A DNA stretch of 64,000 nt from Escherichia phage p000v. The position numbers and the translations under genes are program-made. The notes beneath the pieces are model-generated. The model was given only the letters and a program-made list of their open reading frames with translations. It was not told the DNA's origin and did no database searches. Where the stretch lies: the sequence record NC_055781.1; one strand, 5' to 3'. This document shows, one piece after another, positions 1 to 64,000 of this stretch. Every line of letters starts with the position of its first letter. Positions within the stretch are counted from its first letter, which is position 1.

Positions 1-1
1 T

Positions 2-412
2 AGTCTGTTAGACCGTAAATTCCAAGATACGTTAACTAACAAAGAGTTCAATGCCATCCTGGTTAAACTGGAAGAGAACTACGGTGAACGTGCTCGTAAG
101 GCGGAAGCCAACGAAGGTATTGACTGGAAAGCATTGAGTCATGCATGTCGTGGTGGACTTCAATTATTAGAAATTTACAAAACAGGCGACCTGGTTTACC
201 CACTTCAGGATGCTCCATTTATTCTCGATGTTAAGCTTGGTAAACATACGTTTAAAACTGTACAAGAATTCCTAGAAGATATCGTTGACCAAGTTGAACA
301 TGCGTCAGAACAAGCTGCCAAGAACGGTATGCAACAAAAAGTAGATATGAGTTTCTGGGATGACTTCCTTGAACAAGTCTATCTCGAAAATCATAATTCT
401 TACTATAAATAA
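2..412 (+). CDS. hypothetical protein, C-terminal part (5' end lies outside window)
   Basis: Frame 2 is open from window edge to stop at 410-412; ORF track only shows the part after an internal TTG. Confidence 0.45.
   Translation, partial: SLLDRKFQDTLTNKEFNAILVKLEENYGERARKAEANEGIDWKALSHACRGGLQLLEIYKTGDLVYPLQDAPFILDVKLGKHTFKTVQEFLEDIVDQVEHASEQAAKNGMQQKVDMSFWDDFLEQVYLENHNSYYK
404..411 (+). promoter_or_regulatory. candidate T4-type late promoter (TATAAATA)
   Basis: Exact TATAAATA about 30 nt upstream of the 444 ORF. Confidence 0.4.
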
Positions 413-443
413 GTAGATAAATAACCCTTAACTTGAGGTAAAT

Positions 444-710
444 ATGAAAAAATTAGTAATTGGTTTATTCGCAGTAATGATGACATTCTCTGTTGGTGCT
501 ACCACGGGTGCAGGAGCTGGTGGTGGCCAGTCTTCTGCGCCTTCTAACGGTTCGGTAAATGCATCACATTCTCAGGGTATTGAGAACATTAAATCAAGCT
601 ATATTAATAGCACGGCCGGACAAGCAACTGAAGCATGGTCAAAGGGTCGAGTAGTTACTCGCTCTGTATTCTGTGATATGCCTAATTATGTTGCTAAGTG
701 TGATAAGTAA
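444..710 (+). CDS. small secreted protein (N-terminal signal peptide, Gly/Ser-rich linker)
   Basis: ORF track; RBS GAGGT 7 nt upstream; hydrophobic N-terminus MKKLVIGLFAVMMTFSVGA. Confidence 0.5.
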   Translation: MKKLVIGLFAVMMTFSVGATTGAGAGGGQSSAPSNGSVNASHSQGIENIKSSYINSTAGQATEAWSKGRVVTRSVFCDMPNYVAKCDK

Positions 711-715
711 ATGTG

Positions 716-734
716 GGGACCTTCGGGTCCCTTT
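716..734 (+). terminator. hairpin GGGACC-UUCG-GGUCCC followed by short T run
   Basis: Perfect 6 bp stem with UUCG tetraloop directly after stop of 444-710 ORF. Confidence 0.5.
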
Positions 735-761
735 AGGGGGTTAAAATATTTTTAAAAAGTA

Positions 762-791
762 GTGTACATGCTTTTAGGATATGATACTATA
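762..791 (+). promoter_or_regulatory. candidate early promoter (GTGTAC -35 like, TACTAT -10) with conserved AGACCTATC downstream
   Basis: 17 nt spacer; downstream motif TATAGACCTATC recurs at several other promoters in window. Confidence 0.4.
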
Positions 792-807
792 GACCTATCG
801 AAACGAA

Positions 808-1809
808 ATGAGTAAATTGGAGAATAAAATGTTCAACGTTCAAATCAAAAAAGGTATCTATCGTAATAACGAAATCTCTGGTTCTTATGTTGCCACAAAG
901 ACCTGGTTCCCGGCAAAGCTTAATCCTGAATGTTCCCACTTAGGTGACGGTAAAATTTTCGTTATGATTGATGGTTCTGAACGTGGAGTATGGGTCTTCA
1001 AATCAGACATCGTAATGGAAGGAGTTGAGACATCACCAGTTGCAGTTGTTGAAAGCACTGAAGATATGAAAACTCGTATCAACAAACGCTTTAAAGTAAT
1101 GAACATGATGACGAATGGCATTATTGATGGCAAAATTCGTTCACTCATTATTTCAGGTGCAGCTGGTATTGGTAAGACGTATTCTCTGGATAAAGCACTT
1201 AATAATGCTAATGATAATGGTTTCATCAAATACAAAAGCATTAATGGTAAAATCTCCGGTATTGGCCTTTACGAACAACTTTGGCTCAACCGTGATGCAG
1301 ACAGCGTTCTCTTAATCGATGACGTTGACGTATTCTCAGATATGGACATCCTGAACCTTCTTAAAGCCGCATTAGATACCGGCGATAAACGCAAAGTTTG
1401 CTGGAGCACTGCATCATCTTATCTTGATGATAAGGGTATCGATAAAGAATTTGAGTTTGAAGGTACTATCGTTTTCATTACAAACGTTGATATTGATAAA
1501 GAGTTAGAACGCGGTTCGAAACTTGCTCCGCACCTTCAAGCTCTAGTATCTCGTTCAGTGTATCTCGACCTTGGAGTACACTCTAATGAAGAGATTATGG
1601 TTCGAGTTGAAGATGTAATATTATCTACTGACATGATGCAGAAACGTGGCTTGACTGATGCTGAAACGTACAAAGCATTGTCCTGGATGAAGGCTAACGT
1701 ATCTCGTCTTCGCAATGTATCATTACGTACGGCTCTTTATGTAGCAGATTTTATTTCAACTGATAAAGATGGTTGGGAAGAAATCTCGGAAGTTACTTTA
1801 CTGAAATAA
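808..1809 (+). CDS. P-loop NTPase of unknown function
   Basis: Walker A GAAGIGKT and Walker B-like LLIDDVD read in translation; 333 aa. Confidence 0.6.
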   Translation: MSKLENKMFNVQIKKGIYRNNEISGSYVATKTWFPAKLNPECSHLGDGKIFVMIDGSERGVWVFKSDIVMEGVETSPVAVVESTEDMKTRINKRFKVMNMMTNGIIDGKIRSLIISGAAGIGKTYSLDKALNNANDNGFIKYKSINGKISGIGLYEQLWLNRDADSVLLIDDVDVFSDMDILNLLKAALDTGDKRKVCWSTASSYLDDKGIDKEFEFEGTIVFITNVDIDKELERGSKLAPHLQALVSRSVYLDLGVHSNEEIMVRVEDVILSTDMMQKRGLTDAETYKALSWMKANVSRLRNVSLRTALYVADFISTDKDGWEEISEVTLLK

Positions 1810-1947
1810 GCTTATAGGAAGTTCTTAGGTAACAAAAGCCATAAAGATGAATAATCATATGGCTTACCTCAAAGAAGGACACCAGGAACCTACTGAGGGC
1901 ATAGAAATATTTAAAAATAATGATGTACAAATCAAAGAGGATATGTT

Positions 1948-2235
1948 ATGGATTTTATGCAAAAAATTAAAGCCGCAGTCGAACTCTATGCACATCGTAT
2001 GGTTAGTTCTACGATGCAATATAGCGAGGAAGTTCGCCAGGACTCTTCCTTGAAAGGAAAAACTAAAGCCTTAATTACCTTAGATCATTTGCAAAAGAAT
2101 GCCATAGAGATGCTCCAGTACGACAAGAGTGTATATAAGAAAGAACAGGAAGAGAAACTTAAATCTGAAAAATTACAAAAAATCCCGAAGTCTGTTTGGT
2201 TCAGTGGAAAAAATACCGAAAAAAGTTTCTTTTAG
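1948..2235 (+). CDS. hypothetical protein
   Basis: ORF track; RBS AGAGGA upstream; Lys/Glu-rich. Confidence 0.4.
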   Translation: MDFMQKIKAAVELYAHRMVSSTMQYSEEVRQDSSLKGKTKALITLDHLQKNAIEMLQYDKSVYKKEQEEKLKSEKLQKIPKSVWFSGKNTEKSFF

Positions 2236-2237
2236 TT

Positions 2238-2266
2238 GTTTACAAGGTCTATGGTTATGTTATTAT
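2238..2266 (+). promoter_or_regulatory. candidate early promoter GTTTAC-N17-TATTAT
   Basis: -35 GTTTAC at 2238-2243, -10 TATTAT at 2261-2266, followed by AGACCTATC. Confidence 0.45.
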
Positions 2267-2293
2267 AGACCTATCAACTACTGGAGGTAAAAC

Positions 2294-2821
2294 ATGAACG
2301 CTAAAGATATTTTCAACCTGGTAAATTATAACGACGGTAAATTTAAATCTGAAGCACAGAGCAAGTTCTTTAATGACGTTGCTTATGGTAACGAGATTAC
2401 CGTGGATGGAGGTCAGATTTTCAAATCTCGCTGGAATTGGATTGTTATCATCGATTCAGTTGGAATTGTGGAAGTCTACAAAAACACTAACAAAAAACGT
2501 ACATTATTCTGGTCTCGTGAAACTAACGAGCAGTACAAAAAGGATAAAGCATCTCGTTTATCCAAAGTAACCCAGGAAGATATCGAGTTCATTAAGAAAG
2601 ATATCGAGATGTATGAAAATTTAATCGCTGAAGACCAGGCAGTACTCGATAAGTTTGATGAAATTAAAGCTTCTCGTGAAATCCCTGACTTCATGAAAGA
2701 AACAGTAAACGAACGATACGCTCTCACTTCAGAACGTATTGCAAACTATACAAAACAGAAAGCAGAACGTATTAGTACTCTTCGGAAATTTGAAGAACGT
2801 TTAAAGACGGTTCACGCATAA
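2294..2821 (+). CDS. hypothetical protein
   Basis: ORF track 175 aa; RBS GGAGG upstream. Confidence 0.55.
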   Translation: MNAKDIFNLVNYNDGKFKSEAQSKFFNDVAYGNEITVDGGQIFKSRWNWIVIIDSVGIVEVYKNTNKKRTLFWSRETNEQYKKDKASRLSKVTQEDIEFIKKDIEMYENLIAEDQAVLDKFDEIKASREIPDFMKETVNERYALTSERIANYTKQKAERISTLRKFEERLKTVHA

Positions 2822-2883
2822 ACGCTTTACCCAAGGACGGGTTATAATGGTTTTGAGTTCCAATTCAATCTGAGGAAATAGTT

Positions 2884-3879
2884 ATGAGCATTACATCTGA
2901 TGCGGTAAAACATGAAATTAACGGTTTATGTGCTTCACAGATTAAAGTGTGGTTTAAAGACCATAACGATCGCAGAGCACTTAATTATGAGCAAATTGCT
3001 ATCCAAGTTCATCAATTACTGACTAGTAAATTTGATTTTCATATGCCGTCTGAAATCTATACTAATCTGCCGCGAGCACTTATTAAAGCGTGTAAAGGTT
3101 ATGGAAAATCAATGGCTGACGGAATCTTCAGCGCGCTGAATAAACTTAACGTTCTGTCGATGATTAACTCTAACAATATCCTGCGTAATCTAGGACGTAC
3201 TGATTTGTTCGGTCGTGAACAGTGTAAAATGCCTTTGAAATGGATTGTTGCTCATCTTAACGAGAACCAAACACGTTTTATGGCCGTAACAGCACGTTTA
3301 CAAATGGGCCTAGATCGTCAGATGAACTTTAAAACTCATCCACGTTATTCAGGTTCAACAGACTTTTATAAATGTGAGCTTCAAAAGGTTGGTGGTAAAA
3401 CTGTCTTAGTAGTTCGTGTAACGTTTGAAGGACGACGTCAAGGATATTTTGACATAATCGGCTCTGGTCTTAAACATTGTGGATTTATCGACGAAGTTGA
3501 TATCAAGCGAGACGGCATTGGATACCGTATTGGGTATGTTTGTACTCTTAAAGAAGAGATTTCAGGACCAGCTCCAGGACTAAAAGACGTTAGATATAAA
3601 GACGAGCTCGTTGAAGAAATAAAAGAAGTTGAATATGATATCAACCAAGAAGATGCTCTTAAAGACCTTATTGATGAACTGAACCAAGATGTTATTCCTG
3701 TTCAGAAATTTGAATCAAAACATGCTGAGCAAATCAAATACTTTGAAGCTTTGATTAACGAACTTAATGTAACTATTCAACAGACTGACGATGAAATCTC
3801 ACGATTAGCAGGCTTAAACGGTAAAAATAAAACAGAACGAGCTAATCTTATTCAAGTAGTAAAACTTCTTAAGGAATGA
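2884..3879 (+). CDS. hypothetical protein with C-terminal coiled-coil-like region
   Basis: ORF track 331 aa; RBS GAGGAAA. Confidence 0.55.
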   Translation: MSITSDAVKHEINGLCASQIKVWFKDHNDRRALNYEQIAIQVHQLLTSKFDFHMPSEIYTNLPRALIKACKGYGKSMADGIFSALNKLNVLSMINSNNILRNLGRTDLFGREQCKMPLKWIVAHLNENQTRFMAVTARLQMGLDRQMNFKTHPRYSGSTDFYKCELQKVGGKTVLVVRVTFEGRRQGYFDIIGSGLKHCGFIDEVDIKRDGIGYRIGYVCTLKEEISGPAPGLKDVRYKDELVEEIKEVEYDINQEDALKDLIDELNQDVIPVQKFESKHAEQIKYFEALINELNVTIQQTDDEISRLAGLNGKNKTERANLIQVVKLLKE

Positions 3880-3925
3880 TGTACAACCAAGGATGGTTGG
3901 AGTATAATGAATCTATCTTAACTAG
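3877..3925 (+). repeat. repeated early-promoter cassette (copy 1 of CAACCAAGGATGGTTGGAGTATAAT...CTATCTTAAC)
   Basis: Near-identical copy at 45146-45190 and a diverged copy at 45701-45730. Confidence 0.6.
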
Positions 3926-3936
3926 AGGAAAATATT

Positions 3937-4887
3937 ATGACACGTTCACATTACATTGAATACTTTGCCGGTCTTATCGCTAACGTTCATGCTCAGCGCG
4001 CTTCTGGTGCACTAGGATTTGATGTTCCACACCGAGATGTAGTAAGTGGTATTCTTCGCGATTTTGGTACATACACAGGCCAAGAAAATCATATCTGTAA
4101 AGATACTCAGAATGCATATTCTCATTCATTAGGGACACTGCTTCAATGGTTCAAACGTTCTCGTTTATTATCTTCTACTGTAGCTCGCGATAACATTAAA
4201 AACTTTATGAAACCGAGCTTTATTAAATCTGTGACATCTAAAACCGATTTGGTTGAATTCACTATTGTTAATGATGTTAAAAAGACTCATTTAGCTGATT
4301 GGTTATCTACCATTCCTGAAACTAAATTTGCTGATAAATTTGCTTGTGAATTCAATAACCAAGTGAATATGCTTTTTAAACATTCTCGTAAATTATTCAC
4401 AGGCGGCGATGATCGTACAAATAAAGTTCATGTTAAAGATTGGGTTACTGCAGTATTCAAACCAACAGGTAATGGTAACGCATCATTGTCAATTGATATT
4501 CAGGTTCCTTATTACTACTCACGTAATCTCGGCACCATGAAAGCCGAAGAAATTAATAAGCGCAACAAAACCATTCGTTCGCTGTCTTATAAACTTCGCA
4601 TGATGTTAAGAATCATGGACGTGGTAGAAATGTATGATGAAACCGAAGATAATGGTTCAATGTTATACAGTTCTCGCATTCAAATTAAGTTGAAGAACCC
4701 TAACGAGTATAAGCCTAAGCCTATTAAAGAGCCTAAAGCAGAAAAAGTTGATAACTTAAGAGAAGAACGCGAATATCTCAAATCTCGTCTGAAAGAAGTC
4801 GAAGCCCAGATTAAAGAACAGACTAAATCGTTAAAAGCTCTGAATGCGAAAGCGGATGGTTTACGAAATGCCATTGAGGTGTTATAA
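3937..4887 (+). CDS. hypothetical protein with C-terminal coiled-coil-like region
   Basis: ORF track 316 aa; RBS GAGGAAAA. Confidence 0.55.
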   Translation: MTRSHYIEYFAGLIANVHAQRASGALGFDVPHRDVVSGILRDFGTYTGQENHICKDTQNAYSHSLGTLLQWFKRSRLLSSTVARDNIKNFMKPSFIKSVTSKTDLVEFTIVNDVKKTHLADWLSTIPETKFADKFACEFNNQVNMLFKHSRKLFTGGDDRTNKVHVKDWVTAVFKPTGNGNASLSIDIQVPYYYSRNLGTMKAEEINKRNKTIRSLSYKLRMMLRIMDVVEMYDETEDNGSMLYSSRIQIKLKNPNEYKPKPIKEPKAEKVDNLREEREYLKSRLKEVEAQIKEQTKSLKALNAKADGLRNAIEVL

Positions 4888-5192
4888 TGAAACTACGTCT
4901 TTTAGAGGATATTGATATGAGCACTAATCATGGCTTGGTTAAGTTTATTGACGATAGTTCAAAGATTGAATTTGTTCAGCGAGATAAAATCCACGGTGAA
5001 GAAGAGTTCGTTCCTCCAGCATGGAACGAAATAATGAAAATGGTTGAACGACGTGAAAATGCCGCCAAATCGGCAGCAAAACATCCGTGTCCGGAATGTG
5101 GAACTATCCAAGTCCAACTGGTTAACTGGACCAGTGATAACTTGAAATTGAAATGCCGTAAATGCTTCCACAAATTTGAGAGAACATTATAA
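4887..5192 (+). CDS. small Cys4 zinc-ribbon protein
   Basis: CPECG ... CRKC pairs; start overlaps upstream stop (TAATG). Confidence 0.5.
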   Translation: MKLRLLEDIDMSTNHGLVKFIDDSSKIEFVQRDKIHGEEEFVPPAWNEIMKMVERRENAAKSAAKHPCPECGTIQVQLVNWTSDNLKLKCRKCFHKFERTL

Positions 5193-5605
5193 TGAGATAT
5201 AGCCTTCGTTGTTTTATCGCAGCTTTAGTTTTTGCCATTATTCCATTCATTTGGAACAGCCAGAATACTTACATGGAAACTAAAGTAATTCCTGTGGAGG
5301 TAGTGGAATTAATCTCAGGCCAATCTACAGGAAAATATTCTAAATTAGAATTTATTGCAGTCTATAAAGATGAGCAAGGACGAGTTTTTGACAGGCGTGT
5401 ATCACCTTCGTTTTATACGCTTCTGAATAAAGGTGATACGATAGCTATAGAAATTCGTGAGATGGATATCAAACAAACTACTAAAGATAACTTGATTTGG
5501 TTCTTTGGTACAGTGTTGTTGGTTTCTATCTGTATCACAGGTTTTATTACATGTATTGTATTTGGCATTGCATATTTAATCGATGAAAGGAAAAATAATG
5601 TTTAA
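5192..5605 (+). CDS. membrane protein (two predicted TM segments)
   Basis: Hydrophobic N- and C-terminal segments; ATGA-type start overlap. Confidence 0.5.
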   Translation: MRYSLRCFIAALVFAIIPFIWNSQNTYMETKVIPVEVVELISGQSTGKYSKLEFIAVYKDEQGRVFDRRVSPSFYTLLNKGDTIAIEIREMDIKQTTKDNLIWFFGTVLLVSICITGFITCIVFGIAYLIDERKNNV

Positions 5606-5861
5606 AGTGTACGGGTATGACTCTACTATTCATAAATGCATTTATTGTGATAATGCGAAACGATTGCTGACTGTTAAGAAACAGCCGTTCGAATTCATTA
5701 ATGTTATGCCAGAAAAAGGTGTTTTTGATGATGAGAAAATTGCTGAGCTTCTGGTTAAGCTTGGACGTGAATCACAAGTCGGATTGACTATGCCTCAAGT
5801 GTTTGCTCCTGACGGAAGTCACATTGGTGGATTTGACCAACTACGAGAATATTTTAAATGA
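5598..5861 (+). CDS. nrdC: glutaredoxin-like thioredoxin NrdC
   Basis: MFKVYGYDS..KCIYCDNAK..PQVFAPDGSHIGGFDQLREYFK matches recalled T4 NrdC almost residue for residue. Confidence 0.85.
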   Translation: MFKVYGYDSTIHKCIYCDNAKRLLTVKKQPFEFINVMPEKGVFDDEKIAELLVKLGRESQVGLTMPQVFAPDGSHIGGFDQLREYFK

Positions 5862-6154
5862 GTATTGATTTAACTTTCCCTGGCCCTTATGACCAGGGTG
5901 AATTAGAAGCTTTATTATATCAAGAAATGTGCTCTCGTGCCAAGAACGATATTCAGTATGCTATCGATAATCCATGGGGCGAATTTCGAGTAATGATGGG
6001 TAATCGAATCATCGGTGTCCAATGGCGATTCGTTGGCCTTGAGCCTGAGGACTATGAAGAAAACGAGCACGGTGACTGGATTCCTGTTGGTGAATATCAC
6101 TGGGAATACGGTGGTCCTGATTTTGAAGTCTCTTGTTCATGGGTAGAACAATAA
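5858..6154 (+). CDS. hypothetical protein
   Basis: ORF track 98 aa; coupled start. Confidence 0.5.
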   Translation: MSIDLTFPGPYDQGELEALLYQEMCSRAKNDIQYAIDNPWGEFRVMMGNRIIGVQWRFVGLEPEDYEENEHGDWIPVGEYHWEYGGPDFEVSCSWVEQ

Positions 6155-6172
6155 CCTGCGAGAAAATTTTAA

Positions 6173-6529
6173 ATGACATATTCATTAAATCTTAAAGATT
6201 TCCAGGATGTATACGAAGTTTGTGCCAACGAACTTGGTCCTGATGCTCCAACTATTATTGAAGTTTTAAATGTGCTCCCTTCATCATTAGCTTACGAAGC
6301 CAAATCATGGGGATGGAACGACACTGTCGTTCGTGATGACCTTTACGTCCTGATGAACGACATGATGGTTAAAAAGGCAGAACCGGTTGCACCAATGGTT
6401 ACCATTACCATTGAAGAATATAATCGCCTGCAAGCCATTGAAGAGCTTCTGTGGAACATTGAATGTGACCTGCCGTCAGGGCTAGAATCCTGGATTGATT
6501 ATGAAGAGCTCAATAAACTCCGGGGTTAA
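6173..6529 (+). CDS. hypothetical protein
   Basis: ORF track 118 aa. Confidence 0.5.
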   Translation: MTYSLNLKDFQDVYEVCANELGPDAPTIIEVLNVLPSSLAYEAKSWGWNDTVVRDDLYVLMNDMMVKKAEPVAPMVTITIEEYNRLQAIEELLWNIECDLPSGLESWIDYEELNKLRG

Positions 6530-6829
6530 ACCGTGGTATTCTGCTCGATGGGAGACTGTCGAGCCAGACGTCGAAACAGTTTACAACGACGAAGAAACGT
6601 GTTATGATGAACCTACAGTAAACGATATGATTGATTTGGAAATGGGAAGAGATTATTATGCAAGTTAAATTATTGTACCGTTTATTAAAAAGTGGCAAGC
6701 ATGATTGGTATTTGCTTATTAAAACCGATCCGAATTTTTTCTCTGGACAACCATTTACAGTTCGTCCTACTAAACGTCAGCTTCGCAAAGCTAAACGTTC
6801 TCATCGTAACTTTTATAGAGAATATTGAT

Positions 6830-7243
6830 ATGAATATTTCTGAAACTCGCGGTAAATGGTTCAAGATTGTTAAAGAAGACGAAGAACTACAAGTCAAGTT
6901 TCCTGAATTAAAGAAAGGAACAATCATCAAGGTAATTGGTACTACTACCGAAGATGGTTATGGCGACCATGGCATTATCGAAGTGATGTTGAACACAGGT
7001 GAGAAACTTTGCATCTATGACCGTGATACTTCTCTTTGGTGCTTCTGGGAATCCCATTCAATAGATGAACTCGAAGAAATTGACCAAGTAGTTTGTGATG
7101 GTGGACTTGGTGAATTCGAAGGTGAACGTATTTCTTATGCTTTAGCTAAATTAGCTGGTCAAGAAAATAATGACGGTTATGAAGGTAATCTGATGCAAGC
7201 CGCAGCGGAATACATTGAATATTTAGAAAGACGTTTAAGTTAA
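6830..7243 (+). CDS. hypothetical acidic protein
   Basis: Internal ATG at 6830 directly after upstream stop (TGATATG); 5' part of tracked ORF overlaps another ORF. Confidence 0.5.
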   Translation: MNISETRGKWFKIVKEDEELQVKFPELKKGTIIKVIGTTTEDGYGDHGIIEVMLNTGEKLCIYDRDTSLWCFWESHSIDELEEIDQVVCDGGLGEFEGERISYALAKLAGQENNDGYEGNLMQAAAEYIEYLERRLS

Positions 7244-7248
7244 TAAAT

Positions 7249-7273
7249 ACCCTTATCTATTTAAGGTAAGGGT
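7249..7273 (+). promoter_or_regulatory. hairpin ACCCTTA...TAAGGGT enclosing the Shine-Dalgarno of gene 49
   Basis: 7 bp inverted repeat; 3' arm contains AAGGG immediately 5' of ATG at 7279. Confidence 0.4.
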
Positions 7274-7278
7274 TTATT

Positions 7279-7752
7279 ATGTTATTATCTGGCAAATTAT
7301 ACAAAGAAGAAAAACAAAAATTTTATGATGCACAGAACGGTAAGTGTCCTATTTGCCACCGTGAATTAGACCCTGATGTTCAAGGTAACCATCTTGACCA
7401 CGACCACGAGTTAAACGGGCCAAAAGCCGGTAGAGTTCGTGGATTACTCTGTAATCTGTGCAACGCAGCAGAAGGCCAAATGAAGCATAAGTTCAACCGT
7501 TCTGGTCTTAAAGGTCAAAACGTTGATTACCTCGAATGGCTTGAAGCTCTTCTTGCTTATTTGAAACAAGATTATTCTGATAATAATATCCATCCTAATT
7601 TTGTTCCAGACAAAACTAAAGAGTTCTCAAGACTAGGTAAAGAGGAAATGATGGCTGAGATGCTTCAAAGAGGATTTGAATATAATGAATCTGATACTAA
7701 AACACAATTAATAGCTTCATTCAAAAAGCAGCTTAGAAAGAGTTTAAAATGA
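7279..7752 (+). CDS. 49: endonuclease VII (Holliday junction resolvase)
   Basis: 157 aa; near-identical to recalled T4 gp49 (MLL.GKLYKEEKQKFYDAQNGKC.IC..EL.PDVQ.NHLDHDHELNGPKAG). Confidence 0.9.
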   Translation: MLLSGKLYKEEKQKFYDAQNGKCPICHRELDPDVQGNHLDHDHELNGPKAGRVRGLLCNLCNAAEGQMKHKFNRSGLKGQNVDYLEWLEALLAYLKQDYSDNNIHPNFVPDKTKEFSRLGKEEMMAEMLQRGFEYNESDTKTQLIASFKKQLRKSLK

Positions 7753-9566
7753 AAATTGAAAAAGAAATTGAAGGATTAATTTATAAAACTAATAAAGATC
7801 TTTTGAACGAGAATGCTAATAAAGATTCTCGTGTTTTTCCAACTCAACGGGACCTTATGGCTGGTATTGTGTCTAAGCACATTGCCAAAAATATGGTCCC
7901 GTCTTTTATTATGAATGCGCATGAAAGTGGAATTATCCACATGCATGATATTGATTATTCTCCTGCTCTTCCGTTTACTAATTGTTGTTTAGTCGATTTA
8001 AAGGGGATGCTTGAGAACGGATTTAAATTAGGCAATGCTCAAATTGAAACGCCTAAATCGATTGGTGTTGCTACTGCAATTATGGCACAAATTACTGCAC
8101 AAGTTGCTTCACATCAGTATGGCGGAACTACATTTGCAAATGTCGATAAAGTTCTTTCTCCTTATGTTAAACGTACATACGCTAAACATGTTGAAGATGC
8201 AGAAAAATGGCAAATCGCTGATGCGTTGAATTATGCTCAATCTAAAACAGAAAAAGACGTATACGATGCATTCCAAGCTTATGAATATGAAGTAAATACT
8301 CTCTTTAGTTCAAACGGACAAACGCCTTTTGTAACAATTACATTTGGTACGGGAACCGATTGGACTGAACGAATGATTCAGAAGGCAATTCTGAAAAATC
8401 GGATTAAAGGTCTTGGTCGTGATGGGATAACTCCTATTTTTCCTAAACTTGTTATGTTTGTTGAAGAAGGTGTTAATCTTTATAAAGATGATCCAAACTA
8501 TGATATTAAACAACTTGCGTTAGAATGTGCAAGCAAAAGAATGTATCCTGACATTATTTCGGTTAAGAATAATAAAGCTATTACCGGTTCTTCAGTTCCT
8601 GTTTCTCCAATGGGTTGCCGTAGTTTCTTGAGCGTATGGAAAGATTCAACTGGAAATGAAATTCTTGACGGTCGTAATAATCTCGGTGTTGTAACACTGA
8701 ATCTTCCTCGCATCGCATTAGATTCTTATATTGGAACACAGTTCAATGAACAGAAATTTGTTGAATTATTCAATGAACGAATGGATTTATGTTTTGAAGC
8801 TTTGATGTGTAGAATTAGTTCCTTAAAAGGAGTTAAAGCGACTGTTGCTCCTATTCTTTACCAAGAAGGTGCATTCGGGGTTCGTCTTAAACCTGATGAC
8901 GATATAATTGAGTTATTTAAAAACGGTAGAAGTTCAGTGTCTTTAGGATACATCGGTATTCATGAATTGAATATTCTTGTTGGTCGTGATATTGGACAAG
9001 AAATTTTAACTAAAATGAATGCTCATCTTAAACAGTGGACTGAAAGAACTGGTTTTGCTTTTAGTTTGTATTCTACTCCTGCTGAAAACCTTTGTTATCG
9101 CTTCTGTAAACTCGATACAGAAAAATATGGAAGTGTAAAAGATGTTACCGATAAAGGCTGGTACACTAACAGTTTCCACGTTTCAGTAGAAGAAAATATT
9201 ACTCCGTTTGAAAAGATTTCTCGTGAAGCGCCATATCATTTCATTGCGACAGGTGGTCACATTTCTTATGTTGAACTTCCAGATATGAAAAACAATTTAA
9301 AGGGACTTGAGGCCGTCTGGGATTATGCTGCACAACATTTAGATTATTTTGGTGTTAATATGCCAGTGGATAAATGTTTTACATGTGGAAGTACCCATGA
9401 AATGACTCCTACTGAAAACGGATTTGTTTGTTCAGTTTGCGGAGAAACTGATCCTAAAAAGATGAACACCATAAGAAGAACATGCGGTTATTTGGGAAAT
9501 CCGAACGAACGCGGATTTAATCTCGGTAAAAATAAAGAAATCATGCATAGGGTTAAACACCAATGA
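7749..9566 (+). CDS. nrdD: anaerobic ribonucleoside-triphosphate reductase NrdD
   Basis: 605 aa; C-terminal glycyl-radical motif RRTCGYLG and Cys cluster; uninterrupted reading frame. Confidence 0.92.
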   Translation: MKIEKEIEGLIYKTNKDLLNENANKDSRVFPTQRDLMAGIVSKHIAKNMVPSFIMNAHESGIIHMHDIDYSPALPFTNCCLVDLKGMLENGFKLGNAQIETPKSIGVATAIMAQITAQVASHQYGGTTFANVDKVLSPYVKRTYAKHVEDAEKWQIADALNYAQSKTEKDVYDAFQAYEYEVNTLFSSNGQTPFVTITFGTGTDWTERMIQKAILKNRIKGLGRDGITPIFPKLVMFVEEGVNLYKDDPNYDIKQLALECASKRMYPDIISVKNNKAITGSSVPVSPMGCRSFLSVWKDSTGNEILDGRNNLGVVTLNLPRIALDSYIGTQFNEQKFVELFNERMDLCFEALMCRISSLKGVKATVAPILYQEGAFGVRLKPDDDIIELFKNGRSSVSLGYIGIHELNILVGRDIGQEILTKMNAHLKQWTERTGFAFSLYSTPAENLCYRFCKLDTEKYGSVKDVTDKGWYTNSFHVSVEENITPFEKISREAPYHFIATGGHISYVELPDMKNNLKGLEAVWDYAAQHLDYFGVNMPVDKCFTCGSTHEMTPTENGFVCSVCGETDPKKMNTIRRTCGYLGNPNERGFNLGKNKEIMHRVKHQ

Positions 9567-10033
9567 ATTATGATAGATTTTATCCTTGCGATTTTGTGAA
9601 TGGCCCGGGATGCAGGGTCGTTCTTTTCGTTACGGGTTGTTTGCATAAATGCGAAGGGTGTTATAATAAATCAACATGGAATGCTAGAAATGGTATTCCA
9701 TTCACTGGTGAAACACTAGAACAATTAATTGAATGTTTGAATAATGATTATATAGAAGGATTAACTATAACCGGAGGTGACCCTCTCTATCCTGATAACC
9801 GAGATGTTATTCATTGCATTGCTCAAACAGTAAAAAATCTTTATCCCAATAAAAGCATTTGGTTGTGGACAGGATATAAGTTTGAAGATATTAAACAACT
9901 AGAAATGCTTAAATATGTTGATGTTATTATTGATGGGAAGTATGAGAAAAATCTTCCGACTAAAAAGCTGTGGCGAGGATCAGATAATCAGCGACTTTGG
10001 TCAAATACCGATGGGGTGTGGAAACATGATTAA
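9563..10033 (+). CDS. nrdG: anaerobic RNR activating enzyme NrdG (radical SAM)
   Basis: 156 aa; CLHKCEGCYN radical-SAM-type Cys motif; coupled to nrdD (ATGA overlap). Confidence 0.9.
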   Translation: MNYDRFYPCDFVNGPGCRVVLFVTGCLHKCEGCYNKSTWNARNGIPFTGETLEQLIECLNNDYIEGLTITGGDPLYPDNRDVIHCIAQTVKNLYPNKSIWLWTGYKFEDIKQLEMLKYVDVIIDGKYEKNLPTKKLWRGSDNQRLWSNTDGVWKHD

Positions 10034-10143
10034 ATTGAATTACATTATGGATACTATAAATGATATGATTTTTCGTTTTGGTCCAGAATTTTATTCGCAA
10101 TATAGTTTAATGATTATCAATGCTTAGTTAATTAAGGGTAAAT

Positions 10144-10359
10144 ATGTACAAATTTCGTAAAGGTTTAGCTGATTTTCTTACAACTGTAACGTTCTTTTTG
10201 TTTATGGCAGTTGGAGCTATTTTTCTTATTCCTTTTACTGGTGTATTTTTCGTGATTAGTTTAATTTCTCCAGAAAAGGGTTTATCCTCCAGCGAATTCA
10301 ATGAACGTTTGGACAAAATTACTAATAAACTGAATTCTGTTCTTGATAAAAAGGCTTAA
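10144..10359 (+). CDS. small membrane protein
   Basis: ORF track; hydrophobic core. Confidence 0.45.
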   Translation: MYKFRKGLADFLTTVTFFLFMAVGAIFLIPFTGVFFVISLISPEKGLSSSEFNERLDKITNKLNSVLDKKA

Positions 10360-10361
10360 TT

Positions 10362-10679
10362 ATGATTAGTTTTGAGCGGTATGTAGTAGAGAGTTGGAAT
10401 GGTTTTGATATGTTCGGTAATGACTATTATTTCTATGAATGTAGTCTGAACCCAAGCTTCTGGGCTGGACGTGAACAAGACCTCGAAGAAATCAACGCTC
10501 GTGCCGATTTGTTAGGTGAACTGCCTACGGTTTATTTTACCTTTGATGAATCCGGCTTCGTTATCCAGGTTTATTTTCCTGAAGAAAACTCTGGTGAGGA
10601 TTCTGTTAATCCTCCTTATTGGGCTTACCAAGGAATTATTTCTCGTGGAACAAAACTCGAACTTAAAGAACAAGATTGA
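10362..10679 (+). CDS. hypothetical protein
   Basis: ORF track 105 aa. Confidence 0.5.
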   Translation: MISFERYVVESWNGFDMFGNDYYFYECSLNPSFWAGREQDLEEINARADLLGELPTVYFTFDESGFVIQVYFPEENSGEDSVNPPYWAYQGIISRGTKLELKEQD

Positions 10680-10968
10680 AATTTATGGCATCCCTGAAGA
10701 AGTTGGACGTTGTCCAGGATGTTATACTGTTACAAAACTTTTAAAGGAGCTCAATGCTCCTTATACATTTTATAAAGTCCTCACTAATAATGGTAAGATT
10801 GAATATGACCGTCCTTTAATCGTATCTCTTGCTAAACGTGCAGGATTCACTTCACTTAATATTCGTTATCCTGTCATATTTTTAAATGATAAGAAACAAA
10901 AGAATATTGCAGAGTTTAAAAAGTCCTTGATTTCATTAGGATATGACTCTGATATCATAGAAGATTGA
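10645..10968 (+). CDS. glutaredoxin/NrdH-like redoxin (CPGC motif); start uncertain, GTG at 10645 proposed
   Basis: IEIYGIPEEVGRCPGCY thioredoxin-fold motif; no in-frame ATG near the domain start; GTG preceded by AGGA. Confidence 0.5.
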   Translation: MEQNSNLKNKIEIYGIPEEVGRCPGCYTVTKLLKELNAPYTFYKVLTNNGKIEYDRPLIVSLAKRAGFTSLNIRYPVIFLNDKKQKNIAEFKKSLISLGYDSDIIED

Positions 10969-10992
10969 CCAGGTGCCGCCTGGTCTTCTTTA
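10967..10992 (+). terminator. hairpin GACCAGG-UGCCG-CCUGGUC followed by T-rich run
   Basis: 7 bp stem overlapping stop codon of redoxin gene. Confidence 0.4.
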
Positions 10993-11133
10993 TCCCATTT
11001 CCAATATAATCTATTGGAATCTTCACTTCACTATCTCCTTGTGCCCCTCTCAAACCAAAAATATTTTCATAAAACAGTTTACATCCTCAATAGTTGTGTT
11101 AAGATTAAACCATCTACTATAGAGGAAAATAAA

Positions 11134-11316
11134 ATGACAATTGAAGATAAAGAAATTAAGGTTGACCAGTACTATTCTGTCAACGGTAATGCAGTACAGA
11201 TAACCAGAGTTTCAAGCCTGGATGTTTGGTACCGTTCAATCAAATATCCAGAAATTGGTGAAATGCTTTGTGACCGTGGTATCTTCTGTTCAATTGCAAA
11301 GGAAATTAAGCCATGA
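11134..11316 (+). CDS. hypothetical small protein
   Basis: Internal ATG with RBS AGAGGAAAA; upstream part of tracked ORF lacks RBS. Confidence 0.4.
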   Translation: MTIEDKEIKVDQYYSVNGNAVQITRVSSLDVWYRSIKYPEIGEMLCDRGIFCSIAKEIKP

Positions 11317-11561
11317 TTAGTTTAGACTCAAAGAAAGTTGTTCTAACCCTTAAAGTTAATGACGAGCGACTGGTATTCATTACCATTTCCGATTTACATG
11401 TTGAAATTGCTAATGGCGTCCGTACTTATCAAGCAAATAAAACTCATTGGGATTATATCCCGATGTTGACGCTTACTCAGCGTTTAGAATCAATCGGTCT
11501 TAAAGACCTTTCAGTAAGTGAAGTGAATTTTATCAAACGTGTCGTATCAATCAACCTCTGA
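11313..11561 (+). CDS. hypothetical protein
   Basis: ORF track; coupled start. Confidence 0.45.
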   Translation: MISLDSKKVVLTLKVNDERLVFITISDLHVEIANGVRTYQANKTHWDYIPMLTLTQRLESIGLKDLSVSEVNFIKRVVSINL

Positions 11562-11568
11562 GGTACTT

Positions 11569-11862
11569 ATGGGTAAAACATATCGTCGTAAAGATTTGAA
11601 AGTTCGCGATTATGACTATTTTGGTAAGCGTAAAGCTCCTGACGGTGTTAGCCACAAGGACATGGTTGAAAACATTTTCCGCTCAGATAAATGGAAACGT
11701 ATGAAAGGAGTTGATTCTGAAGTCAAGAATGAAATGAATCGACAACTCCGCAAAGAAGTTCGTAAGTTGAAAAAAGATGTTTACAGTAAAGAAGAGTATG
11801 ATTATAATACTTCTCATACTGAAGCCAAACGTAAAGCTAACGAATGTTATCGTTACAGTTGA
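11569..11862 (+). CDS. hypothetical basic protein
   Basis: ATG with RBS GAGGT; Lys/Arg-rich. Confidence 0.5.
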   Translation: MGKTYRRKDLKVRDYDYFGKRKAPDGVSHKDMVENIFRSDKWKRMKGVDSEVKNEMNRQLRKEVRKLKKDVYSKEEYDYNTSHTEAKRKANECYRYS

Positions 11863-12000
11863 GGAAATTATGAATATCAAACGAATGCTTTTTAAGCAGG
11901 GATTATATACTTTAAATGTTAATCCAAAGGGTGATACAACTAAATGGTCTGTAAATGACTGGATTAAGTTCATCGATGAAAATGGGGCGTGGAACACAAA

Positions 12001-12201
12001 ATGAATCCTGAAAATATTGTGTCATGGCAACTTCGTGAAGAACGTGCCGAATTCTTTGCCAATATGAAACTCAACGGTGTTGAGGATGAAGACTTTTTAC
12101 GCTGGTTCTGGATTTACAAATACAAAGAATGCCAACATGCTGTGCTATTGACTTGCGCAATTATGTACGAAGGCTGGAAAGGCGCTAAAAAGTTCGGTTA
12201 A
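12001..12201 (+). CDS. hypothetical protein
   Basis: ATG at 12001 overlapping upstream stop. Confidence 0.45.
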   Translation: MNPENIVSWQLREERAEFFANMKLNGVEDEDFLRWFWIYKYKECQHAVLLTCAIMYEGWKGAKKFG

Positions 12202-12256
12202 TAGTTTATGATGGTAGGAAGAAGTGTTATCTTCCTACCAATTTGAGGAGAATATC

Positions 12257-12496
12257 ATGGAACAAGAATTAGACATTATTACATCGAAAAAACGTCTTGA
12301 AGTTGTAGTGAACGGCTCAACTATTAAGTTTGTATATGACACTTTAACTGATGCTATTACCGTTAGTTGTGGCGGAAAGGCTTTTAGTCTAGATTCTACT
12401 GAAAACAAATACCCGTTCTATAAAGGTATCTTTGATATGGGTGTTGATATCAGTGTTCGTCAAGCAAACTATTTACATTATCTTATCACGAAATAA
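12257..12496 (+). CDS. hypothetical protein
   Basis: ATG with RBS GAGGAGAA. Confidence 0.45.
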   Translation: MEQELDIITSKKRLEVVVNGSTIKFVYDTLTDAITVSCGGKAFSLDSTENKYPFYKGIFDMGVDISVRQANYLHYLITK

Positions 12497-12500
12497 CGCA

Positions 12501-12531
12501 CAAACTCTTGAGAGCAGAGTATAATGCTCTC
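12501..12531 (+). repeat. repeated early-promoter cassette CAAACTCTTGAGAGCAGAGTATAATGCTCTC (copy 1)
   Basis: Identical 31 bp at 57446-57476; -10 TATAAT flanked by inverted repeat GAGAGC/GCTCTC. Confidence 0.6.
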
Positions 12532-12562
12532 GTTGGATAATAAAATAACAGAGGAAAATAAT

Positions 12563-12895
12563 ATGTCTACTAAAATCAAAAACGTAGTGAACTCTTTCGC
12601 TTTCGATAAAGTTGTTAGTCTTCTAGAAAAAGGTGGTATTGTTACTCCTCAAGTTCTTGACGCGTGGGAATTCCGTCTTTATGAAATCATGCAAAAACAC
12701 GACCAGAAAATTGGACGTAATTCTATTCGTGAAATTCTAGTACAATATATTCTTTCTGAATTTGACGTTGCCGCATTTGGTGTTGAATCTAAAGCTTATC
12801 AGAAACATGAAATCTCTGAAAAAACTATCCGTCGTATGAAAAATCAACGTAAGAAAAAATTCGCTGACTTGAAAATTGTTAAGGCGGTAAAATGA
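12563..12895 (+). CDS. hypothetical protein
   Basis: ATG with RBS AGAGGAAAA. Confidence 0.5.
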   Translation: MSTKIKNVVNSFAFDKVVSLLEKGGIVTPQVLDAWEFRLYEIMQKHDQKIGRNSIREILVQYILSEFDVAAFGVESKAYQKHEISEKTIRRMKNQRKKKFADLKIVKAVK

Positions 12896-13119
12896 GCATA
12901 CTAACAGAAACTTTGATTAATGATCTGCGTCTAGCTGGTTACGAAGTTGGTACAAATAGTCTAGGTCTTCCTCAGATCGAAGGTCCTGGATTTATTCTAG
13001 AATACGAATTCAAACAATGGTGGTTATATGCTACGGTTGACGATGCGTTGAATATTGATTTCGTTGACCAATTTGATTCATTGGATGCTGCCTTATTTGC
13101 AGCAAAGGAACTAGAATGA
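12892..13119 (+). CDS. hypothetical protein
   Basis: ORF track; coupled start. Confidence 0.45.
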   Translation: MSILTETLINDLRLAGYEVGTNSLGLPQIEGPGFILEYEFKQWWLYATVDDALNIDFVDQFDSLDAALFAAKELE

Positions 13120-13385
13120 AATTAACTCGAATCAGTATAACTGAAGAAAAGCTGGGCGAATTTTACGTCGACAACTTTATGAAAGTTACGTATTTTCCAT
13201 TTGTTAAAGGTGTCGGTTTTTGGGAAACTCATGTATCTCAATTAAACGAAGGCGACTATAACGAAACACATGAGAACTTTTTAGATTTTCTTTATGGAGC
13301 TGGATTAACCGAGCTTTATATTGATATACATGAGTTCAAACGTTTAATGGAAAAAGTATTCCAGGCGTATTGTTTGCTCCGATAG
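13116..13385 (+). CDS. hypothetical protein
   Basis: ORF track; coupled start. Confidence 0.45.
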   Translation: MKLTRISITEEKLGEFYVDNFMKVTYFPFVKGVGFWETHVSQLNEGDYNETHENFLDFLYGAGLTELYIDIHEFKRLMEKVFQAYCLLR

Positions 13386-13457
13386 TATCTCGTGCTTTAA
13401 GATAGGTCTCTAAATATTATGATATAATAGACCTATGAATTGAGCCAAGAGGTACTT

Positions 13458-14015
13458 ATGACTGAACAAAAACCTAAAAATAACTATGTGAATAATAAAG
13501 AGCTTCTCGCCGCTATAATCGAGTGGAAAAAGGAGCTCTTAAATAATAAAGACCCAAACAAAATTATTCGTCAGAATGATACCATCGGTTTAGCAATTAT
13601 GCTTATCGCCGAAGGCCTGTCCAAACGTTTCAACTTTTCAGGATATACCCAGTCTTGGAAGCAGGAGATGATTGCAGATGGGATTGAAGCCTCTATTAAG
13701 GGACTTCATAATTTCGACGAAACTAAGTACAATAACCCACATGCATACATAACTCGAGCTTGTTTTAATGCTTTTGTCCAACGTATCAAAAAAGAACGTA
13801 AGGAAGTTGCAAAGAAATATAGTTACTTCGTTCATAATGTCTACGACAGTCATGACGATGATATGGTAGCGTTGGTAGATGAAACGTTTATTCAAGACAT
13901 CTACGATAAAATGACGCATTATGAAGAATCCGCTTATAAAGCTCCTGGGGCTGAAAAGAAGGAAGTTGTTAGCGATTCGCCTAGTTTGGATTTTTTATAT
14001 GAGGATGACAATTGA
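13458..14015 (+). CDS. 55: late-transcription sigma factor gp55
   Basis: [59 protein letters not shown] matches recalled T4 gp55; ATG 13458 with RBS GAGGT. Confidence 0.9.
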
Positions 14016-14215
14016 CATCTCTAACTACTTAGAAGAACCTTTTGACGAAGCAATCCCTTATTTGGTAAAACTGTTGGGTCGTGAATTTAAAATTAATTTT
14101 GACATCGACCCTTTGAACCCACATGACGTGTCATTTTCAATAAATGGGACTCCAGTTGAGTACGAGTTCTGTATTGAAGAGGATGGACGTTTTTATTTTA
14201 ATTTAATGAGATAAT

Positions 14216-14539
14216 ATGACTACCGAGATTATTGAAAATAAAGAAGCAGAAGATGCAGTAGCTAAAATGCTACAAGAAATCCAAAAGAAAAATGAAGCTG
14301 AAGCACGTAAAAAATCCGAAAAGATTCTTAAAAAGAATCGTTTTGAACTAAACCGTCTTTATGCACATGCTCAAGAAGCAGCAATTCAAAACAACTTCGA
14401 AGCTTACGAATATGCTATTAAGAAATCTCGGGATATTCTACGACAACCATATAATGACAAGTTAATTAAAATCCAGTGGATTACTACTCGTCAGGCTATT
14501 GAGGACATCATTAATGGCGCTAGTTCAAACAAAGTTTAA
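14216..14539 (+). CDS. hypothetical protein
   Basis: ORF track 107 aa. Confidence 0.45.
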   Translation: MTTEIIENKEAEDAVAKMLQEIQKKNEAEARKKSEKILKKNRFELNRLYAHAQEAAIQNNFEAYEYAIKKSRDILRQPYNDKLIKIQWITTRQAIEDIINGASSNKV

Positions 14540-14720
14540 ACGTCTGAAGCTGAACGCAGGGTTCTCTCTTAAATTGGGAGGTCCTCTTTGTGTTAAAATT
14601 TCTGAAAAGGAATATCACGACGGTTCTATTACAGAAATTTGTCCGCCTATTGTAAAGGCAGACCCAAAACAACTCGTATGGGTCGATTCATTTCAAGTTA
14701 AGAAATGGTGGAAACGATGA
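14514..14720 (+). CDS. hypothetical protein
   Basis: Internal ATG with GAGGA 9 nt upstream; overlaps previous ORF. Confidence 0.35.
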   Translation: MALVQTKFKRLKLNAGFSLKLGGPLCVKISEKEYHDGSITEICPPIVKADPKQLVWVDSFQVKKWWKR

Positions 14721-14933
14721 GAGAAATTGATTTAGGCATTTTCTGAGAGGTGCTTATGCATGACGAACATCCCGACTTCTGAAAATTTCGATAAAATCCG
14801 TAAAGGCAAAGCAGAAAGAATGAGACGTTTTAAAGAGTCTTATGATAAAGCTAAAGCCGAAGGAACTATTACGTACAAGCCCATTCGATTTAAAAGTTCA
14901 AATGAGCCTTTGTACGGTGTACTATGTGGATAG

Positions 14934-14957
14934 GAACTCTTCGGAGTTCCTTTTTTG
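14934..14957 (+). terminator. rho-independent terminator GGAACUC-UUCG-GAGUUCC + U6
   Basis: 7 bp stem, UUCG loop, TTTTTT tail. Confidence 0.6.
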
Positions 14958-15002
14958 CTTTATAAACGGATGATAGAATGAATTAACTAATGAGGAAATA
15001 AT

Positions 15003-16022
15003 ATGAAAATTTTGCACTTAGGCGACTTCCATATCGGAGTCAAACAAGACGACCCATGGGTCCAAGATATTCAACGTGATGGTATTCGTCAAGCAATTGA
15101 ATACTCTAAGAAACACGGGATTAAAACTTGGATTCAGTACGGTGATTGGTTTGACGTCCGTAAAGCAATAACACATCGTACAATGGAATTCAATCGTGAA
15201 ATCGTTGATATGATTTCTAAAGCAGGCATTCACGTTCATGTCACGATAGGAAACCATGACATGGCGTTTAAGAATACAATAACACCTAACACTGTTTCTG
15301 AATTGTTAACTCAATTTGAAAACTTTACTATTTACGAACATCCAACTACTGTAGATTTTGACGGATGTCTGATTGATATCGTTCCGTGGATGTGTGAAGA
15401 AAATACAGGTGAAATCTTAGAGCACATCAAGACTTCTTCTGCTGCGTATTGCGTTGGTCACTGGGAACTGAACGGCTTTTATTTCTATAAAGGAATGAAG
15501 TCTCATGGGCTTGAACCTGATTTCTTAAAGACCTATAAACAAGTCTGGTCTGGCCACTTCCACACAATCTCTGAAGCTGCTAACGTCAAATATATTGGGA
15601 CACCATGGACCCTTACTGCAGGTGACGAGAACGACCCACGTGGATTCTGGGTATTTGACACTGATGTTGAACGTATGGAATTTATTCCTAATGAAACAAC
15701 ATGGCATCGACGAATCACTTATCCATTTAAAGGCAAAATCAATTATTCTGATTATACTAATCTAGCCGTACGTGTTATAGTATCAGAAATTGATTCAGAG
15801 TTGACTAAATTTGAATCTGAACTTGAAAAAGTAGTTCACTCTCTTCGTATGGTTTCTAAAGTTGATAACAGTGTTGAATCTGATGACGACCAGGAAATCG
15901 AGATTAAATCACTTCAAGATATCATTAAAGAATATATTGACGCGATTCCAGATATCTCAGACGAAGACAGAGAAGCGCTGGTCAAATATTCCAACGAACT
16001 TTATATTGAGGCAACACAATGA
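15003..16022 (+). CDS. 47: recombination endonuclease subunit gp47 (Mre11/SbcD-like)
   Basis: 339 aa; phosphoesterase motifs LHLGDFHIG and GNHD. Confidence 0.9.
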   Translation: MKILHLGDFHIGVKQDDPWVQDIQRDGIRQAIEYSKKHGIKTWIQYGDWFDVRKAITHRTMEFNREIVDMISKAGIHVHVTIGNHDMAFKNTITPNTVSELLTQFENFTIYEHPTTVDFDGCLIDIVPWMCEENTGEILEHIKTSSAAYCVGHWELNGFYFYKGMKSHGLEPDFLKTYKQVWSGHFHTISEAANVKYIGTPWTLTAGDENDPRGFWVFDTDVERMEFIPNETTWHRRITYPFKGKINYSDYTNLAVRVIVSEIDSELTKFESELEKVVHSLRMVSKVDNSVESDDDQEIEIKSLQDIIKEYIDAIPDISDEDREALVKYSNELYIEATQ

Positions 16023-16276
16023 CTTTAGATGAATTTAACAATGCTGGGCTAGGGCTTGAAGTTGAAATAGACGTTAAAGATGATGATGGATTCGAGAACA
16101 CTATCAAGTATTGGATTGAGCCATTACGTGTTGAAGGCAATGAAGTTAAAGCAGTTCATGTCTACACCGACTGGGCTATTGAATTTAGCTTTAATATAAT
16201 GGACAACGATACTCCTGGCTCTATTCTTAAAATGGCTGAAGCATGTATCAAGGATGCGTATAATGACGAAGACTGA
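16019..16276 (+). CDS. hypothetical protein
   Basis: ORF track; coupled start. Confidence 0.45.
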   Translation: MTLDEFNNAGLGLEVEIDVKDDDGFENTIKYWIEPLRVEGNEVKAVHVYTDWAIEFSFNIMDNDTPGSILKMAEACIKDAYNDED

Positions 16277-16502
16277 CTATGAAATCCATCGTCACGAATT
16301 TAGTATTGGTGACGGTTATATTGGTATCGTTGAATGGACTGAGAATTACGAGGAATCAACTCCTCGTTTCTTTGGAACAATGTATGTTACCTGTGAGTAC
16401 GCACCAGGTGTTGTTATGTATGCAGAACTAGATGAATATTTTTCTGATAGGGATGACATGTTAAAATATGTAGAGGACTTCATTCGAAGAGAATACATAT
16501 GA
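16254..16502 (+). CDS. hypothetical protein
   Basis: ORF track. Confidence 0.45.
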   Translation: MRIMTKTDYEIHRHEFSIGDGYIGIVEWTENYEESTPRFFGTMYVTCEYAPGVVMYAELDEYFSDRDDMLKYVEDFIRREYI

Positions 16503-18187
16503 AATCATTTAAATTAAATCGTGTTCGTTATCAAAACATCATGTCGGTAGGTGGGAATCCTATTGATATCCAATTAGATAAAGTCCAAAAGACATTAATC
16601 ACTGGTAAAAATGGTGGTGGTAAATCTACGATGTTAGAAGCCATTACTTTCGGACTTTTCGGTAAACCATTTCGTGATGTTAAGAAAGGACAAATCATTA
16701 ATAGCACGAACAAGAAAGAGCTCTTAGTTGAGCTTTGGATGGAATTCGATGATAAAAAATACTTCATTAAACGTGGCCAAAAGCCCAATATTTTCGAAAT
16801 CTCCGTTGACGGTGTTCGTCTTGATGAATCTGCCAGCAGTCGTGACTTCCAAGAAGAATTTGAACGTAGCATCGGAATGTCATACGCGTCTTTTAAACAG
16901 ATCGTTGTGCTTGGGACGGCAGGGTATACCCCTTTCATGGCTCTTAGCACCCCTGCTCGTAGAAAACTTGTCGAAGACCTTTTAGAAGTCGGCACACTCG
17001 CTGAAATGGATAAAATCAATAAGTCTCAAGTTCGAGAACTTAATTCCCAGGGGCAAGTTCTCGATGCCAAGAAAGATGGTATTATCCAACAAATTAAGAT
17101 TTATAACGAGAATATCGAACGCCAAAAGAAATTATCTGGCGATAATGTAGCACGTCTACAGAATATGTATGACGACCTAGCCAAAGAAGCTCGTTCATTA
17201 AAAGCAGAAATTGAAGAAGCTAATGAGCGTCTACTTAATATCGTTCTTGACGAAGACCCTACTGAGGCATTCAACAAGATCGGACAAGAAGCATTCTTGA
17301 TTAAATCTAAAATCGACTCATATAACAAAGTTATTAAGATGTATCATGACGGTGGCACATGTCCTACTTGTGCATCACAGTTGCACCAGGGTGATCCTAT
17401 TGTCTCTAAGATTACCGATAAGCTTCATGAATGTAATCACTCATTCGAGCAACTTACCTGTCACAGAGATAATCTGAGTGTCCTAGTGGACGAATATAGA
17501 GCTAATGTTAAGACTAAACAGGACCTTGCATCTGATATTCGTACCAAGAAACAAGCAATGATTGCCACTATTGATAAAGCTAAGAAAGTTAAAGCTGCAA
17601 TAGAACAAGCCTCGGCGGAATTTATCGACCATGCCGATGAGATAGCTTTGCTTCAAAAAGAACTTGATAAAATCATTAAAACAAAATCGGATAACGTTCT
17701 TGAAAAATACCATCGTGGTATTATAACAGATATGTTAAAAGATTCTGGTATTAAAGGTGCTATCATTAAAAAATATGTGCCTCTGTTCAACAAGCAGATT
17801 AACCATTACCTTAAAATCATGGAAGCTGATTATGTGTTTTCTATTGACGAAGAATTCAATGAATCTATAAAATCACGTGGTCGTGAAGATTTTAGTTATG
17901 CTTCATTTAGTCAAGGTGAAAAGGCACGTATCGATATCGCATTGTTGTTTACATGGCGAGATATTGCTGAAAAAGTTTCTGGTGTTAAAATCAACACGTT
18001 GATTCTTGATGAGGTTTTTGACGGCGCTGTAGATTCTGAAGCTGTTAAGGCTATAGATACCATTCTTGGAAGTTTACAAAATACTAACGTGTTCATTATC
18101 TCTCATCGAGACCATGACCCTCAACGTTATGGACAACATCTTCAGATGAGTAAAGTTGGACGATTTACTGTAATGACTGTTTCATAA
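16499..18187 (+). CDS. 46: recombination endonuclease subunit gp46 (Rad50/SbcC-like ATPase)
   Basis: 562 aa; Walker A GKNGGGKST, long coiled-coil middle, D-loop LILDEVFDG. Confidence 0.9.
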   Translation: MKSFKLNRVRYQNIMSVGGNPIDIQLDKVQKTLITGKNGGGKSTMLEAITFGLFGKPFRDVKKGQIINSTNKKELLVELWMEFDDKKYFIKRGQKPNIFEISVDGVRLDESASSRDFQEEFERSIGMSYASFKQIVVLGTAGYTPFMALSTPARRKLVEDLLEVGTLAEMDKINKSQVRELNSQGQVLDAKKDGIIQQIKIYNENIERQKKLSGDNVARLQNMYDDLAKEARSLKAEIEEANERLLNIVLDEDPTEAFNKIGQEAFLIKSKIDSYNKVIKMYHDGGTCPTCASQLHQGDPIVSKITDKLHECNHSFEQLTCHRDNLSVLVDEYRANVKTKQDLASDIRTKKQAMIATIDKAKKVKAAIEQASAEFIDHADEIALLQKELDKIIKTKSDNVLEKYHRGIITDMLKDSGIKGAIIKKYVPLFNKQINHYLKIMEADYVFSIDEEFNESIKSRGREDFSYASFSQGEKARIDIALLFTWRDIAEKVSGVKINTLILDEVFDGAVDSEAVKAIDTILGSLQNTNVFIISHRDHDPQRYGQHLQMSKVGRFTVMTVS

Positions 18188-18213
18188 ACGCTTTAACACG
18201 ATGTGGTTATAAT
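18188..18213 (+). promoter_or_regulatory. candidate middle promoter (MotA box CGCTTTA, -10 TATAAT)
   Basis: GCTTTA then 11 nt then TATAAT. Confidence 0.4.
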
Positions 18214-18241
18214 GACCACATCAAATTAAATGGAGAACAAC

Positions 18242-18430
18242 ATGGAGTATTCAACCGGACAACATCTTCTTGTTGTCCCTGAAATTAAAAAATATGTTTT
18301 GACCAATACGTTTTCAGGTGAAGAACATATTGTTACTGAACAAATGCTCAAATCTGCTTTTAAAGATGAGTATAATAAAATAATGTCTAATCGCAATTCC
18401 GCATGGACAGTTACTGACTTCTACGAATAA
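18242..18430 (+). CDS. hypothetical protein
   Basis: ATG after GGAG. Confidence 0.4.
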   Translation: MEYSTGQHLLVVPEIKKYVLTNTFSGEEHIVTEQMLKSAFKDEYNKIMSNRNSAWTVTDFYE

Positions 18431-18442
18431 GAGAGAAATAAT

Positions 18443-18859
18443 ATGTTTACTACTGCTAAAGGTTTCACTGCTGCTGATCTGAAAGTTACTTCTATCCGTA
18501 CTGACGCTAACCCGCATAACCATAATCGTGTTCGTAAAGCATGGGTCCTGCATTGTGATGACGCAAGTGCTAAAAAGCTTCAATCTTTGCCACAAGAAAC
18601 TCGTTTTATGATTTATGGTTTTATTGATAACGATGTATCTGATATGTGGATTCATCTGATGCGTAAGCACTATAAAGATTCTATTGAAGCAGGTGGAAAA
18701 ATCGTTCTTGATAAAGATGGTTCTGAGCGCCTGGAAGATTTCTACTGTGTTGATGCTGACGAACAACTAATTGCAGCTGGCGAAATTGTTGCTTCTAAAA
18801 TTCCAGAATATATTGAATCACTGCCTGAAGCTATTAAAAAGCAGATGGTTGCTGCATAA
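18443..18859 (+). CDS. hypothetical protein at the position of T4 rpbA
   Basis: ORF track 138 aa; synteny only. Confidence 0.5.
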   Translation: MFTTAKGFTAADLKVTSIRTDANPHNHNRVRKAWVLHCDDASAKKLQSLPQETRFMIYGFIDNDVSDMWIHLMRKHYKDSIEAGGKIVLDKDGSERLEDFYCVDADEQLIAAGEIVASKIPEYIESLPEAIKKQMVAA

Positions 18860-18901
18860 TAAATTTGTTATAAACTTTGAATTGTCTTGAAAGGAAATAA
18901 A

Positions 18902-19588
18902 ATGAAACTGTCTAAAGATACTATCGCTATTCTGAAAAACTTTGCCTCTATTAACTCCGGTATTCTGCTGAGTCAAGGTAAATTTATTATGACCCGTGCA
19001 GTTAATGGCACCACTTATGCGGAAGCAAATATCTCTGATGAAATTGATTTTGACGTAGCACTTTATGATTTGAATAGCTTCTTAAGCATTTTGAGTCTAG
19101 TGTCTGATGATGCTGAAATTTCAATGCACACCGATGGCAATATTAAAATTGCAGATACACGTTCCACAGTTTATTGGCCTGCTGCCGACAAGAGCACCAT
19201 TGTTTTTCCTAATAAGCCAATTCAATTCCCGGTGGCTTCTGTGATTACTGAAATTAAAGCTGAAGACCTTCAACAATTGCTTCGAGTTTCACGTGGTCTT
19301 CAGATTGATACAATTGCTATTACAAATAAAGATGGTAAAATTGTTATCAACGGTTACAATAAAGTTGAAGATTCTGGCTTGACCCGTCCTAAGTATTCTT
19401 TGACTCTTACAGATTATGATGGTTCTAACAACTTTAACTTCGTAATCAATATGGCTAATATGAAAATCCAGCCAGGTAACTATAAAGTAATGTTGTGGGG
19501 AGCTGGTGATAAAGTTGCAGCCAAGTTTGAAAGCTCTCAAGTAAGTTATGTTATTGCAATGGAAGCCGATTCTACTCACGACTTCTAA
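18902..19588 (+). CDS. 45: sliding clamp gp45
   Basis: MKLSKDT.A.LKNFA.INSGI...FIMTRAVNGTTYAEANISD matches recalled T4 gp45; RBS AAAGGAAA. Confidence 0.93.
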   Translation: MKLSKDTIAILKNFASINSGILLSQGKFIMTRAVNGTTYAEANISDEIDFDVALYDLNSFLSILSLVSDDAEISMHTDGNIKIADTRSTVYWPAADKSTIVFPNKPIQFPVASVITEIKAEDLQQLLRVSRGLQIDTIAITNKDGKIVINGYNKVEDSGLTRPKYSLTLTDYDGSNNFNFVINMANMKIQPGNYKVMLWGAGDKVAAKFESSQVSYVIAMEADSTHDF

Positions 19589-19663
19589 GTCAAAGCTTTA
19601 CGTTTAATGTAGTACGATTATGGAGGAGAAATCCTCCAGTTTAATGATAATGAGGAAAATTAC

Positions 19664-20626
19664 ATGATTACTATCAATTCCAAAGAACACATTCTAGAAC
19701 AGAAATATCGTCCTTCTTCCATTGACGAATGTATTCTGCCTGCGTATGACCATGAAACATTCAAGTCTTTAGTATCTAAAGGAAAACTTCCTCATATTAT
19801 TTTGCACTCTCCTTCTCCTGGTACAGGTAAAACAACCGTAGCAAAAGCATTATGTAATGATATCAATGCCGAAATGATGTTCGTCAACGGTTCTGATTGT
19901 AAGATTGATTTTGTGCGTGGTCCGTTAACTGCATTCGCTCGTTCAGTCTCAATGGAAGGCAAGCCTAAAGTTATTGTTATTGATGAATTCGACCGTAGTG
20001 GCCTCGCCGAATCACAACGCCATCTTCGTACGTTTATGGAAGAATTCTCTAGTAACTGCTCTATTGTTATTACTGCTAACAACATCGATGGAATTATTGA
20101 ACCATTACGTAGCCGTTGTCGAGTTATCGAATTCGGTCGTCCAACCGAAGAAGATAAAATCTCGATGATGAAGAAAATGATTCATCGTATGGTTGAAATC
20201 TGTAAGAACGAAAATATCGAAATCGCTGATATGAAAGTTGTTGCAGCTCTTGTTAAAAAGAACTTCCCAGACTTTCGTCGTACAATTGGACAATTAGACC
20301 AGTACTCGTCTAAAGGTGTTCTTGATGCGGGTATTCTGTCTATCGTAACTAATGACCGTGGCACAGTCTCTGATGTTATCGAAGCAATGAAGAACAAAGA
20401 TATAAAACAGCTTCGTGCATTAGCTCCAAAATATGCTGCAGATTATTCATGGTTCATCGATAAATTAGTTTCAGAATGTTATGACCAAGTTGCACCTGGT
20501 AAAAGTATTATTTCGCTTTACGAAATTGCAGGCGAAAATAATAAGTTTCATGGATTAGCAAGTAATATTGAATTACATGTTATGTATATGCTTCTTCAAC
20601 TGACCTGCGAACTGACTTGGAAATAA
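19664..20626 (+). CDS. 44: clamp loader large subunit gp44
   Basis: 320 aa; Walker [11 protein letters not shown]; synteny. Confidence 0.92.
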
Positions 20627-20627
20627 T

Positions 20628-21191
20628 ATGAACTTATTCGATGATGACGTCCAGCTTAACGAGCACCAAATTGCATGGAAGTCTAATGACGCTGATGCGA
20701 TTCAAAAATGTGCTGATATGTTTAAAGAAAAACCTGAGAATGAATTCTTTAAAATCATTAATGCTATTAATGAAAAGAAATCTATGTCAATTGCTCAGGT
20801 CGACTACTCAAAATTTATGGTTGAGAACTCATTATCCCAGTTTCCAGAATGTATGCCAGCCGTTTACATGATGAACTTAGTCGGTTCTGAATTAAGTGAT
20901 GAAGCGCACTTCAACTATATGATGGCGGCAATTCCACGTGGTCGTCGATTCTCTAAATGGGCTAAACTAGTCGAAGACACTTCAGAGTTACTAGTTATCA
21001 AACTGTTGATGAAACATTACACAATCAACATGAATGATGCCACCGAGTATAAACGGCTCCTTGAAAAAAATAACAAGCTGCCAATAGTCCTTAAAGAACT
21101 GAAGGCCATGGTCACTGATGAATTTCTCAAAGAAGTTACTAAAAACGTAAAAGAACAAAAACAATTTAAAAAATTAGCATTGGAATGGTAA
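20628..21191 (+). CDS. 62: clamp loader small subunit gp62
   Basis: 187 aa; synteny between 44 and regA. Confidence 0.85.
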
Positions 21192-21193
21192 AA

Positions 21194-21562
21194 ATGATTG
21201 AAATTAAATTGAAGAACCCTGAAGATTTTCTGAAAGTCAAAGAGACTCTGACCCGTATGGGCATCGCTAATAACAAGGATAAAGTTCTTTATCAGTCCTG
21301 TCATATCCTCCAAAAGCAAGGTAAATACTACATCGTCCACTTTAAAGAAATGCTGCGTATGGACGGACGTCAGGTTGATATTGATGGTGAAGACTATCAG
21401 CGACGTGATTCGATTGCTCAGTTGCTTGAAGACTGGGGATTAATTGTTATTGAAGACTCTGCTCGTGAAGATCTATTTAGCCTGACTAATAACTTCCGAG
21501 TTATCTCTTTTAAACAGAAAGATGACTGGACTTTGAAAGCAAAATATACAATTGGTAATTAA
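21194..21562 (+). CDS. regA: translational repressor RegA
   Basis: MIEI.LK.PEDFLKVKETLTRMGIANNKDKVLYQSCHILQK matches recalled T4 RegA; 122 aa. Confidence 0.9.
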   Translation: MIEIKLKNPEDFLKVKETLTRMGIANNKDKVLYQSCHILQKQGKYYIVHFKEMLRMDGRQVDIDGEDYQRRDSIAQLLEDWGLIVIEDSAREDLFSLTNNFRVISFKQKDDWTLKAKYTIGN

Positions 21563-21567
21563 AGCAA

Positions 21568-21586
21568 TGGGACTTCGGTCCCATTT
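21568..21586 (+). promoter_or_regulatory. hairpin UGGGAC-UUCG-GUCCCA (terminator or RNA stability element)
   Basis: 6 bp stem with UUCG loop, only 3 T after. Confidence 0.4.
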
Positions 21587-21615
21587 GGAGTATAATAAGT
21601 TCATCAACAAACAAA

Positions 21616-21631
21616 AGACAATAACTCGTCT
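21616..21631 (+). promoter_or_regulatory. candidate gp43 translational operator hairpin (AGAC-AAUAACUC-GUCU)
   Basis: Short stem with 8-nt loop AAUAACUC 12 nt upstream of gene 43 ATG. Confidence 0.5.
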
Positions 21632-21643
21632 AAAGGAAATTAA

Positions 21644-24355
21644 ATGAAAGAATTTTACTTAACGGTTGAACAGATTGGTGATTCAATTTTTGAACGTTAC
21701 ATCGATTCTAATGGCCGTGAACGTACTCGTGAAGTAGAATATAAACCATCACTGTTTGCTCATTGTCCGGAAAGTCAGGCTACGAAATATTTTGATATCT
21801 ACGGTAAGCCGTGTACTCGTAAACTATTCGCTAACATGCGTGATGCGTCTCAATGGATTAAACGCATGGAAGATATCGGACTTGAAGCACTTGGCATGGA
21901 CGATTTCAAATTAGCGTATTTGTCTGACACTTATAACTATGAAATCAAATACGACCATACAAAAATTCGTGTGGCTAACTTCGACATCGAAGTAACATCT
22001 CCGGATGGGTTCCCTGAGCCGTCACAAGCAAAACATCCTATTGATGCTATCACCCATTATGACTCAATTGACGACAGGTTCTACGTATTTGATCTATTGA
22101 ATTCTCCATATGGTAATGTAGAAGAATGGTCTATTGAAATCGCTGCTAAGCTTCAAGAACAAGGTGGTGATGAAGTTCCATCTGAAATTATCGATAAAAT
22201 CATTTATATGCCGTTCGATAACGAAAAAGAATTGTTGATGGAATATCTCAACTTCTGGCAACAGAAAACTCCTGTCATTTTGACTGGATGGAACGTTGAG
22301 TCATTTGATATTCCATATGTGTATAACAGAATCAAGAATATTTTTGGCGAATCTACTGCGAAACGTTTATCACCACATCGTAAAACTCGTGTTAAAGTTA
22401 TCGAAAACATGTATGGTTCTCGTGAAATCATTACATTGTTCGGTATCTCTGTTCTTGATTACATTGACCTTTACAAAAAATTCTCTTTTACCAATCAACC
22501 GTCGTATTCTCTGGATTACATTTCAGAATTTGAATTGAACGTTGGTAAACTGAAATATGACGGCCCTATTTCTAAGCTTCGTGAAAGCAATCACCAACGA
22601 TATATTTCTTATAACATCATCGACGTGTATCGTGTATTGCAAATTGATGCTAAGCGCCAGTTCATCAACTTGAGTTTGGACATGGGTTATTATGCTAAGA
22701 TACAGATTCAATCTGTGTTCAGCCCAATTAAAACATGGGATGCTATTATTTTTAATAGCCTTAAAGAGCAGAACAAGGTGATTCCACAAGGTCGTTCTCA
22801 CCCGGTTCAACCTTATCCTGGCGCTTTTGTTAAGGAACCTATTCCAAATCGATACAAATATGTAATGAGTTTCGACCTTACATCTCTGTATCCAAGTATT
22901 ATTCGCCAAGTGAATATTAGCCCAGAAACAATAGCAGGAACGTTTAAAGTAGCTCCATTGCATGATTATATTAACGCAATCGCTGAACGTCCTTCAGATG
23001 TGTACAGCTGCTCTCCTAATGGCATGATGTATTATAAAGACCGTGATGGTGTAGTTCCAACTGAAATCACTAAGGTCTTTAATCAACGTAAAGAACATAA
23101 AGGTTACATGCTTGCAGCTCAACGTAATGGTGAAATAATTAAAGAGGCATTGCATAATCCTAATCTTTCTGTTGACGAACCATTAGATGTTGATTATCGT
23201 TTCGACTTCACTGATGAGATTAAAGAAAAGATTAAAAAGTTGTCTGCTAAATCTCTTAATGAAATGTTGTTCAGAGCTCAACGTACTGAAGTTGCAGGTA
23301 TGACTGCACAAATTAACCGTAAATTGCTTATCAACTCACTTTATGGTGCACTTGGAAACGTTTGGTTCCGTTATTACGATTTGCGTAATGCAACTGCAAT
23401 CACAACATTTGGTCAAATGGCTTTACAGTGGATTGAACGTAAAGTTAATGAATATCTGAATGAAGTTTGTGGTACAGAAGGTGAAGCTTTCGTTCTTTAT
23501 GGTGATACAGACTCTATTTACGTATCTGCAGATAAAATTATTGATAAGGTTGGTGAATCTAAATTCCGTGATACCAACCATTGGGTGGACTTTTTAGATA
23601 AGTTTGCACGTGAACGTATGGAACCGGCTATTGATAGAGGTTTCCGTGAAATGTGTGAATACATGAACAATAAACAACACTTAATGTTCATGGACCGAGA
23701 AGCTATCGCTGGTCCTCCGCTCGGTTCTAAAGGTATTGGTGGATTCTGGACTGGTAAGAAACGTTATGCATTAAACGTGTGGGATATGGAAGGTACTCGT
23801 TACGCTGAGCCTAAACTCAAAATCATGGGTCTAGAGACTCAGAAATCTTCGACCCCTAAAGCAGTACAGAAAGCTCTTAAAGAATGTATTCGTCGTATGC
23901 TTCAAGAAGGTGAAGAATCATTACAAGAATATTTTAAAGAGTTTGAAAAAGAATTCCGTCAATTGAATTATATTAGCATCGCGTCGGTATCTTCTGCGAA
24001 TAACATTGCTAAATATGACGTTGGTGGATTCCCTGGTCCTAAATGCCCGTTCCATATTCGTGGAATTCTGACATATAACAGAGCTATCAAAGGTAATATT
24101 GATGCTCCACAAGTTGTAGAAGGCGAAAAGGTATACGTTCTGCCTTTACGTGATGGAAACCCGTTCGGTGATAAATGTATCGCATGGCCTTCTGGTACTG
24201 AAATCACAGATTTAATTAAAGACGACGTACTTCATTGGATGGACTACACTGTTCTCCTTGAGAAGACATTTATTAAACCACTTGAAGGATTCACATCAGC
24301 AGCGAAACTCGATTACGAGAAGAAAGCATCTCTGTTCGATATGTTCGATTTTTGA
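21644..24355 (+). CDS. 43: DNA polymerase gp43 (family B)
   Basis: 903 aa; exo motifs FDIE, polymerase motifs DLTSLYPSII and YGDTDS; N-terminus MKEFYLTVEQIGDSIFERYIDSNGRERTRE matches my recollection of RB69 gp43. Confidence 0.97.
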   Translation: MKEFYLTVEQIGDSIFERYIDSNGRERTREVEYKPSLFAHCPESQATKYFDIYGKPCTRKLFANMRDASQWIKRMEDIGLEALGMDDFKLAYLSDTYNYEIKYDHTKIRVANFDIEVTSPDGFPEPSQAKHPIDAITHYDSIDDRFYVFDLLNSPYGNVEEWSIEIAAKLQEQGGDEVPSEIIDKIIYMPFDNEKELLMEYLNFWQQKTPVILTGWNVESFDIPYVYNRIKNIFGESTAKRLSPHRKTRVKVIENMYGSREIITLFGISVLDYIDLYKKFSFTNQPSYSLDYISEFELNVGKLKYDGPISKLRESNHQRYISYNIIDVYRVLQIDAKRQFINLSLDMGYYAKIQIQSVFSPIKTWDAIIFNSLKEQNKVIPQGRSHPVQPYPGAFVKEPIPNRYKYVMSFDLTSLYPSIIRQVNISPETIAGTFKVAPLHDYINAIAERPSDVYSCSPNGMMYYKDRDGVVPTEITKVFNQRKEHKGYMLAAQRNGEIIKEALHNPNLSVDEPLDVDYRFDFTDEIKEKIKKLSAKSLNEMLFRAQRTEVAGMTAQINRKLLINSLYGALGNVWFRYYDLRNATAITTFGQMALQWIERKVNEYLNEVCGTEGEAFVLYGDTDSIYVSADKIIDKVGESKFRDTNHWVDFLDKFARERMEPAIDRGFREMCEYMNNKQHLMFMDREAIAGPPLGSKGIGGFWTGKKRYALNVWDMEGTRYAEPKLKIMGLETQKSSTPKAVQKALKECIRRMLQEGEESLQEYFKEFEKEFRQLNYISIASVSSANNIAKYDVGGFPGPKCPFHIRGILTYNRAIKGNIDAPQVVEGEKVYVLPLRDGNPFGDKCIAWPSGTEITDLIKDDVLHWMDYTVLLEKTFIKPLEGFTSAAKLDYEKKASLFDMFDF

Positions 24356-24395
24356 TATAATGCCATGGACGGTAAACTAATTAAATGAGAGAAAT

Positions 24396-25031
24396 ATGAA
24401 AACTACACCAATCACTATCGCTATTGACGCAATCGTAAAACAAGCTTCATCTCTTGCCACTATGGCTAAAGTAATTAGTCAAAACTCTGCCCGATATAAT
24501 GCTATTCTTGAAACTCTTCGTCGCCCTGGACTGAGTAATTATGAAAGCCGAGTAATTATTACAGGTGTTGGTAAGAACGCTAATATCGCAACTAAAGCTT
24601 CCGAGACTTTTGCTTCACTAGGTATTCCTAGCATGTATTTGAACACCGGGCATTATTCTCATGGCGACGCAGGATTTATTGCACCTAATGATGTATTAGT
24701 TCACATCAGTCGTTCTGGTAAGACTGAAGAAATGATAGGTGTTGCTAAACATCTTCGTATGATTCGTCCTCAGGTTAAACAGATTCTGTTACATTGTAAC
24801 CCTGACATTCCGCAAGAATACGAAGCTCTTTTTGATTATACGTTCTGTACAGGCATCGCGGTAGAGGTTGATGAGAATTCTCTGGCTCCGACCATGTCCA
24901 CTACATTGTTGTTAGCGCTTATCGATACGTTTGCTATCAACCTTTCGTCTGAACGTGGATTTACCTCTAATGACTTCCTTAAGTTCCACCCTGGTGGTGC
25001 ACTAGGTGCCATGTTACGAGGCGAACAATGA
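24396..25031 (+). CDS. SIS-domain sugar-phosphate isomerase, KdsD/KpsF-like arabinose-5-phosphate isomerase without CBS domains
   Basis: ITGVGKNANIATKASETFASLGIPS, SHGDAGFIAPNDVLVHISRSGKTEE and HPGGALG resemble the API SIS domain. Confidence 0.8.
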   Translation: MKTTPITIAIDAIVKQASSLATMAKVISQNSARYNAILETLRRPGLSNYESRVIITGVGKNANIATKASETFASLGIPSMYLNTGHYSHGDAGFIAPNDVLVHISRSGKTEEMIGVAKHLRMIRPQVKQILLHCNPDIPQEYEALFDYTFCTGIAVEVDENSLAPTMSTTLLLALIDTFAINLSSERGFTSNDFLKFHPGGALGAMLRGEQ

Positions 25032-25171
25032 AAGCAATAACAATAGGACTTTTACTATTGATGCTTGTCATGACTATCTACTGGAGCTTAACGGCTCCAG
25101 TAATGATTCCGACTCTTATAATCGGATGGATTATGATTGGACTACAAGCAAAGTATGAATGCTTTAACTAG
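25028..25171 (+). CDS. small hydrophobic peptide (47 aa, two predicted TM helices)
   Basis: ATGA overlap with upstream stop; below ORF-track size cutoff. Confidence 0.35.
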   Translation: MKAITIGLLLLMLVMTIYWSLTAPVMIPTLIIGWIMIGLQAKYECFN

Positions 25172-25184
25172 AATAGTGTACAAT
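25158..25184 (+). promoter_or_regulatory. candidate middle promoter (MotA box TGCTTTA, -10 TACAAT)
   Basis: TGCTTTA at 25160-25166, 12 nt spacer, TACAAT at 25179-25184. Confidence 0.4.
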
Positions 25185-25212
25185 ACACCTACTTACCAAT
25201 GAGGACTTCAAC

Positions 25213-26898
25213 ATGAAAAAAGCTGTTATTCTTGGTGCTGGACTGGCAACTCGTTTGTATCCAATAACGCACCATATTCCTAAGGTGCTTGTTAACTATA
25301 AACAAGACACTATTCTGAGCAATTTGTATACAATTTATTCTGACCTTGGCGCAGATGAAATTATTGTAGTAGTTCATTCAAAATTTGCTGAAACTGTTCG
25401 AGCTTATTGCGAGCAAGAAGGGTTCAATGTGACTATTCGTACAGTTGATGAAGCGTATGGTTCTGCTTATGCTCTTGCTAAATTATACAAAGATTTAGAT
25501 GGCCATAACGTAATTGTTAACTGGTGTGATATTATTCCTGACTTTGGTTCATGGTCTTGGAATGTTAACGCAATCTATGTTAAGGGTGATGAATGTCGAT
25601 ATAATTTCGATGGTGAAAATATCACTAACGTAGGTTCAACAGGTGGTAATGTTGTAGGAATTTATCAGTTCAAAGACTGGGAATTCTACATGGGTTCTAC
25701 TGATGAGGAAATTCACGAATACTGCAAAGGTCGTGATTTCGTAGAATTCCTTTACGGCAGTGCATTCAATAAATCAGAGCTTATGAATCTAATTGATTTA
25801 GGTGATATGCCTAAACTTGAAAAGGCTCATGAAGTTCGTGAACTGAATCGTAGTTTTAATGCAGTTGAAATTGGCGAAGAAACTGTAACTAAATTCGCGT
25901 TAACCGAACAAGGTCGAGCTCTTCAAAAAGATGAGATTTCATGGTATTTGAAAGTGAAATCAGATTCAGTTCCTCAGTTAGTTTCGGTAAATGAAAATAA
26001 TTTTGAAATGGAACGTATTAAAGGTAAGCCGGCATTTGAATATATTAAATCCAAATCAAGTCTTGCTCGTCCACAAATTGTTGATGCAATTTTAGATGCA
26101 CTGAAATTCAGCACGGACACTTATTTTGTAAGTCCTGAAACTGTTCGCCGTGATTTCACTAAAGAGTTCTATACGAAAGTTATTGATCGTTGTGAAAGCA
26201 TTCAGCCATTGATTGATTCATTTGGTAAAATCACACGTGTGAACTACACTAAGATTGGACGTCTGAAGCCAATGTTGAAACAAGCTTTAGAACATCTTAT
26301 TCGTTATCATAACCGTTCTCAGGGACAGTACTCTGTTATTCATGGTGACCCGAACTTCAGTAATACTATGATTACCGATAACGGCGAAGTCAAGTTTATC
26401 GACCCTCGTGGATATTTTGGTGAAACCAAGATTTACGGGCCAAAATTGTATGATGAAGCTAAAGTGCTTTATGCTGTTTCAGGTTATGATGAATTCAATG
26501 CTAATCCGACCTGGGGTCAGTTTACTATTGATGAAACAACTTGTAATGTGACTATTAACATCAATCCATTAGTTTACAAATATGGAAAGATGAGTTCGTT
26601 TAACGAGTATCATCATTTGGCAGTAGCAATTATCTGGATTGCATTAGGTGGTTATTTCAAGAATAATCCACTTAAAGCGGTTGCCGCATATTATAAAGGT
26701 ATGGAACTTCTGACTAAGCAATTACGTAACATGGGCCGTGTACTTCAAGACGGCTCTATTAGTTATGACGTAGCAGAACCTGTAACGGCTACTCTGATTA
26801 CAAAAAATCCTGGTAAATGGGTACTAACTGATAAAGAAACTGGTGTTTCCTATCGTCCAATCGGCGGCGATATCACTCATCAATGGGAACGAATCTAA
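25213..26898 (+). CDS. bifunctional sugar-1-phosphate nucleotidyltransferase / APH-like sugar kinase
   Basis: N-terminus ILGAGLATRLYPITHHIPKVLV is an NTP-transferase signature; C-terminal HGDPNFSNTMITDNGEVKFIDPRGYFG is an APH/choline-kinase catalytic motif. Confidence 0.8.
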   Translation: MKKAVILGAGLATRLYPITHHIPKVLVNYKQDTILSNLYTIYSDLGADEIIVVVHSKFAETVRAYCEQEGFNVTIRTVDEAYGSAYALAKLYKDLDGHNVIVNWCDIIPDFGSWSWNVNAIYVKGDECRYNFDGENITNVGSTGGNVVGIYQFKDWEFYMGSTDEEIHEYCKGRDFVEFLYGSAFNKSELMNLIDLGDMPKLEKAHEVRELNRSFNAVEIGEETVTKFALTEQGRALQKDEISWYLKVKSDSVPQLVSVNENNFEMERIKGKPAFEYIKSKSSLARPQIVDAILDALKFSTDTYFVSPETVRRDFTKEFYTKVIDRCESIQPLIDSFGKITRVNYTKIGRLKPMLKQALEHLIRYHNRSQGQYSVIHGDPNFSNTMITDNGEVKFIDPRGYFGETKIYGPKLYDEAKVLYAVSGYDEFNANPTWGQFTIDETTCNVTININPLVYKYGKMSSFNEYHHLAVAIIWIALGGYFKNNPLKAVAAYYKGMELLTKQLRNMGRVLQDGSISYDVAEPVTATLITKNPGKWVLTDKETGVSYRPIGGDITHQWERI

Positions 26899-27284
26899 TG
26901 CACCGTGTAGAAAACATGCTTAATCTTTGTTTTGATGTCGATGATTGTATAACAGAGTGGAATAACAATCGTGATTACGTGAACTTCAAACCAGACGTCG
27001 AAATGGTGTCTGCCATTAATGCCCTGTATGATGCAGGGCATACCATAACGCTTTACACTGCCCGTGGTATGAAGTCGGTAGGTCCTGGTCGTATAGCAAT
27101 TGACATTCTCCCAAGTCTGATTCAGAACTTGGAAAACATTGGTTTGAAGTACCATAATTTGCTAACACATAAACCAGTATATGATTGGATTATCGACGAC
27201 AAAGCTATGCGTCCTGACGAATTCAAAGCTCTTATGAATAAAGGCGAATTCGAAACATTTAAATCATATAAACCAAATCTATAA
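26883..27284 (+). CDS. HAD-superfamily phosphatase (small, capless)
   Basis: Motif I FDVDDCIT, motif II TLYTAR, motif III/IV K..(n)..IIDDKA; alternative ATG at 26898. Confidence 0.7.
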   Translation: MGTNLMHRVENMLNLCFDVDDCITEWNNNRDYVNFKPDVEMVSAINALYDAGHTITLYTARGMKSVGPGRIAIDILPSLIQNLENIGLKYHNLLTHKPVYDWIIDDKAMRPDEFKALMNKGEFETFKSYKPNL

Positions 27285-27341
27285 TAATTTAAGTAAGACC
27301 TGCAAAAACCATCGCATCAATTAACGCGAGATGCAAAAAAA

Positions 27342-28502
27342 ATGAATACTTTTAAAATCGGAACGAATTTTGATTTAGCTCTTCTTGATAAAATCGTAGA
27401 GCTCAATAAAACCTATCCTAATAGCTTGATAAACGAAGTATATGGCTCTACAAGAGAAATGGCTTTTGTAGCAGCCAGACCTGATTTTAGGCTTCCTGAC
27501 GTTGACAAAAAGATGTTAGAAGACTACGTTAAACGTTGTAACGAATTAGGTATTTGCTTTAACTATACACTCAACACGATAAATCCTGGTTCAAAAAGAG
27601 AACTAGTTGAGTGGAAGAAGAAAGCTATTCAGGATTATGTTCAGTATCTTTGGTCAATAGGCGTATGGCGTATTACTATCGCTAACCCTGTTGTTATGGA
27701 AATTGTTCGTGAAGTCAATAAAGATATTGAGATTGAAGTTTCAACAATTCTACATGTCGATGCGGTAACTCAAATCAAATACTTACATGACCAATATAAC
27801 ATCAAAAAGGTCTGTTGCGGAATTCATAAGAACCGTTCAGTTTCTTTCCTGAAGCGTGCAGCAGAGTTTTGCAATAAGAACAATATAATATTTGAAGTTC
27901 TTGTAAATGAGTTCTGTTCTAATGCTGGTAAAGGGTATACAACACATTGTAGTTATCGTGACTCTTGCTATATTTTCCATAGTACTGATGTTACCGCTGA
28001 TGATGCTAAATCCTTAAATGGATATCCTATGCAGCACTGTATTAAAGCTCGTGATACAGACCCATTTAACTGGTTGAGAACTCGTTTTGTTCGTCCTCAA
28101 GATTTGAAACTTTATAATGATATTGGTATCACTCAATTCAAAGTTTCAGGACGTACAGGTAGCACAGACTACATTTTGAAAGTTCTTGAAGCATACGCTT
28201 CTGAAAAGTTTGAAGGTAATTTGTTAGAACTGTGGAAGCCTTTAGAGACTATTTTCACTCTTGAAAATGAGACTGAGTTTTCACATACAGTAAATATTGA
28301 AACCTCTTTGTTAGATGGCTTTTTAGAAAAAAGGTGGTTCAGACATCCAGATTTTGATTGTGCTAATGAAATCTGTGGGTCAACGTGTACATATTGTGAA
28401 AGGTATTATAAACGTCAATTATCTAAAAACGGGTTAGCAGAAAACTCCATATCTATTATTGATATAACTAACTCTGATGACGCTTTGAGGTACCCGGAAT
28501 GA
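27342..28502 (+). CDS. Cys-rich protein of unknown function (possible metal or Fe-S enzyme)
   Basis: 386 aa; Cys clusters CC, C-x10-C-x6-C and C-x4-C-x3-C-x2-C; no recognisable family by eye. Confidence 0.6.
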   Translation: MNTFKIGTNFDLALLDKIVELNKTYPNSLINEVYGSTREMAFVAARPDFRLPDVDKKMLEDYVKRCNELGICFNYTLNTINPGSKRELVEWKKKAIQDYVQYLWSIGVWRITIANPVVMEIVREVNKDIEIEVSTILHVDAVTQIKYLHDQYNIKKVCCGIHKNRSVSFLKRAAEFCNKNNIIFEVLVNEFCSNAGKGYTTHCSYRDSCYIFHSTDVTADDAKSLNGYPMQHCIKARDTDPFNWLRTRFVRPQDLKLYNDIGITQFKVSGRTGSTDYILKVLEAYASEKFEGNLLELWKPLETIFTLENETEFSHTVNIETSLLDGFLEKRWFRHPDFDCANEICGSTCTYCERYYKRQLSKNGLAENSISIIDITNSDDALRYPE

Positions 28503-28738
28503 TTTCTAGAAAAAGTTTTAATTATAAACTTAACGAAGAGATTTTGACTATGAAACTGAACACTAACGAACAAATTCTTAAAAAGGCCCTTATGGGCCTG
28601 TTTGAAACCAAAGCGGCTAAAGTGATTAAAGAACCTGTTCAATTGGAATACTACGCTGATGCATTTCTTCATAGTGTTCTTGGAAGTATCGATGCTGAAG
28701 CTTTACGTTATATCAACATTGTCAAGAAATTCAAATAA
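28499..28738 (+). CDS. hypothetical protein
   Basis: ATGA overlap with upstream stop. Confidence 0.4.
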   Translation: MISRKSFNYKLNEEILTMKLNTNEQILKKALMGLFETKAAKVIKEPVQLEYYADAFLHSVLGSIDAEALRYINIVKKFK

Positions 28739-28761
28739 GCTTTACGAATTGAGTATATAAT
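28738..28761 (+). promoter_or_regulatory. candidate middle promoter (MotA box AGCTTTAC, -10 TATAAT)
   Basis: GCTTTA, 10 nt spacer, TATAAT upstream of gene 42. Confidence 0.4.
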
Positions 28762-28780
28762 AAATTGTATTGAGGTAAAC

Positions 28781-29497
28781 ATGGGAAAACATAACACAAT
28801 GAAATATATCAAAGCCGCAGATTTTCAAACCGCATTTAAAGCAGTCAATCGTGAAATTTTAGAAAACCCGGAATTCGTAACTGATTCTCGTATTGGACGT
28901 TGTAATGAAATTGGGTCTATGACAGTAGTTGTTGACACTCCATCATCATTCAAAATGACCGACCCACGTATTAACCGCATCTCTTATGAATATGCCGAAG
29001 ACTTCTGGAAGTTTATGATTTCTGGTGGTACCAACGCAGAAGAAGCGTTTAAGGCATATCCTAATGTCGCTAAATTTATTTCTAAACCAAAATCAGATGT
29101 TTTGCCGGCGAACTTCAACACTTTCTATGGTCCTCGCATTGCGGCCCAATTACCAACTCTTCTAAAAGAACTTAAAGAGAAGCCTAACTCCCGAAGAGTT
29201 GTGTTCCAAATTCTAGAAAGTTCTGATCAGGCTTTGCTTGATTCGGACGAAACACTTGAATATCCATGTACTGACTCAGTAACTTATTATATTCGTGATG
29301 GTAAGCTTTATACCCACTGTCATATGCGTTCTCAGAACTGTGCTGTTGTTATGCAGTTGGATTTTTATCTCCAAGGAAAATTACTTCATTATATCGCTAA
29401 CGAATGCGGTGTAGAAGTTGGTGATTATACTCATACCATGGTAAGTGCCCATGTGTTTGAACGTGATTTTGATTATGTTAAAGGATTCCTTGACTAA
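28781..29497 (+). CDS. 42: thymidylate-synthase-fold pyrimidine hydroxymethylase (dCMP hydroxymethylase gp42)
   Basis: TS-like motifs NSRRVV, catalytic Cys in EYPCTDS, HMRSQN; synteny with T4 gene 42. Confidence 0.75.
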   Translation: MGKHNTMKYIKAADFQTAFKAVNREILENPEFVTDSRIGRCNEIGSMTVVVDTPSSFKMTDPRINRISYEYAEDFWKFMISGGTNAEEAFKAYPNVAKFISKPKSDVLPANFNTFYGPRIAAQLPTLLKELKEKPNSRRVVFQILESSDQALLDSDETLEYPCTDSVTYYIRDGKLYTHCHMRSQNCAVVMQLDFYLQGKLLHYIANECGVEVGDYTHTMVSAHVFERDFDYVKGFLD

Positions 29498-30396
29498 TGG
29501 CTATTTTCCGCGTACCAATCTTGAGTATGCGGTCTTATGAAACTGGACAGTATGCTATCCTTAAGGATGGCAACTTCCAACTTCATTTGCACCGTGCTAA
29601 TCCGGGTGATGTGATTACATATCCACGTAATGCATCTGATATTAAAGAATGCGAACGTCTTTTCCCAGAATTTAAGTTTGTTCCATTATGGTATAAAGAT
29701 AACGCGTATAACACTCGTAAATATTTCTGGACTGAAAATGAATTTGTGGTTGATTCATTAATTGATTATTATGATTGTGATTTTCTAATCACAGATATCA
29801 CTGGTTATGGTGGCGCTTTTGATGTGGAATTCAATTTCAATATCACTGCAGACCCTAATAAACCACGTTTTTATATTGATGAATTCTTAAAAACCGACAT
29901 GTTGTCTGTTAATCGTTCACTTCAAACTACTGTGTTGAATGAACGTCAAAAAGAAGTGCTGGTTAACGCAGGTGCAGATGGTAATAAGATTATCGTAACG
30001 CAGAAAGTTATACGTCCTTCCATCATGCAGCGTCTTGTAGGTGATTTGGCTCCTATTCATCTAGATGGTATTTTTCATCCATTTCGAATTAGTGACCCAT
30101 GTTATCGTTTTGAACAAGTGGTTGAATGTGCAATTCAATTAGGTCAACCGCTTTATATAACCGATCCAAATAATAGCTTCGACAGAAATAAGTATCCTGA
30201 AGAAGCGCTGATTCGAATTTTTAAACCAACTAAAACTGAGTACTATCAAATTCTTAAAGGACGTCCGAAAATTCAATATTTCGAAAATCCTGAAGAAGTA
30301 TTCCATCCAGGTCTTGGTGAGTTCATCTACTTTAATGCTTTAATTTCTTCGCCGTATAATATACCTAAATACGAAGATGTCGTAATCGAGGAATAA
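29497..30396 (+). CDS. hypothetical protein occupying the T4 b-gt position
   Basis: 299 aa; coupled start TAATG; no recognisable motif. Confidence 0.55.
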   Translation: MAIFRVPILSMRSYETGQYAILKDGNFQLHLHRANPGDVITYPRNASDIKECERLFPEFKFVPLWYKDNAYNTRKYFWTENEFVVDSLIDYYDCDFLITDITGYGGAFDVEFNFNITADPNKPRFYIDEFLKTDMLSVNRSLQTTVLNERQKEVLVNAGADGNKIIVTQKVIRPSIMQRLVGDLAPIHLDGIFHPFRISDPCYRFEQVVECAIQLGQPLYITDPNNSFDRNKYPEEALIRIFKPTKTEYYQILKGRPKIQYFENPEEVFHPGLGEFIYFNALISSPYNIPKYEDVVIEE

Positions 30397-30397
30397 A

Positions 30398-30946
30398 ATG
30401 GCTAAAATTATTTTAGTAGATGGCCCGGATAATGCCGGTAAAACAACTTTCATTAATGACATAATGGAAATTAGTGAAAGATATGTAAAGATTGATTTCC
30501 CTAAACGAACAGTTGATGGACGTTTCGATGTTAAGTCTCGAAATGAAGTTGGCTGTTTCGAAACGATGTTGAATTATTTAGACCCTACTAAGATTTATCT
30601 GTTAGACCGTGGATATATTAGTAACTGGGTTTATGGACGTATTCGACAAGATGCGGACTCGATTCTTGACGTTTATGAACAGGACTATGTTCGTCTTTGC
30701 CAAAACCATGATGTGTTCACAATTATTTTAACACGTAACGAAATGACTGAAAGTTTTGAAGACGACCTTATTACTTTGTCTTCATTCGGTTTTAATACAG
30801 TCATTTCACATTTTGAAGAGTTTGCAATTCATAACAAAATCCAAACATATCAATTACTTAATCATGATGGTGCTAACAAAGTTATAGGATTTAATGCAAG
30901 CGAACGTAATGGTTTGATTACAGAAATCATCAAATGGGCTCGTTAA
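30398..30946 (+). CDS. P-loop kinase-like protein
   Basis: Walker A GPDNAGKTT and LLDRGY motif reminiscent of nucleoside/nucleotide kinases. Confidence 0.55.
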   Translation: MAKIILVDGPDNAGKTTFINDIMEISERYVKIDFPKRTVDGRFDVKSRNEVGCFETMLNYLDPTKIYLLDRGYISNWVYGRIRQDADSILDVYEQDYVRLCQNHDVFTIILTRNEMTESFEDDLITLSSFGFNTVISHFEEFAIHNKIQTYQLLNHDGANKVIGFNASERNGLITEIIKWAR

Positions 30947-31045
30947 GAGCCTGTTTAAAGTTTTAAATGCTGTATAACCCTTAGTATATAATCGTTTTAT
31001 CTTTTAAACATGAGTAAAATATAATGATGCCTATGGAAAAATACA

Positions 31046-32218
31046 ATGTCTGATTTAAAATCTCGTCTGATTAAAGCTTCTACTTCTAAAATGACTGCAG
31101 ACTTGACTAAGTCTAAGCTGTTTAATAATCGTGATGAAGTCCCTACTCGTATTCCGATGTTGAATATTGCACTAGGTGGTGCTCTGAATGCAGGATTGCA
31201 ATCAGGCTTGACTATTTTTGCTGCACCTTCTAAACACTTTAAAACGCTGTTTGGACTAACTATGGTTGCAGCGTATATGAAGAAATATAAAGATGCAATC
31301 TGTTTGTTCTATGACTCAGAATTTGGTGCTTCAGAATCTTATTTTCGTTCAATGGGTGTTGATTTAGACCGTGTAGTTCATACACCAATTCAGTCCGTCG
31401 AACAACTTAAAGTTGATATGACTAATCAGCTTGACGCGATTGAACGCGGTGATAAAGTTATTATCTTTATCGATTCAATCGGTAATACTGCATCTAAGAA
31501 AGAAACCGAAGATGCATTGAATGAGAAAGTCGTAGGTGATATGTCTCGTGCTAAGGCACTTAAATCTCTGTTCCGTATTGTGACCCCGTATCTGACTATT
31601 AAAGATATTCCGTGTGTTGCAATCAACCATACAGCAATGGAAATCGGCGGACTATATCCTAAAGAGATTATGGGTGGTGGTACAGGTATTCTTTATTCTG
31701 CCAACACGGTATTTTTTATCTCTAAACGTCAGGTTAAAGAAGGTACAGAATTGACCGGTTATGACTTCACGTTGAAAGCAGAAAAATCTCGTACAGTTAA
31801 AGAGAAATCTACTTTCCCGATCACGGTTAATTTCGATGGTGGTATCGACCCATTCAGTGGCTTGCTAGAAATGGCAACTGAAATCGGTTTTGTGGTTAAG
31901 CCTAAAGCTGGTTGGTATGCTCGTGAATTCCTTGACGAAGAAACAGGTGAAATGATTCGTGAAGAAAAATCATGGCGTGCTAAAGCTACTGATTGTGTAG
32001 AATTCTGGGGACCTTTGTTTAAACACAAACCTTTCCGTGATGCGATTGAAATGAAATATAAGCTAGGCGCTATCTCGTCTATTAAAGAAGTTGATGACGC
32101 TGTTAACGACCTTATTAATTGCAAAGCAACAACTAAAGTTCCGGTTAAAGCTTCTGATGCTCCGTCTGCAGCAGATATAGAAAACGACCTTGACGAAATG
32201 GAAGATTTCGATGAATAA
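31046..32218 (+). CDS. uvsX: RecA-like recombinase UvsX
   Basis: MSDLKSRLIKASTSK...GPSKHFKT...KSWRAKATDCVEFWGPLFKH matches recalled T4 UvsX. Confidence 0.95.
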   Translation: MSDLKSRLIKASTSKMTADLTKSKLFNNRDEVPTRIPMLNIALGGALNAGLQSGLTIFAAPSKHFKTLFGLTMVAAYMKKYKDAICLFYDSEFGASESYFRSMGVDLDRVVHTPIQSVEQLKVDMTNQLDAIERGDKVIIFIDSIGNTASKKETEDALNEKVVGDMSRAKALKSLFRIVTPYLTIKDIPCVAINHTAMEIGGLYPKEIMGGGTGILYSANTVFFISKRQVKEGTELTGYDFTLKAEKSRTVKEKSTFPITVNFDGGIDPFSGLLEMATEIGFVVKPKAGWYAREFLDEETGEMIREEKSWRAKATDCVEFWGPLFKHKPFRDAIEMKYKLGAISSIKEVDDAVNDLINCKATTKVPVKASDAPSAADIENDLDEMEDFDE

Positions 32219-32552
32219 TCTCGATGATTTAAATCTAGAAATCGTTGATGAATCCCCTTCTTCGGAAGGGGAAGACATTCGCAAAGAACGAGTGTTTAAT
32301 GAATCTCTTAAAATTATCCGTTCAGCAATGGAAAATGTCATTCAAGAGATTCTGATTACACTTGAAGATGGTTCTCATCATATAGTCTATATTACAAAAC
32401 TAGACTGGGTTGATGGTAAAATCGTAATGGACTTTGCAGTTCTTGACCAGGACAGAAAAGCAGAACTTGCACCACATGTTGAAAAATGTGTTACAATGCA
32501 AGTACAACAAGCTTTTAATGAACGAACCAAGAAAAAATTTAAATTCTTTTAA
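32211..32552 (+). CDS. 40: gp40-like protein (position of T4 gene 40)
   Basis: Synteny between uvsX and 41; ATG overlaps uvsX 3' end. Confidence 0.6.
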   Translation: MNNLDDLNLEIVDESPSSEGEDIRKERVFNESLKIIRSAMENVIQEILITLEDGSHHIVYITKLDWVDGKIVMDFAVLDQDRKAELAPHVEKCVTMQVQQAFNERTKKKFKFF

Positions 32553-32561
32553 GGAGTTATC

Positions 32562-34004
32562 GTGGTAGAAATTATTTTGTCTCATCTAGTATACGACCAG
32601 GCTTATTTTTCTAAGGTCTGGCCTTATATGGATTCTGATTACTTTGAGCGTGGACCGGCAAAAAACGTCTTTAAAATTATAAAGAGCCACGTTAACGAAT
32701 ATAATGCAATGCCATCTATCAATGCATTAAAGGTGGCTTTAGATAACAGTTCTTTAACTGAAGCTGAATATAAAGGAACTTCAGACCTAATTGAAAAATT
32801 GGCTGATACTCCTGAAGACCATGAATGGCTGGTTAAAGAAACTGAGAAATATGTCCAGCAAAAAGCGATGTATAATGCTACATCCAAAATCATTGAGATT
32901 CAGTCTAATGCTGAACTACCTCCAGAACAACGTAACAAGAAAATGCCTGACGTAGGAGCTATTCCTGATATTATGCGTCAAGCGCTTTCAATTTCGTTCG
33001 ATAGTTATGTTGGACATGACTGGATGGAAGACTACGAAGCACGCTGGCTTTCTTATCTAAATAAAGCACGTAAGGTCCCGTTCAAATTAAACATTTTGAA
33101 TAAAATCACCAAAGGTGGTGCCGAAACCGGTACACTAAACGTTTTAATGGCGGGTGTTAACGTTGGTAAATCTTTAGGCCTTTGTTCACTTGCTGCAGAT
33201 TATCTTCAAACAGGTCATAATGTTCTTTATATTTCCATGGAAATGGCTGAAGAAGTTTGTGCTAAGCGTATAGATGCAAACATGCTTGACGTATCACTTG
33301 ATGATATCGATGATGGTAACGTATCTTATGCTGAATATAAAGCCAAGATGGAAAAATGGCGTTCAAAAACAACATTAGGACGTTTAGTAGTTAAACAGTA
33401 TCCTACCGGTGGAGCTAATGCTAATACATTCCGTGCATTGCTTAATGAGTTAAAACTCAAGAAGAACTTTGTGCCGTCTGTAATCATGGTTGATTACTTA
33501 GGTATTTGTGGGTCTTGTCGTATCAGAGTTTACACTGAAAATAGCTACACATTAGTTAAAGCTATCGCAGAAGAACTTCGTGCATTAGCAGTAGAATCTG
33601 AAACAGTTCTATGGACTGCTGCTCAGGTAGGACGTGCAGCATGGGATGCTTCAGACATGAACATGAGTGATATCGCAGAATCAGCAGGTTTACCAGCAAC
33701 GGCAGATTTCATGTTGGCTGTAATTGAAACCGAAGAACTTGCACAAGCTGAACAACAACTTATCAAACAAATCAAATCACGATATGGTGATAAGAATAAG
33801 TGGAATAAATTCCTGATGGGTGTACGTAAAGGCAATCAGAAATGGGTTGAGATTGAGCAAGAAGGCATGAACACACCTAACACAGTAAATGAAAACGCAG
33901 GTGCTCAGATGCGTCAAGCAGAGGTGAATCGTACGGAACGCGTAGGTAAAGCCAAAGCAACACGTGCTGACCTAGATAGCTTAGCCAACGAGTTAAAATT
34001 TTAA
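32562..34004 (+). CDS. 41: replicative helicase gp41 (DnaB family), GTG start
   Basis: MVEIILSHL...Walker A GVNVGKS; matches recalled T4 gp41; RBS AAGGAG 5 nt upstream of GTG. Confidence 0.93.
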   Translation: MVEIILSHLVYDQAYFSKVWPYMDSDYFERGPAKNVFKIIKSHVNEYNAMPSINALKVALDNSSLTEAEYKGTSDLIEKLADTPEDHEWLVKETEKYVQQKAMYNATSKIIEIQSNAELPPEQRNKKMPDVGAIPDIMRQALSISFDSYVGHDWMEDYEARWLSYLNKARKVPFKLNILNKITKGGAETGTLNVLMAGVNVGKSLGLCSLAADYLQTGHNVLYISMEMAEEVCAKRIDANMLDVSLDDIDDGNVSYAEYKAKMEKWRSKTTLGRLVVKQYPTGGANANTFRALLNELKLKKNFVPSVIMVDYLGICGSCRIRVYTENSYTLVKAIAEELRALAVESETVLWTAAQVGRAAWDASDMNMSDIAESAGLPATADFMLAVIETEELAQAEQQLIKQIKSRYGDKNKWNKFLMGVRKGNQKWVEIEQEGMNTPNTVNENAGAQMRQAEVNRTERVGKAKATRADLDSLANELKF

Positions 34005-34010
34005 TAAAAA

Positions 34011-34029
34011 GGAGACTTCGGTCTCCTTT
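34011..34029 (+). terminator. hairpin GGAGAC-UUCG-GUCUCC + UUU
   Basis: 6 bp stem with UUCG loop right after gene 41. Confidence 0.55.
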
Positions 34030-34033
34030 CGGG

Positions 34034-34063
34034 GTTTACATCTTCCTCTAGGCATGATATGAT
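34034..34063 (+). promoter_or_regulatory. candidate early promoter GTTTAC ... TATGAT
   Basis: GTTTAC at 34034-34039, -10-like TATGAT 18 nt downstream. Confidence 0.4.
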
Positions 34064-34092
34064 GTACTTACACTAACCAAGAGGAAAACATT

Positions 34093-34467
34093 ATGAATAT
34101 GTCTCAAGCAATTTTTACTGCAATCACCGAAAACACAACTGTTGAAGTAGTTTCTCCGCTGGCAACCTACGTTATTCTTGCTCCTAAATCTATTGTATCT
34201 CGTATGGAAAACATGGGCAAACGTATCGTACAAATCGTTGGAGCCGGAAATCAAAAACTTGATTATCTGCGAACCATCAAAGCTTATGAACATTTCCAAC
34301 TCGAAAAAGGTTCTCCCATCCAGGTAGAACTCGTAAATGGTGATATCGTTCGAGCAATGTTCCATCATTTCTATGCATTGAATGACCCATCTAAAGCGGT
34401 TCGTTTAATTGCATACGACGCAAACCAAAACGAAATCAACGCAGATATATCTAAATTACGTTTTTAA
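34093..34467 (+). CDS. hypothetical protein
   Basis: ORF track 124 aa; RBS GAGGAAAA. Confidence 0.5.
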   Translation: MNMSQAIFTAITENTTVEVVSPLATYVILAPKSIVSRMENMGKRIVQIVGAGNQKLDYLRTIKAYEHFQLEKGSPIQVELVNGDIVRAMFHHFYALNDPSKAVRLIAYDANQNEINADISKLRF

Positions 34468-34515
34468 GTTTACTTCTCCAGTAGTTATGTTATTATAGAT
34501 CTATCAACTACTGGA
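34456..34515 (+). promoter_or_regulatory. early promoter embedded in palindrome (TCTCCAGTAGTT ... AACTACTGGAGA)
   Basis: GTTTAC then ATGTTATTATAGATCTATC flanked by a 12 bp inverted repeat; related copy at 2255-2287. Confidence 0.45.
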
Positions 34516-34522
34516 GAACAAA

Positions 34523-34840
34523 ATGAAAACCATCGATTGTAAAGCAGAATTTAAGATTTTTTATCACGGTTCAAGTAGTTCAGCTAACATCGAAAACATG
34601 CTTTGTCCTCCTGAAGAAACAGGAGTTCTGTCTGAAACCGGACGTAAGAAAAACTTGAATCGTGTATTCTTTACTGAAGATATCGGTTTAGCAAAGATTT
34701 ACGCAGGACGAGCAGCACGCTCTTATGGAGGTGAACCACGTCTCTATCGAGTAATTTCTCCGGTAGATGTAGTTCAAATGAATGATACTAAAGGTGCTAC
34801 AGTTTATCATGCTGAATGGGCATTTTGCGAGGAAATATGA
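34523..34840 (+). CDS. hypothetical protein
   Basis: ORF track 105 aa. Confidence 0.5.
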   Translation: MKTIDCKAEFKIFYHGSSSSANIENMLCPPEETGVLSETGRKKNLNRVFFTEDIGLAKIYAGRAARSYGGEPRLYRVISPVDVVQMNDTKGATVYHAEWAFCEEI

Positions 34841-35025
34841 GCAAATTAACTAAAATTACTTTTATTGGCTGGTTTAAAAGCGGTGAGATGTTCACTAAAG
34901 ATATCATGTTATCAGGTGATCGTGAAGAAATCGAGTGGGTTGCGGTGCAACTCGCCGAAGTGAACAATGCATTAGTTAAAGCATTTATTAATGACGAGAA
35001 AGTTTTTGAAGCTGATTTTCGATAA
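34837..35025 (+). CDS. hypothetical protein
   Basis: ATGA overlap with upstream stop. Confidence 0.4.
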   Translation: MSKLTKITFIGWFKSGEMFTKDIMLSGDREEIEWVAVQLAEVNNALVKAFINDEKVFEADFR

Positions 35026-35096
35026 TTTTAAAATAACTGTTTACAAGCACCACATACTGTGTTACTATCTTTTTATCAACTACAGAGGAAATTGAA

Positions 35097-35465
35097 ATGA
35101 AAAAATTAATCGCTTTAGCAATGGTATTTGGATTAACAGGATGTGGTGCTCATGGCTTTATCCCTAATAACGTTGGCCAATTGATTTATAACCCGAATGT
35201 TAAACAGTACAACCAACCTAAAGTTGAAGTGGAAGACCCGGTTACTGTAGGTAATCGAATGATTCAAGCTGATGCCCATGCTCAACGTTATCGTGATTCT
35301 GATACTGTAGCATTGTCAAAAGAACAACGCGTTAAAGAACATTGCTTACAGGCTACTGAAATCGCATTCATTCGCTATGTTGAAACAACTGGCAAAGAGC
35401 CTTCCCAGAAACAAATCGCGAATAACTACGTCCAGTGTATTGAACGTTTAAACAAATTTAATTAA
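35097..35465 (+). CDS. putative lipoprotein
   Basis: Signal peptide with lipobox LTGC. Confidence 0.55.
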   Translation: MKKLIALAMVFGLTGCGAHGFIPNNVGQLIYNPNVKQYNQPKVEVEDPVTVGNRMIQADAHAQRYRDSDTVALSKEQRVKEHCLQATEIAFIRYVETTGKEPSQKQIANNYVQCIERLNKFN

Positions 35466-35526
35466 TTGGTTTACACCAAAGTTAAACCAAGATACTATAA
35501 ACATAACAAATCAAGAGGAAATTAAC

Positions 35527-35775
35527 ATGGAATTATTCGTGGCTAGTTCAGTAGCAGTTTTAATCGCAGGTATTGGTTCAATCATCATTTACATGTTGCC
35601 TTGGGTAATCGCACTTATTCGTGGCACAAAAAGCACAACAGCAATCTTCTTTGTATCTTTACTCTTTAACTGGACGATGATTGGTTGGATTGGAACTTTA
35701 ATTTGGTCTATCGTTGCCGAAAAGAAATCTGCTCAGCAGACTCAACAAGTAATTATTATTCGCGAAAAAGAATAA
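35527..35775 (+). CDS. membrane protein (two TM segments)
   Basis: Hydrophobic throughout. Confidence 0.5.
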   Translation: MELFVASSVAVLIAGIGSIIIYMLPWVIALIRGTKSTTAIFFVSLLFNWTMIGWIGTLIWSIVAEKKSAQQTQQVIIIREKE

Positions 35776-35838
35776 ACTTGTTTACATTATAGATGGACTA
35801 TAGTATAGTAGTCCTATCAAATCAACTAAGGAGTTAAA

Positions 35839-36132
35839 ATGAAAAAGTTATCATTGGCAGCAATCCTACTTGCAGTATCATGTGCACCGGCTCCAGTTAC
35901 GGCAGGTTATGATAAAGACCTCTGTGAGTGGTCAATGACTGCAAATCAAGAAGATGTTGAACAACAAATCTTCTCTGATATCATGAACATCACTAAACGA
36001 GACCGTCCTAATATGGTTAATAAAGTTGTTGAACAACTTAAGTCTGGCGGTATCATGCAGTACAACTATGTTTTGTATTGTGACCCTAATTTCGATAACA
36101 AAGATATCGTAACCGAAATCACAGGTGAATAA
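35839..36132 (+). CDS. secreted/periplasmic small protein
   Basis: Signal peptide MKKLSLAAILLAVSCAPAPVTAG. Confidence 0.5.
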   Translation: MKKLSLAAILLAVSCAPAPVTAGYDKDLCEWSMTANQEDVEQQIFSDIMNITKRDRPNMVNKVVEQLKSGGIMQYNYVLYCDPNFDNKDIVTEITGE

Positions 36133-36133
36133 T

Positions 36134-36784
36134 ATGATTTATTATATGCACAAAAACGCGCCATTTAAATATGGTAAATTTCCTAATGCACAATGTTATA
36201 ATATAACGCCGAATGAAAATAATAACGGATACCATATTGGTGTAATTTTTGTAATTGTTAAAGATAACGAAATCGTTGCCTGGGCAGATTTTAAAGGTAC
36301 AACATATGATGTTAATCCTGTGCCTTTCACATATTACAATATAATGGATTTGGCATATGATTATAATTGGTTTACTCATGACACGTTGGCTCATATTGAA
36401 GGTGTAGGATTTGACATCTCTTATTCTAGCTATTCGTTACGTCCTATGAGCCGAGCTCACGGTAAAGATGTATCATATCTTTCAATTCGGAAACGTGTAA
36501 ACTTCAAACGTAGTACAGAGTATGTTGGTGGACTCTTTGTTAAAGATAATAAAATAACCCGTATTAGTTATCCTTTAAGTGTAGATCAAAAAGATGTTGA
36601 TGTTGATTTAGTCTTAACTGAAAGTAACATTAATCGTATTGCTTCTGTATATTTTGATATCAATGAAAAAATTGTAGTGTGTGGATACGAATTACCACTT
36701 GAAGAAAAGGCTGAAGCAATTGAAGTCGAATTAGAAATTTCTGTTGATGACCAAATATTTAATGCATTTATGAATCGAGGTTAA
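36134..36784 (+). CDS. hypothetical protein
   Basis: ATG at 36134 just after upstream stop. Confidence 0.5.
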   Translation: MIYYMHKNAPFKYGKFPNAQCYNITPNENNNGYHIGVIFVIVKDNEIVAWADFKGTTYDVNPVPFTYYNIMDLAYDYNWFTHDTLAHIEGVGFDISYSSYSLRPMSRAHGKDVSYLSIRKRVNFKRSTEYVGGLFVKDNKITRISYPLSVDQKDVDVDLVLTESNINRIASVYFDINEKIVVCGYELPLEEKAEAIEVELEISVDDQIFNAFMNRG

Positions 36785-36785
36785 A

Positions 36786-36983
36786 ATGACTACTGCAATT
36801 TGCACTGGTTCTAAAATTAGTGTTTTTACAAGTTTTGAAGATTATGAAGTTGTTTCAAAACACCAATACAATATTAACGTAAAAGCTAATGATGGTGTAA
36901 TTTGGAATATTCCACACTATGAAGACACTACATATGAAGTCACAGATGCGAACGGTGATAAAGCGATCTTTGTGATTGATTAA
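36786..36983 (+). CDS. hypothetical protein
   Basis: ORF track. Confidence 0.4.
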   Translation: MTTAICTGSKISVFTSFEDYEVVSKHQYNINVKANDGVIWNIPHYEDTTYEVTDANGDKAIFVID

Positions 36984-37002
36984 ATATACTCAGGAGGTAC
37001 CT

Positions 37003-37470
37003 ATGGGTATTATTAACACTGCAATAGATTCTGTTTACGCATATAAGTTTATTCGACTAATGCAAAAACCTTTTACCGAATGGAAAGCGTACGAAGCCAA
37101 AATAATCGACGAACGTGGAAGTGTTCTTAAACGTCCTTCTACTCCCGAAGAGAAAGCGGCTTATACACCTTTTCATGCTTCAGTTCGTTCAATGAAGCGA
37201 ATGATGAGTACTGTTCCAGGTCTTAATGGAATGGCCTCAATGATGTCTGCCTGGAGTGCTGTAGCTTCACGCTATAACATTACTGAAGAACAACAGAAAG
37301 AAATATTTAAAGAACTCCCTTTATTTGAGGATATGGTTGCTGGTGATTCAGGTGGCAGTCCTCAAGCTATTGCATCAGGAACAACTACAGGTGCAGTCGT
37401 AAATAAAGGTCCAGAACAAATTCCTTCCAAGAAAAGAAAGCGAATTAAAGTAAATATTAATAAGTTGTGA
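37003..37470 (+). CDS. hypothetical protein
   Basis: ATG with RBS AGGAGG. Confidence 0.5.
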   Translation: MGIINTAIDSVYAYKFIRLMQKPFTEWKAYEAKIIDERGSVLKRPSTPEEKAAYTPFHASVRSMKRMMSTVPGLNGMASMMSAWSAVASRYNITEEQQKEIFKELPLFEDMVAGDSGGSPQAIASGTTTGAVVNKGPEQIPSKKRKRIKVNINKL

Positions 37471-37509
37471 TAAGATGGCCTTATTAATTTAAGGCCTCTG
37501 GAGAATACT

Positions 37510-38532
37510 ATGGCTGAATGGATAGATAATGAATTTGCTTATCGTGCGTTTTCTCACCTACCTCGTTTTAGACAAATCAATAATTCAAGCACATTTAAAT
37601 TAACATTTCGATGCCCAGTTTGTGGCGACTCTCAGACAGATGCAATGAAAGCCCGCGGATGGTATTATGGCGGTACTCCAGGTAATGTGCATTGCTATAA
37701 CTGCCAATATCATAATACAATTTCTGGATACTTAAAAGAGTACGATGAAGAGCTTTATCGCGAGTATCTAATGGAAGTTCGTAAAGAAAAAGCTAGAATG
37801 GAACCAAAGATTGAAAAGGTTCCTGAACATAAACCGGAACCGGAGAAAAAGACTATAAATTCTTTGCCGTCTTGTTCTCGTCTGGACAAGTTGCCTGAAG
37901 AGCATCCTATTGTGAAATATGTTAAGTCTCGGTGTATTCCTAAAGAATCATGGAACAGATTATGGTTCACATTAGAATGGCCCAAATTGGTCAACAAGAT
38001 TCAACCTGGTACGTATAAGAAAGAGATTCCCGAGCCACGTTTAGTGATTCCTATTTTTAATAAAGACGGGAAGGCCGAGTCATTCCAAGGACGTGCACTT
38101 CGTAAAGATGCTCCTCAAAAATATATCACTATTAAAGCTTTTGAATCCGCAACAAAAATTTATGGTGTTGAACGTGTTAAGGAAGGGGACGTCTGGGTAA
38201 TGGAAGGCCCTATTGATAGTTTATTCATACCCAATGCAATAGCTATTACAGGCGGCTCAATAGATTTAGATGTGGTGCCATTTAAAGAACGTCGGGTATG
38301 GGTAATGGATAATGAACCTAGGCATCCGGATACTATAGCTCGTATGAAGCGATTAGTTGATGCAGGCGAACGTGTCATGTTCTGGGACCGAGCTCCATGG
38401 AGATCAAAGGATGTGAATGATATGGTAATGAAAGAAAATGCAACACCACAAGAAATTTTAGAATATATGAAACAGAATATTTCAAGTGGGTTGCATGCTA
38501 AAATGAGATTATCTCGTTATTCGAAGATTTAA
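37510..38532 (+). CDS. 61: DNA primase gp61
   Basis: Zinc ribbon CPVCGDS..CYNC, TOPRIM-like MEGPIDSLF and VMDNE; 340 aa. Confidence 0.9.
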   Translation: MAEWIDNEFAYRAFSHLPRFRQINNSSTFKLTFRCPVCGDSQTDAMKARGWYYGGTPGNVHCYNCQYHNTISGYLKEYDEELYREYLMEVRKEKARMEPKIEKVPEHKPEPEKKTINSLPSCSRLDKLPEEHPIVKYVKSRCIPKESWNRLWFTLEWPKLVNKIQPGTYKKEIPEPRLVIPIFNKDGKAESFQGRALRKDAPQKYITIKAFESATKIYGVERVKEGDVWVMEGPIDSLFIPNAIAITGGSIDLDVVPFKERRVWVMDNEPRHPDTIARMKRLVDAGERVMFWDRAPWRSKDVNDMVMKENATPQEILEYMKQNISSGLHAKMRLSRYSKI

Positions 38533-38726
38533 ACAAGCCCTATAATAGCAAAGGCCAAATCAACTACAGTATCCAATGGAACAGAAGGAACTATAATACC
38601 ATGGGCAACTAACAATGGTGCAATCCCGAAGTTCCATGAAATAATGCCACCTACAACTATTGCAGCGATAGCAGTTTTCTTTTTATTGCCTTTAATAGCG
38701 TTGATTAACGATGGAAGTTTAAACAT
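38529..38726 (-). CDS. small membrane protein encoded on the opposite strand
   Basis: Strong RBS AAGGAG on minus strand 5 nt before ATG; hydrophobic 65 aa. Confidence 0.5.
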   Translation of the reverse strand: MFKLPSLINAIKGNKKKTAIAAIVVGGIISWNFGIAPLLVAHGIIVPSVPLDTVVDLAFAIIGLV

Positions 38727-38814
38727 AATATCTCCTTAGTTACCTATTATTTATTACGCTTTATAAAATTAATGTTAGAATTAACTCTCTTATACTGAAT
38801 TGAAAGGAAAAATA

Positions 38815-39336
38815 ATGGCACACTTTAACGAATGTTCACAACTTATTTCTGGTGTTGATAAAGCAGAAGAAGCTTATTTTAATGCTCTGATTCACGAAGA
38901 TAAAGACCCACTGCAGGTAATGCTTGATATGCAGAAATCTTTACAGGTTCGTCTGGCAAATGACAAGCCTGAACATAACAAACATCCTGATGAATTGGCC
39001 ACTGCTGGTGATGTTGTTGATTGGCTGCGTAATCAGAAAGATTATATTGATGATGAATTTCGTGAACTGCTGACTTCACTTGGTGGTATGAGCAACGGTG
39101 AAAAAGCCGCCAGCAGTGTATGGAAGCCGTGGAAGGCACAACACGCTGAATATCGAAATCGTCGTATCGATGAACTGTCTCCTGAAGACCAGCTCGAAAT
39201 TAAATTCGAAATGATTGATATTCTGCACTTCGTTCTGAACATGTTCCAAGGTCTGGGTCTTTCCGCTGAAGAAATCTTTAAACTTTACTACTTGAAAAAC
39301 CAACACAACTTTGAACGTCAGGATAATGGTTACTGA
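38815..39336 (+). CDS. 56: dCTPase/dUTPase gp56 (MazG-like)
   Basis: MAHFNEC...DPLQVMLDMQ...ETAGDVV.W...EDQLEIKFE..D..HFVLNMF matches recalled T4 gp56. Confidence 0.9.
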   Translation: MAHFNECSQLISGVDKAEEAYFNALIHEDKDPLQVMLDMQKSLQVRLANDKPEHNKHPDELATAGDVVDWLRNQKDYIDDEFRELLTSLGGMSNGEKAASSVWKPWKAQHAEYRNRRIDELSPEDQLEIKFEMIDILHFVLNMFQGLGLSAEEIFKLYYLKNQHNFERQDNGY

Positions 39337-39342
39337 TTAAGT

Positions 39343-39350
39343 TATAAATA
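39343..39350 (+). promoter_or_regulatory. late promoter TATAAATA upstream of soc
   Basis: Exact TATAAATA about 30 nt before soc ATG. Confidence 0.5.
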
Positions 39351-39381
39351 CACCTGTAATTAAACAACAAAGGAGTTAATT

Positions 39382-39618
39382 ATGGGTGGTTACGTTAATA
39401 TCAAAACCTTTACTCATCCAGCGGGTGAAGGCAAAGAAGTTAAAGGTATGGAAGTTTCTGTTCCGTTTGAAATCTATTCTAACGAGCATCGTATTGCAGA
39501 TTCTCATTACCAAATCTTTCCATCAGAAAAGGCAGCTTATTCTACTGTAGTTTCTGATGCAGCTGACTGGAAAACTAAGAACGCTGCAATGTTTACCCCT
39601 ACACCAGTAAGTGGTTAA
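39382..39618 (+). CDS. soc: small outer capsid protein Soc
   Basis: GYVNIKTF ... AHYQ.FPSEKAAYSTV matches recalled T4 Soc. Confidence 0.85.
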   Translation: MGGYVNIKTFTHPAGEGKEVKGMEVSVPFEIYSNEHRIADSHYQIFPSEKAAYSTVVSDAADWKTKNAAMFTPTPVSG

Positions 39619-39627
39619 ATAATTTAA

Positions 39628-39651
39628 GGAATCCTTCGGGATTCCTTTTTT
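39628..39651 (+). terminator. rho-independent terminator GGAAUCC-UUCG-GGAUUCC + U6
   Basis: 7 bp stem, UUCG loop, TTTTTT. Confidence 0.65.
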
Positions 39652-39719
39652 CGTTTCTAGAGTTTACATCTACTAAAAACTGTGTTAAGATATTCTTACT
39701 TACTCAAGAGGAGAACAAT

Positions 39720-39947
39720 ATGTTAAATCGTTGGATTAAACCTAATAACACATTAGGTGCTTTGATTGCTCAAGAAGTTTCGTTGAAATACGGTCTTGGA
39801 TATTACGATGATGTAGTCGTACACTCATTCATGATGGATGGTGAAGACGTCAAATTTAATGCCGAAATCCGTTGGGATGATGGTGGTGTTCGTTTTGTTC
39901 GAGGAACAATTAATGCTTACGATACTGAAGAAGTTATTTGCTGTTAA
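39720..39947 (+). CDS. hypothetical protein
   Basis: ORF track; RBS GAGGAGAA. Confidence 0.45.
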   Translation: MLNRWIKPNNTLGALIAQEVSLKYGLGYYDDVVVHSFMMDGEDVKFNAEIRWDDGGVRFVRGTINAYDTEEVICC

Positions 39948-39960
39948 ACCAGGCGAAGGT

Positions 39961-40149
39961 ATGATGCCTATTCCTGATACACACGAAAAAAGTTGGGAAT
40001 ACATTGGTGACGGCATGATGGAAGAAGTTATTCGTCCTAAGTCTGCTTCAAACTCTTCAAGTTATAATCATTCATACGTATCGTCTTGGCCTGGTGATTC
40101 CGGGTCAAGTTATTCTGATTGTGGTTCAAGCTCAGGGAGCTGCGAATGA
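39961..40149 (+). CDS. hypothetical Ser-rich small protein
   Basis: Internal ATG after upstream stop. Confidence 0.4.
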   Translation: MMPIPDTHEKSWEYIGDGMMEEVIRPKSASNSSSYNHSYVSSWPGDSGSSYSDCGSSSGSCE

Positions 40150-40325
40150 ACAAGATAGTTAAATGGTTTAAAAGCTGGGACGATGGTGTCGGTCCAGAAG
40201 ATTGGCTGGATGTTCTTGAAGAGAATATGGCTAAAGAATTCCAGAAACATGAAGAAAAGCTCGTCGAAGATGAAGGCGAACGTATTGTAAAACTTTATAT
40301 GGGTGAACCATCGAGGAAATTATAA
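40146..40325 (+). CDS. hypothetical protein
   Basis: ATGA overlap. Confidence 0.4.
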   Translation: MNKIVKWFKSWDDGVGPEDWLDVLEENMAKEFQKHEEKLVEDEGERIVKLYMGEPSRKL

Positions 40326-40789
40326 TGGATGCTATGTTATTTAAAATGTACTTGCTTGAAGCCAAGTCGTTTAAACATATACCAGTAGAAGATAAGACTC
40401 CACTAGAAATAGCTATTCTCATTAACAAAAGTCTAAATAATCCGCAATATATCGTAGAAGAATTCTGCAAATTGCAGATTCCTAAAGGTTACAAAATTCG
40501 TGTAGAGCGAGTTGGAGCTATTACTCGTTCTAAAAATTCTCCGTTTAGTCTTGAAGAAGGCATAAAGGACTTAGGTTATGAATCTACGGAAAATGCCGTT
40601 TATGTGAATCCTGAAAAGCGTTTAGACTTGTTTGAAAAGCGAGACCATAAGTATTTTGCCAAAAAATACTTTATTACATCATTAGCAGATTTAATCCATT
40701 TGCAACGAGCTATTTGGAAATTTTTTAAGACAAAAGGTGTAGCGCTAGAAACATTCTCCGAGCAGCCTAGTTTTTATTTAGGTGAATAA
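40325..40789 (+). CDS. hypothetical protein
   Basis: ORF track 154 aa. Confidence 0.5.
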   Translation: MDAMLFKMYLLEAKSFKHIPVEDKTPLEIAILINKSLNNPQYIVEEFCKLQIPKGYKIRVERVGAITRSKNSPFSLEEGIKDLGYESTENAVYVNPEKRLDLFEKRDHKYFAKKYFITSLADLIHLQRAIWKFFKTKGVALETFSEQPSFYLGE

Positions 40790-40790
40790 T

Positions 40791-40970
40791 ATGGACCTTA
40801 TGAGTATGTTTGACGAGCCTGAAGTTGAGGCTCCTAAAGTGCATCGTAGTGAACTTGTTGATGAACTAGATAGTATTATACAACGACACGGCTTTAGTTT
40901 ACCTGTTGAAGCCCTGAAAGACCTTGCCTCTTATTATGACGACCCTCCACCATGGAGTCCTTGGAAATGA
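40791..40970 (+). CDS. hypothetical acidic protein
   Basis: ATG right after upstream stop. Confidence 0.4.
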   Translation: MDLMSMFDEPEVEAPKVHRSELVDELDSIIQRHGFSLPVEALKDLASYYDDPPPWSPWK

Positions 40971-41317
40971 AAGAGAAATTTAAAGAGAAATTCTTACTAG
41001 AAATCAAGGAAAAAGACTTTGAGACATGGTATCGAATGGTGAAAGGGTTGACATTGCTTTTTAAAGCATCCTTATTCATGTTAGAACAACCTGGTCCTGA
41101 TGGACCTTTAGTAGGAAAGCTTAAAAAGTAGTTTACATTCCCTCCTCTCGTGTTATGATAGGCTTATCTTTAAATGGAGGTCTATCATGACATGTCAATC
41201 TGAACTTCAAGAACGCGAATACCTAACAAAATCATTCATTTGAAAATGTTGAATTTTTAGTGTACAAACTCTACTGACGATGATACTATACTTTTATCAA
41301 CCACAGGAGAAACCTAA

Positions 41318-41926
41318 ATGTTTATGCCGTATAATGAATGTGAAATTGAAGAAATGGTTCGTCGTGCTCAAAACCCCGAATATCAAGATGTATTGCAGTA
41401 CGAAATTGATAGTCAATTCAGCGACATTGAACAAAGTGTACTGTGGCAGTGTATGGAAAACAAGCCTGATAGCATCCAACAGGAGTTAAGTTCAATCGTT
41501 CGTAGAAATTGGACGTCTTCTGTTCCTGAGACAATGTATCGTGGAATCTCTAAGAAAACTATGGCCACACTCGATGATAAAGGCGTTGGTAGTATTATTA
41601 AATTTGACAGAGTAATGAGCTTTAGCCCGGTGTTTGGTGTAGCACGTAACTTTGCTTCGTATAATTTTTACGGAACATTTAATATGTTCTGCATCAAAGA
41701 TGCACCATTTGCTTTCAACTTCCGTGAACATATGCTTAACATGATTCTGGCTGCGCCATCTTGTGAGTTCAATGGAGCTTTCCCTGAAGCGACAAGACGG
41801 TCTAATGCTAGACTTATATCTGACGAATGTGAATTTATGCTCCCTATAGGGACTACACTGCGTGTAGATTCTATTATTCAAGATGGAAGTTATACAATCT
41901 GGAATCTGTCTATTGTCGGTTACTGA
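41318..41926 (+). CDS. ADP-ribosyltransferase (ModA/ModB family)
   Basis: ART triad-like elements: R in MYRG, SFSPV, DECEF; 202 aa; synteny near srd/dda. Confidence 0.75.
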   Translation: MFMPYNECEIEEMVRRAQNPEYQDVLQYEIDSQFSDIEQSVLWQCMENKPDSIQQELSSIVRRNWTSSVPETMYRGISKKTMATLDDKGVGSIIKFDRVMSFSPVFGVARNFASYNFYGTFNMFCIKDAPFAFNFREHMLNMILAAPSCEFNGAFPEATRRSNARLISDECEFMLPIGTTLRVDSIIQDGSYTIWNLSIVGY

Positions 41927-42079
41927 CTGGATTGGAATAACCGGATGGAACTCAGAACCATTATAACACATAAAAAATTAAAGCATTTTATGAAAAAAGA
42001 GTGTACACTACCTGAGGGCATGATATTATAGACCTATCAGCTAAATGACCTTAACGTCCGTAAGACAGAGGAAAATATT

Positions 42080-42826
42080 ATGTTATCAAATAATAAAATT
42101 AACAAAATCAATCGTCGTCTTGACCACACCAGAGCTTCTGCGAAGAGACGCTCTAAGGATTTTAACTTAGACTTTAATTACCTTAAAAACATTCTTGATC
42201 AAAAGGTCTGCGCTTACTCAGGTGAATCTTTCAATAACGCTGTTGAAGGTGAGAAATTATCCTTAGAACGTTTTAATAACGATATCGGCTACATTAAAGG
42301 TAATGTTATCCCAGTTAAGAAAAAATATAACACGGCTCGTTCTGATTTAACATTAGAAGAACTTATTGAGAAACGTGATGCCATTGCAAGACGTATCGCT
42401 AATCCTTCTGTCCGTAAAGTAGAGAAACTTAATCTCGACGAGAAGAAATGGGCCCAAATCAAAAAGGTTTATGATACCATTTTAAAAATCCGAGCAAAAC
42501 GTGAAAATCGTGTTAAGCATATGGCGAACATGATGAAAAATCAACCTTTATCTAACGAATCTAAACTTAGAATTGTTGCTTTGAAAGCACGCATTAACGG
42601 CTCACATCAAGCGGAAGGACATGAACTTACTAAACTCAACGTTCTTCTTAAAGGCTCTGACTGGAAAACTAAAACTAAATTAACTGACGCTGAATCGCTT
42701 TTCGATACATATGATAAAGTTATCCAAGGTCTGCAACGTTTTGAAAAGATTGGTTTCATTGGTAAATTAAAATTGAAACGTGGCCTACCACTTAGCGCAT
42801 CATTATTCCAACTGATTAAAGGTTAA
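42080..42826 (+). CDS. hypothetical basic protein at the position of T4 srd
   Basis: Synteny and size only. Confidence 0.5.
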   Translation: MLSNNKINKINRRLDHTRASAKRRSKDFNLDFNYLKNILDQKVCAYSGESFNNAVEGEKLSLERFNNDIGYIKGNVIPVKKKYNTARSDLTLEELIEKRDAIARRIANPSVRKVEKLNLDEKKWAQIKKVYDTILKIRAKRENRVKHMANMMKNQPLSNESKLRIVALKARINGSHQAEGHELTKLNVLLKGSDWKTKTKLTDAESLFDTYDKVIQGLQRFEKIGFIGKLKLKRGLPLSASLFQLIKG

Positions 42827-42828
42827 TT

Positions 42829-43140
42829 ATGGTTTATGTATATGCAATAGTTTATCGAGATATGGAAGGATTTACTGTCCCGGTTCCACTTGATGAGCAT
42901 CGTCCTGCAGTATTTTTTAGAAAGGATATTGCAGATAAAGTTTTCGATACTTTGAAAACACAGTATAAAACAGATTTAAAAATGGGAGTTCTAAGAATGG
43001 TCGAAACTCCGCGTAAGTTCTGGTTTAATAAGCTTGAAATGAAACACATTAAACTAGATGCGGAGACGCAAAGATTGTATCAACGAATTCTAGATACTGG
43101 CCGTATTGTTAGTATTCCAATTGCAGGGACTTTACGATGA
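42829..43140 (+). CDS. hypothetical protein
   Basis: ORF track 103 aa. Confidence 0.45.
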   Translation: MVYVYAIVYRDMEGFTVPVPLDEHRPAVFFRKDIADKVFDTLKTQYKTDLKMGVLRMVETPRKFWFNKLEMKHIKLDAETQRLYQRILDTGRIVSIPIAGTLR

Positions 43141-44450
43141 CATTTGATGATTTGACTGAAGGCCAGAAAAACGCCTTCAACGTTGTTATGAAAGCTATTA
43201 AAGAAAAGAAACATCACGTAACTATTAATGGGCCTGCTGGTACAGGTAAAACAACCCTTACTAGATTCATCGTTGAAGCCCTTATTTCTTCTGGAGAATC
43301 AGGTATTATTTTAGCAGCCCCTACACATGCTGCTAAAAAGGTTCTAAGCAAACTTGCAGGTCAAGAAGCATCGACTATTCATAGCATTCTTAAAATCAAC
43401 CCAACTACATACGAAGAAAACGTATTGTTTGAACAGAAAAAGGTTCCCGACTTAGCCTTGTGTCGTGTACTGTTATTTGATGAAGCATCAATGTGCGACC
43501 GTTCTCTGTTTAAAATAATGTTAGCTAGTATCCCTAAATGGTGTACAGTAATTGGAATCGGCGACAGATGCCAGATTCGTCCAGTGGACCCCGGCGAATC
43601 AACTGCGTATCTAAGTCCTTTCTTCACTCACAAAGACTTCGTGCAATGCAACCTTACAGAAGTTAAACGTAGCAATGCACCAATTATTGATGTTGCGACT
43701 GATATTCGTAATGGCAAATGGATTTACGATAAAGTAGTTGATGGACACGGTGTTCATGGATATACAGACCTTAAATCGTATATGATGAACTATTTTAATG
43801 TCGTTAAAACTCCTGAAGACCTTTTCGAAAATCGAATGATGGCATTCACAAATAAGTCGGTTGACAAGTTGAATTCAATTATTCGCCGAAAACTTCTTGA
43901 AACAGAAAAGCCATTTATTAAAGACGAAGTCATTGTTCTACAAGAGCCGTTTACCAAGACGTATAAGCTAGATGGCAAAAATATGACTGAAATGCTTTTC
44001 AATAACGGGCAATTCGTTCGTATTCGAGATGCCGTAGAAACGTCTACATTCGTTAAAGCACGCGGTGTTTCAGGCGAATATATGATACGATACTGGAATC
44101 TTACAGTAGAAACATATGGGGATGATGAAGAATACGTCCGCGAGGATATAAAGGTTATTTCTTCCGAAGAAGAGCTTTATAAATTCAATTTGTTTTTGGC
44201 TAAGACCGCAGAAACATACAAATTCTGGAATAAAGGTGGTAAAGCTCCATGGAGTGAATTCTGGGATGCTAAACGTATGTTCACTAAGGTGAAGGCACTA
44301 CCAGTATCAACCTTCCATAAGGCCCAGGGTATGTCTGTTGACACGGCCTTTGTTTATACACCGTGTATCCATTATGCTGATTCAGAATTAGCTAAACAGT
44401 TATTGTATGTCGGCACAACTCGTGGTCGTTTTGACGTCCATTTTATTTGA
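43137..44450 (+). CDS. dda: DNA helicase Dda (SF1B)
   Basis: MTFDDLTEGQKNAFN.VMKAIKEKKHHVTINGPAGTGKTT matches recalled T4 Dda. Confidence 0.95.
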   Translation: MTFDDLTEGQKNAFNVVMKAIKEKKHHVTINGPAGTGKTTLTRFIVEALISSGESGIILAAPTHAAKKVLSKLAGQEASTIHSILKINPTTYEENVLFEQKKVPDLALCRVLLFDEASMCDRSLFKIMLASIPKWCTVIGIGDRCQIRPVDPGESTAYLSPFFTHKDFVQCNLTEVKRSNAPIIDVATDIRNGKWIYDKVVDGHGVHGYTDLKSYMMNYFNVVKTPEDLFENRMMAFTNKSVDKLNSIIRRKLLETEKPFIKDEVIVLQEPFTKTYKLDGKNMTEMLFNNGQFVRIRDAVETSTFVKARGVSGEYMIRYWNLTVETYGDDEEYVREDIKVISSEEELYKFNLFLAKTAETYKFWNKGGKAPWSEFWDAKRMFTKVKALPVSTFHKAQGMSVDTAFVYTPCIHYADSELAKQLLYVGTTRGRFDVHFI

Positions 44451-44459
44451 GAGAAAATT

Positions 44460-45137
44460 ATGAGCACTGATGTTATTATAGATTTTGAAACATTCGGCAA
44501 TACGTCAAAAGCTGCTGTTATTGACCTTGCGGTTATTGCATATAATTCAGACCCTGAAGTTGTTGAAACATTTGAAGAACTTGTTCAACGAGGTAAGCGA
44601 ATTAAATTTAATTTAGCTTCTCAAAAAGGGAAGCGAGTTTTCGCTAAATCCACTATGAAATGGTGGAAAGAACAATCGGCTGAAGCACGTAAAAACCTGG
44701 CTCCGTCTGAAGACGATGTCACTACGCTTGAAGGCATTAAAATCTTTTTAGATTATTGTCGAGCTAATAAAGTTGACCAATGGAAATCACAGATGTGGTG
44801 CCGTGGTATGAGCTTTGACTTCCCGATCTTGGTCGATTTGATTCGTGACCTCTATCGTGATGAAGGTGTTCTTGAACCAGATATTGATACCGATAAATTA
44901 GAACCTGTTAAATTCTGGGCTCAACGCGATATTCGTACGGCAATCGAAGCTTACTCGTTGACACGAGGATTAAGTATGTGTCCATTACCGATGGGTACGC
45001 TAAAAGGATTCGTTGCCCATGATAGTATTCATGATTGTGCTAAAGATATTTTGATGTTAAAATATGCTCAGCGTTATGCGCTTGGCCTTGAAGATGTCCC
45101 TGAGAATCCTGACCCGTTAAGTGTAAAACAGCGATAA
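44460..45137 (+). CDS. dexA: exonuclease A (DexA)
   Basis: 225 aa; synteny downstream of dda. Confidence 0.8.
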   Translation: MSTDVIIDFETFGNTSKAAVIDLAVIAYNSDPEVVETFEELVQRGKRIKFNLASQKGKRVFAKSTMKWWKEQSAEARKNLAPSEDDVTTLEGIKIFLDYCRANKVDQWKSQMWCRGMSFDFPILVDLIRDLYRDEGVLEPDIDTDKLEPVKFWAQRDIRTAIEAYSLTRGLSMCPLPMGTLKGFVAHDSIHDCAKDILMLKYAQRYALGLEDVPENPDPLSVKQR

Positions 45138-45145
45138 AACCAGTT

Positions 45146-45190
45146 TACAACCAAGGATGGTTGGAGTATAATCTTTCTATCTTAACCAAA
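45146..45190 (+). repeat. repeated early-promoter cassette (copy 2 of the 3877-3925 element)
   Basis: TACAACCAAGGATGGTTGGAGTATAAT...CTATCTTAACC shared with 3877-3925. Confidence 0.6.
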
Positions 45191-45203
45191 CAGGAAAAAC
45201 ATT

Positions 45204-45698
45204 ATGAATATCAATACTATGGCTACTTACATCCTGAAAGACGAAAAACAAATCAACTGGTACGGTGCTTCAGTGCGAGCTTATGAAAAGTTTTGTGAAA
45301 TTTTAGGTGCCACTCAAGGTAATAGTTTCACTATTGTTAACTTCATCAAACAAGTTGAAGGCCCTTGGTTATTCTTAGAAATTAAAAATTCATATGGTAC
45401 AATTTCTACTACCGCCCTTCCAAGCACCGACTTTGAACTGTTGATTGAAGAAGCACCTGTTAAAGATGGTCTCCACTTTGATATGGATATCGCTTGTATG
45501 TACGGTACTCTGATTAAGCCTATTGAGCCTACTGATTTGTTGTGTAAATATGTTTCAATTCGACGCCCATTCGTTGGTCCAGTAAATGGATGGGTAACTG
45601 ACCAATGGATTGAAGACGGTGTTGAACTTCTGAACGTTGTTCATGCAGGTGATTTTAGTGTAGTTCCACGTAGTGCTGTGGTTAATATCCTTAATTAA
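45204..45698 (+). CDS. hypothetical protein, paralog family member 1
   Basis: C-terminal motif GWVTDQWIEDGVELLNVVHAGDFSVVP shared with next two genes. Confidence 0.55.
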   Translation: MNINTMATYILKDEKQINWYGASVRAYEKFCEILGATQGNSFTIVNFIKQVEGPWLFLEIKNSYGTISTTALPSTDFELLIEEAPVKDGLHFDMDIACMYGTLIKPIEPTDLLCKYVSIRRPFVGPVNGWVTDQWIEDGVELLNVVHAGDFSVVPRSAVVNILN

Positions 45699-45760
45699 TG
45701 TTGTACATCCAAGGATGGATGGAGTATAGCGAATTCAATTTAAACAAAGAGAGAGAAATT

Positions 45761-46216
45761 ATGATTACTATTGGTGAAATTAAGCGTGTATCGTCTGCAT
45801 CTCGTTCTAAAGCTGCAGGTCGTCTAGTTGAAGTTGTCGGACTTCGTACTAATGGTACTGGTCGTGTTAAAGAAGTTAAAGTTCGAATCATTCCTAGTTC
45901 TGGAAAAAGTGAAACTCAGTACGCTTACGTAAGTCCTAAATTCTTGGAAACTCATGTGAGCGCTCATTTTGCTTCTACTGAACCTAATGTACAGTTCAAA
46001 TGGGCCCTTTGCAAAGGCGTTGAATTCCAGACTGATAAAGAATTTGATTTCATCGACGAATATGGTTATCCAAGCAAAACTGATATCATGTGTGGCTTCA
46101 TTAGTGACCAATGGGTTGAAGATGGTGAAAAGTTATACAATATCGTATTCTTAGGTGACTTCCGAGTTGTTAAAGAATCTGAAATCACTCGCTATGTATC
46201 TCCTCGTAAAGCTTAA
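45761..46216 (+). CDS. hypothetical protein, paralog family member 2
   Basis: GFISDQWVEDGEKLYNIVFLGDFRVV; RBS AGAGAGAGA. Confidence 0.55.
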   Translation: MITIGEIKRVSSASRSKAAGRLVEVVGLRTNGTGRVKEVKVRIIPSSGKSETQYAYVSPKFLETHVSAHFASTEPNVQFKWALCKGVEFQTDKEFDFIDEYGYPSKTDIMCGFISDQWVEDGEKLYNIVFLGDFRVVKESEITRYVSPRKA

Positions 46217-46225
46217 GGAATTATT

Positions 46226-46645
46226 ATGAATATTGCAAATCTCTCTATTGGTGATTATGTACACGTATCAGATGCTTCTCGCTCTAAAGTTGCTGGGAAG
46301 TTGGTTGAAGTTCTTTATGTAAGTGATCCGGTTTTTGGACGTAACGAAGTTAAAGTTCGTGACGCCGATGGCAACATTGGTTACGTTAAAAGCCAATTCA
46401 TTGAACCAGAAGAAAAAGCGTTCAAATGGGGACTATGCAGATCAGTTTCTGTTGAAAAAGACCATGAATTCACTATTGCTGCGGCAACTGATGGGACACC
46501 GTGGAAAACTAAGCAAATCGCTGGATTTATTAGCGACCGTTGGGTAGAAGATGGTGTTAAGCTTTATAACATCGTTTTCGCTGGACAGTTCATGGTAGTT
46601 CCTGAATTCCAAATTAAAAAATATAGCCCAGCTGCTTTCGCATAA
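46226..46645 (+). CDS. hypothetical protein, paralog family member 3
   Basis: GFISDRWVEDGVKLYNIVFAGQFMVVP. Confidence 0.55.
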   Translation: MNIANLSIGDYVHVSDASRSKVAGKLVEVLYVSDPVFGRNEVKVRDADGNIGYVKSQFIEPEEKAFKWGLCRSVSVEKDHEFTIAAATDGTPWKTKQIAGFISDRWVEDGVKLYNIVFAGQFMVVPEFQIKKYSPAAFA

Positions 46646-46704
46646 AGTTGTTTACTTCTCCTCTGGTTTTGATATTATAACCATATCAACCAGAGGAGAA
46701 TAAT

Positions 46705-47229
46705 ATGTTAGTTTACCGCGTAGAACGTAGTTTTTGTACTCAACGTGAATCATTACCAGGAGTTGCTATCGAAGACGGTAAAGCCGTCAGAATTTGGGAA
46801 ACCTCCTGGAATAAAGAACCTCGTTCGCCATACGGTTGGTCGGGCACCGACAACTCTGAAGAAACATGGGAGTTCCTTGATAAGCATGGAATACTCTCAG
46901 GTAACTTCTACCATCACGGCGACAACTATAATGTACCTAATCGTCCTACAGTAAATGAAGACAAACTCCTTGAACAAAATATCTTAAGATACTATAGAAT
47001 TGAGCACACATTTGAATTGAACGAAGATTGGGCTCAAGGGTTCTATTTTGGATTTGAAAGCGTTGACGCGGTTTATGCATGGTTTGATGACCAGGTGGAT
47101 GTTGAACTCTTGAAAGCTAAAGGATACTACATCGCGGTCTATGAAGCACCTGATTTCATCCTCGGAAGTTGTCAATTAATGTTTAGACGTTCATTGGCAG
47201 AACAAGTTGATTTTATTTTGCTAAAATGA
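46705..47229 (+). CDS. hypothetical protein
   Basis: ORF track 174 aa; RBS GAGGAGAA. Confidence 0.5.
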   Translation: MLVYRVERSFCTQRESLPGVAIEDGKAVRIWETSWNKEPRSPYGWSGTDNSEETWEFLDKHGILSGNFYHHGDNYNVPNRPTVNEDKLLEQNILRYYRIEHTFELNEDWAQGFYFGFESVDAVYAWFDDQVDVELLKAKGYYIAVYEAPDFILGSCQLMFRRSLAEQVDFILLK

Positions 47230-47286
47230 TGTACAACAACTATGGTCTATGATACTATAGACCTATCAAAACAAGAGGAGAATATT

Positions 47287-47514
47287 ATGAAACGACAAAT
47301 CATTAAAAACGTAACTACTGATTCAAACATCGATGAGTTTGAAGATGTTCTGTTTAATCCTGATTTAGTTGTTGTACAGAAAAACTGGACCGGATTTTTA
47401 TGCTACACCGAAGTGGTTTACGTTTACGAAAAACTCGGTGATGAAATGCCTATCTACGGTATCTTCCGTGAAATCACTGAAAACGGTACAACTTATTGGA
47501 AGGAAACTTACTAA
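47287..47514 (+). CDS. hypothetical protein
   Basis: ATG with RBS AAGAGGAG. Confidence 0.45.
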
Positions 47515-47924
47515 TGGCTAATAAATTCCGCGTTAACTCATGGTACCAATTTAAAGATAAACGTGCCCAAGAAGAGTTTATTAAAGACCATACTGATAAC
47601 GGGATTTATGCACGACGTCTTGGCATGGAACCATTTAAAGTATTAGATGTTGACCATCTTGGTCGTCCTACTAAAATTGTGACATCTACTGGCATGGTTG
47701 GATACGCGACAGGTGGTGATATCCTTGATGAAAACTTTATCTGGCTCTCCACGAATGAAGCAGAGTTCTTTGACGAAGTTGGAAATCCATATCAAGCGTC
47801 TGAAGAGCAAGACTCTGGAGAACTTGATGAATTGTCTGAATTTCCGGTGATGACGATTACTATCAAAAATAACGACCAGGCATGGTCTTTGTATCAAATG
47901 TTGAAAGCACATTTTAAGGAATAA
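47514..47924 (+). CDS. hypothetical protein
   Basis: TAATG overlap. Confidence 0.5.
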
Positions 47925-47926
47925 TA

Positions 47927-48106
47927 ATGCCGTTATACGACTATAAATGCCAATCTGAAGATTGTGGTCATGAATATGAAAAAATTAAAAGGATTTCTGA
48001 ACGAGAAAACGATGTTTGCCCTGAATGTCATCGTCTGTCTACTCGTCGGGTTTCTGCTCCTAAACATGTGAACGGTGGTTTTTACGACTTACTTAAAAAG
48101 GGTTAA
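47927..48106 (+). CDS. small zinc-ribbon protein (CxxC...CPxC)
   Basis: MPLYDYKCQSEDCGHEY...CPECHR; 59 aa, below ORF-track cutoff. Confidence 0.45.
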   Translation: MPLYDYKCQSEDCGHEYEKIKRISERENDVCPECHRLSTRRVSAPKHVNGGFYDLLKKG

Positions 48107-48108
48107 TT

Positions 48109-48531
48109 ATGGCTTTTAAAGGTTTTGAAGTTGGTAAGAAATATCGTATTATCAAAGGTCAAGAAGATAATTTCTTGAGAATTCTTAATACGACTGGTAA
48201 ACGTCTTAACACTACTCTGCATACAGTTTTATTATCAAGAGATTTTATTGTAGAAGAGATGATTGGCTACGGTGTTTCAATGATTGCCGCTGAAACCGAT
48301 GGACCTGGACGTACAATCATTAGTATGCAAGGTGATATTCTAATTTACGGTGCAGAATTTAAATTCTTTGAAGAAGTTCAGGAACCAGATACAGCTGTCG
48401 ATTTCAAAAAAGGCTCTATAGAATTTGTTGATGGTTCGGTGATCGTATCAGGCGATGTGGTCATTACAGTTAAAAGTGAACAAGGGCGTTTGGCTGCAAT
48501 TGATGCACTTCAGAAAATTAAATTTAAATAA
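48109..48531 (+). CDS. hypothetical protein
   Basis: ORF track 140 aa. Confidence 0.5.
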   Translation: MAFKGFEVGKKYRIIKGQEDNFLRILNTTGKRLNTTLHTVLLSRDFIVEEMIGYGVSMIAAETDGPGRTIISMQGDILIYGAEFKFFEEVQEPDTAVDFKKGSIEFVDGSVIVSGDVVITVKSEQGRLAAIDALQKIKFK

Positions 48532-48548
48532 GGGCTTCGGCCCTTTTT
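48531..48548 (+). terminator. hairpin AGGGC-UUCG-GCCCU + U5
   Basis: 5 bp stem, UUCG loop, TTTTT. Confidence 0.55.
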
Positions 48549-48594
48549 GCTTTAGATTTCGGATGATAGAATACCTTCATAACGAGGAGACAAC

Positions 48595-50415
48595 ATGATT
48601 AAAAATGAAATTAAGGTATTGTCGGATGTAGAACATATTAAGAAACGTAGTGGCATGTATATTGGTTCTTCTGCTAAAGAAGCCCACGAGCGTTTTTTGT
48701 TTGGTAAATATCAACAAGTTGAATATGTTCCTGGTCTGGTTAAATTAATCGATGAGATTATTGACAACTCGGTTGATGAAGCTATTCGTACATCATTTAA
48801 GTTTGCAAATAAAATTGATGTGCAAATTAAAAATAATCAAGTTTCGGTGGAAGATAACGGACGTGGTATTCCTCAAGGTTTAGTTACCGACCAAACAGGT
48901 GAACAAATTCCTGGGCCTGTAGCAGCCTGGACTATTCCAAAGGCCGGTGGTAACTTTGGTGATGACTCTGAACGTAAGACTGGTGGTATGAACGGCGTCG
49001 GGAGTAGTTTAACTAATATCTTCTCTACGTTGTTTACAGGCATCACGTCAGATGGCGAAAATGAAATCACTGTTAACTGTTCAAACGGAATGGAAAACAA
49101 ATCATGGTCTTCTAAGAAATCTAAAGGTAAAGGCACTAAAGTAATCTTCACTCCTGATTTCACTTCATTTGAAGAGCATAATTTATCTCAAATTTATTTA
49201 GATATTACTTTAGACCGACTTCAAACATTGGCAGTCGTTTATCCTGATATCAAGTTCACATTTAATGGTAAAAAGGTCGATGGTAATTTTAAACGATTTG
49301 CTAAACAATTTGGTGAAGATAACATCATTCAAGAAAATGATAAAGTCTCTATAGCATTCACAACATCACCAGATGGCTTCCGTCATTTAACTTATGTGAA
49401 TAACATCCATACTAAAAATGGTGGACATCATGTTGAATGTGTAATGGACGATATCTGCGAACATCTTTTGCCGGGTATTAAAAAGAAATATAAGGGTATT
49501 GAAGTCACTAAAGCTCGTGTTAAAGAATGTCTCACAATGTTGATGTTTATTAGAGACATGAGCAACATGCGTTTTGATTCTCAGACTAAAGAACGTTTAA
49601 CGTCAACGTACGGTGATATTCGTAATCATATCCAATTAGATGCTAAGAAAATTGCTCAGGCACTTCTTAAAAATGAAGCCTTGATTATGCCTATTGTTGA
49701 AGCAGCATTAGCTCGTAAATTGGCGGCAGAAAAGGCTGCAGAAACTAAAGCAGCTAAAAAGGCAACTAAAGCTAAGGTTCATAAGCATATTAAAGCTAAC
49801 CAATGTGGTAAAGATGCAGATACGACATTGTTTTTAACAGAAGGTGATTCGGCAATTGGATATCTCATTGATGTTCGTGACCGTGAACTACATGGTGGAT
49901 TCCCATTACGTGGTAAGGTGATGAATAGCTGGGGTATGTCATATGCTGATATGATGAAGAACAAAGAGCTCTTTGATATCTGTGCTATCACGGGTCTTAT
50001 TCTTGGTGAAAAAGCAGAGAATACGAACTATCGTAATATTGCAATTATGACCGATGCCGATCATGACGGCCTTGGAAGTATTTATCCTGCTTTGCTTGCT
50101 TTCTTTAGTAATTGGCCTGAATTGTTTGAACAAGGACGTATTCGCTTTGTTAAAACACCTGTAATTATTGCACAAATTGGCAAAACTCAAAAATGGTTTT
50201 ATACTGTAGCTGAGTATGAAGAAGTTAAAGATACACTGCCTAAGCATAGTATTCGATACATCAAGGGATTGGGCTCACTTCAGCGGGATGAATATAAAGA
50301 AATGATTCAAAACCCTGTGTACGACGTAGTTAAACTTCCTGAAAATTGGAAAGAACTATTTGAAATGCTCATGGGTAACGACCCTGAACTCCGTAAAGAT
50401 TGGATGCTAGGATAA
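48595..50415 (+). CDS. 39: topoisomerase II large subunit (GyrB-like ATPase plus TOPRIM), single uninterrupted ORF
   Basis: GHKL motifs IDEIIDNSVDEA and DNGRGIP; TOPRIM LFLTEGDSA and DADHDG; 606 aa. Confidence 0.92.
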   Translation: MIKNEIKVLSDVEHIKKRSGMYIGSSAKEAHERFLFGKYQQVEYVPGLVKLIDEIIDNSVDEAIRTSFKFANKIDVQIKNNQVSVEDNGRGIPQGLVTDQTGEQIPGPVAAWTIPKAGGNFGDDSERKTGGMNGVGSSLTNIFSTLFTGITSDGENEITVNCSNGMENKSWSSKKSKGKGTKVIFTPDFTSFEEHNLSQIYLDITLDRLQTLAVVYPDIKFTFNGKKVDGNFKRFAKQFGEDNIIQENDKVSIAFTTSPDGFRHLTYVNNIHTKNGGHHVECVMDDICEHLLPGIKKKYKGIEVTKARVKECLTMLMFIRDMSNMRFDSQTKERLTSTYGDIRNHIQLDAKKIAQALLKNEALIMPIVEAALARKLAAEKAAETKAAKKATKAKVHKHIKANQCGKDADTTLFLTEGDSAIGYLIDVRDRELHGGFPLRGKVMNSWGMSYADMMKNKELFDICAITGLILGEKAENTNYRNIAIMTDADHDGLGSIYPALLAFFSNWPELFEQGRIRFVKTPVIIAQIGKTQKWFYTVAEYEEVKDTLPKHSIRYIKGLGSLQRDEYKEMIQNPVYDVVKLPENWKELFEMLMGNDPELRKDWMLG

Positions 50416-51212
50416 TGAATTATCGTAAAATTTATGATAAACTTATCGCTGCGGCTAAAAACCGCAGCACTATTCCTAATTATACTGAAACTCACCATAT
50501 TTTGCCTAAATCTATGGGTGGGAGTAATGCTAAATCAAATCTAGTTAAAATGACCCCTAGAGAGCATTTTATCGCCCATTTATTGCTTTATAAAATTCAT
50601 AAGAACCGTTCTATGCTTATGGCTATTAGAGCTTTTTACATGGGAGCTAGAAATTCTAGAGATTATGATTGGCTTAAACAAGAATTCTCTAAAGAGCACT
50701 CTAGATTTATGAAAGAATGGATTGCTAAAAATGGCAACCCATTTAAAGGTAAAAAACATACTAAAGCAACAAGAGAATTAATGTCACATATTGCTTCACA
50801 ACGTATAGGCGAATTAAATCCGTTTTATGGTAAAACTCATACGCAAGAAGCAATAGATAAAATAATACAGGCCAACAAGTTATCTTGGGAGAATGGGCGA
50901 AAAGCACCTGTAAAAACAAAAGAACACCAGGATAAAATAACTAAATCAAGAATGGAAACATTTAAAACAAAAGGATTTAAACCATACACTCCTAGGTCGG
51001 AAGAAACTAAAGCTAAGACTAGAGAGTTGTATAAATCTAAATATGAAAGAAGGCCTATAAGAATCACAAGTGTAAAAACAGGTGAAACTATTGATTTTAA
51101 CTATCTTTATGAATTAAGGGAGTATTTAGGTATAGGGTCTTCTAATATATTGAAAGCATTAAATAATCCTAACAGAACCTGCAAAGGTTATAAAATGTGT
51201 TGGATGTCCTAA
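50415..51212 (+). CDS. HNH homing endonuclease with NUMOD3-like repeats
   Basis: ETHHILPKSMGG...N...REH HNH motif; repeated NPF(K/Y)GK.HT motifs; start overlaps gene 39 stop (TAATG). Confidence 0.8.
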   Translation: MNYRKIYDKLIAAAKNRSTIPNYTETHHILPKSMGGSNAKSNLVKMTPREHFIAHLLLYKIHKNRSMLMAIRAFYMGARNSRDYDWLKQEFSKEHSRFMKEWIAKNGNPFKGKKHTKATRELMSHIASQRIGELNPFYGKTHTQEAIDKIIQANKLSWENGRKAPVKTKEHQDKITKSRMETFKTKGFKPYTPRSEETKAKTRELYKSKYERRPIRITSVKTGETIDFNYLYELREYLGIGSSNILKALNNPNRTCKGYKMCWMS

Positions 51213-51235
51213 GCTCCTTCGGGAGCTTCATTTTA
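51211..51235 (+). terminator. hairpin AAGCUCC-UUCG-GGAGCUU followed by T-rich run
   Basis: 7 bp stem with UUCG loop. Confidence 0.5.
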
Positions 51236-51254
51236 ATTTTAATAAGGCTTAATT

Positions 51255-52355
51255 ATGAAAGTTATGTTTATCCCATCTCGCGCAGTCCCATTTAACCCAG
51301 AACGTGTACAAGGTGGTCTTGAAGCAGTACATTTAAATGTATTGAAATATCTTGTGTCCATCGGTGCTGATATTGATTATATCGGCTTTGATAATGACAC
51401 GTTTGGTGACTGGAAGGTTAATCATCATCCTGTTGGTCATCTGACTAAATTCAGTCTAGGTATGAGTTATACTATGGCTCGTAAGATTGTTGAACTAGCC
51501 GGCATCCATGAATACGATTTTGTTGTTACTATGGAACCGACTAAACTAACCGTTCAGGCAATTAAAGACGCAGGTCTCTCTAAAGTTCATAAGAATTTTA
51601 TGGCAACACCATTTGAACCGGTATCTCGTGGCATTGTTCAAATTTGGGACCAGACTATTCAAATTCATAAGAATGGTGGTAAGAGTTATGCTCCTACTAA
51701 AGCCTTCCGTGAATTTGAACGCAAATATTGTTATATGACTTCAGGTCTGACTGACAAAATTGATTATGATTATTGGCGAGCAAATCCGTTGTTTGAAGCC
51801 GAAGATTATCCGGTTATTTGTTTGACTGAAAAGCCAGAAGTTCTTCCGGCGACGGATCTGATTATTAGTGCACAACGTTATGACACTAAAATGCGTCGTA
51901 CTGATGTTGCTCTTGAAGCGATTAAAGCACTAGGCGAAAATGGTGCAGGATACTGTCCTAGTAAATGGGCACCACCAGCTAAATATCCTGTTATTATTGA
52001 TGCTCCACACAGCGAAATCATGGAACGTCTTAAAACAGCTAAAGCACTTATCAATACGTGTCCTGACACGGGTACGGTAGAGAATAGTTCTATTGAAGCC
52101 ATCTCTAAAGGTGTCCCTGTGATTCAGTTAGTTTTTAAGGATTATCCGCACGCGACATTCGAATATGACCCAGATACTGTGCGTGTAGAAATTGATTCCT
52201 CTACTCCTAAGAAAGAAGTAGTTGCGCTTTACACAAAAGCTGTATTAGAATTCACTGACACATACGAAGCTCGAGTTAAACGTGCTGAAGCAGTATGGAA
52301 GAAGTATAACCGAGATGCAGTTGTTGCGATGTGGGATAAAATCTTCACAGCGTAA
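51255..52355 (+). CDS. GT-B fold glycosyltransferase (candidate DNA hmC pentosyl/arabinosyl transferase)
   Basis: N-terminus MKVMFIPSRAV...GGLE and C-terminal ...GTVENSSIEAISKGVPVIQ resemble GT4-type GT-B motifs; 366 aa; lies between gene 39 and rIIA. Confidence 0.75.
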   Translation: MKVMFIPSRAVPFNPERVQGGLEAVHLNVLKYLVSIGADIDYIGFDNDTFGDWKVNHHPVGHLTKFSLGMSYTMARKIVELAGIHEYDFVVTMEPTKLTVQAIKDAGLSKVHKNFMATPFEPVSRGIVQIWDQTIQIHKNGGKSYAPTKAFREFERKYCYMTSGLTDKIDYDYWRANPLFEAEDYPVICLTEKPEVLPATDLIISAQRYDTKMRRTDVALEAIKALGENGAGYCPSKWAPPAKYPVIIDAPHSEIMERLKTAKALINTCPDTGTVENSSIEAISKGVPVIQLVFKDYPHATFEYDPDTVRVEIDSSTPKKEVVALYTKAVLEFTDTYEARVKRAEAVWKKYNRDAVVAMWDKIFTA

Positions 52356-52447
52356 ATCCTGAATCGCCTGAGGCACTATTACACATAAGATGATAGATTA
52401 TATGGTCTTTAGTAATAGTGCCCTAGGAATCTACTGAAGAGAATATT

Positions 52448-52648
52448 ATGAGAACATATAACGTGGACTTGGAACTTTTTGATAAAGCAGTGCTCCGGGA
52501 ATTCCGGCTTATCCAAAGATTTTTTGATATCGAATCAGCAGAGTCCTTTAAAGAACGCTTTAAAGAAATTCGATATAAAATACAAACCGATACAGCTACT
52601 AAAGAAGAACTTCTTGAAGTAGCAGAAATTTTTAAACGTAACTTGTGA
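52448..52648 (+). CDS. small protein upstream of rIIA (rIIA.1 position)
   Basis: Synteny. Confidence 0.5.
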   Translation: MRTYNVDLELFDKAVLREFRLIQRFFDIESAESFKERFKEIRYKIQTDTATKEELLEVAEIFKRNL

Positions 52649-52660
52649 TGAGAGAAAAAT

Positions 52661-54874
52661 ATGATTATTGAAACGGCTAAAGAAACGATTATTGGTTCAG
52701 GCGGTAAGAGCACAGCATTCACTATTCAAGGCAATAGCAAAGTTTATAAGATTTTGTCTAATGACCTTTATACAAACAAAGAATTGGCTTGTGTACGTGA
52801 ATTAATTACAAACTGTATCGATGGACAAATTCTTAACGGTTGCACTGATAAGTTTATTGTTCAGGCTCCAGGTCGTTTAGACCCACGCTTTGTAGTTCGA
52901 GACTTTGGTCCTGGTATGAGCGATTTCACCATTAGAGGTAATGACGAAGAGCCAGGAATCTATAACTCATATTTTGCTTCAACTAAAACATCGAGTAACG
53001 ATTTCATCGGTGGATTCGGACTCGGTTCTAAAGCTCCGCTAGCATATACCGATACGTTTAACCTTACGTCTTATCACAACGGTGAAGTTCGTGGTTACGT
53101 AATCTACCAAGATGACACAGGTCCACAAATTAAGCCGACCTTCGTAGATAAGATGGGTCCTGATGACCGTACGGGTGTAGAAGTAGTTGTACCGGTTAAC
53201 CCGGAAGATTTTGAAAAGTTCGCATCCGAAATTGCATATGTTATGCGTCCTCTAGGTGATATTGCAGAAGTTCGTGGTGTTAAAGATATTAAATACTTCC
53301 CGGAATTTGACGATGTATATTTGGCCAAGGAAGCTCCATGGGGTGAACGTGGTAATATCATGGCTGTTTATGGCGGTATTGTATATCCAATCGGAAGCGT
53401 TATTAAAGAACAAACATGGATGATGACACGATGCACTACAGCTTATATTAAATTCCCTATGGGTGAACTAGATGTAGCTCCGTCTCGTGAAGCATTGTCA
53501 TTTGATAAACGTACGGTAGCAAATATCCATAAACGCGTTGCAGAAATCGATGCTAAATTGTTCGCTGAAGATTCTAAGAAATGGATTGATTGTAAATACC
53601 CACGTCATGTGTTCCGTGAAATTGATTCTCTTGGCTATACCGCTCGTAAATACATGGAAAAGGCTGGGTCTAATATTGAATCACTGAAATACTCTAAAGA
53701 ACAACTAACTTATTCTGAGTTGTACAAACGTTTTAAAATGGGGCCTGAGTGGTGTAATCTTGGTGTCGTATACGATATCGTTGAATCCCCTCGTCTTCGT
53801 CGTATTCGTGAAAGTGGTAGCTCAACGGCAACCATTTCAATTAACAGTCTGATTGGCATTAACATTAAAAACGTTGAAATTGTTATTGACGACGTTAAGG
53901 GACGCGTTCCATTAATGCGAGCTCTTAATTCAATTGAAATGTCTAAAGACGAGGTTAAATTAACTGGTAAAGTTCCACGCGGTTTTGGTAAAAGCGTACT
54001 ATTCGTTGACCCTACAGACGAAGATGCAATGAAACTTCTGGAACGCCTTAAAGTTATCTTTGATGGCGACAACATTAACATGTACAAGACTTCAGAGCTT
54101 TTACAAATCGTTAAGCCATGGATTGAAGTCAGGAAACGGACTAATGAGCCTCGTCCTAAATCGCCAAGTGCTCATCGATTCTTTAAGAATGAAAACGATG
54201 TTTGGGTATCAGAAGACCTCTTTATTCCGGCAAGTGAAGCAGATGAAATCCAAGGTTATGCTATAGTTCGTAATCGTTCTAATGCTGAATGTCTTGACGC
54301 AGATAAAGGTTGGTTGAACTATGACTCCAATTTCTTGACCCGTATTGCTGATTTGTCAGGTATTAAAGAGTTCACTGTAGTTCGTCCACAGATTGCTAAG
54401 AAAGTTCGTAAACTTGGTGAAGTAGAATGTTTGTTCGAAAAATCAATTAATGACTATATTACGCTAATCGATAAAGTGGATTATGATGAGTATGTATCAC
54501 CAAGTCGTAGAGCACAGCCTTATTTGAATCATATTACTCGTAATGAAGAGCTTAACTTCCTTAGTAAGTATTTTAGCTCTAAGAACAAAGAAATCAGTAA
54601 AGACTTTGCAAAACTCTCAACAGTAAATAATCGTTGGGGATGGAATCGATTCGCAGGTGCTACTAATACAGACATGAATAAGAAGTTAGAACTGTGTGCT
54701 AAAATTTTCGATAAGCTTAAAGATAATGCTTACGATAATGATGATAAAATGGTTATTGAATTCGAAACCAATTATCATATTGTGTCAGAATACATGGGAC
54801 GACGTGGTACTCTTTCCAAAGAACAGGTCGCTCAAATCGTTAAATTCATGAAGGCCGTGGAAGCGGCCAAATAA
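52661..54874 (+). CDS. rIIA: rIIA protein
   Basis: 737 aa; N-terminal GHKL-like motif RELITNCIDG; synteny with rIIB. Confidence 0.85.
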   Translation: MIIETAKETIIGSGGKSTAFTIQGNSKVYKILSNDLYTNKELACVRELITNCIDGQILNGCTDKFIVQAPGRLDPRFVVRDFGPGMSDFTIRGNDEEPGIYNSYFASTKTSSNDFIGGFGLGSKAPLAYTDTFNLTSYHNGEVRGYVIYQDDTGPQIKPTFVDKMGPDDRTGVEVVVPVNPEDFEKFASEIAYVMRPLGDIAEVRGVKDIKYFPEFDDVYLAKEAPWGERGNIMAVYGGIVYPIGSVIKEQTWMMTRCTTAYIKFPMGELDVAPSREALSFDKRTVANIHKRVAEIDAKLFAEDSKKWIDCKYPRHVFREIDSLGYTARKYMEKAGSNIESLKYSKEQLTYSELYKRFKMGPEWCNLGVVYDIVESPRLRRIRESGSSTATISINSLIGINIKNVEIVIDDVKGRVPLMRALNSIEMSKDEVKLTGKVPRGFGKSVLFVDPTDEDAMKLLERLKVIFDGDNINMYKTSELLQIVKPWIEVRKRTNEPRPKSPSAHRFFKNENDVWVSEDLFIPASEADEIQGYAIVRNRSNAECLDADKGWLNYDSNFLTRIADLSGIKEFTVVRPQIAKKVRKLGEVECLFEKSINDYITLIDKVDYDEYVSPSRRAQPYLNHITRNEELNFLSKYFSSKNKEISKDFAKLSTVNNRWGWNRFAGATNTDMNKKLELCAKIFDKLKDNAYDNDDKMVIEFETNYHIVSEYMGRRGTLSKEQVAQIVKFMKAVEAAK

Positions 54875-54883
54875 GGAAACATT

Positions 54884-55831
54884 ATGTACAATATCAAATG
54901 CTTGTCCCAAGAAGAACAGTTAGAAGCTTACGGCCTGGTTGAATCAGGCAAATGGACTCGTAAAGAAATTGCCGATTACTTCGACATTTCAACAGATACT
55001 CTTCGTAAGATTGTTAAGAATTTTAAAGCAGAAGGCGTTGTCCCTGAAGCAAACGATGCCTCTTATGTAATCGAAGAAGTTCCAGAAAATGATGAACCTA
55101 TTATCGGCGGACATCGTCCTGAAATCGTATGGAACGCGTCATCTAAATTTATTTCAATTATTGAAGGACGCGTAGCATACAATGCGACCCCATCAAGTCA
55201 TGCAAATTTTGAAGAAATTAAAGCTAATCTGGTCGCAGGAAACCTTAGTAAAGCTGTCGAACTTATTAACATCAAGAAAGCTATTAGTAAGTTTGTTGAC
55301 GGTAATGTTGTTATTGAAGGTGGTAGTTTATTTTATCAAGGTATAGAGATTCGTTCTGGCCTGGTTAATCGTATTATTGATTCCATGGAAAAAGGCGAAG
55401 ACTTTAAATTCTATCTGCCGTTCCTTGAAAACCTGTTAGAAAACCCAAGCGAAAAAGCTGTACAACGTTTATTCGACTTCTTGGTTGCAAACGATATTGA
55501 AATCACTGAAGATGGGTATTTCTATGCGTGGAAAGTAGTTCGTAAGGACTATTTAGACTGCTATAGTGGTACATTTGATAACTCCCCAGGTAAAGTTGTT
55601 TCAATGCCTCGTACTCGAGTTAACGACGATGATACTCAAACCTGTTCTCGCGGTCTCCACGTTTGTGCTAAATCTTATATTCGCCACTTTGGTTCAAGCT
55701 CAGATAAAGTTGTGAAAGTTAAAGTTCATCCACGTGATGTTGTATCCATCCCGGTTGACTACGGTGATGCTAAGATGCGTACTTGTCGTTATGAAGTAAT
55801 TTCAGACGTTACTGAATTATTTGCAGAATAA
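54884..55831 (+). CDS. rIIB: rIIB protein
   Basis: MYNIKCL ... IEGGSLFYQ.IE.RSGLV.RI.DSMEKGE.F.FY.PFLENLLENPS.KAV.RLFDFLVANDIEITEDGYFYAWKVV matches recalled T4 rIIB. Confidence 0.9.
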   Translation: MYNIKCLSQEEQLEAYGLVESGKWTRKEIADYFDISTDTLRKIVKNFKAEGVVPEANDASYVIEEVPENDEPIIGGHRPEIVWNASSKFISIIEGRVAYNATPSSHANFEEIKANLVAGNLSKAVELINIKKAISKFVDGNVVIEGGSLFYQGIEIRSGLVNRIIDSMEKGEDFKFYLPFLENLLENPSEKAVQRLFDFLVANDIEITEDGYFYAWKVVRKDYLDCYSGTFDNSPGKVVSMPRTRVNDDDTQTCSRGLHVCAKSYIRHFGSSSDKVVKVKVHPRDVVSIPVDYGDAKMRTCRYEVISDVTELFAE

Positions 55832-55836
55832 TAATT

Positions 55837-55859
55837 GGGGACTTCGGTCCCCTTTTTTT
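55837..55859 (+). terminator. rho-independent terminator GGGGAC-UUCG-GUCCCC + U7
   Basis: 6 bp GC-rich stem, UUCG loop, TTTTTTT. Confidence 0.65.
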
Positions 55860-55873
55860 CTTTAGGGGTAATT

Positions 55874-56161
55874 ATGATTCATCCATTTGACGTATCAGAA
55901 TCCAAAATTGCTAATCTTCGTGGTCATCATAAGTGTAAATCAGTTTATTGTGCTAAATTGGTAAAACATCCTGGTGATGCACACTACGGCTGGTTAGAAT
56001 GCGACGAAGTTGTTATTGAAATCCCGCCTGTAGATGCAGAATATCTTGAAGAAGGAGACCGCATTTATTTTGGCGAACTACACATCAGAGGTATCTATGG
56101 TAAAGACGAACTTGGGACTGTTGAGGCTGAAGAATCTTCCGACATTTATCCTGTCGAATGA
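55874..56161 (+). CDS. hypothetical protein
   Basis: Internal ATG downstream of terminator hairpin. Confidence 0.45.
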   Translation: MIHPFDVSESKIANLRGHHKCKSVYCAKLVKHPGDAHYGWLECDEVVIEIPPVDAEYLEEGDRIYFGELHIRGIYGKDELGTVEAEESSDIYPVE

Positions 56162-56177
56162 GTTTTTGACTAGCGAA

Positions 56178-56654
56178 ATGAAGGTTAAGATCGCTGATAC
56201 TGCTCGGTACTCGTTGAAACAAGATCCAGGTCAAATAAAAGAAGACGTTGTTCGACGTTGTAAGGTTGCAGTCTTTGCAGAGTATGTAGTAGCAAATTGG
56301 CTAGACGGATATGTTAATAAAGGTAATGAAGACGTAGAAGACCCGTACACGTATGCATGGGACGTTTTAGCTCATCCTAAGTACTGTGGTCTACGCATAG
56401 AAGTAAAGACCCATCAGATGGATTCGAAATGGATTTCGGTTACCACAGGATACAGTGGTGATTATCCGGGTGGTAACGGAATCAACATAGGGCCCTTCTT
56501 GAACCATCGAGTCGCTGACTGTATTATTATATTGAATGTCAAAGAAACCTCACCTGACGTCTTCTCTTATTCTATAAAGTTCGTGGGAGACCATGAAGAC
56601 CTAAAGAAAATCGTCCGCAAGAGCAACTACAACGGATGGTATCTTCATCTTTAA
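56178..56654 (+). CDS. hypothetical protein
   Basis: First ATG after upstream stop; tracked ORF extends 5' into previous gene. Confidence 0.45.
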   Translation: MKVKIADTARYSLKQDPGQIKEDVVRRCKVAVFAEYVVANWLDGYVNKGNEDVEDPYTYAWDVLAHPKYCGLRIEVKTHQMDSKWISVTTGYSGDYPGGNGINIGPFLNHRVADCIIILNVKETSPDVFSYSIKFVGDHEDLKKIVRKSNYNGWYLHL

Positions 56655-56722
56655 TTTCATAAAAGTGTTTACAACTAAGTAGGACTATGATATAGTAGTC
56701 CTATCTAAAAGAGGATAACATC

Positions 56723-56986
56723 ATGAAATTTAAATTTTTCTACGCAAAACATAAAGTAACAGGCGAATTTGTTTCAATGTACAACACTGCAGATGACGAA
56801 GGGATGATTTATACCCATTTGGGTCTATCTCATTGGGACTCGGACGTGCCTTATATGTCATCTGAAGCCGAAATAACTCGTTTAGTTAACGGACATATGA
56901 ACGACCATTTTGGTGTTATTCTTTCTAAAGACCTTAAAGAGGTTATCAACAAAGGATATATGGAACTCGCGGAAGTTGAGATATGA
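56723..56986 (+). CDS. hypothetical protein
   Basis: ORF track; RBS AGAGGATAA. Confidence 0.45.
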   Translation: MKFKFFYAKHKVTGEFVSMYNTADDEGMIYTHLGLSHWDSDVPYMSSEAEITRLVNGHMNDHFGVILSKDLKEVINKGYMELAEVEI

Positions 56987-57237
56987 GCTCTAAAATGTGG
57001 ATCGGAATATGGTTGCTTAGTATCCCAATGATTTGTATAATATTTTCAATTGTGTTGAGGTACTTATGAAAAATGCACTTCTTATTGTACTAAGAACAAT
57101 TTGTGATACGGGTTTTTACATTGCATGTTCGTTCACTGGAACATGGTTGGCTTTAACATATTTTAATGTAATTTAATTGTTTACAACACAGTAGGATTAT
57201 GGTATAGTAGTCCTACTGAAACATGAGGAATACAAAA

Positions 57238-57438
57238 ATGGCTAAGCTTTTTAAAGATGTTGAAATTGGTGAAAAATTCGTCCTGAATAATGGACAGCAG
57301 CTTATTCGTGTAGCTTCTATAGCCGGACAAACTCATAACTGTATCGCCCCAACGTGTTGGACTCGATTCTTTATTGAAGATGACACTGAATGTTTAACTG
57401 TTGAAGAGCTTTTTGAACGTTCTGATATAGCCGAATAA
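57238..57438 (+). CDS. hypothetical protein
   Basis: ATG with RBS GAGGAA. Confidence 0.45.
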   Translation: MAKLFKDVEIGEKFVLNNGQQLIRVASIAGQTHNCIAPTCWTRFFIEDDTECLTVEELFERSDIAE

Positions 57439-57445
57439 AATTGTA

Positions 57446-57476
57446 CAAACTCTTGAGAGCAGAGTATAATGCTCTC
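57446..57476 (+). repeat. repeated early-promoter cassette (copy 2 of the 12501-12531 element)
   Basis: 31 bp identical to 12501-12531. Confidence 0.6.
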
Positions 57477-57514
57477 ATGGATTACAAAAACATTAATCAA
57501 TTGAGGAAATTAGC

Positions 57515-57961
57515 ATGTCCAAATATTTAACTCGTAAAGACCTTCTGGCAGTTGGTGGTGAAGTTGTTGCAGTAGTTCGTAATGGCGAATACGGTTCTGA
57601 AGTTTCTAAAGAGTTTCGTTCTCGTGAAGGTTTTTACTTCTTCGTTAAAGGTTCATCTGACTGGCGACAAGTAGCAGCACGATTCTTTGTAGGACGTCAA
57701 CGTTCTAAACAAGGGTTAGATGCAATTCTTTCTCACATTCGTCAAGGCCGTTCACAACTCGCCCGTACTATGGGCACTAACAATATTGAATATGATGTAA
57801 TCTTTGTTTCAGCTAAGAACATGAAACCTCTGACTACTGGTTACGGTAAAGGACAATTGGCTCTAGCGTTCACTCGCAACCATACATCAGAATATCAAAC
57901 ACTCACTGAAATGAACCGTCTTCTGGCCGATAATTTCAAATTCATTCTGCAGAGTTACTAA
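57515..57961 (+). CDS. hypothetical protein (approximate position and size of T4 ndd; unverified)
   Basis: ORF track 148 aa; RBS GAGGAAA. Confidence 0.5.
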
Positions 57962-58013
57962 TTTATACAGGCCTATTAAGTTAGGCCTTTAATTTATTTT
58001 TGAGGTAATTAAA

Positions 58014-58160
58014 ATGGTAGCATGGATTATTGCATTGCTGTGTTGGTCGTTTTTATTCGTTAACACTTTAGTTACAGGCGAAACAACAGTACTTCAACAG
58101 GCCGTATCACAAGGTACCTTAGCGGTCTTAGCTCTTCTTAACGTATTAAAAGGCGAGTAA
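58014..58160 (+). CDS. small membrane peptide
   Basis: 48 aa hydrophobic; RBS GAGGT; below ORF-track cutoff. Confidence 0.4.
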   Translation: MVAWIIALLCWSFLFVNTLVTGETTVLQQAVSQGTLAVLALLNVLKGE

Positions 58161-58300
58161 TGATTAAGAAAATCTTAGCAGGAGCCTTAGGGCTCTTGTT
58201 GTTGCTTACGGTTCTGTACTACGGTGTGATGTTTGGACTAATCCAAGTAGTGCTTTTCATTTCAGATGTTATAATGGATATTCGTTCATTAATATGGTGA
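58160..58300 (+). CDS. small membrane peptide
   Basis: 46 aa hydrophobic; TAATG overlap. Confidence 0.4.
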   Translation: MIKKILAGALGLLLLLTVLYYGVMFGLIQVVLFISDVIMDIRSLIW

Positions 58301-58304
58301 AAAT

Positions 58305-59630
58305 ATGCAATTGAATTCTCGTAATCTAAAAAGTATTATTGATAACGAAGCCTTAGCATATGCGATGTACACCGTTGAAAACCGTGCAATCCCAAACATG
58401 ATTGATGGATTTAAGCCGGTTCAACGTTTTGTGGTTCATCGTGCATTAGATTTGGCTCGTGGTAATAAAGAAAAATTTCATAAACTTGCGTCAATTGCAG
58501 GCGGTGTCGCAGATTTAGGTTATCACCATGGTGAATCTTCTGCACAAGATGCAGGTGCATTAATGGCTAACACATGGAACAACAACTATCCACTGTTAGA
58601 TGGTCAAGGCAACTTTGGTTCTCGAACAGTCCAAAAAGCTGCAGCATCTCGTTATATTTTTGCTCGTGTAAGTAAAAATTTCTATAACGTATATAAAGAT
58701 ACTGAATATGCTCCAGCTCATGAAGATAAAGAACACGTTCCACCAAAATTCTATCTTCCTATTATTCCGACAGTTCTTTTGAATGGCGTCTCTGGTATTG
58801 CAACCGGTTACGCAACAAATATTCTGCCTCATAGTTTTAAATCGGTAAAAAAGGCTGTATTACAAGCTCTTCAAGGTAAAAATGTCACTAAGCCAAAAGT
58901 TGAATTCCCGGAATTCCGTGGTGAAGTGCATGAAGTTGATGGGCGTTATGAGATTCACGGAACATATAAGTTCACATCTCGTACTCAAATGCAGATAACT
59001 GAAATCCCATATAAATTCGACCGTGAAACGTATGTGAGTAAGGTTCTCGACCCGTTGGAAGACAAAGGTCTAATCTCATGGGAAGATGATTGTGGTGAAC
59101 ACGGCTTTGGGTTTAAGGTGAAGTTCCGTAAAGAGTACTCGCTTCCTGATGATGAAGAGCTACGTCATGAAAAAATCATGAAAGATTTTAGTCTCATCGA
59201 ACGTCGTTCACAAAACATCACAGTGATTAATGAAAAGGGTAAATTAGCTGTCTATGATAACGTAGTGGACTTAATCAAAGATTTTGTTGAAGTCCGTAAG
59301 ACTTACGTTCAGAAACGTATTGACAACAAAATCCTTGAATCTGAAAAAGCATTTAAACTGGCTTTTGCTAAGGCACACTTCATCAAAAAAGTTATCAACG
59401 GTGAAATTGTGATTCAGGGCAAGACTCGTAAAGCTTTGACTGAAGAGCTAGCACAAATCGAAATGTATAAAGAACATGTCGATAAACTGGTAGGTCTTAA
59501 CATCTTCCATATCACTTCCGATGAAGCACGTAAACTAGCAGAAGAAGCTAAAGCTAAGAAAGAAGAAAATGAGTATTGGAAGTCTACTGATGTTGTGACA
59601 GAGTACACTAAAGACTTGGAGGCACTTTGA
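58305..59630 (+). CDS. 52: topoisomerase II medium subunit gp52 (GyrA-like)
   Basis: 441 aa; winged-helix active-site region AASRYIFARV with catalytic Tyr. Confidence 0.92.
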   Translation: MQLNSRNLKSIIDNEALAYAMYTVENRAIPNMIDGFKPVQRFVVHRALDLARGNKEKFHKLASIAGGVADLGYHHGESSAQDAGALMANTWNNNYPLLDGQGNFGSRTVQKAAASRYIFARVSKNFYNVYKDTEYAPAHEDKEHVPPKFYLPIIPTVLLNGVSGIATGYATNILPHSFKSVKKAVLQALQGKNVTKPKVEFPEFRGEVHEVDGRYEIHGTYKFTSRTQMQITEIPYKFDRETYVSKVLDPLEDKGLISWEDDCGEHGFGFKVKFRKEYSLPDDEELRHEKIMKDFSLIERRSQNITVINEKGKLAVYDNVVDLIKDFVEVRKTYVQKRIDNKILESEKAFKLAFAKAHFIKKVINGEIVIQGKTRKALTEELAQIEMYKEHVDKLVGLNIFHITSDEARKLAEEAKAKKEENEYWKSTDVVTEYTKDLEAL

Positions 59631-59707
59631 GTGCCCTAGCCTTAGGATTTCTCGGTGCAATAGCTGCACTAGTGATTTGGCTGTATTGGTTGGACAAACA
59701 TGATTAG

Positions 59708-59726
59708 GGAGCTTCGGCTCCTTTTT
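59708..59726 (+). terminator. hairpin GGAGC-UUCG-GCUCC + U5
   Basis: 5 bp stem, UUCG loop, TTTTT. Confidence 0.55.
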
Positions 59727-59741
59727 GTGCATTTTTCTCAC

Positions 59742-59775
59742 AAAACAGTTTACACGTGCTTCAAACATGATATTA
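59742..59775 (+). promoter_or_regulatory. candidate early promoter GTTTAC-N17-TATTAT
   Basis: AGTTTACA ... GATATTATAAACCTATC upstream of motA. Confidence 0.45.
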
Positions 59776-59820
59776 TAAACCTATCAAAACAAAACAAAAC
59801 AACCGAATTGGAGAAATAAA

Positions 59821-60453
59821 ATGTCTAAAGTTACTTACATCATCAAAGCTTCTGAAAACGCTCTGAATGAAAAAACTGCTGCAATAATGGTTTATATCAT
59901 TAAGAACAACTTCACCACTGCTGCCAATGTCCGTGAAGCTCTGGAAGCAGAATACAATGCATCAGTTGTTAACTCTAACATCGGTGTATTGATTAAGAAA
60001 GGTTTAGTCGAAAAATCAGGTGATGGACTTGTAGCAACAGGCGAAGCAATGGATATTATCCAAAAAGCCGCAGATCTATTTGCTCAAGAAAATGCTCCAG
60101 AACTTCTTCAGAAACGTAACACTAGAAAAGCACGTGGAGTTACTCCTGAAATGCATGAATTAGCAAACTTTGTTTTTGAAAATATTAAAGATAAAGTTGA
60201 AGTTAAAGAAATTGGTGAAAACCGTAGTAACTTAGAAGTTCGATTTGCAAAACGAGTTCTAGGTATTCGTCAGATCGAAATTCGTCGAGATGGCGCTCTT
60301 AGAATCTTTGCATACAACATGTCAGAAACTGAATCAAAGCTGTTTACTTCTCTTGAAAATGATGTTAAGATTAAGATCGGTGGTAAATATACTTACATTG
60401 ACTTCCCTAATGTGTCCAAAGAAATCATTACCCTTGTAACTAACGTACTGTGA
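59821..60453 (+). CDS. motA: middle-transcription activator MotA
   Basis: MSKVTYIIKAS...VVNSNIGVLIKKGLVEKSGDGL..TGEA.DII..AA.L.AQENAPELL.KR.TRKAR matches recalled T4 MotA. Confidence 0.9.
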   Translation: MSKVTYIIKASENALNEKTAAIMVYIIKNNFTTAANVREALEAEYNASVVNSNIGVLIKKGLVEKSGDGLVATGEAMDIIQKAADLFAQENAPELLQKRNTRKARGVTPEMHELANFVFENIKDKVEVKEIGENRSNLEVRFAKRVLGIRQIEIRRDGALRIFAYNMSETESKLFTSLENDVKIKIGGKYTYIDFPNVSKEIITLVTNVL

Positions 60454-60463
60454 GGAATACATA

Positions 60464-60793
60464 ATGAATAAGCTGAATATTATTAACGAACTTCGTAAAT
60501 GTGCAGAACCTACTCAGGAAGGATGGGATATTTGGTACCACGGGGCTTATTTAGGGACAATTGTAAAGATTAAAGCAGGTCAATATACGGTTATTCGTGA
60601 AAATAATGACGCGCCATTTGGCCTTCGTAAAAACTACATGGCAGCGATCAGTTCATTTGTTGATGCAGCTTACGAAATCTATAAAGAAGATTATAAAGAA
60701 TATCAGCAGTCACAACCGGTTATTCGTTCGATTGGTGTAAATAAACAATCACAAAAATCTATTTGGCAACGTATTAAAGGATGGTTTAAATGA
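60464..60793 (+). CDS. hypothetical protein
   Basis: ORF track 109 aa. Confidence 0.5.
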
Positions 60794-61251
60794 AAACTTT
60801 TAAAGAACGTTTAGCTCTGTTAGATAAAGCTTTGTCGCGTGAGACTCCGGAAAGTCTGGCTGCTAAATTAGCTTCTTACGGTGGTGAATATACAGAACAA
60901 AATGTTTTAGACGAAGTTCCTGAAATCTGTTGGCAGACTCTGTATTGGGATGAAAACCAAAAGTATCAACGACGAATTGTCTGCGCAGCCAACCGTTTTA
61001 AATTAAAAGATGGACGAACTCTTATTATTCCAGGTGCTCGTCATTATTCTAAAGATATGGCAGAAGTTTTAGATGTAGTTAAACCTCAATTAGTTACTCA
61101 ACAAGTTTGTGATGATGACCAAGGGTTTATTGACCAATATAGTAATTATTGGACACGTGAAGAAGCAATGATTATTGCAACTTACGCTGGACAAGTACGT
61201 ATTGAACGTGGTGGTAATGAAAAAGAACTTTACTCTGAGGACCTTTACTAA
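60790..61251 (+). CDS. hypothetical protein
   Basis: ORF track 153 aa; coupled start. Confidence 0.5.
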
Positions 61252-61532
61252 TGAATCTTAAACAACTCCAGATTGATGCTATTGAAGCCCACATTAATCA
61301 TATCAAACGCCTGAATGCTATGATGGAAGAAAATTATGGTATGTATGCTAATCAGCCTGGTTGGGATGCTTTAGATCATCCTTATTTGGTTAATTTATGT
61401 AAAGGTGATACGTTAGCAATTATTCGTGATGGGTTAAAACCTTTCTTGCGCGACATGTATATTAAAATGAACGAAGAAATTATTAGCTCGTTGCAATATC
61501 AATTAAGGAAATTAGATGATGAGAATAATTGA
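61251..61532 (+). CDS. hypothetical protein
   Basis: ORF track 93 aa. Confidence 0.45.
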   Translation: MNLKQLQIDAIEAHINHIKRLNAMMEENYGMYANQPGWDALDHPYLVNLCKGDTLAIIRDGLKPFLRDMYIKMNEEIISSLQYQLRKLDDENN

Positions 61533-61743
61533 TTCTAAAGCAGATTATTTTAATTCTGTTAATGATAAGAATAAAGCTTTAATTCGCCACTTTATTACTG
61601 AGATGGGTTATACTGACTCTAAAGATTTGAAAGAGCACATTATCGAATGTTCTGTGGCTAAAAAGTTTTCTTTCACAGACAAATGTTTAAATGAGGTTAT
61701 AAATCATTATGAACAATCTTGTAGCAAAACACGATTTCAATAA
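61516..61743 (+). CDS. hypothetical protein
   Basis: ORF track 75 aa. Confidence 0.4.
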   Translation: MMRIIDSKADYFNSVNDKNKALIRHFITEMGYTDSKDLKEHIIECSVAKKFSFTDKCLNEVINHYEQSCSKTRFQ

Positions 61744-61817
61744 GGCTTCCGTCCATAAGGACAAGAAGAAATCAGAACTTCAATCTAAACGCAAACAAAA
61801 ACATAAGGGTAAAGACT

Positions 61818-62105
61818 ATGCTTACTAAAATCAAAGAAAATCCTGCCACTGAACTTGTTATTCGTTGTGAAGAACTTGCAGAGCTTTATCAGGTTAACCG
61901 AGAAGTGTGTCGTAGTGTTATCGTAGATATGGCAGACGAAGTATGTTCTCGTATTCCTTTTAGTGTCGATTTCAACCATATGAAGCCTGGTGAAATCACT
62001 ATCGTCTTTGGTTCTGACTATACTGAAGAACGGGCTCTTAATGTCCTAGAATATGAAATGTCATTCTTTGACATACAGGATTACATTGATAGTTATAAGG
62101 AATGA
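61818..62105 (+). CDS. hypothetical protein
   Basis: ORF track 95 aa. Confidence 0.45.
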   Translation: MLTKIKENPATELVIRCEELAELYQVNREVCRSVIVDMADEVCSRIPFSVDFNHMKPGEITIVFGSDYTEERALNVLEYEMSFFDIQDYIDSYKE

Positions 62106-62106
62106 T

Positions 62107-62268
62107 ATGAGTCATAATCTTCAGAACGTAGTAGAGGCCGAACGTGAGCGTGAGGCTTTAATCTATAATGAACTATTAGTTCCATTCTTGGCCTTACACT
62201 CGTATGAACAGGAAGACTACATTGATTACGTTAAAAGCGTAGAAAAAGCCGTTTACAATCAACACTGA
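62107..62268 (+). CDS. hypothetical small protein
   Basis: ATG right after upstream stop. Confidence 0.35.
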   Translation: MSHNLQNVVEAEREREALIYNELLVPFLALHSYEQEDYIDYVKSVEKAVYNQH

Positions 62269-62314
62269 TAATGGTACTATATCCATATCAACTAAGTGGA
62301 ATGAATAAAACGTT

Positions 62315-62587
62315 ATGAATAAAGACATTGAAATCGTACGCGAAATTATTACTATTGCTTCTATTTTGATTAAATTCTCTAGGGAAGATATTGTTGAAGA
62401 CCGAGCAAGTTTCATCGGATTCTTGAATGAGATTGGAATTAAAAAAGATGGTCGGCAGCTAAATCAGAATTCGTTCAGAAAACTAATTACAAATTTAACT
62501 GCCGAAGAAAAGAAAACACTGATTAGTGAATTCAATGAAGGTTTTGAAAATATTTATCGTCATTTAGCGATGTATTCTAACAACTAA
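62315..62587 (+). CDS. asiA: anti-sigma-70 factor AsiA
   Basis: MNK.I..VREIIT.ASILIKFSREDIVE.RA.FI.FLNEIG....GR.LNQNSFRK matches recalled T4 AsiA; 90 aa. Confidence 0.9.
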   Translation: MNKDIEIVREIITIASILIKFSREDIVEDRASFIGFLNEIGIKKDGRQLNQNSFRKLITNLTAEEKKTLISEFNEGFENIYRHLAMYSNN

Positions 62588-63247
62588 TTATTTAGCCCTT
62601 CCTAGTATTCGGACCGCTTGGTTGCATATAGCTGCTAAGCGATCTTCCTCAAGTATATTACTCCCCTTATACCAATACATCGTCACAGTTCCAGCGTAGA
62701 TGTTATCCAAATTAAAGTATGGACAACTATACATATAAGAAAGTTCGGCAGTCTTAGATTTTGTAGGCAAAAATGCAAATTCTGATTTAGACGAGAAATG
62801 ACGGCCACTTAAATGAATTATATATTCATTGGCCGTTTTATCCACCGGGAATCCCCCAAGGGACTTTTCAGAAATTGTGCTAGGTAGTTTGCCTTCATAA
62901 GCTATAAGGTCGACGAAATAATTTAAGTTTTTAGGTCTGAAAGAATACACAGCACTAAAATCTGCACCAGATGAGATATGAACTATTTGCAGTTGTTCTA
63001 GAGCCGCAGATTCAAAACGTAAAGCTCGTTCTTTTTGGATTATTTCAGTATAAGTATCATACTTAGATCTTACATAATAATCCAGCAAAATACTTCCTTT
63101 GTACCATATTAGTGCCATTAGGAACAAAAGAATAATTACCGCTACTCGGGACATTAAAACCTTTCCAGTAGCGTTATCTTTGAAAATACGATCTAGCAAC
63201 CCAAATAGAATATCACTAGGCGAAAATGACACTTTTGGTGTTGCCAT
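62588..63247 (-). CDS. t: holin T
   Basis: Minus strand; MA.P..SFSPSDILFG.LDR.FKDNATGKVL.SRVAV.ILLF ... matches recalled T4 holin t; 219 aa. Confidence 0.9.
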   Translation of the reverse strand: MATPKVSFSPSDILFGLLDRIFKDNATGKVLMSRVAVIILLFLMALIWYKGSILLDYYVRSKYDTYTEIIQKERALRFESAALEQLQIVHISSGADFSAVYSFRPKNLNYFVDLIAYEGKLPSTISEKSLGGFPVDKTANEYIIHLSGRHFSSKSEFAFLPTKSKTAELSYMYSCPYFNLDNIYAGTVTMYWYKGSNILEEDRLAAICNQAVRILGRAK

Positions 63248-63256
63248 AATACCTCC

Positions 63257-63808
63257 TTACTTAAAGATATTTATAATCGCTTTGATAATAGATTTGTTTT
63301 CAAGGTCAGGGAATTTAGGGAATTCGCCGCCAAGATGTTCATGTTTTTCTAAAAGGGCAAAGAATTTTTTGAGCTCTTTAAATTTTCGTTTTTCTTCTCT
63401 ATTAGCAACCTCTGCGTCAATAAGAGAACTTAAAACACTGAATAATTTATAGAGTTCATGAATTTTCTTATCACGTTGAACTACACGTTTATATGCTTCA
63501 TCTTCCTTCCACCCGTCGTCGGTCCAAAGGTCAAATTCACCAGGTTCTTCTGTAGTAACATTTTGAAGAGCACCTGGAGTGTCAATAACAATTTTTTGCT
63601 TATCATATGTCCATACTGTTTTTCCTCGATGGTCTTCAACATATACCCATTCTTGCTCGCGTTCGTCAAATATAACAGCATAGCCTTCTTTAGGGTCTAA
63701 AGGTTTTTTTGGTGTCGAATGAGCCGGAAATCCTACGCCTTTTAATGGTTTATAATTTTCTTCTTTGTAAAATTCTTTAGTGTCAAAATAATAGTGATAG
63801 AGTTTCAT
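63257..63808 (-). CDS. 38: long tail fiber assembly/adhesin protein gp38
   Basis: Minus strand; MK.YHYYFDTKEFYKEENYKP.KG.G.PAHST.KKPL.PKEGYAV.FDER matches recalled T4 gp38; 183 aa. Confidence 0.85.
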   Translation of the reverse strand: MKLYHYYFDTKEFYKEENYKPLKGVGFPAHSTPKKPLDPKEGYAVIFDEREQEWVYVEDHRGKTVWTYDKQKIVIDTPGALQNVTTEEPGEFDLWTDDGWKEDEAYKRVVQRDKKIHELYKLFSVLSSLIDAEVANREEKRKFKELKKFFALLEKHEHLGGEFPKFPDLENKSIIKAIINIFK

Positions 63809-63839
63809 ATTATAAAAAGGGACCGAAGTCCCTTCTCCT
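63809..63839 (-). promoter_or_regulatory. split ribosome-binding site of gene 38: GGAG, hairpin GGGAC-UUCG-GUCCC, then AUG
   Basis: On minus strand GGAG lies about 25 nt 5' of ATG; the intervening 14 nt form a perfect tetraloop hairpin. Confidence 0.5.
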
Positions 63840-64000
63840 TATGCTAAACGAACGATATAGTTAAAAGCAACGTTTTTAACTGTGTTTTCTGTATTTCCTG
63901 TGGCATTTACAGTTATTGTATGTCCATGGGAACCAATTGCAACAGTATGAGAATGAGCACCAATACCTACCGAATGGGTATGAGCACCAATACCCACAGT
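63840..64000 (-). CDS. 37: long tail fiber distal subunit gp37, C-terminal end (5' part outside window)
   Basis: Minus-strand translation ...[49 protein letters not shown] with His-x-His repeats typical of T4 gp37 C-terminus. Confidence 0.8.

Follow-up and report, generated by a model that had tools for sequence, protein, structure and literature searches.

A phage-borne U32-family gene in the DNA-modification island of an RB69-like coliphage as a candidate oxygen-independent pyrimidine hydroxylase

Within a window of 64,000 nucleotides of Escherichia phage p000v (NC_055781.1), we analysed the island of sugar-nucleotide and DNA-modification genes that surrounds a putative U32-family gene (Table 1). 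This gene had been set down in a preliminary description as a cysteine-rich reading frame of 386 codons, and its limits, length and cysteine richness proved to be exactly as claimed. It does not close the island, as had been supposed: ORF X, the ThyA homolog, the glycosyltransferase gene and the kinase gene follow it, and then uvsX. The ThyA homolog carries the signature L143E, C146 and D169N, and 5-hydroxy-dCMP synthase function has been demonstrated for RB69 gp48 (PMC13326640); the position of the arabinosyltransferase gene is conserved in all T4-like loci. The U32 gene is the most constrained of the island (dN/dS 0.01, cross-genus identity 81-88%). A sigma-70-like promoter match lies in the gap in front of it; across the whole region such matches numbered 19 versus 26.7 expected, and the promoter/terminator scan was not enriched over shuffles. 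The presence of NrdD and NrdG shows that the phage has the means to make DNA under anoxia.

Table 1. Features of the island and related loci (positions in the window)
Feature	Position	Strand	Remarks
NrdD + NrdG, anaerobic ribonucleotide reductase and activase	7749..10033	+	Pfam NRDD 571.6 bits; Fer4_12, Radical_SAM
SIS-domain arabinose-5-phosphate isomerase	24396..25031	+	Pfam SIS; NCBIfam KpsF/GutQ, KdsD
Bifunctional sugar-1-P nucleotidyltransferase/kinase, AfhE-like	25213..26898	+	Pfam NTP_transferase and weak kinase matches; PMC13326640
HAD-type sugar phosphatase, AfhF-like	26883..27284	+	NCBIfam TIGR01689; phrog_1238; PMC13326640
Putative sigma-70-like promoter match TTTAAA-16-TATAAT	27258..27285	+	10/12 match; gap before U32 gene
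Putative Fe-S hydroxylase, U32 family, RB69 gp50 ortholog	27342..28502	+	ATG start, 386 aa
Four-Cys motif of U32 domain, C192...C203-x5-C209...C233	27915..28040	+	Putative [4Fe-4S] site; invariant in 114 homologs
Second four-Cys cluster, C340-x4-C345-x3-C349-x2-C352	28359..28397	+	Putative second Fe-S/metal site; invariant in 114 homologs
Small ORF X, 79 aa, partner protein without assigned role	28499..28738	+	phrog_8601; start overlaps U32 stop by 4 nt
ThyA homolog, O2/FMN-dependent 5-hydroxy-dCMP synthase type, RB69 gp48 ortholog	28781..29497	+	Pfam Thymidylat_synt
Putative DNA arabinosyltransferase, RB69 gp46:47-like	29497..30396	+	phrog_3891; assignment from PMC13326640
Thymidylate-kinase-like nucleotide kinase	30398..30946	+	phrog_761

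The predicted U32 protein contains 13 cysteines (positions 66, 72, 158, 159, 177, 192, 203, 209, 233, 340, 345, 349 and 352), or 3.4% of its residues versus a median of 1.07% for the 67 open reading frames of the window, and ranks third in a list headed by the Fe-S protein NrdG. In an alignment of 114 homologs reaching down to 46% identity, C158, C192, C203, C209, C233, C340, C345, C349 and C352 are invariant and C177 is conserved in at least 90%, far more than chance would give. The CC pair seen earlier is C158-C159, of which C158 alone is conserved; the internal cluster likewise exists, with a spacing of C192-x10-C203-x5-C209 in place of a slightly miscounted x6; and the C-terminal cluster has just the pattern first described. 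The U32 motif and its immediate surroundings contain four of the highly conserved cysteines (C192, C203, C209 and C233), two of which, C203 and C209, are aligned with proven [4Fe-4S] ligands, C169 and C176 of UbiU and RlhA (PMC6747719, PMC5727448). The resulting spacing, CX10CX5CX23C, is a variant that departs from the canonical U32 motif CX6CX15CX3/4C and from the CX6CX16CX38C of UbiU (PMC6747719), and the C340-C352 cluster has no canonical U32 counterpart in our alignments. With ten conserved cysteines, two of them aligned with proven cluster ligands of UbiU/RlhA, the metal or Fe-S site suspected at the outset is likely. The CX3CX2C spacing of C345-x3-C349-x2-C352 is a resemblance only to radical SAM enzymes, and we rejected an assignment to that family: the motif is C-terminal on a U32 barrel and the protein has no Pfam Radical_SAM match.

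The protein, which could not be placed in a family by eye, matches Peptidase_U32 (Pfam PF01136) over residues 94-286 with 42.2 bits versus a gathering cut-off of 22.4 bits, an annotation that is also precomputed for nearly all of its homologs, and its predicted model has the TIM-barrel fold of the solved U32 protein Mk0906 (PDB 5D88). A sequence search against PDB chains gave no meaningful match. Within the peptidase-U32 superfamily, the protein falls into a separate subfamily that is carried mostly by phages. The subfamily comprises about 500 clusters at 50% identity; its longer members contained no informative Rosetta-stone fusions, just an intein and a weak DUF2621 match. HMM scores of 6-16 bits place it very distant from RlhA, TrhP and UbiU (the A3 HMM of the subfamily gave 9.7 bits for RlhA and, in fragments, 15.6 bits for TrhP), so that any transfer of function rests on superfamily analogy and gene context. 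By Pfam the protein consists of the U32 core only, and so differs from RlhA, which combines U32 with DUF3656 and C-terminal Cys580/Cys611 in about 650 residues; it has neither an NCBIfam TrhP match nor the C-terminal extension of TrhP, and NCBIfam UbiU NF047963 scored 18.5 bits versus a cut-off of 440 bits. The best hhalign match is RlhA and hmmsearch prefers TrhP; as the two weak results disagree, we do not regard RlhA as a sister family.

To our knowledge, no catalytic mechanism is known for the U32 'peptidases', and the 'collagenase-like peptidase' of many GenBank records goes back to the historical family name and automatic annotations only. Since characterised U32 members are Fe-S hydroxylation factors (PMC10990095) and the gene lies in a context of nucleotide metabolism rather than morphogenesis or lysis, a genuine peptidase is hardly credible. 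A phage RNA hydroxylase that, like TrhP or RlhA, tunes translation via host or phage tRNA or rRNA would agree with the hhalign result and with RNA being the sole known nucleic-acid substrate of U32 enzymes (PMC5727448, PMC6599085). We nonetheless consider this very doubtful, given the missing C-terminal domains of RlhA and TrhP, the marginal HMM similarity to both, the consistent location of the U32 gene within DNA-precursor and DNA-modification modules and the fact that E. coli already has TrhP and RlhA.

The neighbour most specifically tied to the U32 gene emerged from comparison of loci. In 51 records of T4-like phages, whose hosts span at least 12 genera, the gene directly 3' of U32 is a Pfam-significant CM_2 (chorismate mutase) gene; its start codon often overlaps the U32 stop codon, and the pair is kept together despite rearrangement of the cluster in Shewanella phage Thanatos-1. 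These phage enzymes retain the EcCM residues R11, R28, K39, E52, S84 and Q88. Similarly, chorismate mutase adjoins U32 in 10 of 32 unrelated loci, in six as a gene of its own at the U32 stop codon and in four as a DAHP-synthase-chorismate mutase fusion, and is present in three of eight loci from anaerobe MAGs. The most specific conserved partner of the U32 gene is thus chorismate mutase, rather than a sugar enzyme. Chorismate mutase is the enzyme that makes prephenate. Genetic evidence proves that RlhA, TrhP and UbiU/V all require prephenate, and isotope labelling has proven that it donates the oxygen in the case of UbiU/V (PMC5727448, PMC6599085, PMC10990095).

The window itself contains no chorismate mutase gene, and ORF X stands beside U32 instead. 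ORF X accompanies the U32 gene in 161 phage records, has a dN/dS of 0.37 and yielded a poor AF2 model (three helices, pLDDT 62). We rejected the idea that it is a degenerate chorismate mutase: it has no Pfam or NCBIfam match, CM_2 and the R11/R28/K39/E52/S84/Q88 pattern of AroQ enzymes included, and hhalign against the chorismate mutase family gave a probability of 0.1%. Moreover, ORF X and a true chorismate mutase stand side by side in Yersinia, Pectobacterium and Serratia 92A1 phages, and in other lineages true chorismate mutases fill the slot neighbouring the ORF X position. Comparison also led us to reject a relationship of ORF X to the small proteins that flank U32 in anaerobe-phage loci. 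A 178-aa gene at the cassette position in Dhakavirus, considered as a U32 substitute, is a relocated thymidylate-kinase-like gene.

The preliminary description had proposed a sugar-modifying enzyme, an accessory factor for the transferase or a second transferase. These roles fit poorly because Acinetobacter phages, with no U32 gene, have an identical set and order of sugar genes and make the same arabosyl-5hoC modification (PMC13326640); on the same grounds, the U32 gene is dispensable for the modification chemistry itself. A role on a sugar or sugar-nucleotide, for example as reductase or hydroxylase of an arabinose precursor, is in keeping with the label 'sugar or heterocycle reductase' in Table 1 of PMC13326640, with the BASEL annotation 'putative enzyme involved in UDP-arabinose biosynthesis', with the position of the gene, flanked by the sugar-phosphatase gene on one side and base-modification genes on the other, and with the recurrence of AfhE-like enzyme, HAD, SIS and GT genes beside U32 in unrelated phages, anaerobe-phage loci included. 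We still judge such a role unlikely: in addition to the Acinetobacter phages, arabinosyl-5hoC is likewise made by DLP3 (PMC13326640), no enzymes beyond an AfhE-like and an AfhF-like one are reportedly required for UDP-Araf synthesis (PMC13326640, citing He et al.), some subfamily members lie amid dNMP-metabolism genes with no sugar genes nearby, and the linkage to chorismate mutase and DAHP synthase would be left unexplained. The gene is, as first remarked, the least explained of the island, and most likely belongs to the DNA-modification island on its base-hydroxylation side.

We then compared the distribution of the U32 gene with that of the ThyA-type synthase, whose published representative requires O2 (18O2 labelling, FMN; PMC13326640). 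The ThyA-type synthase is found in 372 phage records, including 57 from Acinetobacter and 20 from Rhizobium; the U32 gene is found in 220, the names returned being Enterobacterales hosts, Shewanella or unnamed phage records, with neither Acinetobacter nor Rhizobium among these organism names. In the 32 non-T4-like U32 loci we detected an Aat-like GT (14), an AfhE-like enzyme (15) and SIS (8), and in none of them a ThyA of the 5hodCMP-synthase type within 6 kb of U32, the single match being a canonical TS. Other members of the subfamily adjoin genes for dCMP deaminase, dUTPase, thymidylate kinase, NT5C and dNK. Among 100,044 species, the subfamily had eight cellular-genome matches, all to anaerobe lineages or an anoxic-groundwater MAG. 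In a correlation that draws on few independent lineages, phages of strict aerobes thus have solely the ThyA-type O2/FMN-dependent enzyme, those of facultative anaerobes usually have both, and anaerobe-associated contigs have U32 and chorismate mutase with no ThyA-type synthase in the roughly 6 kb around U32. Dhakavirus and some other enteric phages have the ThyA-type enzyme without U32, so a phage of a facultative anaerobe can do without the U32 gene.

The same distribution bears on the idea that the U32 protein is an Fe-S electron-transfer partner, such as a flavin reductase, of the FMN-dependent hydroxylase. Just the coupled ORF X separates the two genes, the ThyA-type enzyme binds FMN loosely and requires reducing equivalents (PMC13326640), and the U32 protein has two putative metal clusters. 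We nevertheless hold this to be quite improbable, since the 32 U32 loci have no such ThyA within 6 kb, the ThyA type occurs without U32 in phages of Acinetobacter and Rhizobium, and the chorismate mutase linkage is again unaccounted for. Furthermore, the ThyA-type enzyme alone led to detectable 5hodC in E. coli DNA and, co-expressed with the phage dNMP kinase, to a clear 5hodC peak (PMC13326640).

From what was observed here, namely the family and fold of the protein, its conserved cysteines, the linkage and distribution of its gene and the selective constraint on it, we infer Fe-S binding, prephenate use, a substrate, a product and an anaerobic role, and we favour the hypothesis that the U32 protein is a prephenate-dependent, O2-independent C5 hydroxylase of pyrimidine dNMPs that provides an anaerobic route to 5-hydroxy-dCMP. 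The protein would hold one [4Fe-4S] cluster via C192, C203, C209 and C233 and probably a second via C340, C345, C349 and C352. Prephenate would serve as oxygen donor, with release of phenylpyruvate and CO2, and C5 of dCMP would be hydroxylated to 5-hydroxy-dCMP, the same product as that of the neighbouring FMN/O2-dependent ThyA homolog. The essential modified base could thereby be reached by two routes, a ThyA-type one with O2 and a U32-type one without, and from either one the remaining island enzymes would take 5-hydroxy-dCMP on through phosphorylation, incorporation into DNA and arabinosylation. As the phage chorismate mutase, the companion of U32 in most other lineages, has been lost from this Mosigvirus, prephenate would come from host PheA/TyrA.

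A U32 hydroxylase could also act at another step or on another substrate, be it dUMP, cytosine in DNA or a second hydroxylation: some homologs adjoin a gene for one of two dUMP-forming enzymes, dCMP deaminase or dUTPase, and polymers are the substrates of the characterised relatives. T4-like phages exclude unmodified dCTP before replication. As, in addition, cytosine derivatives are the sole modified bases reported from RB69-type DNA (PMC13326640), dCMP is favoured as the substrate in this phage and the other options are distinctly unlikely here; in other lineages the enzyme may well act on dUMP. For the subfamily at large, we see even chances that it hydroxylates free pyrimidine deoxynucleotides with prephenate instead of O2, with the present protein as its founding viral member; this would be the sole route in phages of obligate anaerobes and, where the host is a facultative anaerobe, a reserve for the flavin/O2 ThyA-type enzyme.

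RB69-like coliphages replace every cytosine and live largely in the anoxic gut, yet the published hydroxylase requires O2. How the modification is made without O2 in these phages is not addressed in the accessible literature, in which we also found no report that connects a phage U32 protein with 5hoC, prephenate, chorismate mutase or anaerobiosis; the U32 gene is a concrete and testable candidate for anoxic synthesis of 5-hydroxycytosine. If the proposal is correct, phages have an O2-independent route to 5-hydroxypyrimidine DNA, the principle of paired aerobic/anaerobic isoenzymes (NrdAB/NrdDG) extends to phage DNA hypermodification, and phage-borne chorismate mutase and DAHP synthase genes are accounted for. 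Each genome has about 62,600 cytosines, so that, scaled by the burst size, the demand would reach millions of prephenate molecules per infected cell. In vitro hydroxylase activity is not yet demonstrated for any U32 protein and assays are awaited (PMC10990095), because the substrates are ribosomes, tRNAs and very hydrophobic quinone precursors. With a dCMP-acting protein, a U32 hydroxylase would for the first time have a substrate that is small, soluble and commercially available, and would be an ideal system for the chemistry of prephenate-dependent hydroxylation. The performance of therapeutic phages of the Mosigvirus type, and likewise their sensitivity to modification-dependent defences, might then not be the same at anoxic infection sites as in oxic laboratory culture.

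The characterised U32 members RlhA, TrhP and UbiU/UbiV are Fe-S proteins required for aromatic carbons, C5 of cytidine and uridine among them, to be hydroxylated in a prephenate-dependent and O2-independent manner (PMC5727448, PMC6599085, PMC10990095). RlhA (YdcP), the 5-hydroxycytidine-2501 synthase of E. coli 23S rRNA, shares the superfamily domain with the phage protein, as well as the motifs E...C-x5/6-C-Y-x-x-H and F-K-x-x-G-R, and its essential cysteines in the U32 motif and C-terminal cysteine group parallel the two conserved groups described here. Its proposed chemistry, Fe-S- and prephenate-dependent hydroxylation of cytosine C5 (PMC5727448), is that which we propose for the phage protein. 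By contrast, RlhA has 653 residues and acts on rRNA, whereas the phage-encoded protein has 386, lacks DUF3656 and would act on a free deoxynucleotide, and its cysteine spacing is x5 with the next cysteine 23 residues on, compared to x6 and 15 in RlhA. UbiU-UbiV are U32 proteins with [4Fe-4S] clusters and prephenate as proven oxygen donor, which stand in for the flavin/O2 monooxygenases UbiI/H/F under anoxia with an active unit of two clusters (PMC6747719, PMC10990095). The phage protein has its two invariant four-cysteine groups in one chain, whereas UbiU-UbiV form a heterodimer that needs the carrier UbiT and acts on a lipid quinone precursor, unlike the proposed substrate here.

The closest parallel in logic is provided by TrhP and TrhO, two independent routes to ho5U34 in tRNA, one U32-based, prephenate-dependent and O2-independent and the other O2-requiring, both of which are retained by organisms of both oxygen regimes (PMC6599085). 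The phage pair of U32 and ThyA-type enzymes follows the same logic and the same distribution with host oxygen. It differs in that the O2-dependent partner is a flavin-dependent thymidylate-synthase homolog rather than the rhodanese TrhO, in that the U32 protein lacks the C-terminal domain of TrhP, and in that the proposed substrates are DNA precursors instead of tRNA. Within the pair, the ThyA-type 5hodCMP synthases (RB69 gp48, DLP3 gp80 and the homologous HY126 enzyme) have an experimentally proven activity and a thymidylate-synthase fold with FMN that takes its oxygen from O2, whereas the U32 protein, unrelated in fold and cofactor, is a putative hydroxylase; the two genes are near neighbours and the same product and pathway are proposed for both. 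Although NrdD/NrdG and NrdA/NrdB of the T4 family belong to other enzyme families and serve ribonucleotide reduction, they are a precedent, in the same phage, for an aerobic/anaerobic enzyme pair at one step of DNA-precursor synthesis.

The Cys-rich open reading frame noted in the preliminary description is present in the window, and the protein, which had been left without a family, matches Peptidase_U32 at 42.2 bits (Pfam gathering cut-off 22.4) and PHROG 5757 across its full length. From 114 homologs AlphaFold2 gives a confident model (pLDDT 93.5, pTM 0.91), and the protein has the TIM-barrel fold of the solved U32 structure Mk0906 (PDB 5D88). The family name, and nothing else, speaks for a true peptidase. 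With 13 Cys (3.4% of residues; median 1.07% over the 67 window ORFs), the protein ranks third in Cys content among them, and the Fe-S protein NrdG ranks first. The Cys motifs first described are correct overall, except that the internal cluster was miscounted and actually reads C192-x10-C203-x5-C209. Among the 114 homologs (identity down to 46%), nine Cys never vary and a tenth reaches at least 90% conservation. In alignments with the Escherichia coli U32 enzymes, which share the C-Y-x-x-H and F-K-x-x-G-R motifs, E185 aligned with E161 of RlhA, and C203 and C209 aligned onto C169 and C176 of UbiU and RlhA, proven cluster ligands (PMC6747719, PMC5727448), suggesting that the phage protein binds an Fe-S cluster as well. 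By contrast, its spacing (CX10CX5CX23C) differs from the canonical U32 arrangement (CX6CX15CX3/4C), and an extra invariant CX4CX3CX2C group lies at the C-terminal end. On the basis of this variant spacing and extra group, of clade HMM scores of just 6-16 bits for TrhP, RlhA and UbiU, and of a profile search of 1.84 billion representatives (494 clusters at E <= 1e-30; 1,719 at E <= 1e-3), the clade is, by sequence, a distinct and deeply diverged U32 subfamily. An intein (Intein_splicing and Hint_2 domains) splits one member, P0215 (699 aa).

The window comes from a T4-like phage (genus Mosigvirus, RB69 group), and for its modification island between DNA polymerase gp43 and UvsX the top coliphage matches show 97.5-99.3% DNA identity. 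Upstream of the U32 gene lie genes for a SIS arabinose-5-phosphate isomerase, a nucleotidyltransferase/kinase fusion (AfhE-like) and a HAD phosphatase; the U32 gene is not the last of the island, as had been supposed, but is followed by the small ORF X, a thymidylate-synthase (ThyA) homolog with the published signature L143E, C146, D169N, a glycosyltransferase (GT) and a kinase. Serratia phage LC53 carries a gene for a NUMOD3-type homing endonuclease (L001:3852-4490) lodged between its HAD phosphatase and U32 genes, which shows this junction to be a hotspot for mobile insertions.

Coordinates of features in the window
Feature	Position	Strand	Remarks
PinA-like protease inhibitor	6692..7243		
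Endonuclease VII	7279..7752		
NrdD	7749..9566	+	anaerobic class III ribonucleotide reductase
NrdG	9563..10033	+	radical-SAM activase
U32 gene	27342..28502	+	386 aa
X	28499..28738	+	79 aa; start overlaps U32 stop codon by 4 nt; phrog_8601
ThyA homolog (ThyA-type)	28781..29497		downstream of X

RB69 DNA contains arabinosylated 5-hydroxycytosine (5hoC), not hydroxymethylcytosine, and the RB69 ThyA homolog gp48 is a flavin enzyme that makes 5-hydroxy-dCMP with an oxygen atom from O2 (PMC13326640). The same study mentions the U32 ortholog gp50 (RB69p050) solely in one table, where it is labelled "Sugar or heterocycle reductase" and likewise matched to 5D88, and notes RNA pyrimidine hydroxylation with citations of RlhA and TrhP, gp50 not being connected with it (PMC13326640). 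Earlier literature does not discuss the phage gene, and the later NAR paper citing He et al. 2026 and Mahler et al. 2025 gives it no function; within our coverage, which does not extend to those two studies, no literature ties phage U32 to prephenate, chorismate mutase (CM) or anaerobiosis. Characterised U32 proteins require prephenate, and in the case of UbiU/V prephenate donates the oxygen (PMC10990095, PMC5727448, PMC6599085); no U32 enzyme has so far been reconstituted in vitro (PMC10990095).

An AroQ CM gene overlaps the U32 stop codon in LC53 and in Enterobacter phage Entb_45 (44.6 and 40.9 bits, respectively; Pfam cut-off 27 bits). Across 51 phage records, covering at least 12 host genera, CMs of this type invariably occupy the same slot, and they retain six of eight EcCM active-site residues; in Shewanella phage Thanatos-1, whose cluster is rearranged, U32 and CM moved together. 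Unrelated phages show the link again, independently: CM adjoins U32 in 10 of 32 non-T4-like loci (U32 44-55% identical; contigs up to 466 kb), six times as a separate AroQ gene of 107 aa located at the stop codon of U32 and four times as a DAHP-synthase-CM fusion. A CM is also present in 3 of 8 bacterial MAG loci. Viral contigs with the fusion beside U32 (L045:4411-5433, L048:4321-5376, L046:9-971, L058:7079-8197) appear to boost both entry into the shikimate pathway and prephenate formation. No CM was found in the window. X was considered as a candidate and rejected (hhalign probability 0.1%); it has zero cysteines, a conserved YY-x-DAF-x-HS...G...R-[HY]-[IL] motif and no detectable family, and is confined to T4-like phages; some Mosigvirus records have it truncated or frameshifted. 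Since X is a different protein that coexists with CM elsewhere (order U32-X-CM-ThyA in Yersinia, Pectobacterium and Serratia 92A1 phages), CM appears to have been lost in Mosigviruses, which would draw on host PheA/TyrA for prephenate.

The ThyA-type synthase is carried by 372 phage records, whereas 220 contain the U32 gene. Phages of strict aerobes (57 Acinetobacter records, and 20 Rhizobium records, mainly aerobic) have the ThyA-type enzyme with U32 not found, those of facultative anaerobes (Enterobacterales, Shewanella) have the ThyA-type enzyme and usually U32 (absent in some, e.g. Dhakavirus), and anaerobe-associated contigs (32 loci) have U32, often with CM, and no ThyA-type gene within ~6 kb, a correlation that covers few independent lineages and, for large viral contigs, uses hosts assigned via near-identical MAG contigs. 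Acinetobacter phage Konradin keeps the gene order with the U32 cassette cleanly absent and no match to the U32 HMM. In Escherichia phage dhabil (Dhakavirus), the AfhE-like, HAD, kinase, ThyA-type and GT genes are present and the SIS isomerase and U32 cassette absent; its arabinose-5-phosphate presumably comes from host KdsD/GutQ, and its 5hoC presumably requires O2. The sole ThyA match in the 32 non-T4-like loci is a canonical thymidylate synthase (L035:1509-2360, on a 230-kb viral contig; L143, D169 and N177 kept), a few genes from U32, GT and AfhE-like genes. The loci with no ThyA-type gene nearby would be left unexplained if the U32 protein were an electron-transfer helper of the ThyA-type enzyme. 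A scan of 100,044 species (one genome each) yielded only eight U32-subfamily loci, all from anaerobic lineages or anoxic habitats (Erysipelotrichales, a Bacillota MAG, Lachnospiraceae, two in Romboutsia, Tannerella, Phocaeicola faecalis, a groundwater BRC1 MAG). Romboutsia and large IMG/VR contigs share a U32-CM-GT-AfhE-HAD-GT module; just upstream of U32-CM-GT in eight large Romboutsia-associated phage contigs (L050, L053, L055, L056, L059, L060, L068, L072), genes for RimK-type ATP-grasp ligases recur, singly or in pairs, accompanied by small membrane-like proteins (clusters C8, C10, C11). The window itself encodes NrdD and NrdG, adjoining endonuclease VII and the PinA-like inhibitor; hosts of NrdD phages are mostly facultative and obligate anaerobes, Acinetobacter lying outside the top ten.

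Sugar genes do accompany U32 in distant phages (Aat-like GT in 14 of 32 non-T4-like loci, usually directly upstream; AfhE-like enzyme in 15; SIS in 8), as a sugar-side role would have it, but such a role is improbable given that Acinetobacter clusters lack U32, that AfhE and AfhF are reported to suffice for UDP-arabinose, and that the CM link would go unexplained. Acinetobacter phage DLP3 bears the same modification without a U32 gene (PMC13326640), which is thus dispensable for the chemistry as such. Nonetheless U32 is the most conserved island gene across genera (81-88% identity; ThyA homolog, 68-83%; GT, 49-68%), with the lowest dN/dS of the island between two Mosigviruses (0.010, comparable to 0.014 for UvsX; X is relaxed at 0.37). 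Subfamily members elsewhere adjoin genes for dCMP deaminase, dUTPase, thymidylate kinase, UDG, NT5C, deoxynucleoside kinase or replicative polymerase; this DNA-precursor context and the missing RNA-enzyme domains make an RNA hydroxylase unlikely, and in other lineages the enzyme might plausibly act on something else, for example dUMP or DNA. An 86-kb contig with two U32 paralogs (L005:13227-14360 and adjoining genes), whose dockerin/GH43 gene points to an anaerobic Firmicute, encodes nearby a radical-SAM/SPASM protein, NT5C, deoxynucleoside kinase, an NMN transporter and a nucleoside 2-deoxyribosyltransferase-like protein, and may hold a different nucleoside-modification island. In huge-phage contigs (L004:246-1454, L007:9080-9826), U32 is flanked by dCMP deaminase on one side and on the other by a ~250-aa protein without annotation (weak epimerase-like match in L007), and L004 encodes, beside thymidylate kinase and UDG, a protein of 402 aa whose GT-like match (QTMAN_N) is weak, hinting at another glycosylated-base pathway.

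On balance we favor, as the simplest account of all the evidence, that the U32 protein is a prephenate-dependent, O2-independent Fe-S hydroxylase that would act at C5 of a pyrimidine deoxynucleotide, dCMP in p000v, even though some enteric phages lack the gene. Family, fold, Cys conservation, gene linkage, distribution and constraint are shown by the analysis, from which cluster binding, the use of prephenate, substrate, product and physiological role are inferred. Hydroxylating dCMP without O2, it would supply 5-hydroxy-dCMP when the O2-dependent ThyA-type enzyme cannot work. At ~62,600 cytosines per genome, multiplied by burst size, the stoichiometric need for prephenate would be large, which would explain why many lineages carry CM or even DAHP synthase. 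The paired O2-dependent and O2-independent routes proposed here would mirror TrhO/TrhP, UbiIHF/UbiUV and the phage's own NrdAB/NrdDG.

Follow-up and report, generated by a model that had tools for sequence, protein, structure and literature searches.

Arabinosyl-5-hydroxycytosine, a DNA hypermodification solved recently, is relevant to phage therapy and phage engineering; it gives RB69-type phages protection against restriction enzymes, Brig1 and type I CRISPR-Cas. The virion DNA of these phages contains alpha-Araf-O5-dC and beta-Araf-(1,3)-alpha-Araf-O5-dC, not hydroxymethylcytosine (hmC), and arabinosylated 5-hydroxy-dC has been demonstrated chemically in RB69, NP, HY126 and others (Lee et al., NAR 2026, PMC13326640). 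A ThyA homologue puts the hydroxyl on C5 of dCMP, and UDP-D-arabinofuranose (UDP-Araf) is made from ribulose-5-P by upstream genes (PMC13326640, and He et al. as cited there); the AfhE-type pyrophosphorylase activity is reported for HY126 (He et al., cited in PMC13326640). The 5-hydroxy-dCMP synthase function was demonstrated for RB69 gp48, and RB69 gp159, a dNMP kinase of the T4 gp1 type, phosphorylates 5-hydroxy-dCMP and raises 5hodC incorporation in E. coli (PMC13326640). Addition of a third arabinose was demonstrated on DNA: the gp3-type glycosyltransferases (GTs) gp76 and gp77 of phage DLP3 add it to already arabinosylated RB69 DNA (PMC13326640).

RB69 gp46:47 and DLP3 gp79 are listed as the putative "arabinosyltransferase 1", and RB69 gp45, DLP3 gp78 and RL38J1 gp214 as "nucleotide kinase", the latter in Table 1 of that paper only and with no pathway step given (PMC13326640). 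The DLP3 GTs purified singly, the gp79 orthologue included, did not arabinosylate 5hoC-DNA with UDP-Araf or UDP-Arap, and Thanatos is reported to be mono-arabinosylated with one GT only, which is syntenic (PMC13326640). The 300-aa Thanatos orthologue, TH1_063, when purified, converted UTP and xylose-1-P to UDP-xylose; DNA, dCMP and dCTP were tried as acceptors, and transfer to them was not detected (Brandt et al., AEM 2025, PMC12838424).

The window analysed here, the whole 64,000-nucleotide stretch of Escherichia phage p000v DNA, is of Mosigvirus origin and is 99.4% identical to phage p000y across the region. It encodes the same pair of proteins, 98-99% identical to RB69 gp46:47 and gp45, in the gene order of HY126 (Table), whose GenBank record gives gene names for none of the cluster. 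The 299-aa protein is 98.3% identical to RB69 gp46:47 and shows no substantive difference from it or from DLP3 gp79; the ORF, split in the RB69 reference record by a sequencing error, is uninterrupted here. The 182-aa protein is the same gene as RB69 gp45, DLP3 gp78 and RL38J1 gp214, in the same order behind the GT and here part of a strictly conserved triad; its Mosigvirus homologues are 97-100% identical, and in RB69 the gp45 homologue likewise follows the GT. Both genes had thus already been described as putative transferase and nucleotide-kinase partners of the 5-hydroxycytosine-making enzyme, and the word unknown, used in an earlier note made from the sequence of this window, does not hold for the proteins.

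Table. Modification genes of the p000v window and genes next to them
Feature	Coordinates	Strand	Counterpart or basis
Arabinose-5-phosphate isomerase (API; SIS domain)	24396..25031	+	RB69 gp55 homologue; first step of UDP-Araf supply; Pfam SIS E 1e-9; RB69 annotation; PMC13326640
Bifunctional Ara5P 1-kinase / UDP-Araf pyrophosphorylase, 561 aa, AfhE type	25213..26898	+	RB69 gp52:53; Pfam; NCBIfam; PMC13326640 citing He et al.
HAD-type phosphatase, 133 aa, AfhF type	26883..27284	+	RB69 gp51; PHROG 1238; NCBIfam; PMC13326640
Peptidase_U32-family protein, 386 aa	27342..28502	+	RB69 gp50; Pfam PF01136
ThyA-family 5-hydroxy-dCMP synthase, 238 aa (first gene of the triad)	28781..29497	+	RB69 gp48; PDB identity and signature residues
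GT-B fold glycosyltransferase (predicted), 299 aa	29497..30396	+	Orthologue of RB69 gp46:47, DLP3 gp79, HY126 XAN60474
Thymidylate-kinase-fold P-loop kinase (predicted), 182 aa	30398..30946	+	Orthologue of RB69 gp45, DLP3 gp78, HY126 XAN60473
uvsX (downstream flank of the 182-aa kinase gene)	31046-32218		
Second glycosyltransferase, 366 aa, RB69 gp3 type; proposed beta-arabinosyltransferase 2	51255..52355	+	Identity to RB69 gp3

The ThyA-like, 299-aa and 182-aa genes are translationally coupled, the last two as the earlier note had said. The stop codon of the first overlaps the start of the second (TAATG at 29495-29499), the stop of the second and the ATG of the third lie 1 base apart (TAAAATG), and purine runs resembling Shine-Dalgarno sequences precede the starts of both the 299-aa and the 182-aa ORFs. 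Between 24500 and 31200, a scan for promoters and terminators gave fewer promoter-like sites than in shuffled sequence and no terminator within the triad; it adds nothing to the coupling that is visible in the sequence. The two ORFs did not arise by chance but are real genes: their homologues occur in ~347 phage records and in many metagenomic contigs, and their family alignments contain invariant columns (34 in the 299-aa family and 37 in the 182-aa family).

At the equivalent place T4 has the order 42 / b-gt / segA / uvsX. The pair does occupy the T4 b-gt place before uvsX, but the gene upstream of it, formerly taken for gene 42, is judged from its residues to be a 5-hydroxy-dCMP synthase, with no functional gene 42 (dCMP hydroxymethylase) there. 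Relative to E. coli ThyA it carries L143E, D169N and N177D, whereas T4 gp42 retains D169, and it shares ~97% identity with the HY126 enzyme whose structure is solved (PDB 9iqc/9ir2/9iqu). The base to be expected is therefore not hmdC, as had been assumed, but the 5-hydroxy-dC carrying alpha-D-Araf and then beta-D-Araf that is described in PMC13326640 and that the D169N signature matches; from the near identity to RB69-type phages we infer that it is present in p000v virion DNA. The genes for UDP-Araf supply (API, kinase/pyrophosphorylase and HAD phosphatase) share a cluster with the triad, in the same order as in RB69 and HY126. The 561-aa protein shows Pfam matches to NTP_transferase (PF00483) in its N-terminal part and to an APH-like domain in its C-terminal part, with NCBIfam matches to sugar-1-P nucleotidyltransferases under threshold, and the 133-aa HAD-type protein has an NCBIfam match, also under threshold, to a capsule-biosynthesis phosphatase. 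The proposal that both genes belong to an alternative modification system replacing T4 glucosylation is borne out in outline by the RB69 gp46:47/gp45 orthology, the supply genes and the D169N hydroxylase.

New here is the conservation of this triad. Hydroxylase, GT and kinase are contiguous, mostly with overlapping stop and start codons, in eight divergent lineages: Mosigvirus, Thanatos-2, DLP3, Dhakavirus IME08, Klebsiella phage PWKp16, a 355-kb jumbo contig and two further contigs. The last two are contigs with no arabinose genes in their sampled flanks, and the triad is regarded as independent of those genes. D169N is present in every ThyA homologue associated with the triad, and the 299-aa family is found in every lineage that has the D169N hydroxylase. 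Phage records number 347 for the GT, 346 for the kinase and only 210 for the gp3-type GT, these last from Escherichia, Shigella and Acinetobacter phages. The gp3-type GT is confined to Mosigvirus and the phages of Acinetobacter; no match to it was found in the phages of Klebsiella, Serratia, Yersinia and Proteus, or in the Dhakavirus and Thanatos phages, that have the complete triad of hydroxylase, 299-aa GT and kinase. This comparison frames two questions: i) which enzyme adds the first sugar, and at what acceptor level; and ii) why a second, thymidylate-kinase-like (Tmk-like) kinase is kept beside gp1.

The 299-aa and 182-aa genes would be genes 2 and 3 of a core module of the arabinosyl-5-hydroxycytosine pathway in which three genes are coupled, an explanation to which, with the roles proposed for each, we assign a probability of roughly 0.6. 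The module would run from the 5-hydroxy-dCMP synthase through the GT-B glycosyltransferase to the thymidylate-kinase-fold kinase. The 299-aa protein would be the initiating transferase, using UDP-Araf to attach the first Araf, in alpha linkage, to the cytosine 5-hydroxyl, and the gp3-type GT would add the second sugar after it. The 182-aa protein would be an active ATP-dependent dNMP kinase that phosphorylates 5-hydroxy-dCMP, its arabinoside or both to the diphosphate level, for use in the replication pool. Conventionally the first sugar would be attached after replication; it may instead be added while the acceptor is still a mononucleotide.

The 299-aa protein lacks recognisable sequence motifs, as had been noted: neither it nor any of 38 relatives gave a match in Pfam, with no GT family even at E<=1, in NCBIfam, or in the PDB by phmmer or profile search. 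Structure prediction gives a GT-B model, two Rossmann-like beta/alpha/beta domains with a cleft between them. In the family H270-P271-G272 is invariant, position 275 is E or D, and R197 and K246 are conserved; a donor motif of the EX7E type was looked for, and E267-x7-E275 occurs, with position 267 variable across the family. T4 b-gt is a positional analogue that shares genomic position alone with the 299-aa family (hhalign probability 0.35%); the profile gave a probability below 1% with each of T4 b-gt, T4 a-gt and the gp3-type GT, and no sequence relationship to the T4 enzymes is detectable. These are about 50-100 residues longer and transfer glucose to a hydroxymethyl group, whereas the predicted acceptor of the 299-aa protein is the ring hydroxyl of 5-hydroxycytosine and its sugar arabinofuranose. 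The 299-aa family would be a sequence-orphan GT-B family working on a nucleobase ring hydroxyl.

Since the Serratia and Thanatos phages with reported arabinosylated 5hoC give no gp3-type match, the 299-aa family is the universal transferase candidate. The suggestion of a second transferase thus survives as to the enzyme class, which the predicted fold supports, and not as to the rank: its occurrence in every D169N-hydroxylase lineage makes the 299-aa protein most likely the first (core) transferase. Evidence counter to this role comes from the inactivity of DLP3 gp79 in vitro, the activity of TH1_063, the epimerases found by Foldseek (see below) and the lack of a GT sequence family.

In the 182-aa protein the Walker A sequence GPDNAGKTT (residues 9-17) and the DRGY motif (70-73) reported before are both present. 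The model has the thymidylate kinase/NMP-kinase fold with the P-loop GxxxxGK[ST], and the remote-homology and structure-prediction route suggested for the pair thus yielded a predicted fold for each protein; both models agree with the putative assignments in Table 1 of PMC13326640, where the RB69 gp45 family gives the same thymidylate-kinase structural matches. The acceptor-site motifs D11, F34-P35-K36-R37 and D70-R71-G72-Y73 are, except for R37, invariant or nearly so, and hhalign aligned residues 3-40 with residues 7-48 of human TMPK (probability 93%). The P-loop Asp would be the counterpart of the TMPK residue that touches the 3'-OH, and the arginines of FPKR and DRGY the counterparts of those gripping the acceptor phosphate. 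Compared with thymidylate kinases (PF02223, TIGR00041; vaccinia 2v54, human TMPK), the protein is about 25-30 residues shorter, lacks a helix from the segment that joins FPKR to DRGY and has Asn at the P-loop position where type I enzymes have Arg and, in the predicted LID region, an invariant acidic F-x-D-D-L-I unlike theirs. Pfam did not report PF02223 (Tmk) for it; among its relatives, 12 of 23 match that family below the 27-bit cut-off (best E 2e-4), and PDB sequence searches returned nothing beyond P-loop matches. The protein is probably a dNMP kinase for a modified deoxycytidylate, in a role likened to that of T4 gp1, through which modified dCMP enters the dNTP pool of the phage. That the 182-aa protein strictly accompanies the D169N dCMP hydroxylase points to a derivative of cytidylate, rather than dTMP, as the substrate.

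Glycosylation before replication is a rather unlikely version of events. The 299-aa GT would arabinosylate 5-hydroxy-dCMP, the Tmk-like kinase would be dedicated to the bulky arabinosyl-5-hydroxy-dCMP, beyond gp1, and a polymerase would insert the glycosylated dCTP, with sugars 2 and 3 added on DNA. The host Nth and Nei act on bare 5-hydroxycytosine in DNA, so that keeping it out would be an advantage; if glycosylation came first, this base-excision-repair substrate would never be in phage DNA. To our knowledge, all phage DNA glycosylations that have been characterised take place after replication, which speaks against such a route, and it would be the first of its kind in DNA hypermodification. 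GT and kinase are inseparable in the eight lineages, with near-equal record counts and usually overlapping ORFs, which is in its favour; however, gene order is not specific to a hand-off from GT to kinase, because in Dhakavirus and Marfavirus the kinase lies upstream of the hydroxylase and not behind the GT (kinase-hydroxylase-GT in Dhakavirus IME08). No GT-kinase fusion was found among the homologues listed for either family. Because gp159 already phosphorylates 5-hydroxy-dCMP, the Tmk-like kinase is dispensable for that reaction in the heterologous host, which counts against the kinase role proposed above, and has no assigned step; with such an activity in a T4-type gp1, the sugar could be added at the nucleotide level. 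The inactivity of the orthologue on 5hoC-DNA also fits, although negative in vitro data are weak as evidence, and the authors of PMC13326640 cannot tell mononucleotide from post-replication first arabinosylation. The demonstration of third-arabinose addition on DNA points the other way. Net charge, considered as a sign of a DNA or a small-molecule acceptor, was dropped: the 299-aa protein (pI 5.1) is acidic throughout its family, and T4 a-gt is acidic too (pI 6.1).

It is improbable that the kinase stands outside the modification chemistry, whether as a plain thymidylate kinase that raises dTTP supply, as a sugar kinase, or as a DNA kinase like the 5-hmdU DNA kinase. The public annotation is thymidylate kinase, in line with the predicted fold, and distant relatives occur as fusions with an HhH-GPD DNA-glycosylase-like domain, encoded within a cluster of D169N-ThyA, FMN-reductase and API, which hints at events at the DNA level. 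The protein nevertheless falls under every curated Tmk threshold (15.9 bits with TIGR00041 against a cut-off of 83.25), and its distribution follows the D169N hydroxylase and the 299-aa GT, not T4-like phages generally. T4-type phages already make dTDP with gp1, and on chemical grounds no phosphorylated intermediate is required for the glycosidic ether on 5hoC. Of the kinase on a sugar or a nucleotide proposed before, the nucleotide type is favoured by the Tmk-like fold and motifs; the sugar kinase was rejected as unlikely, the UDP-Araf route being complete without an extra kinase (PMC13326640) and the kinase being retained where the sampled flanks show no arabinose genes.

Quite improbable, too, is a 299-aa protein that makes a nucleotide sugar, as a UDP-pentose pyrophosphorylase or an enzyme resembling a UDP-sugar epimerase, with another protein performing the transfer to cytosine. 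The UDP-xylose formed by TH1_063, whose Thanatos-2 counterpart is 47.8% identical to the 299-aa protein and stands in the same hydroxylase-GT-kinase arrangement, would fit it, as would the Foldseek results, in which UDP-GlcNAc 2-epimerases rank level with GTs and have the lowest E-values. The reported pyrophosphorylase (PMC12838424) is, however, ill-matched to a GT-B fold and at odds with the assignment in PMC13326640; the Thanatos acceptors tested had no 5-hydroxyl, and the sugar was xylose. The fold of sugar-1-P nucleotidyltransferases differs: no NTP_transferase Pfam match (PF00483/PF12804) was found in the 299-aa protein, whose predicted fold is GT-B rather than GT-A-like, and that domain sits in the neighbouring 561-aa AfhE-type protein. 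In contigs L014 and L015 the 299-aa homologue is the only candidate transferase by the hydroxylase, with no sugar-activation genes in the sampled flanks, and Serratia, Dhakavirus and Thanatos phages lack a gp3-type match. Most improbable of all is that the first arabinose on 5hoC comes from the gp3-type GT, with the 299-aa protein acting second, since, although the HY126 gp3-type GT has a solved structure (PDB 9iqz/9ir0), suggesting a biochemically tractable enzyme, and the 299-aa orthologue was inactive on 5hoC-DNA, the phages named above keep the triad with no match to a gp3-type GT, Thanatos is reported to be mono-arabinosylated with its one syntenic GT, and DLP3 gp76 and gp77 act on DNA that is already arabinosylated.

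In the favoured reading the initiating role falls to the 299-aa protein and the second sugar to the product of 51255-52355, which is 99.2% identical to RB69 gp3; RB69 gp3 in turn matches PDB 9iqz/9ir0, "phage HY126 glycosyltransferase", with E 5e-249.

The 386-aa protein encoded between the HAD-type phosphatase and the hydroxylase is assigned to the U32 family because of its Pfam match (PF01136, E 7e-11, 42 bits against a cut-off of 22.4). Compared with E. coli UbiU, UbiV, RlhA and TrhP by pairwise BLAST and a small HMM, it gave collinear fragments, none significant. Between phage genera it is 79-89% identical.

The 299-aa gene and the 182-aa gene lie between a thymidylate synthase (ThyA)-like gene and uvsX, which begins at 31046; at the equivalent position T4 has the order 42 / b-gt / segA / uvsX. 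The ThyA-like gene ends in TAATG, the A being common to its stop codon and the 299-aa start codon. One base separates the 299-aa stop codon from the ATG of the 182-aa gene, and purine-rich, Shine-Dalgarno-like runs precede both starts. GPDNAGKTT and DRGY are residues 9-17 and 70-73 of the 182-aa protein. The window sequence thus bears out the earlier note as to both ORFs, their coordinates and coupling, the kinase motifs and the b-gt position. Segment 28781-31046 matches Escherichia phage p000y at 99.4% identity and many Mosigvirus genomes, JS09 and APCEc01 among them, at 98-99%. With RB69 ORF047c+ORF046c, split in the RB69 reference record through a sequencing error, the 299-aa protein shares 98.3% identity, and RB69 gp45 is a homologue of the 182-aa protein. 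Both genes are already known from the 2025-26 literature, as RB69 gp46:47 and gp45, and the general role in DNA modification guessed for them was correct. Exact matches recorded from Mosigvirus phages are named "hypothetical protein", "thymidylate kinase" or "RNA polymerase binding protein". The last name, which several GenBank and UniRef entries give to the 299-aa protein, has no support in sequence or fold and looks like an error carried from one annotation to the next.

In RB69 DNA, O5 of 5-hydroxy-2'-deoxycytidine directly bears either alpha-D-Araf or beta-D-Araf-(1,3)-alpha-D-Araf (Lee et al., NAR 2026, PMC13326640). 5-Hydroxy-dCMP is the product of gp48, the ThyA homologue of RB69, and D169N is the residue by which such enzymes are recognised (PMC13326640). 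Mosigvirus NP has the identical modification according to the Durham-collection paper. The ThyA homologue of the window carries L143E, D169N and N177D (T4 gp42 retains D169) and is about 97% identical to PDB entries 9iqc, 9ir2 and 9iqu; these come from phage HY126, a Mosigvirus almost identical to this one, whose genes run in the same order. The gene encodes a 5-hydroxy-dCMP synthase and is not the "gene 42" of the earlier note, whose premise of hmdC as the modified base is outdated, the base in RB69 being arabinosylated 5-hydroxy-dC. Upstream of the triad of hydroxylase, glycosyltransferase and kinase lie genes for making UDP-arabinofuranose by the route reported from RB69 and HY126 (PMC13326640).

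Features of the p000v window and of the modules compared
Genome	Feature	Coordinates	Strand	Remarks
p000v	SIS isomerase	24396-25031	+	UDP-arabinofuranose route
p000v	561-aa NTP-transferase/kinase	25213-26898	+	UDP-arabinofuranose route
p000v	HAD-type phosphatase	26883-27284	+	UDP-arabinofuranose route
p000v	386-aa Peptidase_U32 family protein (RB69 gp50)	27342-28502	+	Pfam E 7e-11
p000v	79-aa ORF (RB69 gp49)	28499-28738	+	same slot as chorismate mutase ORFs
p000v	5-hydroxy-dCMP synthase (ThyA homologue)	28781-29497	+	
p000v	299-aa ORF	29497-30396	+	ORF reading of window
p000v	182-aa ORF	30398-30946	+	ORF reading of window
p000v	second glycosyltransferase, gp3 type	51255-52355	+	99.2% identity to RB69 gp3
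Shewanella phage Thanatos-2 (L002)	299-aa orthologue	5995-6897		triad
Thanatos-2 (L002)	U32 gene	7462-8598		
Thanatos-2 (L002)	chorismate mutase ORF	8595-8852		CM_2
Klebsiella phage PWKp16 (L011)	U32 gene	3501-4661		triad
PWKp16 (L011)	chorismate mutase ORF	4658-4903		CM_2
Acinetobacter phage DLP3	triad			
Dhakavirus IME08	triad			order kinase-hydroxylase-GT
355-kb metagenomic contig	triad			kinase 28% identical
Myovirus-like metagenomic contig L014	Flavodoxin_2 - ThyA - GT - kinase	3715-6555		
Myovirus-like metagenomic contig L015	Flavodoxin_2 - ThyA - GT - kinase	3539-6588		
Contig L016	kinase/HhH-GPD fusion	5001-6074		GCA_034680565.1, JAXOUH010003483.1

The best explanation, to which we give a probability of about 0.6, is that the 299-aa protein would put the first arabinofuranose on 5-hydroxycytosine and the 182-aa protein would phosphorylate the modified deoxycytidylate as a dNMP kinase. 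No sequence method recognises the 299-aa protein or any of 38 relatives (down to 35% identity), as the earlier note's lack of recognisable motifs had it. The structure prediction it called for, built on an alignment including relatives of 35% identity, gave a confident model (pLDDT 94.8, pTM 0.89) with a GT-B fold. Comparison scores were 16.8 to BshA, 15.7 to PimA, 14.6 to the HY126 glycosyltransferase 9iqz and 13.3 to T4 alpha-glucosyltransferase; Foldseek matched MshA and also UDP-GlcNAc 2-epimerases, the fold being common to both. The model suggests a compact GT-B enzyme, in agreement with the putative "arabinosyltransferase 1" entry for gp46:47 in Table 1 of PMC13326640. Invariant positions number 34 in the family alignment, among them S10-M11-R12-S13, K23-D24-G25-N26, R33, R74, P195-F196-R197, K246 and H270-P271-G272. 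Profile comparison of the family with the window's second glycosyltransferase and the T4 enzymes found no relationship.

The new part of this analysis is comparative. Members of the 299-aa family turn up in 347 records of the phage collection and those of the kinase family in 346, and the counts per genus nearly coincide. The gp3-type glycosyltransferase occurs in only 210 (Escherichia, Shigella, Acinetobacter), confined to Mosigvirus and Acinetobacter phages, the latter having two copies. In the modules compared, the triad genes adjoin one another, the stop codon of one mostly overlapping the start codon of the next, and every ThyA homologue has D169N. The record counts and the presence across triad modules make the 299-aa family the candidate universal transferase and the gp3 type the likely accessory one, consistent with the proposal that the 299-aa type adds the first sugar (PMC13326640). 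The modules also appear to link the kinase to the 5-hydroxycytosine base rather than to arabinose metabolism. No arabinose or arabinose-activation genes occur within 5 kb either side of the module in L014 and L015, whose phages probably glycosylate 5-hydroxycytosine using a host nucleotide sugar. Their Flavodoxin_2 protein is flavin reductase-like, which fits a flavin-dependent hydroxylase.

The main rival, rather unlikely, is that 5-hydroxy-dCMP is the acceptor of the glycosyltransferase and that the kinase serves the arabinosylated nucleotide specifically. Such a scheme would account for the strict linkage of the two genes, the "spare" kinase beside the gp1 type, and the negative assays on DNA: purified DLP3 glycosyltransferases, tried singly with UDP-Araf or UDP-Arap, did not modify 5hoC-DNA, and only the pair gp76 and gp77 was active, adding a third arabinose to RB69 DNA (PMC13326640). 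First arabinosylation of the mononucleotide and after replication were indistinguishable to those authors (PMC13326640). All precedent is contrary, however, and gene order is variable. The triad analysis opens to direct test both the step taken by the kinase and the level at which the first sugar is added.

In thymidylate kinases (Tmk), the P-loop Asp touches the deoxyribose 3'-OH and the arginines of FPxR and DRY hold the acceptor phosphate. The presence in the 182-aa protein of D11, R37 and D70-R71, which we take to be their counterparts, argues for a predicted dNMP kinase. The label of bona fide thymidylate kinase was rejected: the protein is about 25-30 residues shorter than Tmk, has Asn at the position of the P-loop Arg of type I enzymes, carries, unlike Tmk, an invariant acidic F120-x-D-D-L-I in a predicted LID region of low confidence, and scores far under curated Tmk thresholds. 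Gp159, a kinase of the T4 gp1 type, phosphorylates 5-hydroxy-dCMP and raises 5hodC incorporation in E. coli, and the Tmk-like "nucleotide kinase" gets no pathway step (PMC13326640). A kinase unrelated to modified cytidylate, be it an ordinary Tmk, a sugar kinase or a DNA-level kinase, is improbable. Distant members of the kinase family (P0179, P0180, P0185; matching the family profile at E 1e-15 to 1e-19) have a C-terminal HhH-GPD fusion, resembling, as judged by eye, MBD4-type DNA glycosylase. The L016 fusion is flanked by a D169N ThyA homologue and by FMN reductase, arabinose-5-P isomerase and an AfhE-like protein; the 10 kb examined held no homologue of the 299-aa protein.

That the 299-aa protein is a nucleotide-sugar enzyme and not a transferase is very improbable. 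Brandt et al. (AEM 2025, PMC12838424) reported UDP-xylose pyrophosphorylase activity for its Thanatos orthologue TH1_063 and found none for the 561-aa protein, which carries the real nucleotidyltransferase domain. Such activity mismatches the GT-B fold and is at odds with the pyrophosphorylase domain next door; samples may have been mixed up, or a host enzyme may have contaminated the preparation. PMC13326640, citing He et al., places the activity in the 561-aa type, and the two reports conflict. Least probable of all is that the 299-aa protein is the second transferase, given the wider spread of its family. RB69 gp3 matches PDB 9iqz/9ir0, "phage HY126 glycosyltransferase"; its window counterpart, which a 737-aa ORF adjoins, has no match in Pfam or NCBIfam.

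The U32 protein upstream, labelled "sugar or heterocycle reductase" in RB69 (PMC13326640), is 79-89% identical between genera whose glycosyltransferase and kinase share only about 45%. Two U32 proteins of E. coli, RlhA and TrhP, bear the RefSeq names "23S rRNA 5-hydroxycytidine C2501 synthase" and "tRNA wobble base hydroxylation protein", respectively. Together with UbiU and UbiV, they belong to the hydroxylases that depend on prephenate and need no O2. A possible role for the phage protein is anaerobic hydroxylation of cytosine at C5, as a backup for the O2-dependent flavin enzyme. The phage protein is missing from the DLP3 cluster, and the genera listed for its matches do not include the Acinetobacter phages, which infect strict aerobes; its absence from Dhakavirus fits imperfectly. 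The Mosigvirus 79-aa ORF gave no CM_2 match, its pattern resemblance being vague and the catalytic arginines missing. In Thanatos-2 and PWKp16, the small ORF overlapping the U32 gene end is a chorismate mutase type II (32.8 and 39.5 bits; cut-off 27). Chorismate mutase supplies prephenate, the U32 hydroxylase co-substrate, which strengthens the idea.

Follow-up and report, generated by a model that had tools for sequence, protein, structure and literature searches.

A predicted RB69-type 5-hydroxy-dCMP synthase at the gene 42 position of Escherichia phage p000v

The window analysed here, a stretch of 64,000 nucleotides from Escherichia phage p000v (NC_055781.1), contains a block of 6.8 kb (~24203-31045) without nucleotide similarity to T4, which occupies the place of imm.1-imm-42-beta-gt-segA in that phage. 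ORF 28781-29497 lies within this island. A tblastn comparison of the whole window with the T4 genome returned no T4 match for any of the other seven island ORFs, which are 91-99% identical to RB69p045-p055. These genes, together with two located elsewhere in the window, are as follows:

24396-25031, + strand: arabinose-5-phosphate isomerase (SIS domain, KpsF/GutQ family), ortholog of RB69p055 with 96% identity (Pfam SIS; NCBIfam kpsF, E=8.5e-32); role from the literature
25213-26898, + strand: bifunctional sugar kinase/NDP-sugar pyrophosphorylase, with an N-terminal NTP_transferase and a C-terminal kinase-like domain (Pfam), 99% identical to RB69 over the aligned part
26883-27284, + strand: HAD-type sugar-phosphate phosphatase, 98% identical to RB69p051 (NCBIfam capsule biosynthesis phosphatase, E=1.9e-13), analogue of HY126 AfhF; role from the literature
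27342-28502, + strand: U32-family putative Fe-S protein, corresponding to RB69p050 (Pfam Peptidase_U32, 42.2 bits against a cut-off of 22.4)
28499-28738, + strand: 79-aa ORF, 91% identical to RB69ORF049c, its start overlapping the U32 stop codon
28781-29497, + strand: candidate 5-hydroxy-dCMP (5hodCMP) synthase, RB69 gp48 ortholog, with key residues Cys163 (nucleophile), Glu160, Asn186 and Asp194
29497-30396, + strand: putative DNA arabinosyltransferase 1, 97% identical to RB69p046:47 over the aligned part; assignment from the literature
30398-30946, + strand: P-loop nucleotide kinase, thymidylate-kinase-like, 98% identical to RB69p045, with a weak dTMP-kinase P-loop match; assignment from the literature
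38815-39336, + strand: gp56 dCTPase/dUTPase homolog, 71.7% identical to T4 gp56; pathway role from literature on the RB69p028 dCTPase
51255-52355, + strand: putative DNA beta-arabinosyltransferase 2, 99% identical to RB69p003 (363/366), adjoining rIIA.1 and rIIA; assignment from the literature

Two of these genes are single ORFs in the window but are split in the RB69 reference record: the kinase/pyrophosphorylase, represented there by RB69p052 and p053, and arabinosyltransferase 1, whose start and the stop codon of the synthase share 1 nt and whose RB69p046:47 split is attributed in the literature to a sequencing error in RB69. The HY126 analogue of the kinase/pyrophosphorylase, AfhE, has been assigned to UDP-arabinose synthesis. 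Island GC content (0.34-0.40) equals that of the flanks and thus gives no compositional evidence for recent horizontal acquisition. Scanning 24300-31100 for Sigma-70 promoters and terminators was uninformative: chance alone would give 26 promoter-like sites, and 19 were returned. By eye, a MotA-box-like GCTTTA and a TATAAT are present upstream of ORF 28781-29497. Essentiality data for the island genes are absent from a transposon-mutagenesis preprint.

ORF 28781-29497 encodes a protein of 238 aa, with GAGG ahead of its ATG start and TAA as its stop codon. It lies between gene 43 and uvsX, and the first-pass annotation was right to put it at the T4 gene 42 position. The thymidylate-synthase-family fold, catalytic Cys and arginine motifs described at that stage are likewise present: the protein matches Pfam Thymidylat_synt (PF00303; E=1.9e-15, 57.2 bits, cut-off 24.3) over residues 122-235 only, carries the motifs E160-Y-P-C163-T-D-S, S137-R-R and R183-S184, and matches 114 thymidylate-synthase-family sequences in a search of PDB sequences.

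The protein is identical to RB69 gp48 (RB69p048, NP_861738.1) at 235 of 238 positions (99%); the three differences, N85D, V107A and T126A, all lie outside the active-site positions examined. It is also 97% identical to the protein in PDB entries 9IQC, 9IR2 and 9IQU, which is probably the homolog from E. coli phage HY126. Experiments have characterised RB69 gp48 as a 5-hydroxy-dCMP synthase (Lee et al., NAR 2026; He et al., Nat Chem Biol 2026). The RB69 enzyme converts dCMP to 5-hydroxy-dCMP with oxygen derived from 18O2, co-purifies with FMN, which is released from the purified protein, and leads to 5hodC in E. coli DNA when co-expressed with a phage dNMP kinase, whereas T4 gp42 assayed in parallel gave 5hmdC (PMC13326640). 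The same source refers to He et al. for work with the HY126 homolog that comprises reconstitution in vitro and a crystal structure with bound flavin, and an independent paper reports that Mosigvirus employs a 5-hodCMP synthase. An earlier study of RB69, from 2018, had reported arabosyl-hydroxymethylcytosine (PMC6024577), and papers from 2025-2026 revise the RB69 base to an ether-linked 5-hydroxycytosine. With only three of 238 residues differing, and with the function transferred from RB69 gp48, ORF 28781-29497 very probably encodes the Mosigvirus (RB69-type) 5-hydroxy-2'-deoxycytidylate synthase. As of 2025-2026 this gene is already known and its biology is settled.

Four positions that we take to belong to the folate site of ThyA (E. 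coli E58, W80, D169 and G173) are all replaced in the window protein and all retained in T4 and PS2 gp42. E58 is replaced by F and G173 by V, each in 120 of 120 relatives, and the W80 position holds A in one alignment and V in another. At the D169 position the window protein has Asn186, shared by all 120 close relatives, whereas T4 gp42, PS2 gp42 and ThyA have D; this Asn was proposed as a diagnostic residue by Lee et al. (2026). Cys163 (E. coli C146) and Asp194 (E. coli N177) are invariant in the same number of relatives (120/120), and Glu160 (E. coli L143), Arg138/139 and Arg183-Ser184 are kept in the window protein. Searched exhaustively, a set of 1.84 billion representative proteins yielded 142 scorable matches, among which 94 have the hydroxylase signature of the window protein and 44 a hydroxymethylase signature, with no intermediates between the two. 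E58, D169 and G173 are retained in all 44 hydroxymethylase-type representatives. The hydroxylase-type representatives have N (69), S (13), C (5), D (5) or H (2) at position 169; given this minority, Asn does not occur throughout the clade, and its part in the mechanism is putative. The signature nevertheless separates two cytosine-modifying classes cleanly and is usable for annotation, with F at E. coli position 58, a non-Gly residue at 173, Glu at 143 and, in most members, Asn at 169, as against E, G, D and D. Public records still carry the labels 'thymidylate synthase', 'dCMP hydroxymethylase' and 'hypothetical', and a reader relying on T4 would mis-assign the base.

The first-pass annotation had called the protein a hydroxymethylase more diverged from T4 than the neighbouring replication genes, and had explained this by faster divergence. 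The stronger divergence holds: a BLASTP alignment with T4 gp42 gave 25% identity over 218 aa (53.5 bits, E=3e-13) instead of high identity, and the tblastn comparison gave 24.8% for this ORF against 61% for gp43, 79% for gp45, 77% for gp44, 83% for gp46, 68% for UvsX, 85% for gp41 and 79% for Dda. Divergence relative to the neighbours is therefore real and large, although the near-identity to T4 ascribed to gp45, UvsX, gp41 and Dda was overstated, the actual values being 68-85%. The accompanying difference in sugar modification was also correctly anticipated, arabinose being used instead of glucose. It is, however, very improbable that the gene encodes a true dCMP hydroxymethylase orthologous to T4 gp42 and unusually fast through co-evolution with a different glycosyltransferase. 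Such a reading could draw on the gene 43-uvsX position, fold, catalytic Cys and cytosine-specifying Asp common to both proteins, on the many GenBank records that name the gene dCMP hydroxymethylase, and on the 2018 RB69 paper, which assumed a hydroxymethylase (PMC6024577). Yet no rate acceleration is seen within the family, where synthase identity is 78-82% (Dhaka-, Kanagawa- and Winklervirus), 71% (Shewanella phage) and 69% (Acinetobacter phage), equalling that of gp43 (83, 79, 79 and 62% for Dhaka-, Kanagawa-, Winklervirus and Acinetobacter phages, with no value for the Shewanella phage) and gp41 (68, 70, 68, 68 and 58% for the five in that order). With 59 bits against E. coli ThyA and 54 bits against T4 gp42, the window protein is also no nearer to the latter, and it falls below the ortholog level represented by T4 and PS2 gp42 (59% identity, 291 bits). 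Within-family conservation and this equidistance, together with the replacement of the T4 imm.1-imm-42-beta-gt-segA segment by the island, indicate that the gene 42 position is held by a different superfamily clade and not by a fast-evolving gp42. This clade relation was judged from the scores of pairwise comparisons, the within-family rates and the two-way split of the signature, named outgroups being too few for a formal phylogeny. The hydroxymethylase label itself gives way to the loss of the four residues that T4 gp42 shares with ThyA, and to the different products of the 99% identical RB69 protein and T4 gp42 in the same assay.

Thymidylate synthase models are the top Pfam and NCBIfam matches, and 'thymidylate synthase' is both the commonest annotation in phage records and the molecule name in the PDB. 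That the protein is an ordinary thymidylate synthase converting dUMP to dTMP is nonetheless extremely improbable: it stays far under the cut-off of every NCBIfam thymidylate synthase equivalog (best 68.7 against 174.55; others about 50 against 108-427), the uracil-specifying Asn177 is replaced by Asp, the protein lacks the last ~40 residues of ThyA as well as E58, W80, D169 and G173, and the published product of RB69 gp48 is 5hodC (PMC13326640). Chemistry may differ across the hydroxylase-type clade, as suggested by the variation at position 169 and by the fusion of a histidine phosphatase domain to some members. There is only a slight chance that this particular member has a product or cofactor unlike that of RB69 gp48, such as another C5 substituent, considering its three substitutions outside the active-site positions examined and downstream pathway genes that are all 91-99% identical to those of RB69.

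As an RB69-type 5hodCMP synthase, the protein would be the entry enzyme of an arabinosyl-5-hydroxycytosine pathway. The gp56 homolog would supply dCMP to the synthase. Conservation and the established chemistry of ThyA and T4 gp42 suggest that Cys163 attacks C6 of dCMP and that Asp194 gives the preference for cytosine over uracil. O2 and a loosely bound flavin would serve to place a hydroxyl directly on C5, replacing one-carbon donation from methylenetetrahydrofolate, as found in the literature for the 99% identical protein. The resulting 5hodCMP would be phosphorylated and incorporated in place of dC, and the two transferases (29497-30396 and 51255-52355) could arabinosylate the 5-OH on DNA using UDP-arabinose that the enzymes encoded at 24396-27284 (isomerase, kinase/pyrophosphorylase, phosphatase) would produce, according to literature assignments for RB69, HY126 and DLP3.

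The U32 gene lies ~280 bp upstream of the synthase and is better conserved than any other island gene (87, 84 and 79% across genera). Ten of its Cys are conserved in at least 98 of 101 distant and 19 of 19 close relatives, including a C-terminal CX4CX3CX2C; in place of the canonical CX6CX15CX3C found in TrhP and RlhA it has C192..C203-x5-C209. The protein is 17-22% identical to E. coli UbiU, UbiV, TrhP and RlhA. Membership in a characterised U32 subfamily was not detected with NCBIfam, where only the UbiU model matched (18.5 bits against a cut-off of 440), and phmmer against PDB sequences returned nothing at E<=1. A bona fide chorismate mutase comes after U32 in 51 phage records other than this one; the gene immediately downstream in Entb_45, LC53 and Thanatos-2 is of the Pfam CM_2 type, and in the Shewanella phage Thanatos-2 the pair moves as a unit. 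The 79-aa ORF sits in the position of the chorismate mutase of other genera. It has no Pfam or NCBIfam match even at E<=10, hhalign against a phage chorismate mutase profile gave a probability of 0.1, and three phage chorismate mutases used as tblastn queries on the whole window gave nothing better than E=0.1; a chorismate mutase assignment for this ORF was therefore rejected.

U32 was seen only in phages of facultative anaerobes, and is absent from the Acinetobacter and Pseudomonas phage regions examined, though the synthase is present there. In the one Acinetobacter phage examined, nrdD/nrdG are absent from the syntenic site. The synthase is also present and U32 absent in the E. coli Dhakavirus WG01. 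On large phage-like contigs, relatives of U32 at ~55% identity have genes for nucleotide metabolism and replication as neighbours, with no thymidylate-synthase-fold gene nearby.

Characterised U32 hydroxylases are all prephenate-dependent according to the literature, and RlhA is reported to produce 5-hydroxycytidine (rRNA ho5C2501). By analogy, we tentatively raise the possibility, which we regard as somewhat doubtful, that the U32 protein provides a second, O2-independent and prephenate-dependent route to 5-hydroxy-(d)cytidylate, allowing full cytosine replacement in anaerobic infection. Under such conditions the flavin/O2 synthase could not work, and U32 would draw oxygen from prephenate. 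In favour of this stand the chorismate mutase next to U32 in other phages, the strong conservation of U32, its distribution among hosts and the gene context of its ~55% identical relatives; the WG01 case and the lack of a recognisable chorismate mutase in the window are caveats. TrhO/TrhP, UbiIHF/UbiUV and the phage's own NrdAB/NrdDG may be parallels for such paired routes. If this proposal is correct, U32 would explain how these phages keep full DNA modification in the anoxic gut, and DNA precursors would join the substrates of prephenate-dependent hydroxylation. No discussion of the U32 and chorismate mutase lead was found in the literature covered, though Mahler et al. 2025 and He et al. 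2026 may already treat U32; the Thanatos paper does not mention it.

Among known systems, the O2- and prephenate-dependent pairs TrhO/TrhP (tRNA ho5U) and UbiI/H/F with UbiU/V (ubiquinone) resemble the window in that it encodes a probable flavin/O2 hydroxylase of pyrimidine C5 close to a U32 gene. A further likeness is that chorismate mutase, the prephenate maker, follows U32 in other genera; it was undetected in the window. The phage U32 protein, known here from its sequence, differs from TrhP and RlhA in Cys pattern.

The synthase is alike in length, Cys/Glu/Asn/Asp signature and gene neighbourhood to the 5hodCMP synthases RB69 gp48, the HY126 homolog and DLP3 gp80, and its three substitutions relative to RB69 are conservative. 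MilA (CMP 5-hydroxymethylase, PDB 5B6D/5JNH) shows full-length similarity to it (E=2.7e-11) and canonical ThyA core similarity (E~1e-11 to 1e-13), and both outscore T4 gp42, which is outside the 60 best PDB matches. MilA and ThyA are, however, folate-dependent one-carbon transferases of 264-340 aa, and their C-terminal region is absent from the 238-aa window protein. T4 gp42 shares with the window protein the thymidylate-synthase fold, the catalytic Cys (T4 C148, window C163), the Asp (T4 D179, window D194), an acidic residue at E. coli L143, the map position and the first committed step in cytosine replacement. Unlike the window protein, which has F, A/V, N and V at the positions of E. coli E58, W80, D169 and G173, T4 gp42 keeps E60, W, D171 and G. 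T4 gp42 is folate-dependent and forms a 5-CH2OH product, whereas the window-type enzyme, according to the literature, uses flavin and O2 to form 5-OH (PMC13326640), which makes it a striking example of hydroxylation by flavin and O2 on the fold of a folate enzyme.

The open reading frame at 28781..29497 is the already known 5-hydroxy-dCMP (5hodCMP) synthase, since its product is identical at 235 of 238 positions to RB69 gp48 (RB69ORF048c, NP_861738.1), whose chemistry is published, and matches the solved structures 9IQC, 9IR2 and 9IQU at 97% identity along its entire length. The Pfam thymidylate-synthase domain covers residues 122-235 only (E=1.9e-15), and the motifs quoted in the first-pass annotation were recovered as E160-Y-P-C163-T-D-S, S137-R-R and R183-S184. 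The DNA shares 99% identity or more with numerous Mosigvirus (RB69-like) coliphages, e.g. CEV1, p000y, JS09 and APCEc01, which places the origin of the window in an RB69-type rather than a T4-type phage. GenBank phage labels for this gene are inconsistent and mostly wrong in function ('thymidylate synthase', 'dCMP hydroxymethylase', 'deoxycytidylate 5-hydroxymethyltransferase', 'hypothetical protein'), and the 97% identical PDB entries are likewise named 'Thymidylate synthase'.

The DNA of RB69 and Acinetobacter phage DLP3 carries mono- and poly-arabinosylated 5-hydroxycytosine, with arabinose ether-linked to C5 (Lee et al., NAR 2026, PMC13326640), a result that overturned a 2018 report of arabinosyl-hydroxymethylcytosine (PMC6024577). 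Co-expressed with a phage dNMP kinase, RB69 gp48 yields 5-hydroxy-dC (5hodC) in E. coli DNA with oxygen derived from 18O2, and once purified it has a yellow colour and gives off FMN; the same assay run with T4 gp42 yields 5-hydroxymethyl-dC (5hmdC) (PMC13326640). A flavin-bound crystal structure and in vitro reconstitution are credited to work on the HY126 phage homolog (He et al., Nat Chem Biol 2026, as cited in PMC13326640), and a second, independent paper also states that the genus Mosigvirus uses a 5hodCMP synthase (PMC13390438).

Arabinosylation genes in the window (roles are literature assignments; family matches come from domain searches)
24396-25031, +, arabinose-5-phosphate isomerase (RB69 p055)
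25213-26898, +, bifunctional kinase/pyrophosphorylase (RB69 p052:53)
26883-27284, +, HAD phosphatase (RB69 p051)
27342-28502, +, Peptidase_U32-family putative Fe-S protein, here U32 protein (RB69 p050)
28499-28738, +, 79-aa ORF (RB69 p049)
28781-29497, +, 5hodCMP synthase, 238 aa, GAGG ribosome-binding site ahead (RB69 p048)
29497-30396, +, putative arabinosyltransferase 1 (RB69 p046:47)
30398-30946, +, nucleotide kinase (RB69 p045)
51255-52355, +, putative arabinosyltransferase 2 (99% identical to RB69 p003)

The genes of the island share 91-99% identity with RB69, lie on the plus strand and are tightly packed: the 79-aa ORF begins within the U32 stop, and the transferase start likewise overlaps the stop of the synthase. 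Both 25213-26898 and 29497-30396 are single intact ORFs where the RB69 reference record has p052/p053 and p046/p047, in agreement with the published view that these splits are sequencing errors (PMC13326640). Gene 39 and arabinosyltransferase 2 are directly adjacent in RB69, whereas in the window they are separated by a 265-aa HNH homing-endonuclease-like ORF (50415-51212; 45% identical to T4 MobB over 116 aa).

Searching every window ORF against the T4 genome (tblastn) revealed the synthase as a strong outlier at 24.8% identity, as the first-pass annotation had suspected, although the replication neighbours, four of which (gp45, UvsX, gp41 and Dda) it called near-identical to T4, are instead clear orthologs at 61-85%: gp43 61%, UvsX 68%, gp62 74%, gp44 77%, gp45 79%, Dda 79%, gp46 83% and gp41 85%. 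By BLASTP, 218 aa of the synthase align with T4 gp42 at 25% identity (53.5 bits). None of the other seven ORFs in its block of eight (24396..30946) has any T4 match, and no nucleotide alignment with T4 was obtained between 24202 and 31046, where the counterpart position in T4 carries imm.1-imm-42-beta-gt-segA. Block and flanks have the same GC content. Homologs of imm.1 and imm (32% and 64% identical to T4) occur at 35097-35775, downstream of gene 41 as annotated in RB69, rather than beside gene 42 as in T4.

The earlier reading of a hydroxymethylase diverging faster alongside a sugar other than that of T4 holds for the sugar but not for the enzyme, as the product of RB69 gp48 is 5hodC, nor for the rate. 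We compared window proteins with those of other-genus phages carrying the same synthase family.

Percentage identity between window proteins and their counterparts in other-genus phages (order: WG01, Dhakavirus; Entb_45, Kanagawavirus; LC53, Winklervirus; Thanatos-2, Shewanella; Konradin, Acinetobacter; - no value)
Synthase: 78, 82, 80, 71, 69
gp43: 83, 79, 79, -, 62
gp41: 68, 70, 68, 68, 58
UvsX: 89, 88, 70, 68, -

Judged by these identities, the synthase evolves at the slow pace of the replication core, which refutes faster divergence. Instead, a different superfamily clade fills the gene-42 slot, arriving or leaving together with its sugar pathway.

Pairwise BLASTP scores for the synthase were 54 bits against T4 gp42, 63 against gp42 of Serratia phage PS2 and 59 against E. 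coli ThyA, compared with 228-350 within its own family; T4 gp42 scored 49 bits against ThyA and 291 against PS2 gp42. These scores mark the synthase family, gp42 and ThyA as three roughly equidistant clades, each internally tight. We aligned the synthase with the same three proteins, then with 120 relatives (Ec, E. coli ThyA numbering). It keeps Cys163 (Ec C146), Arg138/139, Arg183-Ser184, Tyr116 and His224, has Asp194 at Ec N177, a cytosine-type residue, and Glu160 at Ec L143. Asn186, at Ec D169, is Asn in 120/120 relatives and Asp in both gp42 proteins and ThyA, and this position is the published diagnostic residue (Lee et al., PMC13326640), where the changes at Ec58, Ec80 and Ec173 are not stressed. 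Ec E58 is replaced by Phe and Ec G173 by Val in 120/120 relatives, and Ec W80 by a small residue in the synthase (Ala or Val by alignment), whereas T4 gp42 retains E, W and G at these positions. We take E58, W80, D169 and G173 to line the ThyA folate site, and their joint loss is consistent with a change of cofactor.

When 1.84 billion representative proteins were searched exhaustively with phmmer, 2717 matched at E<=1e-3, and 142 of the best 150 were scored. Among these, cytosine-type proteins of this fold split cleanly at Ec 58, 143, 169 and 173. The hydroxylase type (n=94) lacks Glu at Ec58 and Gly at Ec173, with Glu at Ec143 in 91 and N (69), S (13), C (5), D (5) or H (2) at Ec169; the hydroxymethylase type (n=44) has Glu at Ec58, Gly at Ec173, Asp at Ec143 in 42 and Asp at Ec169 in all. 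No intermediates were found among the 142, with one further sequence unclassed (gap). Hydroxymethylase-type representatives begin no higher than about rank 75 (78.7 bits), and T4 gp42 (29.9 bits, phmmer) falls outside the best 150 matches. S, C, H or D replaces the diagnostic Asn169 in 25 hydroxylase-type representatives, and four of this type (P0244, P0246, P0248, P0250; 427-463 aa) carry a C-terminal histidine-phosphatase (His_Phos_1) fusion.

Elsewhere in the window, gp40 and gp41 (32211-34004) are 83% and 85% identical to T4 but only 41-46% and 58-70% to other 5-hydroxycytosine phages. The modification island has the opposite affinity, and the genome is thus mosaic with respect to its modification system. 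The nrdD gene (7241-9583) has 88-94% nucleotide identity to T4, against a median of 74% for all aligned segments, and its protein is 99% identical over 425 aa. The alignment stops precisely where T4 nrdD carries its intron, and the window nrdD lacks that intron together with I-TevII; the high identity could be due either to strong constraint or to a conversion tract around the homing site.

Within the island, the U32 protein upstream of the synthase shows the highest conservation (87/84/79% across genera). RB69p050 is listed only as a 'sugar or heterocycle reductase', and U32, prephenate and RlhA are not mentioned in the text of Lee et al. (PMC13326640). A tblastn search recovered 220 phage records, each with 80% identity or more, from phages of Escherichia, Klebsiella, Shigella, Serratia, Proteus, Yersinia, Enterobacter, Providencia, Edwardsiella, Pectobacterium and Shewanella. 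Acinetobacter is absent from the ten commonest names among them, and the other 12 records, in 7 name categories, are plausibly accounted for by genera already seen; the synthase query, by comparison, matches 65 Acinetobacter phage records. U32 was not found near the synthase in the regions read of Acinetobacter phage Konradin and Pseudomonas phage PspYZU05, is missing from E. coli Dhakavirus WG01 and does not appear in the published DLP3 gene list (PMC13326640). Among the records and regions examined, all its carriers are phages of facultative anaerobes. As a control on this oxygen logic, the 62 kb read of Konradin holds gp55-NrdH-gp49 in synteny and no nrdD or nrdG; the window carries gp49-nrdD-nrdG-nrdH (7279-10968).

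A Pfam CM_2 chorismate mutase lies directly 3' of U32 in Entb_45 (40.9 bits), LC53 (44.6) and Thanatos-2 (32.8; cut-off 27), and in 51 phage records overall (loci compared with window 27342-28502: L011:4989-6397, L010:4992-6502, L012:5001-6391). In Thanatos-2 the pair sits elsewhere in the cluster, indicating that it moves as a unit. We tentatively propose U32 as a candidate O2-independent, prephenate-dependent C5 hydroxylase that might back up the O2-dependent synthase, a role we consider possible though somewhat improbable. Against this role, the 79-aa ORF occupies in Mosigvirus the position that the chorismate mutase has in other genera but shows no recognisable similarity to that enzyme, prephenate would need to come from host PheA and TyrA, and WG01, with a synthase and no U32, stands as a counter-example. 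In length the ORF equals the Entb_45 mutase; it likewise overlaps the U32 stop, and is 91% identical to RB69 where its neighbours are 96-99%.

U32 relatives of about 55% identity (L018:8001-9086, L019:8001-9098, L020:8001-9086) occur on phage-like contigs of 80-466 kb (GC 25-27% in two) beside dCMP deaminase, UDG-like, nucleotide kinase, radical SAM/SPASM and DNA polymerase III alpha genes; no thymidylate-synthase-fold gene or chorismate mutase was found within 8 kb. In L020, a DAHP/KDO8P synthase family gene is next to the U32 homolog, with a separate His_Phos_1 gene nearby.

Among characterised U32-family proteins, RlhA forms 5-hydroxycytidine 2501 in 23S rRNA and requires prephenate and Fe-S clusters (PMC5727448); TrhP performs prephenate-dependent tRNA ho5U formation alongside the O2-dependent TrhO (PMC6599085); and in anaerobic ubiquinone synthesis UbiU/V use prephenate as oxygen donor, their aerobic counterparts being flavin monooxygenases (PMC10990095). 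Nearly all of 120 relatives share ten cysteines of the phage U32 protein, among them a C-terminal CX4CX3CX2C; its Cys spacing departs from the canonical one of TrhP and RlhA.
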